From an uncultured delta proteobacterium (lineage in GTDB: Bacteria > Desulfobacterota > Desulfomonilia > UBA1062): a DNA stretch of 64,000 nucleotides. Shown piece by piece: positions 1 to 64,000 of this stretch (within the stretch, counting starts at the first letter, position 1; the number at the start of each line of letters is the position of its first letter). Both the position numbers and the translations under genes were made by a program. The DNA lies in contig CAWCTR010000007.1 of the NCBI GenBank assembly GCA_963798485.1, forward strand, positions 1-64,000, given 5' to 3'. A model generated the notes under the pieces. That model was not told where the DNA came from. It did no database searches and saw nothing but the letters and a program-made list of their open reading frames with translations.

Positions 1-1439
1 CGTGTTTAGCTCCCATGTGGGTTCATGAAAATTTACCTAGAACCCATTTAGACCGGAAAAATTAAATAATATACGGCTGATATTCGTTAAATGGGAGAAT
101 GAACGAAGGAGAAACTAACAAGCATCTTCGTGAACAGATTGAACAGTTAAAGCGTGAGAACGAGTTGCTTAAGGCAAAAGTCAGCGAGCTTGAAGCCCGG
201 CTAGCCAAATATGAGAATGCACATACCCCGCCGAGTCTAAGGCATGGCCGCAATCGTAAAAAGGATCAAGATAAGAACAACCATGGAAAACCCGGTCAAA
301 AGATCGGACATAAAGGTGTAACGAGACCTTTTCCAACACCGGATAGTCAAATAGAAGTCACAATGGATCGATGCCCAGATTGTGGGGCAGCTCTTGGCAC
401 TCCCTTCAAAATAGAATCGAAGATTATTGAGGAAATTCCCGAGCCTCAGCCTATCATCGTCATTGAATACAAAATTGCGCATTATAAATGTCCCTCGTGC
501 CTGAAAGAAGTTGTTGCAAGCGATTCAGGCTGTCCACATGAAGGCAAATTCGGAAACAACGTAATTGCGCTGGCGACGATACTGAAATATGAGGATAGAC
601 TGCCTCACAGAAAAATCCATGACGCAATGAAGAGATTGTTTGGGTTGAAAATAAGTCCTGCTACGATATTCGATTTAACTCGTCGCGCTGCTGATGCGGT
701 TCGATCGGAATACGATGCAATTTTAAGCAAGATTCGTAGTGCCTCGATCCTGTACGTGGATGAAACTTCAATCCATGTTCAGGGAGAAAAACATTGGATC
801 TGGACATTTACTACACCATCTGAGACATTTTACGTGATTCGAAAGAGTCGCGGCATGAAAGTCCTGATGGAGGTTCTGACGAGGAAATTCACTGGCATAA
901 TCGTATGTGACGGGTGGAAACCGTATGTCAAATTCACAAAACGCTTGCAGCGGTGTTGGGCACATCTACTTCGAGAATCTAAAGACCTTTCCGAGAAGTT
1001 CGAGGAGGCGATTCCTCTGCATAAAGCGCTCAAGGAGCTTGATGGCCCCTCCCCCTTATGAATCACTGACCAAAGCTCTGGAAAACGATCCACCGCCAGA
1101 AGTCCGGATGGATCTATGGCACTTGGCGCGAGAAGCGCTACAGCATTCGATAGTGAAAGAGTACTCTGTCGAGAAAGTCCAGAAATTCATCGGCAAAATC
1201 AGCAACGGATTCGAGTACTGGTTCACGTTTATCATTCATCCAGGGGTAGAGCCGACTAATAATAGAGCAGAAAGGGCGTTGCGACTTCATGTCGTTTTGA
1301 GAAAGATATTGGGCACGCTGCGTAATGATAAAGGGACATCGATTCATGAGCGAATCATGACGATACTGGCAACATGTGGACAAAAAGGGCTGGACAGTCT
1401 CCAAATGCTAACGGCGAAGCTAGCGAGCTAAACACATAC
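1..1439 (+). mobile_element. IS66-family insertion sequence (single-ORF, ISBst12-like); left end clipped by window start
   Basis: Terminal inverted repeats: cgtgtttagctc (1-12) versus gagctaaacacatac (1425-1439; reverse complement gtatgtgtttagctc, with the IS66-type GTA end). Encloses a DDE transposase. Confidence 0.88.
99..1431 (+). pseudogene. tnpC: IS66 transposase (TnpC), frameshifted near 1041-1056
   Basis: ORFs 99-1061 and 907-1431 together give coiled coil, zinc finger (CPDCG...CPSC), YVDETS, VCDGW, QRCWAHLLR and PTNNRAERALR, all typical IS66 motifs. Confidence 0.9.
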
Positions 1440-4400
1440 CTTTTCAGAAATGGATAGTGGGCATGGACACAACTTCGCCAAAGAAAGCTTACATGTTTCA
1501 ATGGAGCCACTTCTTTTCAGAAATGGATAGGCAGATCAGATTAAGGAAATCGCTAAGATCTTCGATCTGTTTCAATGGAGCCACTTCTTTTCAGAAATGG
1601 ATAGAAAGCTTATTCCAAGGGAAGAATGTCTTCAGGAAATAAAGTTTCAATGGAGCCACTTCTTTTCAGAAATGGATAGACGGGGAAAATTCCCGCAAAC
1701 TACACAATCCATAAATTGTTTCAATGGAGCCACTTCTTTTCAGAAATGGATAGGATTGCCAATGGCTATTGCGTGCGGTTTGTCCAGTTCGTTTCAATGG
1801 AGCCACTTCTTTTCAGAAATGGATAGGGCTCGAACGGAATTCTGAAGTATTTCAATGTAACATAGTTTCAATGGAGCCACTTCTTTTCAGAAATGGATAG
1901 ACTTGATGGTATGGCAATTATCATCAGGCAAAAAGGGTTTCAATGGAGCCACTTCTTTTCAGAAATGGATAGCTTTCCTGACCCCTGATATGTTCTCCAT
2001 GATCAAGGCGTTTCAATGGAGCCACTTCTTTTCAGAAATGGATAGGTTTTCTTTCCAACGGGTACCGATGGAGAGATAACGCTGTTTCAATGGAGCCACT
2101 TCTTTTCAGAAATGGATAGATCAATGGTAGTGCTGGTCGTAGCAAGTCTATTCCTTACGGGTTTCAATGGAGCCACTTCTTTTCAGAAATGGATAGCGGT
2201 TTCCCACCTTCAATTCTATAATATGGTGAAACGGTTTCAATGGAGCCACTTCTTTTCAGAAATGGATAGACGATCTAGGTCAGGTTCGACCCGGAAAAGG
2301 AAGGGTGTTTCAATGGAGCCACTTCTTTTCAGAAATGGATAGAGTGCCCCAATAATAGAGTTATAAGAATAATTCCAAGTTTCAATGGAGCCACTTCTTT
2401 TCAGAAATGGATAGCTTTTCCCAGCATCCTTCTGGGAAAATGTAAGCAACGCGTTTCAATGGAGCCACTTCTTTTCAGAAATGGATAGGCCATTAATGAA
2501 GGAGATCCGTCCGTATACCTTGTCTGTTTCAATGGAGCCACTTCTTTTCAGAAATGGATAGATGAGTGGGTCAGGGGAGGGCATCTAACACTGAACATGT
2601 TTCAATGGAGCCACTTCTTTTCAGAAATGGATAGGCTATACTCTGCTATCCCCTGCGATTGGAGCTTCCCTAGTTTCAATGGAGCCACTTCTTTTCAGAA
2701 ATGGATAGGGAAAGTTTTTTCTTGACGCGGGAGAAGGCATTTTTGGTTTCAATGGAGCCACTTCTTTTCAGAAATGGATAGAATCATATAAGGTTGTCCA
2801 AGATTGTATGAAGGGTACGTTTCAATGGAGCCACTTCTTTTCAGAAATGGATAGATCCTCTTTTATTTCGGCGGTGTTGATGCCGTTGGGTTTCAATGGA
2901 GCCACTTCTTTTCAGAAATGGATAGGCAGTTAGCCCCAATCACCTGAAAGCAAACGTGTGGAAGTTTCAATGGAGCCACTTCTTTTCAGAAATGGATAGT
3001 TATTTACAGGAGCAACAGATCGATCAGCTCAAGATTGTTTCAATGGAGCCACTTCTTTTCAGAAATGGATAGGGTAAAGCCGGTCGAATGGATGACCCAA
3101 ACAGCATACTGTTTCAATGGAGCCACTTCTTTTCAGAAATGGATAGCGATGGAGAGGATTTTTCTTTGATCTCGGATGTGGTTTCGTTTCAATGGAGCCA
3201 CTTCTTTTCAGAAATGGATAGACCAGCCGTATGCGTTTCTGATCTCTTTATTCGCTCTAGTTTCAATGGAGCCACTTCTTTTCAGAAATGGATAGAGGCC
3301 CGAAAAACGAGAACTTGACAAAATAATGTCGGTGTTTCAATGGAGCCACTTCTTTTCAGAAATGGATAGGAAGTGTACCCAATTCCTCCCGCCCCTTAAA
3401 AGGAGCGTTTCAATGGAGCCACTTCTTTTCAGAAATGGATAGAAAGGTATCTTTGGGCATCGACTTAGTTAAATGAGAATTGTTTCAATGGAGCCACTTC
3501 TTTTCAGAAATGGATAGATTATGAAGTACGCCGTAGCAGTTTTAATTCTGCTTCGTTTCAATGGAGCCACTTCTTTTCAGAAATGGATAGAATGATACTC
3601 AGAGACAAATCATTAATCTGCGATTGATGTTTCAATGGAGCCACTTCTTTTCAGAAATGGATAGATCTCCGCAACACAGAAAGTAGTAGCCGAGCATGGA
3701 CAAGTTTCAATGGAGCCACTTCTTTTCAGAAATGGATAGTTCGCCTTGAAACGGGCATTAAAAATGTATAGCTTGAGTTTCAATGGAGCCACTTCTTTTC
3801 AGAAATGGATAGGTTGCAATCTGGTACCTATGCACTGCAATAAATATGGTGTTTCAATGGAGCCACTTCTTTTCAGAAATGGATAGGTTCGTGCTGGCTA
3901 TTGTCATCTTTATTTTTAGTCTCGTTTCAATGGAGCCACTTCTTTTCAGAAATGGATAGCACGTACGAAATGTTCGTACACAATTATCGGCATAACGGTT
4001 TCAATGGAGCCACTTCTTTTCAGAAATGGATAGTCATAAATTGTGTTGAGCATTCTTTCATTATAAAAGTTTCAATGGAGCCACTTCTTTTCAGAAATGG
4101 ATAGACAAACGACCAATTTCATTAACATATTTGGTATGTTTGTGTTTCAATGGAGCCACTTCTTTTCAGAAATGGATAGTTCGGATGGGGAAGGTTTGAT
4201 GTCGGCACCAGTTCTGTTTCAATGGAGCCACTTCTTTTCAGAAATGGATAGCCACGTTAGATTCGCGCATTGGTGATTGGACTATAGCGTTTCAATGGAG
4301 CCACTTCTTTTCAGAAATGGATAGACGACCGTAATATTGCCTGGCACGCACGCGGACACGAGTTTCAATGGAGCCACTTCTTTTCAGAAATGGATAGGAG

Positions 4401-6819
4401 GTAAAACTTTATCTTGCCGCATGTGAGTTGTGGAGTTTCAATGGAGCCACTTCTTTTCAGAAATGGATAGAATGTTATGGAGTGATTGAAAGATGGCACC
4501 AAGCATAAAGTTTCAATGGAGCCACTTCTTTTCAGAAATGGATAGATGACTAGAGTGAAGCATATTAATAATTTGGCTCTGTTTCAATGGAGCCACTTCT
4601 TTTCAGAAATGGATAGATAAGAAACAGGCCGCTGAGCTAGAGAGCAAGTCTGGTTTCAATGGAGCCACTTCTTTTCAGAAATGGATAGACGATCTGTAGC
4701 CGATGCCCTCGGAGCCGTGGAGTTAGGTTTCAATGGAGCCACTTCTTTTCAGAAATGGATAGAACGTTATGCACATATTGGCTTTCCTTGCCAAGCTCCA
4801 GTTTCAATGGAGCCACTTCTTTTCAGAAATGGATAGACCAAGTGGCTCAGAGCCTTACAGCAGACCACCATCGTTTCAATGGAGCCACTTCTTTTCAGAA
4901 ATGGATAGGTTGATGCTGCAAAATTAATCACGGAAAATGTCAGAGAGTTTCAATGGAGCCACTTCTTTTCAGAAATGGATAGTGAATTGCCTCCAGTTCT
5001 GGGGCCACAGCCACGTGAAGTTTCAATGGAGCCACTTCTTTTCAGAAATGGATAGAGATACGAGATGCAAGAAACCTACAGGGTTTATACGAGTTTCAAT
5101 GGAGCCACTTCTTTTCAGAAATGGATAGTTTTGAATGGTTTATGTAAAGACAGTATGTTGCAGCAAAGTTTCAATGGAGCCACTTCTTTTCAGAAATGGA
5201 TAGTTTAATTTCATATGGTTGCTGGTGAAAGCGAAATAAAGTTTCAATGGAGCCACTTCTTTTCAGAAATGGATAGCGAGAAGAAAAAGATGCATTGCTT
5301 AAACGTATCAAGGTTTCAATGGAGCCACTTCTTTTCAGAAATGGATAGCTACGTTCCGGCAGCCATATTACTGGCCATCATTGGAAGTTTCAATGGAGCC
5401 ACTTCTTTTCAGAAATGGATAGCTCAATAAAGGAAGGGGCGATTATGGCTTTAGAGGGGTTTCAATGGAGCCACTTCTTTTCAGAAATGGATAGCGGGGG
5501 TCGAGTTTGAACATTTTAGGATCAATACGACCGAGTTTCAATGGAGCCACTTCTTTTCAGAAATGGATAGAGCGGGTATAAGCAACGAGTTGGTAATAAA
5601 GTTTTTGAGGTTTCAATGGAGCCACTTCTTTTCAGAAATGGATAGAAAAGAAGATGGTTGGGATGCCTGCGAGGAGTTCCAGGTTTCAATGGAGCCACTT
5701 CTTTTCAGAAATGGATAGGTACTCGTTATGACGGCTTGGGGGCTTGACGCATCGGGTTTCAATGGAGCCACTTCTTTTCAGAAATGGATAGCGAAATTCA
5801 GGTTAAAGAGAGTCCGGTTCCGTTCTATGGTTTCAATGGAGCCACTTCTTTTCAGAAATGGATAGAGCAATATCCGCATTGTTGGTAATCCCGTATAGCT
5901 GGCGTTTCAATGGAGCCACTTCTTTTCAGAAATGGATAGGGACCAAGAGAAGATATTCTTGCCAATAACAAGAAGTTTCAATGGAGCCACTTCTTTTCAG
6001 AAATGGATAGTATTATCGTGACGCCATAGATGGCTGGAACAGAATAGGAGTTTCAATGGAGCCACTTCTTTTCAGAAATGGATAGAAAAAATGCGGTGAA
6101 TAACACGATTGATAATGTTAAAGTTTCAATGGAGCCACTTCTTTTCAGAAATGGATAGAGCAATATGAATTGGATGGCAGGTTGGTGGCTAACTTGTTTC
6201 AATGGAGCCACTTCTTTTCAGAAATGGATAGGCAAACCTACATTTGGCTTTGGATGTAGTCAATGTCGCGTTTCAATGGAGCCACTTCTTTTCAGAAATG
6301 GATAGAGTAGACGAGGGAGAAACCGTTATCGGAGAATGCGTGTTTCAATGGAGCCACTTCTTTTCAGAAATGGATAGCACTACCATGCGGACAGGCACCA
6401 GCTTTAGCATATTCGAGTTTCAATGGAGCCACTTCTTTTCAGAAATGGATAGTCGACTGGAAGATCAATCTGCGAAAGGTTTATAACATGTTTCAATGGA
6501 GCCACTTCTTTTCAGAAATGGATAGGTTGAAACACCACTAAAGAAAGAATATAAAGTGGGTTTCAATGGAGCCACTTCTTTTCAGAAATGGATAGCAATC
6601 GGCGCGGCCGAACACGTTTGGCCAGTCGAGAATCTGTTTCAATGGAGCCACTTCTTTTCAGAAATGGATAGATCGCGGTAAACGAAGCAATTACGCCTGA
6701 TACAGTTTGGTTTCAATGGAGCCACTTCTTTTCAGAAATGGATAGAACAGAAATCGGCAAGATGGTTGCCGAAGAGTTAATGGGTTTCAATGGAGCCACT
6801 TCTTTTCAGAAATGGATAG
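1440..6819 (-). CRISPR. CRISPR array: 73 intact 36-bp repeats (1495-6819) plus a partial repeat (1440-1457); 73 spacers of roughly 34-41 bp
   Basis: Invariant repeat GTTTCAATGGAGCCACTTCTTTTCAGAAATGGATAG on +, counted by hand, period about 73.5 bp. The reverse complement ends in ATTGAAAC (canonical 3' end), and the AT-rich leader lies at the 6820 side next to cas2. Confidence 0.99.
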
Positions 6820-7069
6820 GGCGGCCATTTTAAGGCCCTTACTGCTATCGGAAAAAACCCGATTTGCGAGCATTCCGTTAACCATACAATCATTTTATGA
6901 GTGTTTAACACTTAGAAAACAACAATTCGATATGCAGATACTTCGCGAGCATACCGTTAACTATATGCAAGTTTTTTTGAAGTGCGTATGTCGTCTCAGG
7001 AGTTTTCGTAATACTGGGCCTTCTGATAGCCCATCTACCTCCTGGACCCACTGGCACGTCGGTGCGACT
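6820..7069 (-). promoter_or_regulatory. CRISPR leader with a 17-bp direct repeat
   Basis: Non-coding AT-rich region between cas2 and the array; GCGAGCATTCCGTTAAC (6866-6882) and GCGAGCATACCGTTAAC (6945-6961). Confidence 0.8.
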
Positions 7070-7366
7070 TCATACTATAATAAACTTCTCTTCTTTATCC
7101 TCATGGTGTACGCCCAGAAATTCTATCCTATCATCAGCTCCTCCTTCCGTAGGACCCATATCAATGATCATTATGCGATCTTCATCGACCTTGATCAGCT
7201 CACTAAGAATTGCCACCATCTCCACCCTGCCCTTCTGAGTGAGATCGCAGCGAAAAACGGAATAATGGACCGGCTGGCCGAACCCTTTCATAGCAGTATG
7301 AACTCTGCATAGCCTCTTTCTGTCCATAATATCATAGCTCACTACATAGCAATTCAGTCCGCTCAT
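7070..7366 (-). CDS. cas2: CRISPR-associated endoribonuclease Cas2
   Basis: YVVSYDI...KGFGQPVHYSVFRC motifs, 98 aa, directly after cas1. Confidence 0.97.
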   Translation of the reverse strand: MSGLNCYVVSYDIMDRKRLCRVHTAMKGFGQPVHYSVFRCDLTQKGRVEMVAILSELIKVDEDRIMIIDMGPTEGGADDRIEFLGVHHEDKEEKFIIV

Positions 7367-7372
7367 GCATCA

Positions 7373-9073
7373 TCACCTCGTTGTGAAAGCCGGATACTCT
7401 TTTATCTCGCCTGAGAGAACCCTAGCCAAAAGCCGGGACTGTACTTCCAGTATCCTTCGATTGTTCACCTTATACCCAAAGATGGGATGGACGACCTCGA
7501 TCTGCATGCGGTGCTCGTAACCTGCAACCACCTTTCTCCTGGCTTCAGGGGTTAACGATATCCCGATGCCTGTCTTAATAAAATCGTTTTCATTAAGCTC
7601 TTCTTTGTTAAAAAGAGTCAGTGCCGTAGAATCAGCTATTATTGGCCGGAACTCCTCCATCATATCCAGAGCCAATGCCGGTCGCCCGTACCTGGGCTGA
7701 TGGTAGAAGCCGAGATAGGGATCAAAGCCTACAGCCAGAACGGTCGAGAAGAGTTCCTTGGTCAGTATGCCGTAGAGATAGGAGAGGACGGTATTGACTG
7801 GATCTCTAGGGGGTCTCTTATTCCTGTTTTGGAACGAGAAGTCTTGAGAGCACTTGAGCATGTTTCCAAAGCGACCAAAGTAGATCTCAGCTGCGGCACC
7901 TTCGAATCCGAGCAGACTCGGCATCCGCGATGCGCTTTCCGCCTGGCCAGCGAGCCGCTCCAGAGAATCCAGCACCTCCGACGGAACTGCGGGATCATTT
8001 CTGCGCAAGAGAATCCTACAGTTCTCGATCTTACCAGATACGATTTTCCGGGCTATGGATAGCGAGCGCGCCTCATTACCGGCCCACTGGAACTGCTTTA
8101 TGCGAAGCTCCACATTCTTGTGGCTCATGCCGAGACAGATACCCTGGAACCAACCTCCATGAGAAAAATGCAGCACAGGAACGCCTCGTTGCATCAGCTC
8201 GACAGTAGCCGGTGTGGTAATCTCCACTCCACCATAAAGGCAGACCTTGGAGAGCTCCCGGATCCTGGCATCGCTGATCTTGCCCTCATCATGGGACCAG
8301 ACCTCCAGGCGCTCGCCGCGCTTCCTAACCGTCTTCCCCTGGCCGACGACGTAAAGAGGTACCTGGTCATCCCGCATGGGAAGAAGCATCCTTACCTTCT
8401 CCTCCCTGGGCTCACTTTCCAGATTTCTTGGTTGCTTCTTTTCCGCCTCCATCTCTCGCAGCAGGTTGACCTCATCGGGCAGGCATATGCCCGCCAGAGA
8501 GCAGCGGTTGCAGCGGGAGCTGCTCTGCAAAGGAGGCGGCACTTCGCCACGCTCAGCAGTGTTTCGCAGTGAGTCTAGCAGGGCCTTTGTTCGGTCCATC
8601 AGGGCAAGATCGAACTTCACGGGCACCCTTTCCAGGGAGTGAATGAAATAGACCATGCCCTCTTCACACTGAAAGCCGTTCTCGCGCAGGGCTAGGCACT
8701 GAGCAGCGAGCTGGACCTGAAAAGGCTCATAGAGGCCCGCTGGAGGTTTGGGTGCCTCACCGCGCTTGTATTCCACGGGAGTGACTTTGTTGCCATCTCC
8801 TTCCAACAGATCTAATCGGCAGCATACTCCCACCTGCGGTGCGGTTAAAGAGACCGAGCGGGCATGAAAGGGCTGGAAATCATCTGGAATAGCGTCTTGC
8901 TCGGCATCGACCCAGCGATGCTGGAACCTGCCGTCTACAGTCTCAGCGCTATCCTGGAACTCTCCCTGAACCCACTGGATGTAGCAGAGTCGCGGACAAT
9001 AAGCAAAGGCTGCGAGCATGCTAGCTGGTATGAGATCGGGAGAGATGCCTTGATTCTGATCTGATTCTGCCAA
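7373..9073 (-). CDS. cas1: Cas4-Cas1 fusion (type I-G style adaptation integrase)
   Basis: N-terminal Cas4 (YCPR, PVEYKRG, QLAAQ, CNRCSLAGICLP Fe-S cysteines); C-terminal Cas1 (GFEGAAA, RNKRPPRDPVN, GFYHQPR, DMMEEFRP). Start placed at TTG 9073 behind AGGAGG (9081-9086), not at the ORF-track 9169. Confidence 0.95.
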   Translation of the reverse strand: MAESDQNQGISPDLIPASMLAAFAYCPRLCYIQWVQGEFQDSAETVDGRFQHRWVDAEQDAIPDDFQPFHARSVSLTAPQVGVCCRLDLLEGDGNKVTPVEYKRGEAPKPPAGLYEPFQVQLAAQCLALRENGFQCEEGMVYFIHSLERVPVKFDLALMDRTKALLDSLRNTAERGEVPPPLQSSSRCNRCSLAGICLPDEVNLLREMEAEKKQPRNLESEPREEKVRMLLPMRDDQVPLYVVGQGKTVRKRGERLEVWSHDEGKISDARIRELSKVCLYGGVEITTPATVELMQRGVPVLHFSHGGWFQGICLGMSHKNVELRIKQFQWAGNEARSLSIARKIVSGKIENCRILLRRNDPAVPSEVLDSLERLAGQAESASRMPSLLGFEGAAAEIYFGRFGNMLKCSQDFSFQNRNKRPPRDPVNTVLSYLYGILTKELFSTVLAVGFDPYLGFYHQPRYGRPALALDMMEEFRPIIADSTALTLFNKEELNENDFIKTGIGISLTPEARRKVVAGYEHRMQIEVVHPIFGYKVNNRRILEVQSRLLARVLSGEIKEYPAFTTR

Positions 9074-9100
9074 TCTTGAGCCTCCTTTTCTTTTTATCAT

Positions 9101-9120
9101 ATGATTTTCAGCGATAAAAA
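9101..9120 (-). promoter_or_regulatory. Putative promoter/operator of cas4-cas1 (TATA-like TTTTTATC plus GAAnATCAT)
   Basis: 16/20 identical to 21212-21231 upstream of the csb2-cmr operon, same orientation. Confidence 0.5.
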
Positions 9121-9153
9121 TGATCTGAGAACTGTCTCCACAAATTATCCGGT

Positions 9154-9277
9154 GTTTCAATTGGGCCACGACTTCATGTCATGGAATTTTTTACCATCGA
9201 TTCGGATGGATCATGTGGCTTGATTCGACAACAAACGAGGTTTCAATGGACCACATCTTATTTAGACATGGGAATAG
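9154..9277 (-). CRISPR. Degenerate two-repeat mini-array with one ~49-nt spacer-like segment
   Basis: gtttcaattgggccacgacttcatgtcatggaat (from 9154) and gtttcaatggaccacatcttatttagacatgggaatag (9240-9277). Both keep the GTTTCAAT end (ATTGAAAC handle) and the CCAC/ATGG core of the main repeat. Confidence 0.75.
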
Positions 9278-9406
9278 CGACGGTCTTGAGCCAGTCGCAT
9301 CGCTTACGCTCATATGCCTCTGGCCTTGCCCATCCGTCTGGCCGGATGGCTCCTGGCCGATAAGGGGGCCTATTATCCAGAGCTGATGATCGTGATTTTA
9401 TTTTTC

Positions 9407-9694
9407 TTAGGGTATGGTTACATCAATTACTTGGCCCTGAGTGAATGAGGAGTTGTGGCTGGCGACGATGACTGCACCGAGCTTCGGATCGTAGAAGGCG
9501 ATGGCAGCAGCGGGCGAGCCGTGCAGCAGGTGTAACGCCATGCCATAACGCCATATGGGAGCCCGGCCCTCGACGATCACCAGCGAGCCTCGGGGGATTT
9601 CCGGGAGTGGAGGCAGCGGCTTGGCGGGAGTGATGGGCGAGGAGACGGCGATGGAGTAGATGACGTTTGCTGGAATTGTCTTGCTCTCCGCCAT
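9407..9694 (-). CDS. csx3: Csx3/Crn3 cyclic tetra-adenylate ring nuclease
   Basis: GRAPIWRYG...H...YDPKLGAVIVASH signature, 95 aa. Confidence 0.92.
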   Translation of the reverse strand: MAESKTIPANVIYSIAVSSPITPAKPLPPLPEIPRGSLVIVEGRAPIWRYGMALHLLHGSPAAAIAFYDPKLGAVIVASHNSSFTQGQVIDVTIP

Positions 9695-10126
9695 CTAGGA
9701 TTCTCCTTCTCTCGTTTTGATAAGCTTTTGACACTGGTTTAGTACTTCCCGGGCCTTGGAAATCGCTTCAAGGGCATCCTCTCTCGTATAGAGACTCTCT
9801 GGGGGCATCCCGCTCTGTTCATCCCCGTAAAAGCTGATCTCACGTTCAGCTCTCAGAAACCGGGAGATGGAGGCGAGATATGGAATCTTGCCATTGAAAG
9901 GCTCAGGATAGCGATTTGAATACTCTTTCAAGATCGGCCCTACATCGTGGATACGCGGAACCTCGATTCGCGCCCAGAGGAGAGCAGATTTTAGCGCCAG
10001 CTCGACTGCTTCCTGAGAGCGTCGCACTACCATGCTCCAGGCCTCTTTTTCCATCAGGTAATCTGCCTCTTGTATGATGATCGAGGCCCTCGACATCATT
10101 CTTTCAAGAGCATCGCCGGGATTCAT
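9695..10126 (-). CDS. HEPN domain protein (partner of minimal nucleotidyltransferase)
   Basis: RRSQEAVELALKSAL...PRIHDVG...EREISFYG...YTREDA pattern; ATGA overlap with the MNT gene. Confidence 0.85.
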   Translation of the reverse strand: MNPGDALERMMSRASIIIQEADYLMEKEAWSMVVRRSQEAVELALKSALLWARIEVPRIHDVGPILKEYSNRYPEPFNGKIPYLASISRFLRAEREISFYGDEQSGMPPESLYTREDALEAISKAREVLNQCQKLIKTREGES

Positions 10127-10644
10127 GGTTCTATGACCTCCTCAGGGATTGATGACCTGGACAGATCCCAGTACCGGAACTTTCCCATGATTTTGCGCTC
10201 TGCGCCTCCATTCTTAAGATGCTCCTTTATCGCAGACAACAAGATCTCCAAAAACTTATCCCGGTCAAAGAGAATTATGGCTTCCTGGGACATATCCAGA
10301 TATAGAGGATGGAACTTTCTGGCCTCGTTCCGGGTGCGGATCACCTCTACAAAGTCAGTATAGATACCCTGCCTCCAGAGCTTCTCCAGCTCTGGCGTTA
10401 GCGACTCACGCATCGGGTCAAGCAGATGTCGCCTGCTAAGCATCCCAGAAGGGGCTTCCTGGAGAACGATGAATAGGTCGATGTCGGAGCCTGGGCCCGC
10501 CTCTTTGCGGGCAACGGAGCCGTAGAGGGCTATCGAGACCAGACGGTCGCCTAAAGTCTCTTGGGCTGTTGCAGAGTAACGCTTTGCGAGATTATGCAAA
10601 GCAGCGTTCAGCTCGACATTTGAAGTTGGCATAATATCATTCAC
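10123..10644 (-). CDS. Minimal nucleotidyltransferase (MNT, Pol-beta fold)
   Basis: IALYGSVARKEAGPGSDIDLFIV matches the GSx10DxD motif. Confidence 0.9.
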   Translation of the reverse strand: MNDIMPTSNVELNAALHNLAKRYSATAQETLGDRLVSIALYGSVARKEAGPGSDIDLFIVLQEAPSGMLSRRHLLDPMRESLTPELEKLWRQGIYTDFVEVIRTRNEARKFHPLYLDMSQEAIILFDRDKFLEILLSAIKEHLKNGGAERKIMGKFRYWDLSRSSIPEEVIEP

Positions 10645-10672
10645 TGGATTGATTTTGCCTTCACTCGACTTT

Positions 10673-11665
10673 TTATGGTTCCTCGATAATTTTTTTTATT
10701 TTCTCGATAGATTTTCTTGCCACTTCCTGGACATCAAAGGATTCATTTTCTGTTGTAAGCAATTTTTTCAAAGGTTCTATAGCTCTCTTATCCTTGATCT
10801 TTCCGAGGGCTTCTGCAGCCCTTAATTTCACATAAATAGAGTCATCCGTCAAAGCCCCAATTAGAGCGTCTAACGCTTTCGGATCTCTAGTCCCAAGATG
10901 CCCGAGAATCTTTGCTGCTCTCCATCTTACGCTACTATCCCTATCTTTAAGATCCGCAATCGATGCATCTATATTGAATGCATAGTTGACCTCTGCTTTG
11001 TCTTTTGTCAATAGCTTGAGCATTATATCTAATACTCGATCTGAGTTCTCAAAAAACTTACGTGCGAAATGTTTGCTTCTTCTTGGACGTTCAATAAAAT
11101 CGTTCAGATACTCTAAATCGTTAAGCCGATATGTGCTATTGCCATCCATAAATATATATGTTTTTTCATATTCATCTATTATTTCATTTAAACAAGACTC
11201 TATTGAGTATAGATATAGAGCGATATCTCTGGCTTTCAAGAATAGATCTGTATTCTCAGCTTCTTTTTTAAGATATTCAAATTTCAATTGGACATCTATT
11301 AGTGAAAGCATTTGCTCATTATATATCTCTACTTTTATTGTTGACTTATCGGCAGATAAAGCTCTTGCTCTCAATATTCGTCTTATTCGTTTAGATGAAT
11401 TGTAGGCAGATAAAAAGTCTTTTAAGAATTTTCGGTATAGATCCCTCTGTGCCTCATATTGTTTTTGCGCTCTCCTATATTCTGAGAGCCACCAAGGGAG
11501 CATTAATGTCCCAATCACAACTATGAAAGCAAATTGATAGGTGACCTTAATGACTTCGATATATAGCTGTGTCAGCTGTTTAGCATTTGAAAAAATGGGA
11601 TAAACCCACAAGGTTAGAGCAAAAGCTACTGCTACGACCAAAATGGAAAAAGCACATAAGGCCAA
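10673..11665 (-). CDS. Membrane protein: two N-terminal TM helices, helical middle domain, C-terminal HEAT/PBS-lyase repeats
   Basis: Hydrophobic segments at about aa 3-25 and 42-60; DRDSSVRWRAAKILG / DDSIYVKLRAAEALGKIKDKRAIEPL repeats; visibly AT-rich; start codon uncertain (TTG). Confidence 0.8.
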   Translation of the reverse strand: MALCAFSILVVAVAFALTLWVYPIFSNAKQLTQLYIEVIKVTYQFAFIVVIGTLMLPWWLSEYRRAQKQYEAQRDLYRKFLKDFLSAYNSSKRIRRILRARALSADKSTIKVEIYNEQMLSLIDVQLKFEYLKKEAENTDLFLKARDIALYLYSIESCLNEIIDEYEKTYIFMDGNSTYRLNDLEYLNDFIERPRRSKHFARKFFENSDRVLDIMLKLLTKDKAEVNYAFNIDASIADLKDRDSSVRWRAAKILGHLGTRDPKALDALIGALTDDSIYVKLRAAEALGKIKDKRAIEPLKKLLTTENESFDVQEVARKSIEKIKKIIEEP

Positions 11666-11752
11666 TTTTATTTTTCTTTGCGGAGGTCCCGTTTTGAATC
11701 ACCCTAATTATTTCATGCAGGATCTTCAGTCGTTGGTTGTTTACATCGATTA

Positions 11753-12715
11753 CTATCCTTTTGCTAAGATCAGGTTATCCAATTCGTGAATTTTCAGATC
11801 GGCTATTAGTTTCTGGTTTTTTTCATGCGTAATTTCGTTTTGTCGAGTTAATGCTTTAAATAGTGGTGATTCTAGCATTGATAAGATTCGGTCTCCCTCT
11901 TTGCTGAGGCGATTTGCATCTTTCTGCCCTTCGGCGCGATTACCCTTGCGCTCAACGCCAAGCATAATATTGAGATAATCACGCACAAAAGCATCTGTCT
12001 TTAGATTGTCAAATTTTGGATCACTGGCCCCCTTAAGCCGTGATAACAAGTTCTCGCTGCTTATCCACTCTCCTGGATTTGAGATATTAAATTCCTTCAG
12101 CTCGTGCAGGACTGCCTGATAGCGCTCATCTAGCGAGGTTTTGAATACATAAAGATCTCTGAAATCGAACCTGCTTTTATCGTTACTAAATGGCTGTAAG
12201 TATTTATTATCAGCTCTATCGGCAACGAAAGTATAGTAAAGATATGGGATTAATCCACTTAGATAAGCAGTCTGCATTATAGCTGCATTAAGCACATTTG
12301 ATCCTCCTGTGATGTTAGCCCAAATATGGTTCCCAACATCGCCAGGTCTATGGAACTTGAGAAGGGTTTTTGCAATAGTATCAAAACAATCTCCCAAGTT
12401 GTTCACATCCAAATCGCATACGAAGTAATCTCCATCGCCAATTTCTGTGTAGAGATATTCAGCAATTATGTCGAGCGAATTTTCCCTACCGGCCCATTTC
12501 TTAACAATGGCCCTTTCCTTCATGTAATCATTATAAATTATGTCAGAATTCGCTTTCACATTGCCATTTATGATTCCAGCAGATGTGAAAATTACAACTT
12601 TTTCGACAATTTTTCCATATTCTGGGGAGTCCTTTCGTTCGCGCTTCAGATAAGATAGACCGGCGGTTACAGCTCCTGGTGATGTGCCCAATCCGCAAAA
12701 ATGAGTAATACCCAT
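11753..12715 (-). CDS. CARF domain protein with probable C-terminal winged helix-turn-helix
   Basis: GLGTSPGAVT (CARF motif I), VVIFTS, IWANITGGSN (variant of DxTGGxK), YLYY. The C-terminal ISSENLLSRLK...NRLSKEG looks like a wHTH; no HEPN Rx4H or PD-(D/E)xK motif recognised. Confidence 0.75.
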   Translation of the reverse strand: MGITHFCGLGTSPGAVTAGLSYLKRERKDSPEYGKIVEKVVIFTSAGIINGNVKANSDIIYNDYMKERAIVKKWAGRENSLDIIAEYLYTEIGDGDYFVCDLDVNNLGDCFDTIAKTLLKFHRPGDVGNHIWANITGGSNVLNAAIMQTAYLSGLIPYLYYTFVADRADNKYLQPFSNDKSRFDFRDLYVFKTSLDERYQAVLHELKEFNISNPGEWISSENLLSRLKGASDPKFDNLKTDAFVRDYLNIMLGVERKGNRAEGQKDANRLSKEGDRILSMLESPLFKALTRQNEITHEKNQKLIADLKIHELDNLILAKG

Positions 12716-12803
12716 TATCTCACCTGAATCATGTATCCTGTCTTTTCGTCAATAGATATTAGGTTGAGAACTGGATGGCCACTCGTAATGCGCATCATGC
12801 TCT

Positions 12804-14093
12804 TCACTTCCTTCGCCGTTCCTTCATCTTGCGTATCGACTCCTCCATTGATCCAGGAACGACAAAATCGTACACATCGCCGCTGATCCCTGCAACCTCC
12901 AGTAGAACCTTCCGGCCTATCTCCCAAGATGGAAGCTTTCCACCCTTGACAGCCCTCAAGAATCCGCCGAAACCATCATCCGCTCTAAAATATAACCGAT
13001 TATAACCCTTGGGATCAACTTCTCTAACAGCCTCTATTTTGACCCCTTTGCTATAATTGGGCTTCATAACATCGCTTTCAACCACTGACACAGGTGCCTT
13101 GGATCTACTTTCCTCTCCGGTCATCATTTGGGCGCCAATCTTAGAACTTGCTTCAATCGTGGGAGATGAAACTATTTCGGAGGCTCTATCGGTCGCCATT
13201 TGTGTTACTTCCGATACATGTTCCTCGATGCACCCTTCGTTTGCCGTTATCCTCAGCCTTCCATAGCCCGAATTGGTCTTGCCTCCAATTCCCCAATCTT
13301 TGAGGGCATCTGTCAGCAGGTCAAAGGCTAGTTCGGCCCACTTTTGCCCCTCTACTTTATTCTCAGCTTCACACATTTCCCCGACAACATCACAAGAGAC
13401 TACAATATGGAATGTCCCAACTATTGAGAGAAAAGTCACGGGATTCGGACTGTCGAAGTCAGTAGGTGCAGTGGGTTCACCTGAGGGCAGGATCGTGCCT
13501 GAATAGTAATCACCGTGATGTGGAGTCATGACATCTGTCTTTAGTGAATCTACCACGCTATTTGGTGTAATCCAAGCATCATGGAAGATAATGTGCCCTG
13601 AGTCCTTGTCGACTGAGTCAGCTGTGCTTCCGAAGATGGCCTTGTGGTATATTTCGTCTCGTTTGAATCCCGGCTTCTCTGCTCCCCTGCCCCAAATGCG
13701 ATCACAGTAGTTAGAAGCCAGCCCCTTTAACGCAGTTCCAGGAATGATGGGGGTCCCGTAAGTATGGTGAAGGGTGATCCCGGTCTCAAGCACGTTCTCA
13801 CCGCCAAGACCTATTATCAGCCTTCCCACTGTCTCAAACTCTCCTTCTTCCTTAGGGCTGTGGATCAAATTCTTCTGCCTACTAAAAGTTAATCGATAGA
13901 CTTCGGTCGAGTTTTGCAAGGATTTTTGCATCTCCGCAAAGAGCTCCTTCCGAGCCTTGTGAAACTCGTCTTTTTTCTCATTGTTCTCTTTTTCCTGAAC
14001 TTGAAGGAACCTATCCCTGAGGAGGCCAGCGTTAGCACCGCTCCCCCTCCTCCAATCTGAGATGTCACGCCTGCATGCCTCAGCCACAATCAA
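12804..14093 (-). CDS. cmr6: Type III-B RAMP subunit Cmr6 with C-terminal extension
   Basis: GRLIIGLG...LETGITLHHTYGTPIIPGTALKG, DVMTPHH, PTDFDSPNPV, GIGGKTNSGYG. Confidence 0.95.
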   Translation of the reverse strand: MIVAEACRRDISDWRRGSGANAGLLRDRFLQVQEKENNEKKDEFHKARKELFAEMQKSLQNSTEVYRLTFSRQKNLIHSPKEEGEFETVGRLIIGLGGENVLETGITLHHTYGTPIIPGTALKGLASNYCDRIWGRGAEKPGFKRDEIYHKAIFGSTADSVDKDSGHIIFHDAWITPNSVVDSLKTDVMTPHHGDYYSGTILPSGEPTAPTDFDSPNPVTFLSIVGTFHIVVSCDVVGEMCEAENKVEGQKWAELAFDLLTDALKDWGIGGKTNSGYGRLRITANEGCIEEHVSEVTQMATDRASEIVSSPTIEASSKIGAQMMTGEESRSKAPVSVVESDVMKPNYSKGVKIEAVREVDPKGYNRLYFRADDGFGGFLRAVKGGKLPSWEIGRKVLLEVAGISGDVYDFVVPGSMEESIRKMKERRRK

Positions 14094-14482
14094 TCCCTCT
14101 TAATCTCCAGCTCCTTCTCGTCTTTCTCCAGTAGCGCCTCAGAGTAGCGTTTAAGCCAAGTTGCAGCCTCAATTGCCTCAAAGGATAGCCGCTGGTACTC
14201 CATTAAGCCTGCCTCCCTGCTAGCCTTGCCAAGGTCTTCATTCTCATTACTTGACATTACCTTGGCGAGATGCTTAAGATAACCGGTTTTCTTTTCTTTG
14301 GCATCTACGAAGGCAATAGTTTGAGCAAGGCCGCATGCCTGAACCAAGGCCGGAAACTTCTTGGCCAAATTAACGTACTTCTCCTTTGCCCCTTGATTTA
14401 CCTCTGGCAAGGATTCGATCTCTTTAACGCAAGCATAGGCAAGTTGTGCTCGCTTTTGCTGACTTGTCTGAGCTGGTGACAT
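14090..14482 (-). CDS. cmr5: Type III-B small subunit Cmr5
   Basis: QKRAQLAY, KFPALVQACGLAQTIAF, WLKRYSEA; lies between cmr4 and cmr6. Confidence 0.93.
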   Translation of the reverse strand: MSPAQTSQQKRAQLAYACVKEIESLPEVNQGAKEKYVNLAKKFPALVQACGLAQTIAFVDAKEKKTGYLKHLAKVMSSNENEDLGKASREAGLMEYQRLSFEAIEAATWLKRYSEALLEKDEKELEIKRD

Positions 14483-14491
14483 AGCATAGCC

Positions 14492-15406
14492 TCAATGGAA
14501 CAGGCATCTCGCTCTGCCTTTTCCTACAGTTGCCTTTCCCCCAATTTGAAGATCTAAGCCTTTCGTAGGACGGAGCCTATCCAAGATATCTTTTTCAGTT
14601 ATGTTATACTTACCAAATATTTTGTCGCACCACGCGATTCCAGCCAGTATAGCTTCCGCAGGAAGCGCTTCCTCATACCATAGAGCATGTTTAGAGACTA
14701 TCTTCTTGTCGTCATCGATTTTGATGTGTGCAGCTACCTCCGTCCCTGTCATCGAAAGGAAGTTGAAACAATCATCAGAGATCACGGCGAAGCGATCTTT
14801 GAATATTTGCTGCCAGGTATTATCCTGCGGAAAGAGAAGTCCTGCAAACTTCTCGGCCCAGCTTTCTGCTGCTACATCTGGCTTTGCAGTGAAGTCCAGA
14901 TCCTCCAAGAAGACCTTACCGTCGACATACAACTTCGATCCTGTGAGAAAAATCTCTTTTTCGCTTGGATTTGGAGTTGATGGCAGGCCGTCACTTCCTG
15001 TTGCAGCCATATCCCTCCTTAGCCTTTCAAGCACAAATGGACTTGTGACATAGGCGAAGGTGCCATAGAGACTGCGAACTGGCAGACAGACAATTCTGGC
15101 ATCTGTCAAGACTAGGCTCCCAGAATTAGCGTTTCCGCTATCATCTTCTGGTTTTCCAAAAAGAGCATTAATCAGCTCATCCCACTTTTTTCTCTCGTTC
15201 TCATCTTTCTCAGCCTCCTTTTTCTGATAGAAGTAGTCCCTCATTACACCCTTGACTGCAGATCCTGGCACCATCGGCCAATTCGTGACCTTCTCCCTCA
15301 TGATCGGCATATCGATGAATCCGACTCCTTTACCAGAGCCCACATGAAGTGGAGTGATCGCCTGCAGCCAGTACATCATCCTCATATTGATTGCCAAATC
15401 ATTCAC
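14492..15406 (-). CDS. cmr4: Type III-B backbone RNase Cmr4
   Basis: TPLHVGSG...IDMPIMRE (catalytic Asp present), PGSAVKG, LWYEEALP, QIGGKATVGKG. Confidence 0.97.
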   Translation of the reverse strand: MNDLAINMRMMYWLQAITPLHVGSGKGVGFIDMPIMREKVTNWPMVPGSAVKGVMRDYFYQKKEAEKDENERKKWDELINALFGKPEDDSGNANSGSLVLTDARIVCLPVRSLYGTFAYVTSPFVLERLRRDMAATGSDGLPSTPNPSEKEIFLTGSKLYVDGKVFLEDLDFTAKPDVAAESWAEKFAGLLFPQDNTWQQIFKDRFAVISDDCFNFLSMTGTEVAAHIKIDDDKKIVSKHALWYEEALPAEAILAGIAWCDKIFGKYNITEKDILDRLRPTKGLDLQIGGKATVGKGRARCLFH

Positions 15407-15408
15407 CC

Positions 15409-16692
15409 CTATTTCTTGTCTTTCTTATGTTCATCATCAAAAAAGTTCCAAACGCCCCATAATGCAAGGCCGAAACCATCTCGCCAGTCCTGCCCATCTG
15501 ATTCTTTATCGCTGACCGACCTTAGCCAGAGTCTTTCGGCCAGTGCTGAGCCGTCGCCTGCAAGAACCTCAAAGAAGTAAACAGCACCAGATGGAACAAG
15601 TCTTCGAATTGGCTTTGGACCTGGCCTCGGGCCGTTCTTACGACACTCAAGACTCCATCCGGAAATGGGCTTCCATCGATCAATCGATGCTGAGATCAGT
15701 CTTAATTTCAAGTCTGCCGGATCATCGAGAGGGGGAGTGCCAACGATCGAGCCCCCCTCAAGCTTCAGCCAGCCTGGAAGCCATCCCTGAGAGAACACTG
15801 CAGGAGTTGCCAAGACCATACGAACTCGCTGTTTACCAGTCCTCTTCTTTTGATCGTCCAAGGCCTGGCGAATCTCCTCAGGGAAACTCCAGACCTTCTG
15901 CATACTATTGGTCGCTTCAGTTTTCCAGTGGGCAAGACGCCTCTCGCCTCCAAATGTGCCAAATGAATCGATTAATTCTAATTTCTTTTCAAAGATTCCG
16001 GTAGCATCAAACCTTGCAGCAAGCTGTATTCCTTTGGGCTGTCCCTCGTGAGAGAGATCCAGCCCAACAGTCGTGAAGAGCATACCTTCATCCGATGATC
16101 CAAGTTCAGGAGAGATCTGGACATGGACTCTCGAATCTTTCTGAGGATAGGGAAGAAAATCCGTTCCAGAATTAACTTTCTCGGGGTCCGGAGGAGCCTC
16201 GAATTCCTTTCCTAGAGGATCTTTCAGCCACTTAATCATCATTTCCGCCGACCAGAAGTAAGGTACTGCAGCTTGCTTGAAAATCCTGCACGTCGTAGGA
16301 AGCAACGTCGGAAGAAGATTTCCTGCCGGCAGATCGCAGCCTTCACACTCTTTACCCTCCAACATTTCTTTAAGCTTTATGGGTCGAAGGGCGTATGCTT
16401 GGCGCTTATTCCCGTCATCGCGGACAAGAAGGTCTTTAGGAACGGGAAAGAAGAGCTTGCCGCCCCATAGAGGCAAAGGTCCAGAGACGGAGACATTCTT
16501 CAGAGCGTTAATAATTCCTGCATCCTTAAAGTCTGTTCCTATCTGATTTCCAATTATCGTTCTCAATGAGCCTGCTAGGACCGAGGGATATGGCCAGTTT
16601 AAAGAGCGCATCCGCCTTTGGCCGATCCCAAAGGGACGGCCATCCCTGGCAATGATCGGGTCATGGGGTGTAATGGTCAGATATGTTTCCAT
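15409..16692 (-). CDS. cmr3: Type III-B subunit Cmr3
   Basis: PHDPIIARDGRPF, WPYPSVLAGSLRT, FGGERRLA, LATPAVF, VPSGAVYFF, RDGFGLAL. Confidence 0.96.
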   Translation of the reverse strand: METYLTITPHDPIIARDGRPFGIGQRRMRSLNWPYPSVLAGSLRTIIGNQIGTDFKDAGIINALKNVSVSGPLPLWGGKLFFPVPKDLLVRDDGNKRQAYALRPIKLKEMLEGKECEGCDLPAGNLLPTLLPTTCRIFKQAAVPYFWSAEMMIKWLKDPLGKEFEAPPDPEKVNSGTDFLPYPQKDSRVHVQISPELGSSDEGMLFTTVGLDLSHEGQPKGIQLAARFDATGIFEKKLELIDSFGTFGGERRLAHWKTEATNSMQKVWSFPEEIRQALDDQKKRTGKQRVRMVLATPAVFSQGWLPGWLKLEGGSIVGTPPLDDPADLKLRLISASIDRWKPISGWSLECRKNGPRPGPKPIRRLVPSGAVYFFEVLAGDGSALAERLWLRSVSDKESDGQDWRDGFGLALWGVWNFFDDEHKKDKK

Positions 16693-18719
16693 CAGCAGAC
16701 CACCTCGTCAGTCTTCATTTTCTTCTGGTTGTTCCATTTTGCCTGCTTCATCGCGGACGCTATTTGTCGGGCTAGGATCAGCTCGTCAGCCCTCCTTCCG
16801 ATCTTTTCGTAAGAACCAACTCCGGCTAATAAGCTCTCGATCTCCTCTCTCTTTAAGACCTCTGAGCTTATGCCGCCTGCCTTCTTACGTTTGAGAAGCC
16901 TCCAAGAATCTGCAATAATAAGCTTTTCAAGCTCCTTCTTGGAAATCCCTTCCCAGTTTTTATAATCCTCTGCCAGCTCATGCATGTCGTAGGCAGCGCT
17001 GTCAGGCAGCTCATCCTCACAATGCATCTCTGCCCATCTGAGGAGACGCTTATCGAGGCTGACTTCGCCCTCGGGGTCCCATCTCTCTCGAATTTTGGTT
17101 GGGGCACCGCTTCTTGGGTAGAGGTGGACTGCAAGGCCATTTCTCTCGTCATCAGGTCCTGTTCCCTTCTTTGCCGCCTCTTCAGCTCCCCTTCCTGCGC
17201 TCAGCAGATCTTCTAGAGGTTCCATTGAGTGACCAATGGCAATCCCTACTGAAAGACTTGGTTTGATAGTCTTGTTTCCTTCACTGTATGCAAAGCCTTT
17301 CAAGAGCTTTCCGAAACAATCATGCAGCTCCCTGGCAGCCCGAAGGCAGAAGTCCAATGGAAGAAAAGCCAAGACGTCGTCTCCACCTGAATATACCAAA
17401 CAGCCATGATTATTTTTGTCAACTATTTCTCTGGCCTTCTTGGCAAACTCTGCAAGCTTTTTCGAAAGGCTGCGATGCTGCTGCATATCTTCTCTGGCTG
17501 AGATCACTTTTCCCATTCGGTCGCCATCAGCTACCAGAATCGCAAAATAGCGCCCAGGCTCTCCCAATCCGAAACATTTCTCTTCATCCTTTTTCTCGCA
17601 GCTTTTCTGCAGTCTCTCGACAAATCCTTTTATCTCTTTCAGGTCGTTCCTGTCGCTGTCAGAGAGTTGAGACTCCCAGCCATTCCAGCGCTCACGGTTC
17701 TTCTCATTTGTGTCTATGCTCCTATCTTTAGCCTTCATCATTCTTGCAATTCTGGGAAGATATAGAAGCTGGCCATCGAAGGGAAAACAGTTATAGCGTC
17801 GCTCTCCATTGGGCTGCGACCCAGTTCCCTGGGCGATATAGCCATTTTCTTTTCCATCCTTCTTGCCTTCTGCTCTGATATTTTCGTCACATTTGCGTTT
17901 GATATCATCTAAGAGAGCCCTGGCACCTTCTTCCGACTGGTTGACTCCTCGGATCCATGTATCGAGGGATACTCGCACAATGGATGGAAAAGCCTCAAGC
18001 TTCATCGAAGACAAATCTTCATTATCCTTTTCCTTACGTCGACCAAGCCTCTTGGTCAGGCCAACAGCGCAGAGCTGCTCTCCGGCCTGAAGCCGCATCT
18101 TTAAAACCAGCTCCTTGGGAATATCTTTGCTCTTTTCGAGGATGCTCTCTCTGGCTCCGTCGAGGGAGGACTTTGGGATTCCAGGATACTTCCTCTTTGG
18201 TTGATCGAAGTTCCTGATAGCCTTCCTGCCATCCAGAAGACGCATCAATCTTTCACGATCTTTTCGATAATATTCTGGACGATCATCTCTGAAGGGCACC
18301 CAGGCCGAATAAAACTCGATGACATCACAGACCTGCTCCATCCATATCTCCTCACGAACAAATCCAGGTGCCAGATAATCTGCCAGATCTTTAGCACCCG
18401 CAGCATAGCGCATCCATTCTTTGCGCGCAGCATCCTTAGCACGCTCATTCAACTCGGTGGGATTTTCTCCTTCTCTCAGTTTAGCGAGAATTATGTTAGC
18501 GACATTAAAAGCTCCTGGTTTAGGATCCGGTTTCAGCTCTTCATCTCCTACATTCAGAGCAGGAAAGATGAGTTCCCCAGATCCTGCTATCTCCTTAGCA
18601 GCGGCCTTACTGATCTCAGAGAGAAGATGAGATCCGAACCACAGGTCTCGCGTGCGACGGGCTGAAACAATGAAGTCCTGCACAGGGCCGATGGATAGTA
18701 CATAAAGATATGAGGTCAT
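16692..18719 (-). CDS. cas10: Cas10/Cmr2 lacking HD nuclease domain, Palm GGDD intact
   Basis: Starts directly at SIGPVQDFIVSARRTRDLWFGS; ADGDRMG and YSGGDDVLAF present. Confidence 0.97.
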   Translation of the reverse strand: MTSYLYVLSIGPVQDFIVSARRTRDLWFGSHLLSEISKAAAKEIAGSGELIFPALNVGDEELKPDPKPGAFNVANIILAKLREGENPTELNERAKDAARKEWMRYAAGAKDLADYLAPGFVREEIWMEQVCDVIEFYSAWVPFRDDRPEYYRKDRERLMRLLDGRKAIRNFDQPKRKYPGIPKSSLDGARESILEKSKDIPKELVLKMRLQAGEQLCAVGLTKRLGRRKEKDNEDLSSMKLEAFPSIVRVSLDTWIRGVNQSEEGARALLDDIKRKCDENIRAEGKKDGKENGYIAQGTGSQPNGERRYNCFPFDGQLLYLPRIARMMKAKDRSIDTNEKNRERWNGWESQLSDSDRNDLKEIKGFVERLQKSCEKKDEEKCFGLGEPGRYFAILVADGDRMGKVISAREDMQQHRSLSKKLAEFAKKAREIVDKNNHGCLVYSGGDDVLAFLPLDFCLRAARELHDCFGKLLKGFAYSEGNKTIKPSLSVGIAIGHSMEPLEDLLSAGRGAEEAAKKGTGPDDERNGLAVHLYPRSGAPTKIRERWDPEGEVSLDKRLLRWAEMHCEDELPDSAAYDMHELAEDYKNWEGISKKELEKLIIADSWRLLKRKKAGGISSEVLKREEIESLLAGVGSYEKIGRRADELILARQIASAMKQAKWNNQKKMKTDEVVC

Positions 18720-20146
18720 GGGAACACCGGCACAAATCCATTTTCTTTCGCATAAGCTAAGAATGCATCAACTGCGGATCCTGTCCTGAGTCCCCGATTC
18801 ATCGGAGAATCCTTATAATGTGCAAGTTTTGCATCTGTTATTTGACTACCCATGAGAGGTTGAGGTTTTGCTAAATCCGAGTTGCCAGGTTTTAGGTAAG
18901 CAGAATCCAAAGTAGTTTTATTCAATCTGATGATCATAGATGCAAATTTACTGTCCCTAAATTTAATTGGTCTCAATATGAGTGGGCTTGCCATTCGATC
19001 ATTTTTTTCATCTCTCTGTAATGTTGGCTTTATGTTAACTCCCCCCGGAGTCAAACTCTCTTTGCGGATCTCTATGATAATAGGCATGCCGAATTCTGCT
19101 CTCGGAAATGCAATAATAGGTATTCTCGGATCCTTGTCATGCCAACTTGGTCTGCTCTTTAAATCGTTTGTCTTAAGCACAAGTTCTCTGACAGATTCCG
19201 CTTCAGGCCATCGAGAACGCCCATGCCCACTATCGCGTCCAATATTTGCTCCTTGACGTAAGTCCTTCAACACTTCAATAGAAGTTTCCCAGCAAGAGAT
19301 CGCATTTAATCCAATTTTGAGACGGATTTCCCCAATTGTGGGCCAATCGTTAGTTGAGGTATGATATTTCAAACCATATTTCGACATGCGATTTGTCATC
19401 CAATCTTTGAATGTTTCAAAAGATTGTGGCATGAGTTCCGGATCTTCCGGCTTGCAATGGAGGCAATACAACGCACCGCATCCTCTTCTTGTTCTCGCTC
19501 CGATACCGCCAAAGTTTATCCAAGCCCAAACAGCCGACTCAACATCTCTCTTAATGTCATCATCACTATCGCCTAACAAAGAGAGGCCCTTTTTCGCCCG
19601 TTGACCATTATAATCAGCACGAAGACGATACATATGATTTTCATTGGCGATAACCACTTTCAAGCTGAATCTAGCAGAGCAAATCATTTTTGCAGGAAAT
19701 TTCCGATCTTTGCTGTTAGGTGCAGTCCCCTGAAATGGAAATAATGCATAAGGAAGAGAACGGCCCCCGACATTCAATTGGCTAGACCAACGAAGATCAA
19801 AACCTTTTCGACCATCTCGCTCTTTGTAGTGAGCGCACTCAACTGGCTCGGTATATGACCACATAGTGACTTCGATTTCCACAGGGCTCGGATTCTCAGT
19901 CGTCCCCCAGATCTCCCCTTCTCTCTGCTTTAGTTCCTTCACCGAGTCGCAGCTCGCCCCGCGTGTCGCCCTCCACCAGAAACGCAGATGTCCACGAATG
20001 CTCGACGGGCGGATGGGCGTAATGGGATCGTTTACTCCGGCCTCGACCCCGCCTCCAAATATGGGAGTAATAACTTGAATTTCGTATGTATTAGTGATCG
20101 AATCTGAATGAAGCTCTTCCTTCCGTGGCTTCTCGGGACATTTCAA
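18716..20146 (-). CDS. cmr1: Type III-B subunit Cmr1
   Basis: ITPIFGGG, IRPSSIRGHLRFWWRA, FGGIGARTRRGCG, PRAEFGMPI, RMASPLILRP. Confidence 0.96.
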   Translation of the reverse strand: MKCPEKPRKEELHSDSITNTYEIQVITPIFGGGVEAGVNDPITPIRPSSIRGHLRFWWRATRGASCDSVKELKQREGEIWGTTENPSPVEIEVTMWSYTEPVECAHYKERDGRKGFDLRWSSQLNVGGRSLPYALFPFQGTAPNSKDRKFPAKMICSARFSLKVVIANENHMYRLRADYNGQRAKKGLSLLGDSDDDIKRDVESAVWAWINFGGIGARTRRGCGALYCLHCKPEDPELMPQSFETFKDWMTNRMSKYGLKYHTSTNDWPTIGEIRLKIGLNAISCWETSIEVLKDLRQGANIGRDSGHGRSRWPEAESVRELVLKTNDLKSRPSWHDKDPRIPIIAFPRAEFGMPIIIEIRKESLTPGGVNIKPTLQRDEKNDRMASPLILRPIKFRDSKFASMIIRLNKTTLDSAYLKPGNSDLAKPQPLMGSQITDAKLAHYKDSPMNRGLRTGSAVDAFLAYAKENGFVPVFP

Positions 20147-20171
20147 TCCTCCAAAATTACGCGGCGTAAAA

Positions 20172-21176
20172 TCACGCTCCAGTCATCGATTCATCTTCAA
20201 CATCACAATTCTCGTTACCCATGAACATCCCCATCCCAAAGTGCGTTCCATACCCCACCACCACCGGCCCCTGCACAGGCTTAGTGAATTCGATCCGAAA
20301 TCCATATCCCGCCCTATTCGCCGCTGGCTTTCCCTCACCCGTTTCCCTCCGGCGCAGGAAAACATGCCACGGTACTTCCTGCTCGCCCAGCATTGTGCCC
20401 GCAACCGGCTCCACCTTCACTGGACCTGGAAATCCGCTAAGCTCCAGCAGCCTGCGCAGATCATGCTCCGGGCTGCCGATTTGCAGGCCGCTGGCATCCA
20501 CTTTCGGCACGCCAGCTCGCGTGGCCTTGGGATGGCGCGTGGGGATGAAAGGCGTGCGGGAGACCCAGGTTTTGCTCTTCGAAAGCAGAGGGCTCTGTCC
20601 CCGACTGAGGTCGAGCCCGCCGAAATCCTCTGGGTGACCCAGGCCCAAGAGGTTGAGCTGAACGTACAATCCTGACCCCTGGATCTCCTTGAGATCTTGC
20701 AGGGCGGATATCTCGCGAGATCCGAAGCCTGCAGGTGCGTAAACTGTGACATGGGTGATCTCTCCGTTCCTACCCTTGCCTAACGCTAGATTGGACTCGC
20801 TAAAAATGAATGCGTGGGCGTGACCTTTCAGAGGGCTTCCGGACTCATCGCAGCCAGTAAAAACGCTTGCGCCATTGGACCGCTCAACAAGTGCGAGGTG
20901 AATCCTTTCCCCAAGAAGCAGAGCTGCGGTGAGCCTGGGAGCCTGGCCGCCAATTAAATAGCGTGCTACGGTAAGGATATCTTTTCCGAATGCTAAGGCA
21001 TTCTGGCTCGATGTCTTTTCTAATGTGGGTGCTAATCTCCCTTGAAAAGAATTGACTGCAGAAGCTGGTCTGCCTGCTACAACTCCTTGCTCGAAATTGT
21101 CAAGGCCGCGCTCGACATCAGGCCCGCTTGGGTTCAATCTCCCTCCCTCGATTACCCAATTTTTATGCCCAGACAT
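20172..21176 (-). CDS. csb2: Stand-alone Cas6-like C-terminal half of type I-G Csb2 (probable crRNA-processing RNase)
   Basis: GHAHAF, WVSRTPF and terminal G-rich loop GPVVVGYGTHFGMGMF typical of Csb2. Only 334 aa, with no recognisable N-terminal Csb2 half. Confidence 0.8.
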   Translation of the reverse strand: MSGHKNWVIEGGRLNPSGPDVERGLDNFEQGVVAGRPASAVNSFQGRLAPTLEKTSSQNALAFGKDILTVARYLIGGQAPRLTAALLLGERIHLALVERSNGASVFTGCDESGSPLKGHAHAFIFSESNLALGKGRNGEITHVTVYAPAGFGSREISALQDLKEIQGSGLYVQLNLLGLGHPEDFGGLDLSRGQSPLLSKSKTWVSRTPFIPTRHPKATRAGVPKVDASGLQIGSPEHDLRRLLELSGFPGPVKVEPVAGTMLGEQEVPWHVFLRRRETGEGKPAANRAGYGFRIEFTKPVQGPVVVGYGTHFGMGMFMGNENCDVEDESMTGA

Positions 21177-21211
21177 ATGTTGGGCACATATTCTTCGTCG
21201 TCGAAAACAAA

Positions 21212-21231
21212 ATGATGTTCTCAGATAAAAA
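21212..21231 (-). promoter_or_regulatory. Putative promoter/operator of the csb2-cmr operon
   Basis: atgatgttctcagataaaaa, 16/20 identical to 9101-9120. Confidence 0.5.
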
Positions 21232-21499
21232 GGTAATCAGTGGTGAAAAGACTTACCAAATATTCTTCCATGAAGTTTGATTAAGAGGCTATGATGTCTT
21301 CAGGAAGAGAGATGGTCTTCATCCACATCTATCAACCACATTCGCCCTAACTGCGCTAACGTTGGAGACTCTTCGATTCGATAAGAGTCTACATGAGACT
21401 CATTGACCAGCACGATTGTGCCGAACATCAGGGGAGTTGGCCCGCCACTCATGGGATGAGTATGCAAGTTGAATATTCTCAAAAAAGATGTGCTTCATT

Positions 21500-22978
21500 T
21501 CATATCTTTATGATTTCAGCGTTTTCAGGGTTTAGTCCGCTCCATCTTACCTTGTAACCTAGGATCGCAAGTGCCTGGCTATAAGCTCTTATTCCATATC
21601 TCTCGAAGATTTTAAGAGCATCATCATGCTTTTTCACACCATTCAATTCGCTCTGAATTGCGCCAAGGATTCGATTGCTAACAAGCTGATATCCCAAAAG
21701 TGAATAATTGGGTTTAATCTGACCCTTGATTGCTTCTTTCAAGGCCTCTAAACTAACGGCGTATCTCTTGGCTACCTCATCGAGACTGATAACACTTGCA
21801 TCGCCAAACGAGATTTCCATGCCCTTCAACTTCGTAATTTCTTCAGCTTGCTGCTTTTCCTCATATCTCCTCAGAATCTTGATTATCTCCAGGTGTGGAA
21901 TTTTTCTATCATAGAAAAGGAGATTTTCTGCCTGGAACTCTGAGCCCGTACATGCCAGGTTTCTATTCACGAGCAGGATCATGCTTTCTTTCTCTTGTAG
22001 CTGGTTTAGTTTCTGAATCTTATGTTTGAGATATTCAGGTGTCCAGAAGCCAATGATCTCAACGTATATCCTGGTGCCATTTCGCTCCAGGGAAAAGTCC
22101 GGAATAAAGGCATACTGGCCCGCTTTCAATACTGTTGGCTCTCTTCTGACTACCCAGCCCTTGAAACCGAGCTGATAGAATTCCTTCTCAATGGCGCTAT
22201 CGAAACCTATCTCCGCCGTTTCCAACTCAGTTTGGAAAATCGGTCTCTGTGTATGGTCCAGAGTGAAATCGAAAATCCTCATGCCCTGAAATGTTTTCCT
22301 TGATATGCTGGCTCTCAAACTCCATTTGGTGGACTCCATTACTATAGGCAGCAGCTTTGCGAAGGCCGAGCCGTATTTTTCGGTTAGCTTAAACAGAGAA
22401 AGAGGTCCTTCCAGGGATATCTTGCCATCGTTTATGGAGTAGATGAGACCAAGCTGCTTGATCTTCCCGAAAACCGGCTGGTAGTTATCCTCTATCTGAA
22501 TCTCCATTCCCGTAGCCCTGAACAGGAGAGTCTGAGCCAGGGACAGATTATAATGCCTGAGCAGGTCCTCTGGAGTCAAGGTTTGGAACTCCTTTATGAC
22601 CAGATTCCCTTCTTGGTCAGCCCAGAGAGCCTTTTCCAGGTCATCGACCTCGATCGATAGCTTCCTGGCAACCTTTCCCAGAACCTCTTTTCTCTCTTCC
22701 TCGCTGGTAATAAATCCCTTAGATTCCTCAAAGACAGCCTTTCTGGCGGCAATTGGATCGATAACCGAGCCAATCTCTATTACGCATCTCCTTTCAAGGA
22801 TCTGGGCAAGTCCTCTGATCAATCGGTAGTTGATCTCTTCAATGCCCTCTAATTCTTCGATAAGCTCGCCGTATGTCCTTCCCAGATGCTCCTTGAAAAC
22901 GCCAATAACGGAAAGGGCAATCTCCAGGTTATCCTGATCCAAGGGAGCATAAACAGGCGCGATCTTTCCCTTTGAAAC
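21500..22978 (-). CDS. DUF790 family (Bax1-like) endonuclease, 5' end cut at the junction
   Basis: RGLAQILERR, ALWAD, YNLSLAQTLLFRA, FDSAIEKEF, REP, IPDF, YVEIIGFWTPEYL. The first ~30 aa of the ORF-track call come from the foreign sequence. Confidence 0.9.
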   Translation of the reverse strand, partial: VSKGKIAPVYAPLDQDNLEIALSVIGVFKEHLGRTYGELIEELEGIEEINYRLIRGLAQILERRCVIEIGSVIDPIAARKAVFEESKGFITSEEERKEVLGKVARKLSIEVDDLEKALWADQEGNLVIKEFQTLTPEDLLRHYNLSLAQTLLFRATGMEIQIEDNYQPVFGKIKQLGLIYSINDGKISLEGPLSLFKLTEKYGSAFAKLLPIVMESTKWSLRASISRKTFQGMRIFDFTLDHTQRPIFQTELETAEIGFDSAIEKEFYQLGFKGWVVRREPTVLKAGQYAFIPDFSLERNGTRIYVEIIGFWTPEYLKHKIQKLNQLQEKESMILLVNRNLACTGSEFQAENLLFYDRKIPHLEIIKILRRYEEKQQAEEITKLKGMEISFGDASVISLDEVAKRYAVSLEALKEAIKGQIKPNYSLLGYQLVSNRILGAIQSELNGVKKHDDALKIFERYGIRAYSQALAILGYKVRWSGLNPENAEIIKI

Positions 22979-23503
22979 CAGGCGGGGCATGCCATTGTGT
23001 GGCGCGACGCGATTGTGCAGTACTTCCTGAAGCAGAGCGGAATTCCCGATGCTGAAGGGCGCGCGGGACACTATCCCGGGCGGCTCGAAGCCGAGGATGC
23101 GAAGCTGACCGGCTACAAAGTGATCGATGTAACGCCGTGGGAGGACGCCTCAGGGGGCAAGGCTGTTTCGTGCGGGGAGGCACAGGGCTGCTCGGCCGAG
23201 TGGACGTGGACGGGCGCACAGGGCCGGTTTGATGTTGCCGTGGAGTACTTCGACCTGCAAGGCGGCGCGGCGAAGTTCACGCTGGAGGTGAATGGAGCGC
23301 CGGTTGCGTCCTGGACAGCCGATGCAGCGCTTCCTTCGCGCAGGCCGCATGGTGACAACTCGACGCGCAGGAATATCAGGAATGTGGTCTTGAAGCCCGG
23401 CGATGTGCTGCGCGTGGAAGGCACTCCCGATGGAAACGATCCGGCAGCATTGGATTATATGGAAGTGACGGCTGCGAGTGACCCTAATGGCACGAAGAAA
23501 TAG
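22979..23503 (+). CDS. C-terminal fragment of GH67 alpha-glucuronidase with CBM-like tail
   Basis: QAGHAIVWRDAIVQYFLKQSGIPD...GHYPGRLEAE; no start, begins abruptly at the junction. Confidence 0.8.
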   Translation, partial: QAGHAIVWRDAIVQYFLKQSGIPDAEGRAGHYPGRLEAEDAKLTGYKVIDVTPWEDASGGKAVSCGEAQGCSAEWTWTGAQGRFDVAVEYFDLQGGAAKFTLEVNGAPVASWTADAALPSRRPHGDNSTRRNIRNVVLKPGDVLRVEGTPDGNDPAALDYMEVTAASDPNGTKK

Positions 23504-23566
23504 AAACCTGAGGACGTTTCGCAGTTGGCACGGCAGATCCTCATCCGCCGTGCCGCTTTAAAAACG

Positions 23567-23932
23567 CTACTTGCCGCCGACGATCCGCTTCGCACGGGCG
23601 TAGGAGCCCATGTTGAATGCGTTGGGGCATCCAAGTGCGATCAGCTTCTTCTTTGCTTCTCCGCTGCGCATGCCGCTCTGGCAATGAAGCAGGAGGACCT
23701 GGTTCTTGTCCTTGATGCGCCGGGACCAGCTCGCCTCAATCTCATTCACGGGCAGGTTGACGGCAACCGGGAGGTGGCCGGCAACGAATTCGCCCGAGCT
23801 GCGGACATCAATCACCAGGGCACCCTTCTTCAGATAAGCGCGAGCTTCCTTGATGGAGATGAGTCCTGAGCGATTAAAAAGAAGAAATGCCGTCAGGAGC
23901 ACGGCGATGATGAGCAGAGCTGTCCAATTCAT
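23567..23932 (-). CDS. Rhodanese-like domain membrane protein
   Basis: N-terminal TM, IDVRSSGEF...GHLP, HCQSGMRS. Confidence 0.9.
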   Translation of the reverse strand: MNWTALLIIAVLLTAFLLFNRSGLISIKEARAYLKKGALVIDVRSSGEFVAGHLPVAVNLPVNEIEASWSRRIKDKNQVLLLHCQSGMRSGEAKKKLIALGCPNAFNMGSYARAKRIVGGK

Positions 23933-23976
23933 GGCAAATAGCTTACTCGGTCCGAGCAAGATCTGGCAGTGAGGAC

Positions 23977-26153
23977 CTAAACTTTTTCAATCTGGACCAG
24001 GGTGGAGTAAAAGGTGGCTCCGGCGCCGATGTCGGTAAGCCGCTCGCTGGTAAGGACGTTCACGTTGGATCCGCTGGGGTTCAGCTTGGCCCAGTCAAGG
24101 CGGGCAGCCACCACGCCGAGGGGCAGGCTGGGGTCGAACAGGACCTCAAGTTGGATTGTCCCGCGATCATTGAAGATGCGGGCCTGCTCACCGTCGGACA
24201 AGCCACGGGCCGCAGCGTCGGCGGGATTCATTTCGATGCGCTGGTTCCGGGCTGCCTCCATTTTGCGATGCCCGTCAAGATTGGCAAAGGTGGAGTTCAT
24301 GTAGTTGTCGGCCTTGCGTGCCAGCAACTCGAGCGGAAAGCGCTTGGCGTCTTCGCCCCAGCGCGACTCGGTGGGAGGCGTAAAGGCCGGAAGCGGATCG
24401 AGGCCCGCTGCGGCCAGAGCTTCAGAGTAAAACTCGATCTTGCCGGAAGGCGTAGGCAGTGGGCCTGCAGTATATGGCTGGAAGGGATGCGTCTCCGGGG
24501 CGCGATGAAAGCTGAGCGGAATATGGCCCTTGCTGCTTCAAGCGCCTCGTAGGTGATGTGTTCCATGCCGGGATTATTGGAGTGGCCGTTCGGCGCCAAT
24601 CGCCAGCGCCTGGCGGATCATGTCCTCCGGCGTATCGCGGAAGCAGGGCTCAGTGAAACCCATGCGCTGCGCCAACTGGCCAAAGAGCCACACGTTGGAG
24701 CGCGCCTCTCCGGGCGGCTCGATCGCCTGCTGTGAAAGCTGGACAAAGTAGTGTCCGTACGCGCCCTGCACGTCGGTGTGTTCAAGGAACGTGGTCGCCG
24801 GCAGGATGTAGTCGGCGTAGTCGGTGGTGTCGGTAAAAAACTGCTCGTGGACCACGGTAAAAAGATCGGCCGCGTCAACCCGCGCCGGACGGCGTTCTGG
24901 TTGGGCGCAACGGCGCCGGGATTCGAGTTGTAGACAAAGAGCGCGTGAACAGGCGGGCCGTCGTCTGGGTTTCGCTTCTGGCGTTTGACCAAGTTCCGTG
25001 AGCGCCTGGCCAAGGGCCGACATGTTCACCACGCGCGCCGGGCGACCCAGCGGAGAGGCCAGCGCCAGATCGGGCCGCCTCAGAGCCTGCTTGTTCCACG
25101 CAAAGCCGCCCGAAGTGGAGAGCACGGCTCCGCCGCCGCGATGCTTCCATGCGCCGGTAAGCGCGGGCAGCATGGCAATGGCGCGAACCGCGGCTCCGCC
25201 ATATTCCGCGCGCTGCACGCCGTAGTTCAGGCGCAATGCGGCGGGCCGCGTGGTTGCATACTCGCGCGCCAGCTGCTCGACCTCGGCTGCGGTCATGCCG
25301 GTCCATGCGGCTACGCGTTCCGGCGTGTACTCGCGCGCACGCTCGGCCAGCGGCTCGAAGCCGTGCGTCATCTCGTCGATGTAGGCGCGGTCTTCCAGCC
25401 CCTCGTTCAGAATCACGTGCATCATGCCCAGCGCCAGCGCGGCGTCGGTTCCGGGGCGGATGGCGATGTGCCAGTCGGCGAGGCGCGGCGGTGCGCGTGC
25501 GGTAGGGGTCGATCACGATGAGCCGCGCGCCGTTGCGCCGCGCCTCCTCGACCATGGGCCAGAGATGGACGTTGTTGCCGTGGATGTTCGCGCCCCAGGC
25601 CAGGATCAGCTTCGCAAGGCGGAAGTCTTCGGTCGGCGTGCCAAGTTTTTTGCCGTAGACCAGGTTCCATGCCTGCCCGCCCGCCTCGGAACAGATGGTG
25701 CGGTCGAGTTGGCTGGCGCCCAGGCGGTGAAAGAAGCGCCGGTCCATGGAGCCGTAGCCGAGCACGCCGATGGTTCCCGCGTAGCTGTACGGCAGAATGG
25801 ATTCGGGGCCATAGCGATCGCTGATCTCCTCGAGCCGCGCGGCGATCGCGTCCAGCGCTTCATCCCAGCTGACGCGCTCGAATGCTTCGTGCTCGCGGCC
25901 GCGTTGCAGCGGCCCTTTGCGCGCCGGGTTTGCGCCTCAGGGGAAGAGAATCCGGTCGGGCGCGTAGACGCGGTCAAGATACTTGGCCACTTTGCCGCAG
26001 AGAAAGCCCTGAGTCACCGGCTGCGATGGATCGCCTTCGACTTTCACGGCGCGTCCCTCGCTCGTTCACCGTCACCAGCACCGCGCAGGAGTCGGGCAGT
26101 CGTGCGAGCAGACGGTGTGAACGATGCGGAGGTGGGACGCGGCATGGCGTCAT
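23977..26153 (-). CDS. Molybdopterin-dependent oxidoreductase (several apparent frameshifts)
   Basis: Fragments across frames: TVCSHDC, LDRTICSEAG, VIDPYRTRTA, VVHEQFFTDTTDYADYILPAT, EMNPADAAARGL, ERLTDIGAGATFYS. Confidence 0.85.
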
Positions 26154-26384
26154 TTTAAGCGAGGCGCGGAGACCATGGCTTTACATTGCTAAGGCAGGTC
26201 TGAATGCGCACCAAGTATGAGCGACTGCAGGCAGATCATGTCCAGCGATCGCGACGAAGCTAGTGTGGGAAGGCGCTGACATTCGCCAAATGAGACGTAC
26301 CGAGATTCCTGATCGTCTTCGCGCGTCGGTTTTCTTGAGCGTCTATTTCCCGCCGCAAATGGGCGCGTGTACACTGGTCACGCT

Positions 26385-26723
26385 ATGAGCTGCCTGTTTT
26401 GCAAGATCGTTGAAGGAATCATACCCTCGACCCCGTGTATCAGGACGACCTTGGCTATGCCTTTGCCGATATCAATCCGCAGGCGCCGGTGCATATTCTG
26501 ATTGTGCCGCGCGAGCACATCGTCTCGATGCTGAGGCCGGCAAGGACAAACGCGCGCTGCTGGGCCACCTGCTGTGGGCTGCGGCAGAGATTGCGCGCAA
26601 GAAAGAGCCTTGGCAACGGCTACCGCATCGTGGTGAACACCGGCGAAGATGGCGGCCAGACGGTGGAACATCTGCATCTGCATCTGCTGGGCGGCAGGCA
26701 CACTCACCTGGCCGCCGGGATAA
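26385..26723 (+). CDS. HIT family (HinT-like) protein, frameshifted in this sequence
   Basis: MSCLFCKIV, ADINPQAPVHILIVP, GQTVEHLHLHLLGGR. Confidence 0.9.
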
Positions 26724-26760
26724 GGTCTCAGGTCGACATGCGACGCGAGATTCAAAACAA

Positions 26761-26789
26761 GAAGGGCGCCCGCCGCGGCGACGCCCTTC
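26761..26789. terminator. Hairpin between convergent genes
   Basis: gaagggcg...cgcccttc inverted repeat flanked by A/T-rich runs. Confidence 0.6.
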
Positions 26790-26814
26790 CTGTTTGATCA
26801 CGGTGCTGCCTGAA

Positions 26815-27720
26815 TTACATCATTGGTTGCTGCGCGTACTCTTCTTCCTCTTCGACGCCGTAGCGGCGGAGCAGGTTGGGCAGGCTCTGCGAGAAGGCCG
26901 AGCGCGGCATCACCGTGTCGCATCCGGCTTCGACGGCCTTCACCTTCAAGTCGCCCTGCAGATGATTGAGGAAGCCGACGATCGACGTGGCCTTCTTGAG
27001 CTTGGCCTTGAATTTGGGAATCAGCGTCATGGGCTTGGCGTTGAGGTTGTTCAGATCGAACACCAGCAGAGTGGGCTTTTCGGCTTCGGGCAGGTCGAGG
27101 ATGCGCGGCCACGGAGTCCTTGTCGCCCTTGACGAACTCGACCTTGATGCCGAGCTTGCGCGAGGTCTCCTGAATCTTGGCCTGGAAGAAGAGATCCTCA
27201 ATGAAGCAGAAGATGCGCGTTGGCGCGTCTTCGCGGACGGGCAGCGGCGGCAGGCGCGTAGGCGTCAGGATAGTAGCTGCCGTGGTTGTTGCTCAAGATC
27301 TGGATGGTGGAAGGCGGGCCATCGGCCACATTGCCGTTGACGGCGCGGTAGCTGTGATCCATGGGGCCGACAAACTCGCGCGGGCCCCGTTGCTTGCCCT
27401 TGCGCTTGCCCTGTGACGGCCCGGCGATGCTGTTGCCGGGCTGCGCGGCGGGGGCCGAGCTCTTCTGGAAGAACTTCTTCTTCTTCCGCGGCTGGTTCTG
27501 GTGATGCCTGGCTGTCTGCTGCTGGCGGCGGTTGCGGCGGCGCCTGCTGCTGGGGCTGCTGCTGCGGCTGCAGCTGGGGCTGCTGGGCCTGCGGCGCGCC
27601 TTGCTGGCTTGACTTGTTCTTGCGGCGGCGGCGGCGGCGGCGATGCCCTTGCGAAGGCGCCTGACCATTGTCAGGCGCTGGCCCCACTTCAGGTTGGGGC
27701 TGGGTTGGTTCTGTCGTCAT
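26815..27720 (-). CDS. Atypical receiver-domain protein with Arg/Gln-rich disordered N-terminus (frameshifted)
   Basis: RRRRRRRKNK and Q/P-rich N-terminus; C-terminal IEDLFF...LLVFDLNN...AGCDTVMPRS receiver fold. Confidence 0.7.
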
Positions 27721-28778
27721 GCGTGTACTTCCTGGAACATTGCTCTTTGATGCATTGGATTTTAGGATTCAACTGCCTTCAAAATTGCGCGCCTGGCTTC
27801 CTTGACCTGCCCGGTCGCAGGCCGGATGCGGCAGTCGGCGGGGAGGCAAAGCGGGGTGCGAAGCAAGCTGCAACGAGGGCGTCGCGGAATACCTTGCCGG
27901 AGATTTCCGGCACCCGTGCTCCTCCATGCACGCAGATCCCTTTGGCTTGCGGCGGATCTTACATGCCGCCACTCGCACCACCATGCATGAACCGAACGCG
28001 CAAATCCTTAGAGGGACCCAGCCAATCAGGCCGCGCCGGTTCAGCTCTTGGCCCTGCATTTCAAATTCTGTGAAAATGCTGTGGCCGCCGTTTACACAGG
28101 AACCTTGCACGGGCTCCATCCGCTGGTCAGGATCGATACGAGCGCGGCCAGTGCTTTTCTCAGGTGATGCCCTTCCTATGTGAGCTTTCGCCGCGTGCAG
28201 TCTAGTAAGAATTGAACTGTCCGGCGTAGTTTGCTTGCTCGGCGGCGAGCTTGCTCTACCCCAATACCCGGGTGGCCCGCGTCAGCCGCTTGATAGGCAA
28301 CTCCGATACTACAAGGAACGCCCTGGCTGGCAAGTGTACTTTCGTGGGACCCATGGCGGGAAGGCTGATGCGGAAACGATCGAAGCGAATACCGTTGTAC
28401 ACGAAAACGCTGCCAGACGCGCAAAACGCCGCTCCGATTGGAGTGGCGTTTCGAGGTCCTGCACGTGCCACTGGCCTCCCAGAATATTGTGGCCGGCGGA
28501 TTTTCCACCGTGCCTGCTGCAGGCTTCCCGGCCGGTTTATCCCTTCTTGAGGGCCGCTTCGTTGGCGGTTGCTCTTGCCGGGTGCCTGCTGTTCTTTGGC
28601 TGGCCGCATTCTCTGACGCAGCCGGTACATCACTGGCGCTTATCTAATAGCAATCGACGGGCCGTTCAGAGATGGTGTTTGTTTTCAGCCACTTGCCTCG
28701 CGAAGTAGCTGGCGTTTTCTGGATTCTGGAAGGTCTGGAGAGGCAATAATCCTGAAAACCATAGATTCCGCGAAGATC

Positions 28779-29660
28779 TCAGCGCTGGCATTTCGGGCAA
28801 AAATGGGTTCCTCGGCCGGCCAGCAGAATCCGCCGGATGGGGGTCTGGCAGGGCCGGCAGGGCTCCCGGTCCGCAGGTAGACGCAGTGCTCCAAGCTGGA
28901 AGAAGCCCCGTACTCCCGTCGGCATCCACGTAGTCGGAGACCGACGAGCCGCCCAGCCGGATAGCGTGTTCCAGAACCTGGCGAGCGCCAGCCGGAGCCG
29001 TTCGAGCTCGGCGCGGGTGAGACGTCCGGCGCTTCGGCGCGGCCGGATACCGGCGTGAAACAGGCTCTCGTCGGCGTAGATGTTGCCGACGCCGGTGAGC
29101 AGCTTCTGGTTCAACAGCGCAGCCTTGATGGACAGGCGTCGTCCGCGGAAGAGGGCGGCGAATTCGCTCCGGCTCGAATCGTGAGCGGCTCGGCGCCCGG
29201 CTGCTGTAAAGGCCTGTGTCGCGTTCCAGGTCTCGAAATTCCAGTCGGCCAAATCGGCGCGGATCGACAAAGCGCAACTCCCGGCCGCTGGCGAGAGCTG
29301 AGCCGGGCGTGGGTATGGGCTGCGACCGGCGCGTCAGGCGTGGTGACGAGCAGGCGGCCCGTCATGCCCAGATGGACGATCCATTGTGCATCGGGCGGTG
29401 CGATCCGGCGGTGCTCTTTTTCTTGCCCGGCGCAATTCCTGGATGGATTTGCGCGACTGAACCAAGTTCGCAGACGATGTGTTTGCCGGTGCGATGGAAT
29501 GGCGAGCAGTACGCGACCTTCAAGGCCCTTTGCCTGGCGGGCTGGGGCAGTTTTGAAGGGCCCGCGATGCACTGGCGAACCACGCATCCACGATGCGATC
29601 GCCACGCACCCGCTCATGAACTCCCCGGGCGATGGTCTCCACTTCAGGCAGTTCGGGCAT
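28779..29660 (-). CDS. mutM: Formamidopyrimidine-DNA glycosylase (frameshifted)
   Basis: MPELPEVET start, HLGMTG, DPRRFG, GVGNIYADESL, terminal CxxC...FCPKCQ zinc finger. Confidence 0.93.
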
Positions 29661-29702
29661 TTGTCCTATTTTAGGGGAGCGACACGTCGATCCGCGCACG
29701 TT

Positions 29703-30044
29703 TCAGTGGCGCGAGCCGCGGTGCAATTTCTCTGCCACTCGTTCATCCTCTTCGCTCGCACGAACCTGCACACTGCCCCACTTTTCGAGATAGACGAGAC
29801 CCAGGGCAAGGCCAACCACGAAGACTGCCACCGAGGAGTACTCAATGAGATCGAGCTGGCGATTTTCTTCCGCGGTTTGATAGACCACGGTGCCGTGAAT
29901 TTCGCGCGGAACAATGCGCTCCTCTGTCAGAACCGGCCCTCTGGGCATCACTTCCAGGTAGTGCGTGGAGATCATGGCAGAGACGATCAGGCCCGCCAAG
30001 CCAGGCAGCAGGAACAGAAGCGCGAAGAATTTGAGCGTTGCCAA
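29703..30044 (-). CDS. Hypothetical two-TM membrane protein
   Basis: 113-aa ORF with two hydrophobic segments. Confidence 0.65.
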   Translation of the reverse strand: MATLKFFALLFLLPGLAGLIVSAMISTHYLEVMPRGPVLTEERIVPREIHGTVVYQTAEENRQLDLIEYSSVAVFVVGLALGLVYLEKWGSVQVRASEEDERVAEKLHRGSRH

Positions 30045-30360
30045 CTTGCGAGTTTTTCATTTGATCGGCCCCATTCTTGCGCCACGTGCGCACATGCCTA
30101 CGTGAGGTTCGTGGACAATATCCAGGGTTGATCCAGCTCGGTCGCGTCTTGCGTGTGCGCCAGGGAGAAGAGTTGCTCCACGGTCAGGTTCTGTTGGGCG
30201 TTCTACCCTTGCGGCTCACAACACTCTGCGAGTGGCCCACCGATTTCATCGGGACGAACAGAGAGGATCATCCCCAAACCCGTTAGCTCTAGATTCTACA
30301 CCGAATTTGCTTCAGGTTGCACAGCGGGATTTGAAAAGCTGGCGCGCTGGATTCCAGGCC

Positions 30361-30981
30361 TTAGTTAACCTTTTGTCCGAAGCTGGCTGGCTTTTTGTGC
30401 TCGCCCGGTTGGCGGATTCGGCTGGCTTCAAAGCTAACGATCTTCCACTTGTCCTGTGCGTCGCGCACGTAGACGCGCGTGTAGCGATAGCTCCCTGAGA
30501 CGTCGCCATCGGTCGTGGTGCCCTGCACAAAGGCGACCGAGTTCACCAGCGCCGTATTGCCATAAAAGCGCACCTTCCGCTCGGTGATGTCGAGCGTGGT
30601 GAAACGAACGTGGTGGGTACGCAGATTGTTGATTGCTTCGTCTTTGGTTTGCAGGGTCCCCGCGGCGGTTATGGCGATATAGTCGTCGGCCAGCAGGGTG
30701 GCCATTGCCGCGGTATCGGCCTTGAGCATGGCGGTGCGCCAAACATCTTCGAGTTGAAGAATCTCGTTGCGATTTTCGTGCTTGTTGATCTTATTTTGTC
30801 CGGCATGCAGCAGGCCGCATCCGAATGCCAGCACCAGCGCCATCGCGACCATACGTCCGGCGAGTGGCCGGGAGTCGATCAGAGCGGAACAGGGCACGAA
30901 GAACTTGTTTACGGCACCCGACATAGGCGTATCGGATAGTATCGTCGCAATGGTCTGCCGGTCAATGGTTTGCGCGGCCAT
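30361..30981 (-). CDS. DUF4440/NTF2-like domain protein
   Basis: LLADDYIAI...G.LQTK, VRFYGNTALV, YRYTRVY; real start probably downstream of the ORF start. Confidence 0.8.
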   Translation of the reverse strand: MAAQTIDRQTIATILSDTPMSGAVNKFFVPCSALIDSRPLAGRMVAMALVLAFGCGLLHAGQNKINKHENRNEILQLEDVWRTAMLKADTAAMATLLADDYIAITAAGTLQTKDEAINNLRTHHVRFTTLDITERKVRFYGNTALVNSVAFVQGTTTDGDVSGSYRYTRVYVRDAQDKWKIVSFEASRIRQPGEHKKPASFGQKVN

Positions 30982-31071
30982 TCAGTAACTTCCGTGTATC
31001 ATGTCGATTCAGTTTGAGCTCCGGCCACGTTGCGAACCGGGGTTCTTTGTCGCTTGGACGGAAGATTACCC

Positions 31072-31359
31072 TCAGACGAGAGCAACCAGATTTTCGAGGG
31101 TGCGGATTTTCATTTTCTGCAGCAGCCCGCCAACGACATACTTCTTGAAATGCGCCGAGTCCCGATGCGCCGCGAGTGCGGCCGCATCCTTGTATTGCTC
31201 GTAAATCACGATGGTGTCAGGATCGCCCTCAACATGGTGCGGGATGTAGGTTACGCAGCCGGGCTCGCGGCGCGATTCGCTGGTAACGAGGCGGAGGACT
31301 TCGGCAATCTCGTTGCGATCTTCAGGGGCGAAGGTGAAGCGTGCCGTAAAGCTGACCAT
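31072..31359 (-). CDS. ABM-domain (putative quinol monooxygenase) protein
   Basis: SRREPGCVTY, YEQYKDAAALAAHRDSAHF. Confidence 0.88.
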   Translation of the reverse strand: MVSFTARFTFAPEDRNEIAEVLRLVTSESRREPGCVTYIPHHVEGDPDTIVIYEQYKDAAALAAHRDSAHFKKYVVGGLLQKMKIRTLENLVALV

Positions 31360-31411
31360 GAGCGCAGATTCCCTTTGCCTGAGCCTTAGAGCCCCAGTGC
31401 GTACTTTCAGT

Positions 31412-34991
<3,580 letters not shown>

Positions 34992-35016
34992 TTCCTGCTG
35001 AATCAATCCGGCAAGG

Positions 35017-35460
35017 CTAGTGCGATACCAGTCCCGGGGCGTGGAACTCGAGCGGTTCGTGTCCGAAGGCCTCACCCGCCAGCATCATCAGGATTCCAGC
35101 GATCCAAAGCACATGGCCGATCAGCGGAACAAGGGAGGCCAGCCGGAAGTAGATCCACGTGCCAAACATGAACGCCAAAATGGCGCCGCACATGATGCGG
35201 CGCGTACACATCAGCCTGGGGCGGATGAGAAACACCAAGTAGAAAAGAATCAGAGGATTGATCCAGCCGCTCAATATGGCCAGGAAGTCCTTTGAACGCC
35301 ATACTTCGCCGCTGAATGTGTTCATCAGCGTAACCCAGGCACAGAACCATCCGCGGTACACCTGTGGGGTAAACGCGCCCGGGGTGGCCATCTGCTTGCA
35401 AGCCGGCAGAAAGAAGGCAGCCACGTAGATGCAGAATCCAGCAATGCGCGCTGTTTGCAC
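35017..35460 (-). CDS. Hypothetical membrane protein
   Basis: 147 aa with about four hydrophobic segments. Confidence 0.7.
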   Translation of the reverse strand: MQTARIAGFCIYVAAFFLPACKQMATPGAFTPQVYRGWFCAWVTLMNTFSGEVWRSKDFLAILSGWINPLILFYLVFLIRPRLMCTRRIMCGAILAFMFGTWIYFRLASLVPLIGHVLWIAGILMMLAGEAFGHEPLEFHAPGLVSH

Positions 35461-35598
35461 CGCATGGGCAACCTTTTGAGATTGTGGGCCTAATGGGATC
35501 GCTGGTTCCTTTCCGGCAGGTCTTCCCAGTTAGATGAAGATTCAAGAACTCGCAATGATAGACGAGTCGAATTAAGAAACGCGTAAATGTTTGCGTCC

Positions 35599-35629
35599 TG
35601 TTAACGACCTCCGCCCTTTCTTCGTTGTA
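35599..35629 (+). promoter_or_regulatory. Putative ECF-sigma promoter
   Basis: AAC (35603-35605), 17 nt, CGTTGTA (35623-35629) upstream of an ECF operon. Confidence 0.45.
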
Positions 35630-35676
35630 GGTGCAGGAAGAGGCCTTAAGGCTTCACTGAGCGAGGTGGTTCTAAC

Positions 35677-36624
35677 ATGCGGCAAACAAAGGGTGTTGCA
35701 GGCTGGATTTTTGGAGTGGTTGCGGCTTTAGTGTTCACGCGGGCCCGGCAACGGTAATTGGCCAGGCACCCGCTGCGCCTACGGCCCGGACGCAGCCCCG
35801 TCGACGCCCATAAGCGACCAGGAGCTGTCTGACACGCAGGATCAGCTTATAAAGCTTCTGCGCACGAGCCCAACGCTGACGTCCGTGGTGGCCCGCGATC
35901 CCTCGCTGTTGTCTAACCAGGAGTATGTGAACCACAACAATCCGCAGCTGGGGCAGTTTCTGGTCCAGCACCCGGACGTTGCTCGCAATCCGGAGTACTA
36001 CCTGTTTACGCATCTCGAATCGCGCGGCGGACGGCGGGACCAGGCGCTTGAGCGGGCAGTGTGGCCTGATATGTCACCATGCAGCGCCAGTGACTCGAGA
36101 GCCGATCAAATGCATGAACCCGTCAGGGACATTTCGGCGTGACGGTTTGCCGCTTTCTGCGCGGCGTTGGTGTGGCTGATTCGCCAGTTCCTTGAAAACC
36201 GTCGCTGGTCGCGGATATTCAAGCTGCAAAGCGACGTGCACGGAAGGCTGATCGAGAAGATTCAGCTACGACGCAGGAGCTTGCATCGTACATGGGCACT
36301 GAGGCGGGCAGGCGATTTCTTGAGGCGGCTCCGATTCCGGTGGGATTTGAGCCCGAGCAGAGAATGCCGAATGCGGTGTCTCGGGTACTTTGGCCGCTGC
36401 AAATTGGCGTGGTGCTGGTACTGCTCGGTGTTGGACTCCTTTTCCTGCGCTCGGCAGGTCCCGATATGAATATTCCGATGCTGATAACGGGTACGGTAGT
36501 GCTCATGCCCGGAATTGGATTTATTCTGTCCGCAGGGATTACGTGGGTGTTGGCTGGACGGCTGGGTTTGATTCCTGAGAGCCACTCAGCAGCGAACGAA
36601 GCCAACCCGCAGGATAGGCCGTGA
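35677..36624 (+). CDS. Hypothetical membrane protein preceding ECF sigma (frameshifted)
   Basis: Contiguous coding fragments (RDPSLLSNQEYV, ENRRWSR, GRRFLEAAPIP, PGIGFILSAGIT) after a GAGGTG RBS. Confidence 0.7.
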
Positions 36625-36642
36625 GCCGGATCGGACCCGGCA

Positions 36643-37251
36643 GTGGCCAAGAGGCGCCCGACGCGAATGTTCTGGGAATCCTATCTACCGAGTGCTTTTG
36701 CCGGCAACGCCGAGCCCGACGTTGCGCAGCCTCTCATGGATGATGAGGCGTTCGCCGGGTTCTACGAGCGTTCGGCACGGTCACTCTGGGCTTACCTGGC
36801 ACGGACCTCTGGCGACCCGGCCCTGGCTGAGGACCTAATGCAGGAGAGCTACGTGCGGTTTCTTTCGGCAGCGGGCGCTCCATCGCATCTCAATGAGGGC
36901 GAGGTTGCGTGCCGGCGGTACCTGTTCCGGATTGCGACGAACCTGCTGCGGGATCACTGGCGGCGTCCAAGAGCAGCTTCGATTGAAGGAATTCCCGAGA
37001 ATTTTTTCGCTCGACCCAGCCATGCGGCGCAGTCCGATTCGCATCTGACGCTTGGACCTGCCCTGGCAAAGATGCGGCCCCGAGAGCGCCAATTGCTCTG
37101 GCTTGCGCACGCTGAGGGTTACTCCCACGGCGAGATTGCCGAGGTCACTGGCCTGGCCAGCGCGAGCATTCGTCTGCTGCTGTTCAGGGCGCGCCGAAAG
37201 ATTGCGCGCCTGCTCACGGATGAAAAACGCGGGAGGGAGCGGGAATGCTAA
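36643..37251 (+). CDS. ECF RNA polymerase sigma factor
   Basis: LAEDLMQESYVR, YLFRIATNLLRDHWRR, EGYSHGEIAE, LFRARRK. Confidence 0.92.
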   Translation: MAKRRPTRMFWESYLPSAFAGNAEPDVAQPLMDDEAFAGFYERSARSLWAYLARTSGDPALAEDLMQESYVRFLSAAGAPSHLNEGEVACRRYLFRIATNLLRDHWRRPRAASIEGIPENFFARPSHAAQSDSHLTLGPALAKMRPRERQLLWLAHAEGYSHGEIAEVTGLASASIRLLLFRARRKIARLLTDEKRGREREC

Positions 37252-37787
37252 ACGCCTGTTCGCGCGAAAACGAAGTGAGGGAACTTGTGGAGCGGGGCCA
37301 GTGGCCGCAGGCCTGCGCACCCGAGCTGCGCGCGCACGTTGACAGCTGCCGCTCCTGCGCTGATCAAGTACTGATAACAACCGCGTTTCGAAGGGCCCGC
37401 GCAGAAGCTGTCGCAGGCGTCACGCTACCTCCTCCGGGCGTCCTCTGGTGGCGCGCACAACTGCGAAGGCGTAACGCAGCGGTTGAGCGCATTGGCAGGC
37501 CGATCCTGGGAGCGCAGATCTTCGCCCTTGCAATCAATCTCATGTTGGCGGTTGCCTTCATCCTGTGGCAAGCCCGCCATGGCCTTGCCTGGCTCTCATG
37601 GTTTTCATCGACTGCGGGCCCTGCGCACAGTCCGCAGGCGGTGTTTCATCTTGACTCTCTCTGGTCTCCTCAGTTGCTCAGTTCCGGACTCAACTCAATG
37701 ACGAGCCCACTTGTGCTGATTCCCGCCATTGCCACACTGCTGTTGCTCGGCGGCGTGGTTGTCTATCTGGCTACTGAAAAACAGTAA
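37245..37787 (+). CDS. Putative zinc-binding (ZAS) membrane anti-sigma factor
   Basis: HVDSCRSC (HxxxCxxC) plus two TM segments; overlaps the sigma gene. Confidence 0.8.
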   Translation: MLNACSRENEVRELVERGQWPQACAPELRAHVDSCRSCADQVLITTAFRRARAEAVAGVTLPPPGVLWWRAQLRRRNAAVERIGRPILGAQIFALAINLMLAVAFILWQARHGLAWLSWFSSTAGPAHSPQAVFHLDSLWSPQLLSSGLNSMTSPLVLIPAIATLLLLGGVVVYLATEKQ

Positions 37788-37973
37788 TCCGCATCGCATC
37801 CGTATTGCTCAGAGCATCTTGCACTTGAATGTGCGGGGTGACACCCTCCTGCTCTTGAAGCGGCCCCCTTGGCCGCTCTGCTATAGTTTCTCGACGCGAT
37901 TTTCACGTATTTTCGAAAACGCTAACGAAAACAGCATTCGCGCCTCGCTGATCGCGAAAAAGCAGGAGAAATC

Positions 37974-39399
37974 ATGGACTGGACTGAGCGCACAAGACGA
38001 TCGTTCCTCAAGCAATTTGGTGCAGCCGGCGCTTTGGCACTGACGGCCGCAAACGCGGAGGGATTAAGCCTGGAGGGCGCGCAGAATGCTGCGCCGGCCC
38101 CCAACTCCCCCGCAGACCAGAAACAGGCTGCCACGCGCGAAGAGCGCATGAAATGGTGGCATGAAGCCAAGTTCGGCATGTTCATCCACTGGGGCCTCTA
38201 CAGCGTGATCGGGCAGCACGAGTGGGCCAAGGAAATCGAAGGCATTCCGATTCCGCAGTATGAGATTCTCGCCAAACACTTCCATCCCAAGCCGAATGCC
38301 GCTCGCGAATGGGCGCGACTGGCAAAGAAGGCCGGGCAAAAGTACATGGTGATGACCACCAAGCACCACGAGGGCTTTTGCCACTGGGACTCGAAGCTTA
38401 CCGACTACAACGCCGTGAAGCAGGGTCCGGGGCGCGACCTGGTGCGCGAGTATGTTGAGGCTGCGCGGGCCGAGGGTCTGCGCGTTGGCTTCTACTACTC
38501 GCTGATGGACTGGCATCATCCCGACGGCGCCCTCTGCAAGACGGACGAGGCCGCGCGCCGGCGGTTTGTCGACTACACGCATGGCCTTATTCGCGAACTG
38601 CTGACCAACTACGGCAAGATCGACGTGCTTTGGTACGACGTCTCGTGGCCGCTGACGCGCAGAAGGCTGGGAGTCGGAGCGCATGAACGAGATGGTCTTC
38701 GATCTGCAGCCGGAGATCATCGTGAACAACCGCAACGGACTGCCTGGCGACTTTACTACGCCTGAGCAGCACATCACCGCTGCCGAAGTTGGCCGCGCCT
38801 GGGAAACCTGCATGACGCTCAACGATAGCTGGGGCTTCAATCGCTTCGACGACGCGTGGAAGACGCCAAAAGTCATCGTGGACAACCTGGCTACCTGCGC
38901 GCGCGGAGGCGGGAACTATCTGCTCAACATCGGGCCGGAACCTGATGGATCCATTCCGCCGGAGACCATAACTTGTCTTGAGACCGTGGGGAAATGGCTT
39001 GAGACCAACGGCAAGGCGATCTACGGGACTGAACGTGTCAAGGCCGAGTGGTAACGTGAACGCAAACTACACCCGACGCGGCAATACGCTCTACATCCAC
39101 CAGCACTACTGGCCGGGGCACACGCCGGCGGCGGAGTGGCTGAGCTTCTATCAGCCTGAGGCGGTGGTTGCCATCGGTGGACTCAAGCCTAAGGTCCTGT
39201 CGGCGCGTCTGCTCAAGACCGGGACAGAAGGTTGACTTCACGCAGGATGAGTTCACGCTGCGGTTGACGGGTTTGCCGCTGGTGGCGCCAGATCAGCCGG
39301 CCACTGTCATTGAGGTGGAGTGCGATGGGGAGCCGAGCCGTCGATCACGACGCCATGCGTCCATTGTGGCCTCGGTTGAAGGTGGACATCAGCGTCTGA
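37974..39399 (+). CDS. GH29 alpha-L-fucosidase with Tat signal (frameshifted)
   Basis: TRRSFLK, KFGMFIHWG, TTKHHEGF, LWYD, WETCMT, NYLLNIGP. Confidence 0.92.
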
Positions 39400-39473
39400 T
39401 TTGCAGGAGTCAATAACGTCCTCTGGCTTCCTGGTCTTTCGGCCGCAGAAGCGGAATGATCGGGAAGCCGGAG

Positions 39474-40759
39474 TCAGACGCAGACAGGGACTGCGCGCGC
39501 GTAGGTGTAGGGGCCGTCGGGCACCAGCACCACGCGGGCATCCGTGGGCAGGCCTTTCAGAAGGGCGGCTACGGCTTCGTTCAGATCAATGAAGGTATGC
39601 TCGCCTGCTGAGCCCAGCTCCGACTTTGCGACGCCGGGCGTGTAGAAGAAGAGCTCATGCTTCACGCCGGTCAGCGCCAGCTTCTCCAACTGCCACTGAT
39701 CAACTTCAACGGGCGTGTCCTTGATTTCATCCAGAAAATTCTGGAACCCGGTGAGCGTGCGCATCCGGTAAGAGAACTCCGGCGAGCCCACTCCTTCAGC
39801 GCACTCGCCCAAGCAGCAGAATTCGTCCGCCCGGCTTGGTGATGTGCTGCGCGGCGGTCACGCCTTTCACGATCTGGTAAAAGGTCAGGTCAAGCGGGTA
39901 GCCCGCTGCGCAGGTAATTACCGCGTCGGCCGGTTCATCGAGATTCTCAAGGCAGGTAGTTTCAGTGAATTCAACGCCTGCGGCATGCGCCTTCACGGGA
40001 TTTCCGGCAAAGACCCCCGAGATTCGCCGATCCTGCGGTAAGGGTTACATCGAGGATGAAATCATGGCGCGCCATGCGCTGCAATTTCAAGCAACTCGGC
40101 GTGCAGCGGATTGCCGGCGATGGAGCCTTCAGTGGCCAGCGGCTCGCGCATGAAGAGCGGCGAGTGAATCACCTTGATGGTTTCCTGCGCGGCCAGCCCG
40201 GGAGCCACCAGCTTGCGGCCGCCTGAAAAGCCCAGCATCAGGTGCTGCTCAATAAAGCCGAGCGTAATGTGCAGATCGGCGGCCATGAAGCGCTCGTCGA
40301 TGAAAACCGGCGTTCCGCGCCTGGTGGTGCCCAGCGCCCGATGCTCCGCCAGGTCGCGCGCATCGTGACTGACGACGCGATATTTGCTGCGCGATCTCGG
40401 CGCCGACGAATGATTTCAATCTCGTCTTCCGTTGCGCCGCGGTGGAGTCCGGTTGCAATCAGAATGGTGACGCCTCGAGAGGGATGCCGGCCGCGTGCAG
40501 GCGCGCGAGCAGCGGGGGCAGCGTGATTGCATTTGGCGCGGGGCGCGTAATGTCGCAGACGGAGATGGCTGCCGTGCGTTTGCCCGCTGCCAGTCTTGAC
40601 CAGGGGATCGCAGCCAATGGGGTGATCGAGCGCGTAGGCCAAGGCTGCTGACCCATCGCCGATTGCTGACGCGGTGTGGCTGCGAACGACCTGGCAGGCG
40701 TAACTGTCCGGGACAGAAACCTCAATACCGTTCTTGCCGAAAGAAAACCGAGTCTTCAT
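39474..40759 (-). CDS. larA: LarA-family nickel-pincer racemase/epimerase (frameshifted)
   Basis: CDITRPAPN, IATGLHR, GFSGGRKLVAPG, GYPLDLTFYQ.VKG, DQWQ. Confidence 0.85.
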
Positions 40760-40927
40760 CTGTGCTGGAAACCGGCCGCGCGGCTTTCGATCGGCTCATC
40801 CCTTTCGCTCATTCTAATTCGTCTTCAGGCCCACCCCGAAGCAAACGGAGACCGCGCTCGTTTGAGCACTGGCAGGCACCCGTGTCCCGTTCCTCTTTCA
40901 GACGCCGTCATGCTGTGGTAGGCGGCT

Positions 40928-41875
40928 TCACGGTCGTCCCTCGGAGAGCACTGCATCGGCAATGCGCGCCGCCTCTACGGCCTCGGGAACCGCATGAACG
41001 CGGACGACGGAAGCCCCATTCAGAATGGCAATAGTCATCGCAGCCAGGCCTGCCCGCTCCCGTGCCTTGAAGGCAGTCTCAGCATTCGCCCCATCCCCAT
41101 AAAGCTTGGCAATTGTGTGGCGCAGGAACGACTTTCGGCTTACCCCTGCCAGCAATGGGCGACCAAGCGTGAGCAACTCGGCCTGCCGAGCCAGCAACAC
41201 GTAGTTTTCGTCGAACCGCTTGCCAAACCCGTAGCCCGGGTCGAGAACAATGGCTTCAGCCGGAATGCCTTGTGAGTTTGCCGTCGCCAGGCTTGCGCCA
41301 AGCCCGTCGCGCACTAGTGTCAGCAAGGCGTCGGGAGCAAGTTGCGGCTGCTCGCGCCATTCTTCCGGGCGGCCGCGGGTGTGCATGAGCACAACGCCCG
41401 CGCCAAACTCGCTGCAAACTTGCGCCATCTCCTTGTCCCAGGTGAATCCACTGACGTCATTCACAACTTCAGCGCCGGCTTCAAGGACCGACCGGGCTGT
41501 AGCAGCTTTGTACGTGTCCACAGAGACAATGGCGGCGGGACGGGCATCAAGAATCCCTTTGAGAACGGGAAGCAATCGCGCCAGTTCTTCTTCGGCGCTC
41601 ACCGTAGCGGTCTGAAGTGCGCCCGCATTGCCGCCTGCGCGTGAACCGGGCCGTGTGCTCTCCGCGCCCAGGTCGAGCAGGTCGGCCCCTTCGTCGAGCA
41701 ATCGGATTCCATGGGCTACTGCCGCCTCCGGCGCGAGATAAAGACCGCCGTCGCTGAAGGAATCAGGCGTGATGTTCACCACGCCCATGATCAGCGTTCG
41801 CTCGCCAAGCTTGAGCGTACGGGTGCGCAGCTGCCAGCGTGCAGCGCTCCTGCCGTTTCCGCTCATCTGTCTCAC
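40928..41875 (-). CDS. folP: Dihydropteroate synthase
   Basis: GVVNITPDSFSDGG, GAESTRPG, LDPGYGFGK, GVSRKSF. Confidence 0.96.
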   Translation of the reverse strand: MRQMSGNGRSAARWQLRTRTLKLGERTLIMGVVNITPDSFSDGGLYLAPEAAVAHGIRLLDEGADLLDLGAESTRPGSRAGGNAGALQTATVSAEEELARLLPVLKGILDARPAAIVSVDTYKAATARSVLEAGAEVVNDVSGFTWDKEMAQVCSEFGAGVVLMHTRGRPEEWREQPQLAPDALLTLVRDGLGASLATANSQGIPAEAIVLDPGYGFGKRFDENYVLLARQAELLTLGRPLLAGVSRKSFLRHTIAKLYGDGANAETAFKARERAGLAAMTIAILNGASVVRVHAVPEAVEAARIADAVLSEGRP

Positions 41876-41948
41876 CTAGCCATGGTACGTCGGCCGCATA
41901 GCCCATGGAACCTGCCACAGACAGCACGCCTCCTGCTACACTCCGGGC

Positions 41949-43604
41949 ATGAAGATTCTCGGGCGATTTACGGTGGTTTTGCTGGTAGGGTCTCTGGCGT
42001 TGTGCGCGGTGTTGCCGGCACGGTCTCAGCAAGCCCCTAAGGGGCACTCAGGCGGGCACGCCGCGCAGGCCAAGGGCCCCCTGAGCGATCGCATTGACGC
42101 CATTTTGGCCGATCCGGCTCTGAGCCACGCGTCGTTCGGCATCAGCGTCACTTCTCTCGATGGTCAATCGCTCTACGGGCTTAACCAGGGCAAGTTATTC
42201 ACTCCGGCCTCCAATGTAAAGCTCGCCACCACGGCGGCGGCGTTTGCCCTGCTGCCCGTGGAGACGCTCTCCTGGACCACAACCGCTGTCGCCGGCGGCG
42301 ACGTGGATACCGGCGGCGAGCTGCACGGCGACATTGTTCTGCTCGGCGTCGGCGACCCCACATTCAGCGCCCGTCATTATCCCTACGTGGAACCGGGAGC
42401 AACCCCGCCTGCAGCGGCTGTACCTGCCGATACTTCTAGCGCGACCCCAGCCCCAGCACCGACCGCCATGACGGTTCTGGACCTGATGGCTGAACAGGTG
42501 GAACAATCCGGCGTGCGCACCGTGGATGGCGACGTGGTGGGCGACGATAGCTTCTTTCTTGACGAACCTTACGGCGAAGGCTGGGGCTGGGACGACCTGC
42601 AGTGGGACTACGGCGCGCCTGTCAGTGCACTCACCTTCAATGACAACGCGGCCCGTCTCACCATCCGAGCCGATGAATCGGTTCCCGGCGCAACCCTGGC
42701 CGAGTGGGCGCCAAACACTGATTTCTACACCGTGGATAACAGCATGACACCCGCACCGACGGGAGAACTGGGGCATCCGGGTCTCGAGCGTCGCCCGGGC
42801 GCCCTGCTGGTGCGCGCGTGGGGCACAGTTGGCGCCAATGGCCTGCACGTCAACATGGCTATCGAAGACCCGGCGCAGTTCATGGCCGCAGCCTTCAAAG
42901 AGGTGCTTCGGGCTCGAGGCATTACCGTAAATGGCTCAGCCGTCTCCCGGCACAAGTACAGCAACGGAGCCGGTGATTTTGTGGGTGAGCGTGCACAGCC
43001 ACTGCAGCTGACCCGCTCCAATTTGGGCCACGTCACCGCTCCGTCCGATAATCGCAAGGTGCTGGCCATGCATTTTTCAGTGCCTGTGATCGAGGACATC
43101 ACGGTCACGAACAAGGTGAGTCAGAACCTGCACGCCGAGCTTCTGCTTCGGCTGCTTGGCAAGCAGTTTGGCAGCGACGGCAGCTTTGAGGAAGGTACCC
43201 GCGTGGTTCGGCAGTTTCTTGTGAATGCGGGTGTGGAGGACGGCGACTTTTTCTTTTACGACGGTTCGGGAATGAGCCGCGACGACCGCATTGCGCCCCG
43301 CGCCTTTACACGGCTGCTCTGCTACGCGTCGCAACAACCCTGGGGTGCGGAGTGGCGCGCCACATTCCCGGTGGCCGGCGTGGATGGCACTCTTGAAAAC
43401 CGCTTCAAGACTTCGCCGTTAAAGGGCCGCATGTGGGCCAAAACCGGCACACTGAACGAGGCAAACGCGCTCACGGGCTACCTGACGGCGGCCAGTGGCA
43501 AAACGCTGGCATTTTCAATTCTTGTGAACGGGCACCGGCCCGGTAGCGATGCTGAGTCTGATGCCATCGACAAGATTGCGGAGGCAATTGCAGCGGCCGA
43601 GTAA
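41949..43604 (+). CDS. dacB: D-alanyl-D-alanine carboxypeptidase/endopeptidase PBP4
   Basis: PASNVK (SxxK), SQN (SxN), KTG, DGSGMSR. Confidence 0.95.
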
Positions 43605-43624
43605 CGCGGTATCATCATTAGCAA

Positions 43625-43990
43625 ATGCACGTTCGTTCTTTTTCTCCTTTCTGCGCAATCATGATTTCTGTGTCGGGGCTGGTCATGGGTCTTGCCGGAT
43701 GCCGTTCACTGCCGCCGTCGAAGCCCTCGTCGGAGTGGACTCCACAAGAGGCGCGCGGAGCCGTGGTCTACCGGGCAAAATGCGCCCGCTGTCACTATCC
43801 CACCACGACCCATCCCTTGAACGGGCCGGGACTGCAGGCGATTACCAAAGTCAAGGCAATGCCCTCCGGTATGCCGCCCACAGATGAGAGGCTCACTGCC
43901 GTGATTCTGAGCGGGAGAAACATGATGCCGGCAACGCGGCTGAACGACGATCAGCTCCAGGATCTGCTGGCCTATCTGCGTACGCTTTGA
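43625..43990 (+). CDS. Small c-type cytochrome lipoprotein
   Basis: LAGC lipobox, CARCH heme motif, distal MMP. Confidence 0.85.
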   Translation: MHVRSFSPFCAIMISVSGLVMGLAGCRSLPPSKPSSEWTPQEARGAVVYRAKCARCHYPTTTHPLNGPGLQAITKVKAMPSGMPPTDERLTAVILSGRNMMPATRLNDDQLQDLLAYLRTL

Positions 43991-44016
43991 CCGACGAAGA
44001 CAGGAGGTGAATCACC

Positions 44017-44418
44017 ATGACCGAAGAAGTCGACCAGCCGGACGCAACCAGCGAGGCCACAAGCGAAGCTGGCGTTCCCGCACCGAAGCGCCGGCTCTAC
44101 CTGCCCCTTCCCGGGCTGGCGGCCATTGGCCTCTACCTTGCGGCGCTCGCCGGGGCGTTCATTGTCGGCGTGGTGCGCGGCAACTATCCGCCCCTGTTTC
44201 TCTTCTTTCCGGTCCTCTTCATCGCCGCCACAGGCGGACTGATGCTGTTGTTCCGCTGGGCATGGGCGCTGGCGCTGGCCGCCGTCTTTCTGCTTGCGAT
44301 CTACAACATGTGGGTCTTTTCACAGCAGCATCTTGCGCCGGCGTTGGTGCAAGGGCTACTGAACTGGGTGTTCTTCCTTTACCTCATCCGGGTCGAGGTT
44401 CGCAGCAAGCTCAAGTAG
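44017..44418 (+). CDS. Hypothetical four-TM membrane protein
   Basis: 133 aa hydrophobic ORF with GGAGGTG RBS. Confidence 0.75.
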   Translation: MTEEVDQPDATSEATSEAGVPAPKRRLYLPLPGLAAIGLYLAALAGAFIVGVVRGNYPPLFLFFPVLFIAATGGLMLLFRWAWALALAAVFLLAIYNMWVFSQQHLAPALVQGLLNWVFFLYLIRVEVRSKLK

Positions 44419-44456
44419 CCTTCCGATCGAACATCGCAGCGCCAGAGGGACCGGAT

Positions 44457-44768
44457 TTACTCCAGAATCCTCTCTGCGGGCACAACCCTATTGGGTTCGC
44501 GGGAATCCCGTGAATGCGAGGCCAGGCTCCCAAGCTGACACACAATAGCCGCCAGCAGTGCCCAAAGCAGAAAGATCAACCCGATGCCGGTGCAGGCGAT
44601 GCCGCCCAGCGCAGCCGGTCCCGTGGTTGTGATGTCGAGGTGGAGGGCAGATGAGGCCAGCGGAAACGCTGCGTCAAAACTGGTGGCTCCGCTGCAATAG
44701 CCGAAAATCAGGCTAAGGCCAGTGGCGAGGAAAATGATTGAGGCGATCAAGGGGCGATCTGATCTCAT
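44457..44768 (-). CDS. Hypothetical membrane protein
   Basis: MRSDRPLIASIIFL... behind an AAGGAG RBS; two hydrophobic segments. Confidence 0.65.
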   Translation of the reverse strand: MRSDRPLIASIIFLATGLSLIFGYCSGATSFDAAFPLASSALHLDITTTGPAALGGIACTGIGLIFLLWALLAAIVCQLGSLASHSRDSREPNRVVPAERILE

Positions 44769-44972
44769 GGATATCTCCTTTTTCTTCAGCCGTCTGAGTC
44801 CGAAGCGAAGATCCGGAAGCATTACCGGCCGGCTGCGGGGCACAAGCGGCTTATAGGAAAAGATGCCTGTTCGGGACAAAAGGTTTGGGCGGAAGCAGGG
44901 TTTTGGGAGCATCCTTACGGTAAAGGTTTTGAGTCCGCGCGCCTGAGAAAGGCCAGCCGCTACAATGAGAGC

Positions 44973-45881
44973 GTGATGGAGCTGGTGCAGATTGAGCCCG
45001 CGCGGAAGCTTCCGGCGCCCAAGCCGGAGTGGTTGAAGGCGCGCGCCCCCATGGGCGAAAACTACCACGACCTGAAGCGGCTGGCGCGTTCTCTCGGTCT
45101 GAACACAGTTTGCGAGAGTGCTCACTGCCCCAACATTGGCGAGTGCTGGCACCACAAAACCGCGACCTTCATGATGCTCGGCAACCTGTGCACGCGGCGT
45201 TGCGGTTTTTGCGCCGTTCCCAAGGGCCGTCCAGAGCCGATTGACATGGATGAGCCGCGGCGCGTGGCCGAGGCCGTGGCCACCCTGGGTCTGGAGCACG
45301 CGGTCATCACCAGCGTGAATCGCGATGACGACCTGGTGGGCGGAGCGCGCATCTTTGCCATGGCCATTGAAGAGATCCGCAGCCGGGCTCCCGGCTGCCG
45401 TGTTGAGGTACTCATCCCTGACTTTCAGGGCAATCAGCAAGCCATCAAGGTGGTGGTCGACGCCAGGCCCGACGTGCTCAACCACAACACTGAGACGGTG
45501 CCTCGCCTGTATCGCGTAGTTCGTTCCGGCGCGCGCTACGAGCGGAGCCTCAGGCTCCTTCAACTTTCAAAGGAGATCAATCCTGCAGGGATATCGAAGT
45601 CGGGCGTCATGGTCGGTCTGGGCGAGGAAACGGCAGAACTGCATCAGGTCTTCCGCGATCTTGCCGGCGTCGGTTGCGACATTCTCACCATCGGTCAGTA
45701 TCTGCGCCCATCGCGCGACCACCTGCCCATGGCGCGGCTCTACACGCCGCGCGAATTTGCCGAACTCAAGTCCGCCGCGCTCACAATGGGTTTTCGACAC
45801 GTCGAATCGGGTCCGCTGGTTCGTTCGAGCTATCACGCGCACGAGCAGGCCGCGGCCACCGGCATGACAGTTGTGGCCTGA
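44973..45881 (+). CDS. lipA: Lipoyl synthase
   Basis: CESAHCPNIGEC, CTRRCGFC, RSSYHA. Confidence 0.97.
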   Translation: MMELVQIEPARKLPAPKPEWLKARAPMGENYHDLKRLARSLGLNTVCESAHCPNIGECWHHKTATFMMLGNLCTRRCGFCAVPKGRPEPIDMDEPRRVAEAVATLGLEHAVITSVNRDDDLVGGARIFAMAIEEIRSRAPGCRVEVLIPDFQGNQQAIKVVVDARPDVLNHNTETVPRLYRVVRSGARYERSLRLLQLSKEINPAGISKSGVMVGLGEETAELHQVFRDLAGVGCDILTIGQYLRPSRDHLPMARLYTPREFAELKSAALTMGFRHVESGPLVRSSYHAHEQAAATGMTVVA

Positions 45882-45956
45882 TCGCGAACCACAAGCCAGC
45901 CGCTCACGGGTTGTAGAATAGCCGTTGGCAGTTTGGCCGTAAGGAGGAAGAAAGCA

Positions 45957-46544
45957 ATGGCACCCTCATTCATGGCCGGAATTCCGGCGCTCAAAGATCT
46001 CAATCTCGACCTCAGGCGGCGGATGGACCAGGCAGTGGCCACGTTCCAGGCCAGCCTGGCTTCCACACGCACCGGCCGCGCCAGCGTGCACATGGTCGAC
46101 CAGGTCAAGGTGGACTACTACGGTACCCCAACCCCCATCAGCCAGATGGCGCAGGTCTCCGCGCCCGAGGCGCAGCTGATTCTGATCTCGCCCTGGGACC
46201 CCACCGTCCTGAAAGACATGGAGAAAGCCATCCAGTCCGCAGACCTGGGCCTCAACCCCATCTCTGACGGCAAGGTGCTGCGGATTCCAGTGCCGCCCAT
46301 GACCGAGGACCGCCGCCGCGATGTCTGCAAGCACATCAACAAGGTACTTGAAGAACATCGCACCGCCGTCCGCAACGTGCGCCGCGATGGCAACGATGCC
46401 CTGAAGAAACTGGCCAAAGACAAGAAGATCGGCGAGGACGAAGAAAAGCGCGCTCTTGAAGAAGTGCAAAAGATGACCGACGAAGAGATTCGCCGCATGG
46501 AAGAGCTCTCGCGCAAAAAAGAAGCCGAAGTTATGCAGGTGTGA
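45957..46544 (+). CDS. frr: Ribosome recycling factor
   Basis: RTGRAS, DLGLNP, PPMTEDRR, VRNVRRD. Confidence 0.96.
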   Translation: MAPSFMAGIPALKDLNLDLRRRMDQAVATFQASLASTRTGRASVHMVDQVKVDYYGTPTPISQMAQVSAPEAQLILISPWDPTVLKDMEKAIQSADLGLNPISDGKVLRIPVPPMTEDRRRDVCKHINKVLEEHRTAVRNVRRDGNDALKKLAKDKKIGEDEEKRALEEVQKMTDEEIRRMEELSRKKEAEVMQV

Positions 46545-46679
46545 CGATCGGCAACGGTCTCATAAACCTTCTTCAAGAATATTCCCACACCGAGGATTCC
46601 TGCGGCCCAGCTCCTGACTCCACGCGTGTGTCATCAGTCGAGCCAGCAGCCTAATCCCGGCTTGAAGGGACAGAGAAGA

Positions 46680-48206
46680 ATGTCAGTTCGATCGAAGTTG
46701 CTTACCCTGGCAATCGTGGTTGTTTATGCGGTCGCGATGGTGAGCACGAATGGCATTTTCACCATTCTCGACGATGAAAGCACCATCATTTCAATGGCCA
46801 GTAGTCCCGTGCTGCCCACCGTGCAGTTGTATCTTCACGGCGGCTCCGTCAACGAGCATCCGCCGGCATCTGACATCCTGCTGCACGGCTGGATGGTTGC
46901 TACGGGATACTCATTCGCGGCCCTTCGCATCTTTGCCAACATCTTCTATATTCTCGGCACTTTGTTCCTGGCACTTTCGGCGTATCGGCTCGCGGGAATC
47001 AGGGCCTACTGGGCAGCCCTCGTCCTCTCGTTCGCGTGGCCTTTTGCCTTCCAGTACGGGCGCATCACAGGCTGGTATTGCTGCAGCTTCTTCCTTGTGG
47101 CGCTGGCAACATGGCTCTATCTTGAGATTCTCGATGGGCGCGGCTACGGCTGGTGGGCCGTATTCACAGCAGCCGCCATTCTGATGGTATGGACCAACTA
47201 TTTTGGGGTCGCCACCTTGCTGTTGCTGCTCCTGGACCTTCTTTTCTTCCATCCGGCATTCGCACGCAAGAACAGAACGGCTCTTTTGCTCTCCATCGCT
47301 GCGGTTGTTTTGAGTTTCCTTCCCTTTTTCCTGGTTGTGATCGACGATCTTGGATCACATGCCATGGGCGTGCACTCCGGAGTCGATTGGAAGGCGATGA
47401 TCGCCGAAGTTGGCTATCCTCTGTTCTCCATCTTCGGCTCGGTCGCGGTCGCGCCGTGGTATCTGCCCCTCAGCATTCCTGTTTTTGCAGCCACCATCGC
47501 TCTACTCATATCCATCTGGTGCAGCCCCGGACGCAGATGGCTGGTTTATCTCGGTCTATCGGTGGTTCTTCTAGAACTCAGCGGGCAAACCAACGTGAAG
47601 CGCGTACTCTTTCTGCTCCCGTGGTTATTTGTCGCCATGATTCTGGCCGCACTTGGAAAGGCCGCCAGATACCCGAGGCTCGCGTGGGCCGCAATCGTTA
47701 CCCTGGTCGTTGCAGGCTGGATCGGCATCATCTCAGGCAGGCACTACGCGACGGCCAACCTCTATGAGCCGTGGAAAAACGTCGCGCAGGTAGTGGCTGG
47801 TAACGCGCGCGCCGGAGATACCGTCATCAGCGACAGTTTTCCGTTCTTCTTTTACATGAACTATCAGCTAGGCCTTGAGCGGGAGACCCAGGCAGACAGC
47901 GGGTCAGACCTGACGGCTGGCGTGTACCGATCTCATGGATACAGGATCCTCGAGCCGGACGGAGAGGAGCAATGGCTTGACGGTCTCAAGGGCAAGGTCG
48001 TGCTCGTGAGCGGCGCAGCATATCTTGACGAGGTTCAATGGATGGCATCTTTGAACGATCGTTTGCATCAGCGATGCAGTGTCCAGGGTGAATATCGGGC
48101 TGTTCCAGACCCTGCGCTTGAGTTCAAGGCGAAATTTGCAAAAGACGCGCCCGCGCTCGCGTATCGCGTTGACGTGACCTGGTTCGATTGTTCCGGCTTA
48201 ATGTGA
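46680..48206 (+). CDS. Polytopic membrane glycosyltransferase (GT-C, ArnT/PMT-like)
   Basis: LDDE motif after TM1, EHPP, many TM segments. Confidence 0.7.
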   Translation: MSVRSKLLTLAIVVVYAVAMVSTNGIFTILDDESTIISMASSPVLPTVQLYLHGGSVNEHPPASDILLHGWMVATGYSFAALRIFANIFYILGTLFLALSAYRLAGIRAYWAALVLSFAWPFAFQYGRITGWYCCSFFLVALATWLYLEILDGRGYGWWAVFTAAAILMVWTNYFGVATLLLLLLDLLFFHPAFARKNRTALLLSIAAVVLSFLPFFLVVIDDLGSHAMGVHSGVDWKAMIAEVGYPLFSIFGSVAVAPWYLPLSIPVFAATIALLISIWCSPGRRWLVYLGLSVVLLELSGQTNVKRVLFLLPWLFVAMILAALGKAARYPRLAWAAIVTLVVAGWIGIISGRHYATANLYEPWKNVAQVVAGNARAGDTVISDSFPFFFYMNYQLGLERETQADSGSDLTAGVYRSHGYRILEPDGEEQWLDGLKGKVVLVSGAAYLDEVQWMASLNDRLHQRCSVQGEYRAVPDPALEFKAKFAKDAPALAYRVDVTWFDCSGLM

Positions 48207-48218
48207 CGCGGGTGACGG

Positions 48219-49268
48219 CTACCTGGCCGCCACTCGCTGGCGATACGCATCTAGTACCGACCGTCCGACTCCCCAGATCAGCTGCAAGACCACGATTGCA
48301 ATAATGATTGACACTGCCTGGAAAACACCTTTGTTCGCCGACGCCAGGGTCGCGCCATGGGCCGCCTCATCCGCAGCCGGATTCTTGAGCAGAAACAGTA
48401 TGTGGTTCGGGGCCGCGAGCAACACGCACAATGGAACCAGCGAGAGAACCTGCATCACCAGTTGCCGCACGCGGTTCGGCGGCCGCTGCCATGCGCCACG
48501 TGCCAGGTCAACGATGCGCCACGTCAGCTCGAACGCGTTCAGGCAGACCAGGCACAAGTAGAACGTCCACCAAACCGGCGCAAGTTGGTACGGCAGGGAA
48601 CCGAGGTAGCATGCTCCGGGCCCGAAGAGCAGGAACGGGTAGTGCGGGACCAACAGAATCCACGCAAACATCACGCAGCCGAAGAACACTTCGAGGAAGG
48701 TCCGCGTAAAGCTCCGCGGCTTTGCCCATCCGCCGGCATCCGCGCCAACCGGGGGCAGATCAAGCGGCGTCCACGACGCGGTCATCGGCTCGGTTATGAG
48801 CCCAACCCCGTGGAACGTCTCCGGAAAAAATGCGCGAATCAGTTCGATCGCCGCAAAGATCAGCGTGACCACCCCCGCGCTGATCAGCCAGATCTGGGGC
48901 AAGCGCAAAGCCGCTCGCAGAACGCCTTCGCCGCCGAGGTTGTTCGCCGCAATCGCCACGGCATTCGCTATGGCAAAAATCACCGTCGCCCACATTAGCA
49001 CCAGCCGCAGCACGAACGAGTAAGTTGGAAATATTGCGGGACCGATCAGATACTGCTGCCGCTGATAGCGCGCGGCCACCTGGATGGGTGGTCCGATCTG
49101 CTTGAGCCACTCCTCAGCTTCTTCTTTCTTCAGCGGTCGGCCGAGCTCCGCTTCCTTGTCTTCGAGTTGAGCCTCGAGATTGGCGCGCAGTTCAGCGGCG
49201 ATATCGTCCTGCCGCTGCCAGGGCAGGTGTTTCTTTACTGCTAAAAGGTAACGATCGAGGAGTTCCAA
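48219..49268 (-). CDS. Membrane protein associated with PadR (N-terminal HAAS-like domain)
   Basis: LLDRYLLAVKKHLP...DIAAEL...GPPIQVAARY, LIGPAIFP. Confidence 0.8.
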   Translation of the reverse strand: MELLDRYLLAVKKHLPWQRQDDIAAELRANLEAQLEDKEAELGRPLKKEEAEEWLKQIGPPIQVAARYQRQQYLIGPAIFPTYSFVLRLVLMWATVIFAIANAVAIAANNLGGEGVLRAALRLPQIWLISAGVVTLIFAAIELIRAFFPETFHGVGLITEPMTASWTPLDLPPVGADAGGWAKPRSFTRTFLEVFFGCVMFAWILLVPHYPFLLFGPGACYLGSLPYQLAPVWWTFYLCLVCLNAFELTWRIVDLARGAWQRPPNRVRQLVMQVLSLVPLCVLLAAPNHILFLLKNPAADEAAHGATLASANKGVFQAVSIIIAIVVLQLIWGVGRSVLDAYRQRVAAR

Positions 49269-49285
49269 GGTGATTCCTCCATTTC

Positions 49286-49615
49286 TTAGAGAAGGTTGTT
49301 GATGGATGTGTTGATGGCGCTCCACTCTTCCAACAAGCGTTGAAAGATCTGTTCACCGTCGCTTGAGAGCCGGTAGAAGCGCTTGTTCCGTTTTTCTTCC
49401 TCGCGCCATTCGCTGGTGAGCAGTCCCTGCGTCTCAAGCCGCCGAAGCAACGGATAAAGCGTGCTTTCATCGATTTCCATGCCACGCCCAGCCAGCGCCT
49501 TGCGCAGCGTGTATCCGTAGTGTTCCTGCTTGAGTTGCGCGAGAACAGCCAGTGTCAGGCAGCCCCGCCGCAGCTCCAGACGAAGGTTTTCAAAGAGGTT
49601 TTCCGTCAAAGTCAT
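49286..49615 (-). CDS. PadR family transcriptional regulator
   Basis: ELRRGCLTLAVL, YGY, TLYPLLRRLE, KRFYRLS. Confidence 0.93.
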   Translation of the reverse strand: MTLTENLFENLRLELRRGCLTLAVLAQLKQEHYGYTLRKALAGRGMEIDESTLYPLLRRLETQGLLTSEWREEEKRNKRFYRLSSDGEQIFQRLLEEWSAINTSINNLL

Positions 49616-49639
49616 CCTGCGCCTCACACACTGTACACA

Positions 49640-49664
49640 ATACACTGTATGACACACAGTGTAT
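49640..49664. promoter_or_regulatory. Probable PadR operator overlapping the promoter
   Basis: Perfect inverted repeat ATACACTGT-N7-ACAGTGTAT next to a minus-strand TTGACA (49667-49672). Confidence 0.7.
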
Positions 49665-49847
49665 GTTGTCAAGTATATTTTGCGTGCAATCGGCTGCTTG
49701 CGCGACGATACGGACCTTCGGCTATTCCTTTTATGCCTGCGGATGAAACGGAATCGCTGCCCGCCTTGCTCGGAGCAAATCAGCAAGTCACTCCGTCAAA
49801 ATGTTTTAGCTTTTGTCACGCTGGCTTTGAGAAGCGGCGCAGCCTTT

Positions 49848-50958
49848 CTAAATTCCGCGGCCGCGGAAGAGATAGAAAAGCTCGATCAGCAGGATTAAAA
49901 CGACCACAACTTCGAGGAAGAACCCCCGGGCATGGTTGAATTGTTCCACCATGTCTTGATAGAGGTCTTCAGCAGTTTTCATTTTCTTCGCGACCAGGTC
50001 CTTGTAATCAGGAACGCCAACCCTGGCTGCGGCCAGCCGATAAAGACGCGCGGCAAACATATCGCTGAGAAATTTGATTGAATTGTCGGCGCGCTCCGTT
50101 AATTCACCAATTTCGAGCAGAATTGAGTGCAGGCGGGTTGCGGAACGGGACATACGCCATCGCGAAAGCATCCCCTTTTTCCGCTCCAGCGACAGGTAGA
50201 CGTTATCCAGTACGCCCGTGAGCAGCTCATCGTAGTGACGGAATTCCAAGAGCTGCGAGTTGGCGTATTCGAGCAGCTGAATGGCTGTTTCCGCTCCCGC
50301 ATTGCTGTCATAAAGGAATGCGGCGTTCCAGCCAATCACGGTGAGGTCGTTCTCATAGTACGAAATGCGCGACTGCAGGACTTCAGCACATTCGCCTTCC
50401 GACAGGCGAAGCTTGTCTCCGCGAACGATCTGGGCAATTTCGCGGCCGTGATCGCGGGTGAGGTCGGCAGCCGAGGGCGTTCCAGCCTCTTCGCGCACAT
50501 GGAAGATGAAGTAGTCTTCGCTGAGCCAGCGGGCATAGGGCTTTACCTGCGCGCTTGCAGGCGCGTTCCAGGCGCTCGCGCACGATGGGCTCTACGCGGG
50601 TGACAAAATCCACGTCCCACACCCACTGGCTGGCCAGATGAACCAGGCTCTGCCAATCGCCTGAAAAGCTGAGCTGGTACAGGACGCTGACGACACCGTA
50701 GTCGTAGAACTTGATCTCTCCCTCAAGCCGCTCACCGCCTGCCAGGAGAAGAGGTTCAAGGGGTTCTACAACCGGCGGCCTGTGGTAACGCACATAGGTG
50801 GGCACCGAGTGCTTGGTTTTGGGTTGCTGCACCGTGCGGGCGTTCGCGGCCCGCTGCAGTTGGTCGAGACGGAGCTCTTCGCATACATCGAATTGGATCA
50901 GCACAAGGACCGAGCCGCAGACTGGAGATGGGCTCGACGATGGAGACGCGGCAGCCAT
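49848..50958 (-). CDS. Conserved hypothetical protein (RMD1/DUF155-like), frameshifted near 50540
   Basis: ORFs 50383-50958 and 49848-50498 join; ANSQLLEFRHYD and terminal LEVVVVLILLIE TM. Confidence 0.7.
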
Positions 50959-50975
50959 GTTTCCTATTGATGCGG

Positions 50976-52144
50976 CTACTTCTTCGGACGTTTATAGAAC
51001 GGGACCGGGACCTGCTTCGCCCTTACGGCATTGGCGCGGCACTGCACGATTACATCTTCTCCACTTGCCGCCACGCTTGCAGGCACCAACGCCATGGCGA
51101 TGTTGGTCTTGAGAAACGGCGCGGGCGAGCCCGAGGTGACAGTGCCGATTTTTTCCCCGCTCAACGACAGCACGTCGTACCCGTCCCGCCCGATGCCGCG
51201 GTCGACCATCTCGAGCCCCACGATCCTGCGCTTTGGTCCGCCTGCAGCCTGCATAGCCAGCAAGGCATCGCGCCCTATGAAGTTTCCCTTGTCCAACTTG
51301 AGCCAGCGGTCGAGCCCGCCCTCAAACACATTGATTTCCTCGGAGATTTCGTGGCCGTAGAGGCTCATGCCGGCCTCAAGCCGCAGTGTGTTGCGCGCGC
51401 CAAGCCCGCAGGGGCGAATGCCGAACTCCGCGCCCGCTTCGAGAAGGGCTTCCCACATCTTCACGGTGGTTGGCTCGTCGGCGGGAATGTAGACCTCGAA
51501 TCCGTCTTCTCCTGAATAGCCGGTGCGCGCGATCAGCACATTGGGAATGCCCGCCACGGTGCCCCACGTGAACCAGTAGTTCTTGATTGCGGCCAGGTCC
51601 ACCTTGGTCAGTTTCTCAGGGTCTCCAGCGCGCGCGGACCCTGCAAGGCAAGTTGCGAATAGTAGCTGGAGTAGTCGCTGATGTGGATCGACGGGAAACT
51701 GCCGACCTGCTTGCGAATCCAGGCGTAGTCCTTGTCCTTCGTTCCGGCATTCACCACCAGCAGGTAGTCGTTCTGGCTGAGCCGGTGAACGAGGATGTCG
51801 TCAACAAAAGTGCCTGCGGGCGTGAGTAGCGCGGAGTAGTGCGCCTGTCCGTCCTTCAGCTTTGACGCGTCGTTCATGGTGATGTGCTGAATGGCAGCCA
51901 GCGCGCCCGGTCCGCGAAACTGGATCTCGCCCATGTGGCTCACGTCGAAGAGGCCAACGCCGGTGCGTACGGCTATGTGCTCGGCGATCAGGCCTCCGCC
52001 GGGGCCTGGATACTCGACCGGCATATCCCATCCGCCGAAGTCCACCATCTTTGCCTTGAGAGCGCGATGCGTGGCGTTGAGGGCGGTCTTCTTGAGAGGC
52101 GTTGAAGCGGCTGCTTCTTGTGCGGGCGTGACTGGCGTCGACAT
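50976..52144 (-). CDS. gcvT: Glycine cleavage system T protein (frameshifted near 51605)
   Basis: MVDFGGWDMP, GLFDVSHMG, ARTGYSGEDGFE, GLGARNTLRLEAG. Confidence 0.96.
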
Positions 52145-52277
52145 GGTCACATTCCTTTCGGGAGTCTTCCTTCTTCACGATAGGTTGGGGAGGCGGCGGG
52201 GTCAAACCGGGCTCGCAGATGAAAAGGACCGTCGGGACCGCCGGGAGCAGGACGCCAGCGCGCAATAGAATGAGGGC

Positions 52278-52448
52278 ATGAACCAGTTTCGAGGCGTCCT
52301 GATGCTGCTGGCCGCGGGTGTGGCATTCTGGCGCGGTTGGCAGATCCATGTCGGACACAACGCTCTCCTGGCGTACGCACTCTCTGCAGTCGCGCTGGGC
52401 CTGGCCGTCTGGCACCTAACGCGCAAGCCCGATAAGCCGCGCGTGTGA
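52278..52448 (+). CDS. Small two-TM protein (56 aa, below ORF-track cutoff)
   Basis: MNQFRGVLMLLAAGVAFWRGWQIHVGHNALLAYALSAVALGLAVWHLTRKPDKPRV; fills the gcvT-TMEM175 gap. Confidence 0.6.
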   Translation: MNQFRGVLMLLAAGVAFWRGWQIHVGHNALLAYALSAVALGLAVWHLTRKPDKPRV

Positions 52449-52490
52449 GCTGAACTCAATCCGCGATCCGGCTGCTTTCGCGAGGACCTA

Positions 52491-53127
52491 ATGAAGTTGA
52501 CGCATACGCTGTACAACCGTATTCAGGGCCGCAGCGTCGATCGGCTGGCGGCTTTGAGTGACGGCATCTTTGCCGTGGCCATGACGCTGCTGGTGCTCGA
52601 TCTTCATCTCCCCTCGACGGCCCAGGTGCATGGCGAGCGGGAACTCCTTTATGCGCTGGGCGCGCTGGGGCCACAGTGGATTGCCTATCTGATGAGTTTC
52701 CTCACCCTCGGCATCTTCTGGGCCGGTCAGCAGACGCAGTTGAATCACTTCGGCGAAGGTAATCGCGATCTCACCTGGATCCACCTCGGGTTTCTTTTCG
52801 CCATAACCCTCCTGCCGCTTTCCACGCGTCTGCTGGCCGACTTCATTACTTACCGGTCTGCGCTGGGCATATACTGGCTCAATATTTTTGTTGCCGGCGC
52901 CATGCTCTATTGGAGTTGGAAATATGCAACAAAGGCCGGCCTCATCAAGGAAGATACTCCGGCCGAGGTGCGCGGCCAGCATCTGCAAACGGGTGGTGAT
53001 TGCCCAGTCGTTTTATGCGGCCGGCGCGGCGCTTTGCGTGATCAACACCTGGGTCAGTATCGCGGCTATTGTGCTGGTGCAATTGAACTACGCCATCGCC
53101 CCACGCCTTTTTAGGCATAAGGAATAA
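52491..53127 (+). CDS. TMEM175 family potassium channel (frameshift near 52975)
   Basis: RLAALSDGIFAVAMTLLVL, YLMSF..LGIFW. Confidence 0.88.
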
Positions 53128-53156
53128 CCCGGATTAGCCACTGCGCACCCCCCAGG

Positions 53157-53759
53157 ATGAGTGCTAGGCTGGCGGGAATGGAATTCAGCTACAAACTGAC
53201 GGAAGATGAGTTTATCCGCGGCGCTCGCCTGGAGCGCAAGGCCTCTTCCCGATCGAGCCTCAAGACCGCCTTGTTCTGGATGTCGATCATGGCCGGCCTT
53301 ATGATCCTCTTTGCCTCAATTCGGCCCAGAGATCATCAGGCGCCTGACACCGCCTCCGTCGCGGTTCTGAGCTCTGCGCAGCCCAGCCCCACAACCCCCG
53401 CTGGCAAAACAGCCGCCCTCCTGCAGCAGGCTGGCCCGTTTCTGGTCATTGCGGGATTGTGGATCCTTTTGGTGAAGGGACTTATTCCGTTGCGGCTCCG
53501 TTATCTCTACCGCAAAGACCCGCGCATGCATGCATTCTTCGTGGTCGAATTGACCGGGGATTCGATTTCCACGTACAACGCCGCGGGGACTTCCTCAAGA
53601 AGCGCATGGAATGTCTACGACGGTTGGTGCGAGCGCGAGGGGATCGTTGTGCTTATGTTTCACTCTGGCGCTTATTCCATTATGTCGCTCGCCGGGCTCT
53701 CGCCGCTTCAGCAGGACCAAGTACGCGGCATTCTCACAGCGGCGCTGCCTAGAAAATAA
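53157..53759 (+). CDS. YcxB-like membrane protein
   Basis: Two TM segments followed by a YcxB-like C-terminal domain. Confidence 0.6.
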   Translation: MSARLAGMEFSYKLTEDEFIRGARLERKASSRSSLKTALFWMSIMAGLMILFASIRPRDHQAPDTASVAVLSSAQPSPTTPAGKTAALLQQAGPFLVIAGLWILLVKGLIPLRLRYLYRKDPRMHAFFVVELTGDSISTYNAAGTSSRSAWNVYDGWCEREGIVVLMFHSGAYSIMSLAGLSPLQQDQVRGILTAALPRK

Positions 53760-53862
53760 ATCCGCCAAAACCATTACTCAAGTAACGCAACTCCATCGGT
53801 CAATTTGGGTTCATTTTGATACACCGGGCGAACTGCATGCCTGGGATCGAGAGGTAATCCCG

Positions 53863-54024
53863 TTGTTGACCACGACTTTAAACTCTTTGGTGGCAGTTCG
53901 GCTTGGCGGTTTCAGATTGATGCATGGCGTGGGACGCGATGGTTTCGGTCCACTGCTGATCGGCCTCTCCATCGTTGGCGCTTTTATTTGGGCGCTGTCC
54001 CGTTTAACTGGGCGTCCAGTCTGA
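53863..54024 (+). CDS. Possible small membrane protein
   Basis: GAGGT RBS, TTG start, C-terminal hydrophobic helix. Confidence 0.4.
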   Translation: MLTTTLNSLVAVRLGGFRLMHGVGRDGFGPLLIGLSIVGAFIWALSRLTGRPV

Positions 54025-54052
54025 TTCCAGTCAGGCACGGGGAAGTTCCCGT

Positions 54053-54484
54053 CTACTTGCGATGCGCTCTCCAGAAGGAACTCACGCCAAGGTAGAAAAA
54101 AACTACAACCACGAGCGCTGTTACCAGGAACGTCCGATGATCGGGACCGTGGGCCCAGTTTGCTCTCATGCGCCAGAGATTCGGGGCAAACACCAGCACA
54201 GGCAAAAGGAAGAAGACGCCCGTCACTTCAAGCCAGAGGATGCCACCCACGCGCTGAAAAGGCTTCAGGAAACCGCCAACGCCGCGGGCGACTCCGCTGC
54301 CCGCCTGAGCGGTAACGCGCCTGGCGGTTTGCTCCGCATTCTGGACTCTGGCCGCCGGACTCGCAGACTGCTGTTGCTGCCCGGACACCGCGGCTTGGGT
54401 CGCGCCCGCCAGTTGCTGGCTCGCCATGCGCCCGGCAACGCGCAGTCCCGTACCAAGGACCCGCCCAATGATCTGTGGTCTCAT
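54053..54484 (-). CDS. Hypothetical membrane protein
   Basis: MRPQIIGRVLG..., LWLEVTGVFF, two TM segments. Confidence 0.7.
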   Translation of the reverse strand: MRPQIIGRVLGTGLRVAGRMASQQLAGATQAAVSGQQQQSASPAARVQNAEQTARRVTAQAGSGVARGVGGFLKPFQRVGGILWLEVTGVFFLLPVLVFAPNLWRMRANWAHGPDHRTFLVTALVVVVFFYLGVSSFWRAHRK

Positions 54485-54644
54485 TCCGTTTATGATGGTA
54501 GCAGCGACGCGGGGTGAGACGCTTCTCGCCGTCCGCGGCCGCTTTCCGTTTGCGCCTGAGCGGATATGGCAGTAAGGTAAAGAAATCTCACGCCGCAACC
54601 CGCGCTTTTCATGCTTGCGCCGGCCGCCGCTCATGGAGGTATCT

Positions 54645-54958
54645 GTGACATCCCGTCTGCGCGAACTCATTCAGCAACTGGGCGAGGCCATCCACGAGTC
54701 GGTCATTGAAAGCGAACAAATTGCCGGAGTTGTCCAGGATATCCGCAAGCACGGATTCGATGTGCTGCTCATGCTCGAAGCCACCATCGGTTTGAACGAA
54801 GTTGCGGCCAAGGAAGCCGAAGCTGCCGCCAGCAGCGGATCTGCGGATAAAGATGGCCGGCCGGCGAATTTACCCCCAACGACCTGCACTTTCTACGCTC
54901 CCTGCGGATTTCCGTCGAGGGCGAAGAAGAAGGCGCTGCAGAGAACGACACCGAGTAG
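54645..54958 (+). CDS. Small acidic hypothetical protein (frameshifted)
   Basis: GGAGGT RBS plus GTG; QQLGEAIHESV...LMLEATIGL, then DLHFLRSLRIS in another frame. Confidence 0.6.
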
Positions 54959-55006
54959 CCGTACCAGCACATGGAGTTTCTGTTTCGCGGCAGGTCTGCT
55001 GGAAAA

Positions 55007-56884
55007 TCAGCTCTTCAGCGCCACACGAATGTGCAATTCCTTTAGCTGGTGCTCGCTTACCGAGGTGGGCGCGTCGGCCATCAGGTCGATCGCCTTTGCC
55101 GTCTTGGGGAACGCAATCACTTCGCGCAGGCTCGGCGCGCCGGCCAGCAACATCACGATTCGGTCAAGACCAAGGGCGATACCGCCGTGCGGCGGCGTGC
55201 CGTATTCCAACGCATCGAGAAAGAAGCCAAAACGCGCATGCGCTTCCTCGTCTGAGATTCCCAACGACTTGAAGATCTGCTGCTGCACGTCCTTGCGGTG
55301 AATACGAATCGAGCCCGAGCCCAGCTCCATGCCGTTCATGGCCAGGTCGTAGCAGTTGGCGCGCACGCTGGCAGGGTCGCTCACCAGGTTGGCCATGTCT
55401 GCCTCGTACGGTGAGGTAAATGGATGATGCGCAGGCACCCACTTGGCTGAGGCCAACTCGTACTCGAACATCGGGAAGTCGACGATCCAGATCGGATGGA
55501 AAGCAGTGCTGCCGTCCATCGGGTTTTGCGCGTTGCGCTCGTGCGCGTCCACAACCGTTTGCTCGGTCACGCCAAAGGCCCCGTGCCGGTCGGCATACTT
55601 CTTCGACAGCTCAGTGCGGAAGTTGCCCGCAGCCGAATAAACATTGATCTCGCGCTCGCTCAGCCGCCCTTCGAACTTGGTGTCGCTGGCCTTGACGTGA
55701 TGCGCCGGATCGCCAGCCACAACAATCACGAAATCGCCATCGGCCGCGCCGGCAAGCTCGCGCACCTTGGCCGCCGCTTCAGGGAAGCCCTTGGCGAGCC
55801 GCTTGAAGTCGTCGATGAACTTTGCGCCCTTCTTCTGATCGAAGAGCGGCCAATTGTCTTCGCGCTCTTTGCGGCTCAGTTCGCCAACCTTGGGAACGCG
55901 CAGTGCCACCACCGGAAGCGCTGGATCAATCTGCAATGTGGCAAGATTCTCATCCGTAAATGCAGGCCGCACGTCTGTCAATCCGGGCAGACGAAGGTCC
56001 GGCTTGTCGGTGCCGAACTGGCGCATCGCGTCGTCGTAGGTAATCCGCGGAAAGGGCGTAGGTATCGTGACGCCTGCGGCCTTGAAGCCCGCCGCCAGAA
56101 ACTGTTCCACCACGGCAAACACATCCTCGCGCCTAGGGAAGCTCATCTCCAGGTCAACCTGCGTGAACTCAAGCTGGCGGTCGGCGCGCAAATCCTCATC
56201 GCGGAAGCAGCGCGCAATCTGAAAGTAGCGATCGCAGCCCGAGATCATGAGAATCTGCTTGAAGATCTGCGGCGACTGCGGCAGCGCGTAGAATTCACCG
56301 GGATGCACGCGGCTGGGCACCAGGAAGTCGCGCGCGCCCTCTGGTGTTGACTTGGTCAGAATAGGCGTCTCGATCTCAAGAAAGCCCTGGTCACTCAGGC
56401 TCTCGCGGATGGCGAGTGTAATGTCGTGGCGCAGGCGGAAGTTGCGCTGCATCTCAGGACGGCGCAGATCAACATAGCGGTACTTGAGCCGGACTTCCTC
56501 GTTCTGGATGGCCTCTTCGGCAGGGGAAAACGGCGCCAGGCGCGCGTCGTTCAATACGAGCAGCTGGGTCGCCTCGATCTCGATTTCGCCGGTCGGCATT
56601 TTGGGATTGGTGGCGTCGGCGCCGCGCAGGCGCACCTTGCCCACGGCGGCAACCACGTATTCCGGCCGCACCTGCTCGCCCTTCAGATGACCTTCGGGAG
56701 TCAGTTCCTTGTCCAGAACAATCTGGGCGATTCCGGAGCGGTCGCGCAGATCGAGAAAGATCAGGTTGCCGTGGTCGCGGCGCCGGTTAACCCAGCCCAT
56801 CAATACCACTTGTTGCCCGGCGTTAGCGGCGCGCAAGTCGCCGCAATGATGCGTCCGTTCGAGACTGCCTAAAAAATCGAGCAC
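55007..56884 (-). CDS. aspS: Aspartate--tRNA ligase
   Basis: RRDHG, STPEGARDF, FRDEDLRADRQ, PPHGGIALGLDR. Confidence 0.98.
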   Translation of the reverse strand: MLDFLGSLERTHHCGDLRAANAGQQVVLMGWVNRRRDHGNLIFLDLRDRSGIAQIVLDKELTPEGHLKGEQVRPEYVVAAVGKVRLRGADATNPKMPTGEIEIEATQLLVLNDARLAPFSPAEEAIQNEEVRLKYRYVDLRRPEMQRNFRLRHDITLAIRESLSDQGFLEIETPILTKSTPEGARDFLVPSRVHPGEFYALPQSPQIFKQILMISGCDRYFQIARCFRDEDLRADRQLEFTQVDLEMSFPRREDVFAVVEQFLAAGFKAAGVTIPTPFPRITYDDAMRQFGTDKPDLRLPGLTDVRPAFTDENLATLQIDPALPVVALRVPKVGELSRKEREDNWPLFDQKKGAKFIDDFKRLAKGFPEAAAKVRELAGAADGDFVIVVAGDPAHHVKASDTKFEGRLSEREINVYSAAGNFRTELSKKYADRHGAFGVTEQTVVDAHERNAQNPMDGSTAFHPIWIVDFPMFEYELASAKWVPAHHPFTSPYEADMANLVSDPASVRANCYDLAMNGMELGSGSIRIHRKDVQQQIFKSLGISDEEAHARFGFFLDALEYGTPPHGGIALGLDRIVMLLAGAPSLREVIAFPKTAKAIDLMADAPTSVSEHQLKELHIRVALKS

Positions 56885-56896
56885 TACCTGTGTCCT

Positions 56897-58198
56897 TTAC
56901 TCGCCTGCTGGTTTTGAGAGGAATTCAGCCAGTTCCGTGCGAGGAACCTTGGTCTGTATGCCGGTGGCGAAGTTCTTCACTGTAAGGATACCGGATTGAA
57001 GCTCGTCTTCGCCCAGGATGACGATCGCGTGCGCCGACTTGTCGGCGGCTTCAAACGATTTCTTCAGACGAAAACCGCCTTCCCCCAGCTCGATCCATAG
57101 TCCCTGGTGGCGTAATTCGCGGGCCAGGACCAACGCAGCGGGATTGAGATTCTCGCCGAGTGGCGCAATAAACGCGTCAGCCACCTGCGGTGGGGCAGCC
57201 CCTCGGTTAAGTTGGCTCAGAAGTGTCAGGACAAGCCTGTCTTCCCCCATGGCAAAGCCGATGCCCGGCGCCTTTGGCCCTCCGATGGCCTCGCTGAGAC
57301 CGTCGTAGCGCCCTCCGCCCAGCAGCGCATTCTGCGCGCCCAGGCCGCCGTGGGTGAATTCGAAGGTGGTGCGCGTGTAGTAGTCCAAGCCGCGCACCAA
57401 CCGGTGATTGCGAGTGTAGGGCACGCCCGCCGCGTGAAGAGCCGCCAACACCGCGGCGAAGTGCGCCTTCGAAGCTTCGTCGAGCGAATCGGCGATGACC
57501 GGCAGTTTCTCGATGATCGGCTGGTCCGCGGGAACCTTGCAGTCCAGCACGCGCAACGGATTTGTCACGGCGCGCCGCTGGCAATCCGCACACATCTGCC
57601 CAACCACGGGCTCGAGTGCAGCGCGCAGAGTGTCGTTATAGCGGGCGCGGTCGGCTGCAGACCCCACAGAATTCAGTTCCAGCGTCCAGCCTGTAATTCC
57701 AAGCTCGTCGAGCAGGGTCGCCAGCATCTCCAGCACTTCGGCGTCGCGCACCGGACTCTCACTGCCTGCCGAAGGAGGGCCCAGCACCTCCGCGCCGATC
57801 TGCGAAAACTGCCGGTAGCGTCCCTTTTGCGGCCGCTCACGCCGAAACTGCGGGCCAATGTAGTAAAGCTTTTGCAACTGGCCGGTCTCGCCTAGCTGGT
57901 GCTCGATGTACGCGCGCACTACGCCGGCCGTGTTCTCCGGTCGAAGGGTCAGCATCTGTGTCTTCTCTGACTGCGCCCGAGCGCGATCCTCCCAGGTGTA
58001 CATCTCCTTCGAGACGATGTCGGTTTCTTCGCCCACGCCGCGGGCAAACAGCGCCGTGTCCTCGAAAATGGGGGTGCGAATTTCGCCAAAGTTGTAGCGG
58101 GCAAAAACGGCGCGCGCCGTCGCCTCAATGCGGTTCCAGAGGGCGGTTTCCGGCGGCAAAAGGTCGCGCGTGCCGCGCACGGCTTTCAGTGTGGCCAT
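56897..58198 (-). CDS. hisS: Histidine--tRNA ligase
   Basis: LRPENTA, RERPQKGRYRQF, LVRGLDYY, GGGRYDGL. Confidence 0.98.
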   Translation of the reverse strand: MATLKAVRGTRDLLPPETALWNRIEATARAVFARYNFGEIRTPIFEDTALFARGVGEETDIVSKEMYTWEDRARAQSEKTQMLTLRPENTAGVVRAYIEHQLGETGQLQKLYYIGPQFRRERPQKGRYRQFSQIGAEVLGPPSAGSESPVRDAEVLEMLATLLDELGITGWTLELNSVGSAADRARYNDTLRAALEPVVGQMCADCQRRAVTNPLRVLDCKVPADQPIIEKLPVIADSLDEASKAHFAAVLAALHAAGVPYTRNHRLVRGLDYYTRTTFEFTHGGLGAQNALLGGGRYDGLSEAIGGPKAPGIGFAMGEDRLVLTLLSQLNRGAAPPQVADAFIAPLGENLNPAALVLARELRHQGLWIELGEGGFRLKKSFEAADKSAHAIVILGEDELQSGILTVKNFATGIQTKVPRTELAEFLSKPAGE

Positions 58199-58262
58199 AA
58201 CTTATCTAGTTTAAATGGGCTGCTGGGCGGGGTCGACGAATGTGCGTGACCCTGCCCGAAAC

Positions 58263-59012
58263 CTACACTCCCAAAATCGAGTGCGCTAACTTCACCCACC
58301 ACGTGGAACTGCTCATCCATGTGTAGGTGACGACGGCTTGGACTGTGAACAATCCAGGCAGCGCGTTGATATAGACCCTATGCACGCGCCTGTTTACCAG
58401 AACATCGCGCAGGACGCCGAGGAGAATCACTCCATCCAGGCACGGGAAAAAGAGACCATGAAGGTAGAGATAGTCGAAGCGGCCAAAGGCTGCGTCGAGC
58501 AGTCCGCACGTGGCGATGAAGAGCAGCCGGCGGTGCAGTTCAGGTTTCCTGCGCCACAGAATCGCCAGCGAGAAGAAGATCCCAAACGCCAGCATGTCAA
58601 AGAACGGGACGATCAGAAAGGCATCTGCTCCCGGGATATGTTCCGCCGTGGTATCAAAGCGCCCCATCACGATGGAAGTGGTAATGCCGAGGGGCACCAT
58701 CACCGCACCCAGCGCGGCGCCGAACCAGCCGAAGAAGCGATGCCACTTCACGTTGTGCGTCCGCACGAGCGCCGACTGGAAGATGAAGAAACCGACCCAG
58801 CTGGTGAATGCAGCAGCATGGAACCAGAGAATCAGAGGCCGCGGAATCGATGGATGGAGCAGGTTGGCATCGATGGTAAGGCGGAAGCCCGACACCACGA
58901 TCCCCGCAATCAGCAGCGACATGGCGAAGTAGAAATATTTGTCGATGAGACCTTTAGGGCCTGTGATGGCGATCGGTCTCCCGGAGGCGACGCTTTGGGA
59001 AATTGAGCTCAT
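58263..59012 (-). CDS. Hypothetical polytopic membrane protein
   Basis: About seven TM segments with conserved-looking histidines (WHRFFG, ELHRRL, VHRVY). Confidence 0.75.
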   Translation of the reverse strand: MSSISQSVASGRPIAITGPKGLIDKYFYFAMSLLIAGIVVSGFRLTIDANLLHPSIPRPLILWFHAAAFTSWVGFFIFQSALVRTHNVKWHRFFGWFGAALGAVMVPLGITTSIVMGRFDTTAEHIPGADAFLIVPFFDMLAFGIFFSLAILWRRKPELHRRLLFIATCGLLDAAFGRFDYLYLHGLFFPCLDGVILLGVLRDVLVNRRVHRVYINALPGLFTVQAVVTYTWMSSSTWWVKLAHSILGV

Positions 59013-59178
59013 GGTTTGACCTCGGTCGTTCGCGACAAAGGGAAAGCTTGAGGGTGGGGCGCAGGGGAAACTGCCAAAGTCTAGCACGGCAGTTTCTTGC
59101 ATTCAACGGAAATAGCGAGCGGGAAACGAAGGTTCAGCGTGGAGGCAGCGGATAGGCCATCAGCAGGTCCATTTGGGG

Positions 59179-59210
59179 TTGACAAGCATAACTGAACGGT
59201 CCAGTATCAT
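59179..59210 (+). promoter_or_regulatory. Sigma70 promoter with TetR-type operator
   Basis: TTGACA (59179-59184) and imperfect palindrome ACTGAACGGTCCAGT (59191-59205). Confidence 0.6.
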
Positions 59211-59226
59211 TTCTCTGGAGGCCGCA

Positions 59227-60021
59227 ATGATTCGAGTGCAGAATCTGGTGAAGACATTCGGCACATTCACCGCTGTCGACGAAGTTTCGTTCGAGGTGGC
59301 GGAGGGCGAGATCTTCGCCTTCCTTGGACCCAATGGGGCGGGCAAGACGACCACTATCAAGATGCTGACGACTCTGCTGCATCCCACCAGCGGATCGATC
59401 GAACTCGACGGGCTCAATCCCGCGACCAACCAGAATGAGGCGCGCCGCCGCTTCGGCATCGTATTTCAGGATCCCAGCCTGGACGGCGACCTGACTGCAT
59501 GGGAAAACATGGAGATCCACGGCGTTCTCTACCATGTCCCCCACAAAGTGAGGCACCAGCGGATTGAAGCACTAATGAAGCAGTTCGAGCTATGGGATCG
59601 GCGCAAGGACCAGGTAAAGAAATTCTCCGGCGGCATGAAGCGGAGGCTTGAAATTGCGCGCGGGTTTCTGCATACGCCCAAGATTCTATTTCTCGATGAA
59701 CCGACACTCGGACTTGATCCGCAGAGCCGCAACCAGCTTTGGACGCACGTAAAGAAAGTGAATGAGGCAGAGAAGACCACGGTCTTTCTAACCACGCACT
59801 ACATGGACGAGGCGGATCGCGTCGCACACCGAGTTGGCGTGATTGATCATGGGAAACTGGTTGCCGTGGGAACGCCCGCCGAGCTTAAGGAAAAAACGAA
59901 GACAGAAAGCCTGGAAGAAGCATTTCTGGCGCTGACCGGCTCGAGTATTCGCGACGAGAGCGCCGGCTCGGCAGACCAGATGCGTCAGTTTGCAAAGATG
60001 TGGAGCGGAGGCAAGCGATGA
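59227..60021 (+). CDS. ABC exporter ATP-binding protein (DrrA-like)
   Basis: GPNGAGKTT, FSGGMKRRL, LDEPTLGLD. Confidence 0.95.
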   Translation: MIRVQNLVKTFGTFTAVDEVSFEVAEGEIFAFLGPNGAGKTTTIKMLTTLLHPTSGSIELDGLNPATNQNEARRRFGIVFQDPSLDGDLTAWENMEIHGVLYHVPHKVRHQRIEALMKQFELWDRRKDQVKKFSGGMKRRLEIARGFLHTPKILFLDEPTLGLDPQSRNQLWTHVKKVNEAEKTTVFLTTHYMDEADRVAHRVGVIDHGKLVAVGTPAELKEKTKTESLEEAFLALTGSSIRDESAGSADQMRQFAKMWSGGKR

Positions 60022-60764
60022 GCGTGATTTATATCTTGTGGCTGAGAGAAATGAAGCGCTATCTGCGCTCGCGCGTGCAGATCGTGGCTAGCTTGGGGCA
60101 GCCGATCCTGTATCTGATCGTGCTCGGGTTTGGGCTCGGGCCGGTGTTTCAACGCGCGGGTAATGGCAACTATCTCCAGTTCGTATCGCCCGGCGTGATC
60201 GGCATGACGGTGCTCTTCTCGTCGATCTTTTCGGGGCTCGGCCTGCTCTGGGACCGCCAGTTCGGCTTCCTGAAAGAAACCCTGGTCGCCCCCGTTCCCC
60301 GCTTGCAGATCATGATTGGTCGCACCCTTGGTGGCGCGACAGTGGCTGTGGTGCAAGGGCTGCTGGTGACGATCGTCTGCGTCATTGCAGGGTTCCGGCC
60401 GGTTCATCTGGCTACGGTTCCTCTGGCTCTGGGCTTCATGCTGCTGATTGCCACAGTCTTTGCCGGCCTGGGCGTGGCAGTGGGTTCCAGCCTGCAGGAC
60501 ATGCAGGGATTCCAGCTCATCATGAACTTTCTGGTGATGCCCCTCTTCTTTCTCTCTGGCGCACTTTTTCCGCTGGATGGATTGCCGAAGGCCCTCACAG
60601 CCGCAACCATGGTGGACCCTCTTTCCTACGGCGTCGACGGCATGCGAGCGATTCTGCTTGGACGGGCGCATTACGGCGCCATTATCGACTTCGAGGTAAT
60701 GGTTGTGATCGCAGCAGCCTTCATCCTGCTCGGTGCGTACCGTTTCTCAAAGATAGAGATCTAG
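60018..60764 (+). CDS. ABC-2 type permease
   Basis: DRQFGFLKETLVAP, FLSGALFP, PLSYGVDG. Confidence 0.93.
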   Translation: MSVIYILWLREMKRYLRSRVQIVASLGQPILYLIVLGFGLGPVFQRAGNGNYLQFVSPGVIGMTVLFSSIFSGLGLLWDRQFGFLKETLVAPVPRLQIMIGRTLGGATVAVVQGLLVTIVCVIAGFRPVHLATVPLALGFMLLIATVFAGLGVAVGSSLQDMQGFQLIMNFLVMPLFFLSGALFPLDGLPKALTAATMVDPLSYGVDGMRAILLGRAHYGAIIDFEVMVVIAAAFILLGAYRFSKIEI

Positions 60765-60767
60765 ACG

Positions 60768-61403
60768 ATGACCCGACCACGCAGCAAGGAAGCTCATGAA
60801 CGTGTGTTGCACGCCGCACTCAAGCTGTTCGGCGAGCGGGGCATTGACGCCACCAGCATGGACGCAATTGCTCATACCTCCGGCGTGAGCAAGGCGACAA
60901 TGTACAACCACTGGACGAGCAAGGAAGTCCTGCTGATGGACGTGATGCTGATGGTGAACGGTCTGGATCGCGATCCCGAGGACGTTGACTCTGGAGACCT
61001 GTGCCTTGACCTGGCGACCGTGCTTAGCCGCAGGCCGCCAGATCAGTTCGATTCCGCGCGGGAGCGGATGATGCCAACGATGATTGCGTACTCGGCGGTG
61101 CATCACGAGTTTGGCGAGGCATGGAGGCATCGTGTAATGGAGCCGACGCGCACCTGCCTGCGTCGCATTCTGCGGCGCGGCATCAACCGTGGCCTGCTCC
61201 CGGCGACACTCGACGCGGAGGCCGGCATTGTGCTTCTGCTGGGCCCTATGATCTATGGCCACGTCTTCCATCGAGAGGTGGCAAAGCGGCCATTCGATTT
61301 TGGGAAGCTGGCAGCGGAGTCCTTCTGGCGCGCGTATCGAGTGGAAGGTGAAAGCGGAAGAAAGATTGGTCGATCGAAACGCGCTCATGCGGAGCCACGC
61401 TAA
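60768..61403 (+). CDS. TetR/AcrR family regulator
   Basis: TSMDAIAHTSGVSKATMYNHW helix-turn-helix. Confidence 0.93.
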   Translation: MTRPRSKEAHERVLHAALKLFGERGIDATSMDAIAHTSGVSKATMYNHWTSKEVLLMDVMLMVNGLDRDPEDVDSGDLCLDLATVLSRRPPDQFDSARERMMPTMIAYSAVHHEFGEAWRHRVMEPTRTCLRRILRRGINRGLLPATLDAEAGIVLLLGPMIYGHVFHREVAKRPFDFGKLAAESFWRAYRVEGESGRKIGRSKRAHAEPR

Positions 61404-61441
61404 GGCTGCATCTTTGCGTCGAACCACGTATCCTATCTGCC

Positions 61442-62470
<1,029 letters not shown>

Positions 62471-62510
62471 GAGATTCATGAATCGTCGGATACCCGGCGC
62501 CTCTTGTTCC

Positions 62511-63440
62511 TCAATACTCCTCGTCCCCGCGCGCGACGAACCTGTGCCGATGGCGAAAAATGTAACGGCCAACGAGCCATCCGGCAGCAGATCCGACCAG
62601 CACGTCTGACGGGAAGTGCTGCTGGCCCAGAATGCGCGTAACGCTCACGCCGGCCGCCGCGGAATAAATGAACAACTGCGACCAGCGGGAAGGGTACTCT
62701 CCAGCGAGCACGGCCGCGGCCGACCAGGCAACAACGTTGTGCGATGACGGGAACGAAGAGTCAATTCCCGCGTCCGACTCAAAGAAATGCCCTCTGGCGC
62801 CGTCCTGGTTGGGCCGCTCGCGCCAGAAAATCAGCTTCATTCCCTGTTCCACGACCACGCTGTCAAGCATGGCTTCGCCGGTCAGGATGCCGGCCTCTGT
62901 TGCATGCGGATCCTGCTTGAAATGGCCCAGCCCATACAGTGCCACCGGCGTCGCAATAAAACCGCCGATCAGCATGTTCGATGCATCCGTGCTGTGCTGG
63001 TTCAGGCTTGCATTGATCGGCACCGCTTGCGTCATGGCGCGCGTGTCTGTTGCCATGGCCGCTCCGGTCGCAACGGCGAGCGGCAGAAGAAACTTCATGT
63101 CATCGCCGCTGATGCGGAACGGGCTGCTCCAGATGCCGCCCTGATCGTGCAGCAGATGCAGCGGCGTGTTGCGGAGTGTTACTGCGTCCGAGCCGTCGGT
63201 CCGGCCGCTCCGGATCTGACTGGTCTCAGAGGCCTGCGGCTGCGGAGCGTCGGGAACTTGCGCTGCGTCGCTGTCTTTCGCCGCTGCCTGCGCCTCGGCT
63301 GCGGCGCAGAGCGTAAACATTACAACGAATGCGAGCGCACCCCGCAAGCTGGACCGCTTGCGTTGGAAAAGCCTGAGTGCGAGGATCGCCAGCTTGCTTG
63401 AAATGGCCCACTCCAGAACTTGGATTTTGACTTCGAACAT
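62511..63440 (-). CDS. PAP2 family phosphatase
   Basis: K...RERP, SFPSSH, TRILGQQHFPSDV; start uncertain. Confidence 0.88.
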   Translation of the reverse strand: MFEVKIQVLEWAISSKLAILALRLFQRKRSSLRGALAFVVMFTLCAAAEAQAAAKDSDAAQVPDAPQPQASETSQIRSGRTDGSDAVTLRNTPLHLLHDQGGIWSSPFRISGDDMKFLLPLAVATGAAMATDTRAMTQAVPINASLNQHSTDASNMLIGGFIATPVALYGLGHFKQDPHATEAGILTGEAMLDSVVVEQGMKLIFWRERPNQDGARGHFFESDAGIDSSFPSSHNVVAWSAAAVLAGEYPSRWSQLFIYSAAAGVSVTRILGQQHFPSDVLVGSAAGWLVGRYIFRHRHRFVARGDEEY

Positions 63441-63493
63441 GAATAATTCTATGCGAGTGCACTCCGTGCGGCTGTCATCTGGCCGTCATCTCG

Positions 63494-64000
63494 TCAGCCT
63501 TGCGGTTCCTGCAGGTAGATCTCAACGTAGTCAAGGTAGTTCTTCGCGTATTCGCGAATCAGTTCGTAGTCCTTGTCGGTAATGTCGCGGCGCATTTTGG
63601 CGGGAACGCCAGCCCAGAGAGTGCGCGGCGGAACAATCGTGCCCTCGGCAACAACCGATCCCGCGGCAATGATGGAACCTGCGCCGATGCGGGAGTTGTT
63701 CAGCACGCGGGCGCCCATGCCGATGACCACCATGTCTTCCACGGTACAGCCATGGACGGTGGCGTTGTGTCCAATCGTCACCCAGTCACCGACGATCACG
63801 GGATAAAGGTTGCGCTGACCATGCAGAACCGCGCAGTCCTGCACATTGGAGCAGGCGCCCAGGCGGATCGAGTTGACGTCGCCTCGCAGAACGGCATTCA
63901 TCCACACCGAGGAGCGATCACCGACGATCACGTCCCCGATCAATTGGGCAGAGACGTCAATGTAACAACTTGGGGGAAACTGGGGCCGGTGTCCCTGGTA
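63494..64000 (-). CDS. Gamma carbonic anhydrase family protein (5' end outside window)
   Basis: LIGDV, LRGDVN, SNVQD.AVLH, TIGHNATVHGC hexapeptide repeats. Confidence 0.93.
   Translation of the reverse strand, partial: YQGHRPQFPPSCYIDVSAQLIGDVIVGDRSSVWMNAVLRGDVNSIRLGACSNVQDCAVLHGQRNLYPVIVGDWVTIGHNATVHGCTVEDMVVIGMGARVLNNSRIGAGSIIAAGSVVAEGTIVPPRTLWAGVPAKMRRDITDKDYELIREYAKNYLDYVEIYLQEPQG

Follow-up and report, generated by a model that had tools for sequence, protein, structure and literature searches.

Five accessory genes in a type III-B CRISPR-Cas locus of an uncultured delta proteobacterium and a candidate membrane output

The stretch between cmr6 and cas1 in a type III-B CRISPR-Cas locus of an uncultured delta proteobacterium is, in the reading that we hold with moderate confidence, a mosaic of units that move separately, as opposed to a single effector cassette. 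The locus lies in the window, by which we mean the whole 64,000-nt stretch analysed, and all genes given below are on its minus strand. As the first-pass annotation had described, five co-oriented genes directly follow cmr6 and all of their open reading frames are present. They encode a CARF-wHTH protein, a 2TM-helical-HEAT membrane protein (TM-HEAT below), a minimal nucleotidyltransferase (MNT), a HEPN protein and Csx3, and they are bounded on the far side by cas4g/cas1g. That annotation had proposed a new effector cassette. Its account of the gene content, of the implied signalling and of the missing known effector stands, whereas its grouping of the five genes into a single module is not supported. 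The literature searched held no description of the five-gene combination, in line with its remark that this is not a described module.

The type III-B locus and known effectors

The genes cmr1 (18716..20146; TIGR01894, E 3e-24), cas10/cmr2 (16692..18719), cmr3 (15409..16692; PF09700, E 1e-62), cmr4 (14492..15406; TIGR02580, E 1e-67), cmr5 (14090..14482; PF09701, E 7e-24) and cmr6 (12804..14093; TIGR01898, E 3e-36 over residues 85-280 of 429, the product being extended by about 150 aa at its C terminus) all six score above their NCBIfam cut-offs and form one operon beside a CRISPR array; the locus is a type III-B (Cmr) CRISPR-Cas system. The array (1495..6819) holds 73 identical 36-nt repeats and probably runs on the minus strand, because the reverse complement of the repeat terminates in ATTGAAAC, which we take to be the usual 8-nt crRNA tag. 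Adaptation is represented by cas2 (7070..7366; PF09827, E 1e-14) and by a cas4g/cas1g fusion of type I-G style (7373..9169; NF049935, 710 bits against a cut-off of 560). A csb2-like gene (20172..21176) matches TIGR02165 at positions 249-489 of 492 and PADLOC Cas56g with E 6e-47; the type I-G Cas5/6 fusion is matched over its C-terminal half alone, and the gene is a possible stand-in for Cas6.

Cas10 has 675 aa, with a Cmr2_N domain from residue 6, and its match to TIGR02577 begins only at profile position 212. Pfam and NCBIfam searches gave no HD domain, and GGDD is visible in the translation, both as first annotated. Judged by these motifs, a GGDD palm without HD, the protein would be of the signalling type. 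Together with Csx3 and the CARF protein it implies cA4-type signalling, a point on which we agree with the earlier proposal.

The genome is 97.5% complete and contains a single CRISPR array, a single type III system and a single Cas10, the second palm2 match being a GGDEF protein; no other type III locus or array able to act in trans was found in it. Cmr6 was matched in 4 of 121 other genomes of the class and in none of 14 from the same genus. The locus was apparently acquired horizontally and appears to be active.

No known cOA effector was recognised in the locus with Pfam, NCBIfam or PADLOC, as had been claimed. Genome-wide, Csx1/Csm6 (two models), CARF-PDDEXK (Can2-like), CARF_2TM, CRISPR-Lon and CARF_ADA all gave no match; the first-pass annotation had considered that a Csx1/Csm6 elsewhere in the genome might account for immunity. 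CARF_RelE and SAVED were likewise not found genome-wide, blanks that carry little weight since control genomes were also silent. With the same models, no CARF or SAVED sensor other than the CARF-wHTH protein was detected in the genome, which bears out its earlier designation as sole candidate sensor.

The CARF-wHTH protein and Csx3

The CARF-wHTH gene (11753..12715) belongs to a widespread family, linked to type III systems, of 128 clusters at E<=0.001. Its product has no Pfam or NCBIfam match and is best matched in PADLOC by 'CARF3--CARF' (E 8.5e-15). The AF2 model (pLDDT 91.8) found as top Foldseek PDB matches Sso1393 (E 7e-7), Sis0811 and Csa3, all of them CARF+wHTH proteins. Two-domain alignments gave Z 11.1 for Sis0811 (rmsd 4.3, 205 aligned, 23% identity) and Z 11.0 for Sso1393 (199 aligned, 22% identity), and residues 1-191 matched the CARF domains of Card1, Cdn1, Cad1, Can2 and Crn1 at Z 11-13.4. 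Strong conservation marks the pocket motifs (G10, S12, G14..T17; W132, N134, T136, G137, N140, N143), including G10-x-S12 and T136-G137-G138. The model thus places the protein in the CARF superfamily, with a predicted Rossmann-like fold in which the loops that follow strands 1 and 4 are conserved. A Csx1/Csm6 (CARF-HEPN) identity was rejected: the R-x5-H string (RQNEITH) of the window protein lacks conservation across 44 aligned homologues, and the C-terminal domain is modelled as wHTH, not HEPN.

The nearest relatives in structure are the Crn1-wHTH proteins Sso1393 and Sis0811 (Foldseek rank 1-4), which share the CARF and C-terminal wHTH domains and give the best two-domain match. The catalytic Ser and Lys of Sis0811 are S12 and K169. 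S12 of Sis0811 and Gly9-Thr10-Ser11 of Sso2081 are reported to be important in cA4 cleavage (PMC10018336, PMC8643638). The G10-T11-S12 loop after strand 1 of the window protein resembles both, and S12 is near-invariant in the family. Short of a residue-level superposition, no counterpart of the catalytic Lys169 was located: K192 is frequent in the family though not invariant, and at the near-invariant K129 the window protein has Asn. Several features separate the protein from Crn1. A profile search of PDB sequences gave no match; the loop after strand 4 is T-G-G-S-N, as opposed to Gly-Arg-Lys in Sso2081; and the protein is about 45-50 residues longer (320 aa vs 270-275), and its AF2 model shows an inserted beta-hairpin at 60-73 as well as additional helices at the C terminus. 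The best PADLOC match is to CARF3, whereas one classification assigns Crn1 to CARF7/CARF_m13 (PMC12409355); CARF7 was not among the ten PADLOC matches at E<=0.1 (CARF3, Csx1, CARF1, CARF8), in a set from which a Crn1 model is possibly absent.

Csa3 has the same CARF and wHTH architecture (Foldseek E 5e-6) but only 12% identity and a poor whole superposition, with an rmsd of about 12 Å over 203 residues. Type I-A loci are its typical setting, whereas the present family sits directly after type III complex genes: these are present in 14 of 22 family loci, mostly directly upstream. Csa3a is described as binding cA4 without ring nuclease activity and as regulating CRISPR genes (PMC8699464). In 10 of 21 family loci the neighbourhood, taken from one gene upstream to four downstream, contains a Csx1, CARF-PDDEXK, CARF_TM or SAVED-type protein. 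Because it so often stands beside a classical cOA effector, the CARF-wHTH protein looks like a regulator and not the output. Most likely it acts as a putative transcription switch resembling Csa3, as a slow ring nuclease resembling Crn1, or in both ways.

The csx3/crn3 gene (9407..9694; PF09620, E 4e-20; PADLOC Csx3, E 4e-24) passes the family cut-offs (TIGR02579, 59.1 bits vs 55.4; PF09620, 71.8 bits vs 21), and its product, a Crn3/Csx3 family member, is a predicted cA4 ring nuclease.

The MNT-HEPN pair and the membrane HEAT protein

The presumed toxin HEPN (9695..10126; PF05168, E 6e-20; 'HEPN-T' class) is preceded in the same operon by the MNT gene (10123..10644; PF01909, E 2e-9), and the two constitute an MNT-HEPN dyad. 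As in other HEPN-T dyads, MNT lies 5' of HEPN, here with a 4-nt overlap, and the distribution is patchy and mobile. The subfamily occurs in 29 of 300 other genomes of the phylum. The order MNT->HEPN holds in 17 of 20 inspected regions; among all 20, one adjoins cas1/cas2 and none has CARF-wHTH, csx3, cas10/cmr or the TM family alongside. The pair is a self-contained mobile dyad of toxin-antitoxin type.

In HEPN, R92, E94, R95, Y100, G101 and Y113 are invariant and H60 and D102 near-invariant. Unlike in typical HEPN-T dyads, the Rx4-6H RNase motif is absent from the family; R95-x6-D102 stands in its place and the conserved His lies elsewhere (H60), so RNase activity is uncertain. A D-for-H variant of the motif is described within HEPN-T, and the same source proposes that MNT nucleotidylates a conserved tyrosine (PMC3710099), a proposal that the invariant C-terminal Y113 fits. 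For the MNT itself, the NCBIfam MntA model reaches 22 bits vs a cut-off of 60. Type VII HepT/MntA is the studied analogue of MNT-HEPN dyads.

The TM-HEAT gene (10673..11665) encodes a membrane protein with HEAT repeats, recognised by PF13646 HEAT_2 (E 5e-17, residues 239-318; 62.3 bits vs a cut-off of 27.7) and PF03130 (45.6 bits vs 20.9) and matched in structure by AlphaRep and CpcE at Z 15-18 over residues ~227-328. A hydropathy scan and the AF2 model both give two N-terminal hydrophobic helices; the all-helical model continues with a long stalk helix (30-102), a helical bundle and the C-terminal HEAT repeats. The protein is rare: ten full-length relatives were found, and none in 400 genomes of the same phylum. 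Its 2TM-helical core recurs in 405 representative clusters that make up an unnamed family, and the 2TM, stalk and helical-bundle domain is not covered by any family of Pfam, NCBIfam or PADLOC. Two members of this wider family are fused to GrpB, presumably a nucleotidyltransferase-fold domain, which hints at a link between the 2TM-helical domain and nucleotidyltransferases.

TM-HEAT occupies the position directly after CARF-wHTH that Csx1, Can2-like, CARF_TM or SAVED proteins take in related loci, and no other gene of the five is a candidate for a new immune output. Like Cam1, Cam2, Cam3, Csx23 and CorA as described in PMC11229360, it combines N-terminal helical transmembrane segments with a predicted soluble cytoplasmic part and is encoded among type III accessory genes. 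It differs from these effectors in that no CARF, REC or CorA-like domain was detected and in that its soluble part is a helical bundle with HEAT repeats. A Cam1/CARF_TM identity was rejected, as the single PADLOC match at E<=0.1 was HEAT-ARM_XIII, with no CARF model, and the protein is modelled as all-helical.

Hailong, which consists of the membrane channel HalA and the nucleotidyltransferase HalB (PMC13434031), offers a further comparison. Here, too, a small nucleotidyltransferase gene comes immediately after one for a membrane protein, and a HalB model weakly matches MNT (E 5e-7). Unlike in Hailong, a HEPN gene follows the nucleotidyltransferase, and no HalA-named NCBIfam family matches TM-HEAT or 25 members of the wider family. 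MNT was not accepted as HalB (NF051895, 29.7 bits vs a cut-off of 190, 27 residues matched).

Readings of the accessory region

The five genes might form one indirect effector cassette, in which the CARF-wHTH protein, as sole cA4 sensor, switches on the membrane HEAT protein and/or frees HEPN from MNT, and Csx3 resets the system. We regard this as unlikely. It would agree with there being no other CARF or SAVED sensor in the genome, with HEPN and MNT being single-copy there, and with the tight packing of TM-HEAT, MNT, HEPN and csx3 (28, -4 and 0 bp), which are separated from the preceding CARF gene by 87 bp. CARF-wHTH, Csx3, MNT and HEPN also recur in an archaeal III-B locus (L005), whose MNT-HEPN is homologous (E about 1e-22 to 1e-24) and which also has Csx1. 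Homologues of TM-HEAT (P0122, 78% identity) and HEPN (P0333, internally deleted, 83% identity) were each found on a single 12,566-bp Logan contig and are probably neighbours on one such contig. Against the cassette, TM-HEAT was found in none of 22 CARF-wHTH loci and MNT-HEPN in one, by neighbour calls from simple ORF picking and phmmer/PADLOC matches, which distant relatives can escape; effectors with their own sensors accompany CARF-wHTH in the 10 of 21 loci noted above; and the dyad lies mostly away from cas genes. GC divides the stretch into three blocks (CARF-wHTH 0.40 and TM-HEAT 0.36; MNT/HEPN 0.51; csx3 0.60). The first-pass annotation had reasoned that its proposal would fall if homologous cmr loci lacked these genes. 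In the three closest, cmr6 is followed by Cas6 and then cas1, with Cas6 alone at the accessory position, and for the cassette as a whole this is the outcome that it had named as refuting.

Type III accessory regions are as a rule variable, so single genes may have a role even though the cassette is absent elsewhere. Given its single copies and L005, the MNT-HEPN dyad may be more than a passenger. The unusually low GC common to CARF-wHTH and TM-HEAT would suit an acquisition of the two together. Neither a promoter nor an operator signal was conspicuous in the region, and an operator-like repeat was not found.

Beside the gene identities, folds, distribution and mosaic make-up described above, we infer every ligand, DNA-binding and membrane step in the working of such a mosaic. 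Binding of target RNA would activate the Cas10 cyclase and yield cA4, as GGDD, Csx3 and the CARF protein suggest, while Cmr4 would cut the target RNA. A CARF-wHTH dimer would bind cA4 and alter expression of the downstream TM-HEAT, MNT, HEPN and csx3 genes, and Csx3/Crn3 would clear cA4 as an off-switch. MNT-HEPN would be an autonomous dyad that landed in the island, and TM-HEAT an orphan gene in the effector slot of sister loci and the sole candidate for an output beyond those known.

It is rather improbable that the locus has no second-messenger effector at all, lost or never acquired, with immunity by Cmr4 RNA cleavage, CARF-wHTH and Csx3 as leftover or housekeeping removers of cA4, and TM-HEAT and MNT-HEPN as passengers. 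None of the known effectors covered by the models named above was found in the genome, and both putative cA4-handling proteins fall in regulator classes. Such loci are also common: 133 of 1113 are reported to combine a cyclase-positive, HD-less Cas10 with the lack of any known effector or credible candidate (PMC11229360), and ring nucleases without any effector are reported for 31 loci (PMC12409355). The present locus fits the criteria used in the first of these reports in hunting for new effectors, but unlike the 'orphan' loci there its genome offers no other type III locus or array from which an effector might come, or by which the signal might be used, in trans. GGDD, the CARF pocket motifs and the 73 perfect repeats are intact, and keeping a cyclase and two putative cA4-binding proteins without an output would be hard to explain.

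Least probable of all is that TM-HEAT is itself a membrane effector gated by a ligand, like Csx23, Cam1 or Cam2, its bundle or HEAT part binding cA4 and CARF-wHTH serving as ring nuclease or regulator only: its slot, its modelled build and the membrane effectors with non-CARF sensors, Csx23 and Cam2 (PMC11229360), speak for it, but no likeness to a nucleotide-binding domain was detected, fold searches matched the HEAT part only, the wider family has no known CRISPR link, and TM-HEAT is missing from the same-phylum genomes searched.

Returning to the mosaic, we tentatively suggest, as an idea with a low probability, that the unnamed 2TM, stalk and helical-bundle domain defines a new class of membrane-acting defence effectors, the HEAT-tailed form of which was recruited as a III-B cA4 output. 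If so, TM-HEAT would be switched on transcriptionally by CARF-wHTH or gated directly by the messenger, and the shared low GC of the two genes would probably reflect a common origin. The adjoining nucleotidyltransferase and the GrpB fusions would then point to nucleotidyl transfer in its control, loosely parallel to Hailong.

The III-B locus and its gene blocks

The five genes behind cmr6 (CARF-wHTH, 2TM-HEAT, MNT, HEPN and csx3; 9407..12715, minus strand) had been put forward in the first-pass annotation as a candidate new type III-B effector cassette whose cA4 output could be indirect. Their coordinates and names both hold on ORF, Pfam, NCBIfam and PADLOC evidence. Their unity as a module is not borne out by the loci of the CARF-wHTH family, the closest cmr loci or the GC content. 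Most likely, in a judgment that we make with considerable reserve, the locus is a mosaic of a III-B system, cA4-handling regulators, a passenger dyad and an orphan membrane protein. The III-B system would have been acquired and is predicted to be active; the regulators would be two, Csx3 and the CARF-wHTH protein, whose family is widespread though unnamed.

The window opens with IS66 transposase fragments (99-1431) at the far end of a CRISPR array (1495-6819) with 73 perfectly identical 36-nt repeats and 72 spacers, the only array in the genome. Two type I-G-style adaptation genes follow, cas2 (7070-7366, minus strand) and a cas4g/cas1g fusion (7373-9169, minus strand; 710 bits). After these come, all on the minus strand, csx3, the HEPN gene (PF05168), MNT, 2TM-HEAT and the gene for the 320-aa CARF-wHTH protein, and then cmr6, cmr5, cmr4, cmr3, cas10 and cmr1. 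Cas10 (675 aa) had been described as carrying GGDD without an HD domain, and this is correct: GGDD is present in the translation and no HD match was obtained. The protein starts with a Cmr2_N domain, and the Cmr2 model aligned only from position 212. Cmr6 (12804-14093, minus strand; 429 aa) has its RAMP domain at 85-281 and a C-terminal extension of about 150 aa; a C-terminal "CSD_V" match (PADLOC) occurs in Cmr6 or Csm5 proteins of L003, L017 and L019, three loci that encode relatives of the CARF-wHTH protein.

Adjoining cmr1 is a csb2-like gene (20172-21176, minus strand; 334 aa) whose match to the type I-G Cas5/Cas6 fusion Csb2 is confined to the C-terminal half of that protein (positions 249-489 of 492). 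The window's cas locus has no Cas6, whereas in the three closest cmr loci a true Cas6 is encoded between cmr6 and cas1. The csb2-like product may be a Csb2-derived crRNA-processing enzyme serving the type III-B complex. No type I-G interference gene was found in the genome with the Cas7g model (TIGR02570), a weak blank, as the control genomes gave no match anywhere either. Judged from its genes, the locus looks like a III-B system joined to a borrowed I-G adaptation module. Just outside the cas genes lies a DUF790/Bax1-type endonuclease gene (21500-23071, minus strand; Pfam E 3e-111). From about 23 kb on GC content climbs and many ORFs overlap.

Cmr6 was matched in 4 of 121 other same-class genomes and in none of 14 same-genus genomes, matches so few that the whole locus is regarded as an acquired island. 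The three best (47-51% identity) share the order cmr1-cas10-cmr3-cmr4(-cmr5)-cmr6, and it is Cas6 and then cas1 that follow cmr6. In a fourth, weaker match cmr6 is followed by a CARF7-DUF2103 protein and Csx1, and upstream of cmr1 some of the closest loci carry CARF7-DUF2103/RelE-type and RtcR-like genes. Among the 22 loci of the CARF-wHTH family, a TM-HEAT (2TM-HEAT) relative was present in none and the MNT-HEPN pair in one (L005, from an archaeal MAG). The five genes fall into three GC blocks, CARF-wHTH (0.40) with TM-HEAT (0.36), MNT with HEPN (0.51), and csx3 (0.60), next to cmr genes at 0.45-0.50. An integrated five-gene cassette, to which the shared position behind cmr6 had pointed, is in our estimation unlikely.

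The CARF-wHTH protein and its loci

The CARF-wHTH protein matched PADLOC "CARF3--CARF" at E 8.5e-15 and no family in Pfam or NCBIfam. Its relatives form 128 clusters at E<=0.001 (5.8 billion clusters searched), nearly all of 300-320 aa, bacterial and archaeal, and "hypothetical" where any name is given. In an alignment of 44 relatives the invariant or nearly invariant residues lie after strand 1 (G10, S12, G14-T17) and after strand 4 (W132, N134, T136, G137, N140, N143). A C-terminal RQNEITH (R-x5-H) string is not conserved in these relatives, and a hidden Csx1-type HEPN domain was therefore ruled out.

For the AF2 model (pLDDT 91.8, pTM 0.89), Foldseek ranked Sso1393, Sis0811 (Crn1) and Csa3 at the top (E 7e-7 to 6e-6), and in VIA structure comparison the CARF domain (residues 1-191) reached Z 11-13.4 against many CARF proteins. 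Sis0811 and Sso1393 aligned over both domains (199-205 residues, 22-23% identity, Z 11.0-11.1), whereas the two domains of Csa3 (12% identity) did not superpose together. Profile searches gave no sequence-level tie of the family to solved structures. These two-domain matches to CARF-plus-wHTH proteins support, at the level of the model, the name that the protein had been given.

The protein may be a ring nuclease, or it may act purely as a sensor. In favor of a ring nuclease, its G-T-S loop resembles Gly9-Thr10-Ser11 of Sso2081 and S12 of Sis0811, as described in PMC10018336 and PMC8643638. Against it, the Arg-Lys of Sso2081 is absent from the loop after strand 4, and an equivalent of Lys169 was not located. 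Between 9100 and 13100, scans for promoters, terminators and inverted repeats gave nothing above shuffled sequence and no clear operator.

The 22 family loci were obtained by scanning a single genome for each species, with ORFs called by a simple script. Type III complex genes were found in 14 of them (phmmer with window proteins, and PADLOC), and there the CARF-wHTH gene mostly begins within a few dozen bases of the last complex gene. Neighbors were scanned in 21 loci (90 ORFs no shorter than 80 aa, at most one on the upstream side and four on the downstream side), L018 being excluded because its CARF ORF is not intact. A classical sensor-effector protein lies beside CARF-wHTH in 10 of the 21: Csx1 or Csm6 type in L005, L014 and L017, CARF-PD-(D/E)xK in L019 and L021, CARF_TM in L006, L013, L016 and L022, and SAVED-type in L006 and L010. 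Csx15 follows the CARF-wHTH gene in four (L006, L015, L021, L022), and standalone Csx3 occurs in L005, L012 and L016. Since the protein usually accompanies effectors with sensors of their own, it would most simply regulate either the signal or gene expression. Two type III loci encode a Schlafen AlbA_2 protein immediately upstream of the CARF-wHTH gene (L013:9141-9950, L014:9199-9999). Schlafen-Csx15 fusions are described as cA4-activated tRNases in a 2026 paper.

The MNT-HEPN pair and the membrane protein

The HEPN protein has 152 relatives at E<=0.001, some 80-87% identical; the few named sources are Methanosaeta, Deltaproteobacteria, Acetothermia and Fervidibacter. The Rx4-6H motif is missing from the family, in which R92, E94, R95, Y100, G101 and Y113 are invariant and H60 and D102 nearly so. 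This fits the PF05168 HEPN-T variant in which D replaces H and a conserved H lies elsewhere, as set out in PMC3710099. The subfamily occurs in 29 of 300 other same-phylum genomes at E<=1e-15, some copies with internal stops. The MNT-HEPN dyad was present in 17 of 20 inspected regions, one of the 20 beside cas1/cas2, and none lay beside CARF-wHTH, csx3, cas10/cmr or the TM family according to phmmer, although distant type III genes would escape the query set that was used. The dyad would be a passenger in the mosaic. A larger role may be hinted at by its being single-copy in the window's genome, by the same pair standing beside CARF-wHTH, Csx3 and Csx1 in L005, and by one 12,566-bp contig that probably holds relatives of both HEPN and TM-HEAT.

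Within the mosaic TM-HEAT would fill the effector slot, as an orphan membrane protein. Its model (pLDDT 77.8, pTM 0.53) has a TM helix (2-21), a long helix forming TM2 and stalk (30-102), a helical bundle (117-220) and HEAT repeats (232-328). Only 10 of 104 sequence matches reach beyond the repeats, and structure searches matched the HEAT part only (alphaRep and CpcE-type repeats). For the middle domain Foldseek and VIA-wide returned HEAT/ARM proteins and generic helical bundles, and the ESM Atlas returned unnamed clusters only; no new fold is claimed. Residues 61-235 searched against 1.84 billion representatives matched 405 proteins at E<=0.001, 45 at <=1e-10 and 4 at <=1e-30. Most of these 2TM-helical relatives have 220-270 aa, one or two N-terminal hydrophobic helices, the shared helical domain and no HEAT repeats.

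Of the 150 relatives among the matches listed, 29 were scanned and gave no Pfam or PADLOC family for the 2TM-helical domain, and none of 25 members matched a Hailong HalA-type or other relevant NCBIfam model. Two of the 29 carry a C-terminal GrpB domain (P0419, Pfam E 8e-38; P0433, E 8e-35), presumably a nucleotidyltransferase-fold domain, and such fusions may hint at a functional tie of the membrane domain with NTases. Among 400 same-phylum genomes there was one dubious match with 4 stops, and the family profile gave a HEAT match only. Viral contigs held no relatives, no plasmid carried two family members, and a metagenome scan yielded mostly generic HEAT proteins and one 1.7-kb contig.

Ahead of the TTG start codon of the TM-HEAT ORF and after a TGA, an in-frame (F)KTGPPQRKIK stretch (11666-11705, minus strand) matches the N-terminus of the homologues P0121 and P0122, and the GTG corresponding to their start is one base out of frame within an A-run. 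The frame difference could be genuine or stem from a homopolymer error, and in both cases the two TM helices are retained.

The output of the locus

At 97.5% completeness and 7% contamination, the assembly has one CRISPR array and one Cas10; a second Cas10 candidate on contig C17, picked up by a palm-domain match, proved to be a GGDEF cyclase beside an HD-GYP-type response regulator. A Csx1 or Csm6 elsewhere in the genome, named in the first-pass annotation as what would speak against the cassette, was not found by two models run genome-wide, nor were CARF-PDDEXK, CARF_2TM or CARF_ADA. CARF_RelE and SAVED were also blank genome-wide, both weakly so, as the controls had no match either. The CRISPR-Lon model gave one weak match (802-aa open frame, E 1.6e-3), taken to be a housekeeping Lon protease, and phmmer with 19 accessory proteins of related loci recovered only generic sigma-54-type AAA+ proteins, via an RtcR-like fragment. 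Because the genome holds a single CRISPR system with one large, perfect array and one Cas10, and these searches returned no classical effector, it is unlikely that a second type III locus provides an effector in trans.

The window locus is one of the cyclase-positive, HD-less loci with no known effector, which PMC11229360 counts at 133 of 1113 type III loci with active cyclase and no HD nuclease, about 1 in 8; ring-nuclease-only loci number 31 in PMC12409355. That the system has no messenger-driven effector at all fits these blank searches, and we hold it to be rather improbable; effector-less loci have already yielded Cam2, Cam3 and Csm6-2 as new effectors (PMC11229360). Direct gating of TM-HEAT by cA4 is very doubtful. 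A complex prediction with two CARF-wHTH copies and TM-HEAT residues 66-330 scored 0.00 and counts neither way. A literature search gave no paper on an MNT, HEPN and Csx3 type III module, and among the papers listed for HEAT repeats with CARF in type III CRISPR none treats such a module by its title or abstract.

If the mosaic reading is true, adjacency behind cmr6 alone does not define a module. The locus lends itself well to identifying the output of effector-less type III systems. The CARF-wHTH family, which has no name, is common in type III loci and may act there either as a ring nuclease or as a transcription switch. Should TM-HEAT be the output, this would give a function to a protein family that is sizeable but unnamed, and a transcription-factor route from cA4 to effector would be directly testable.
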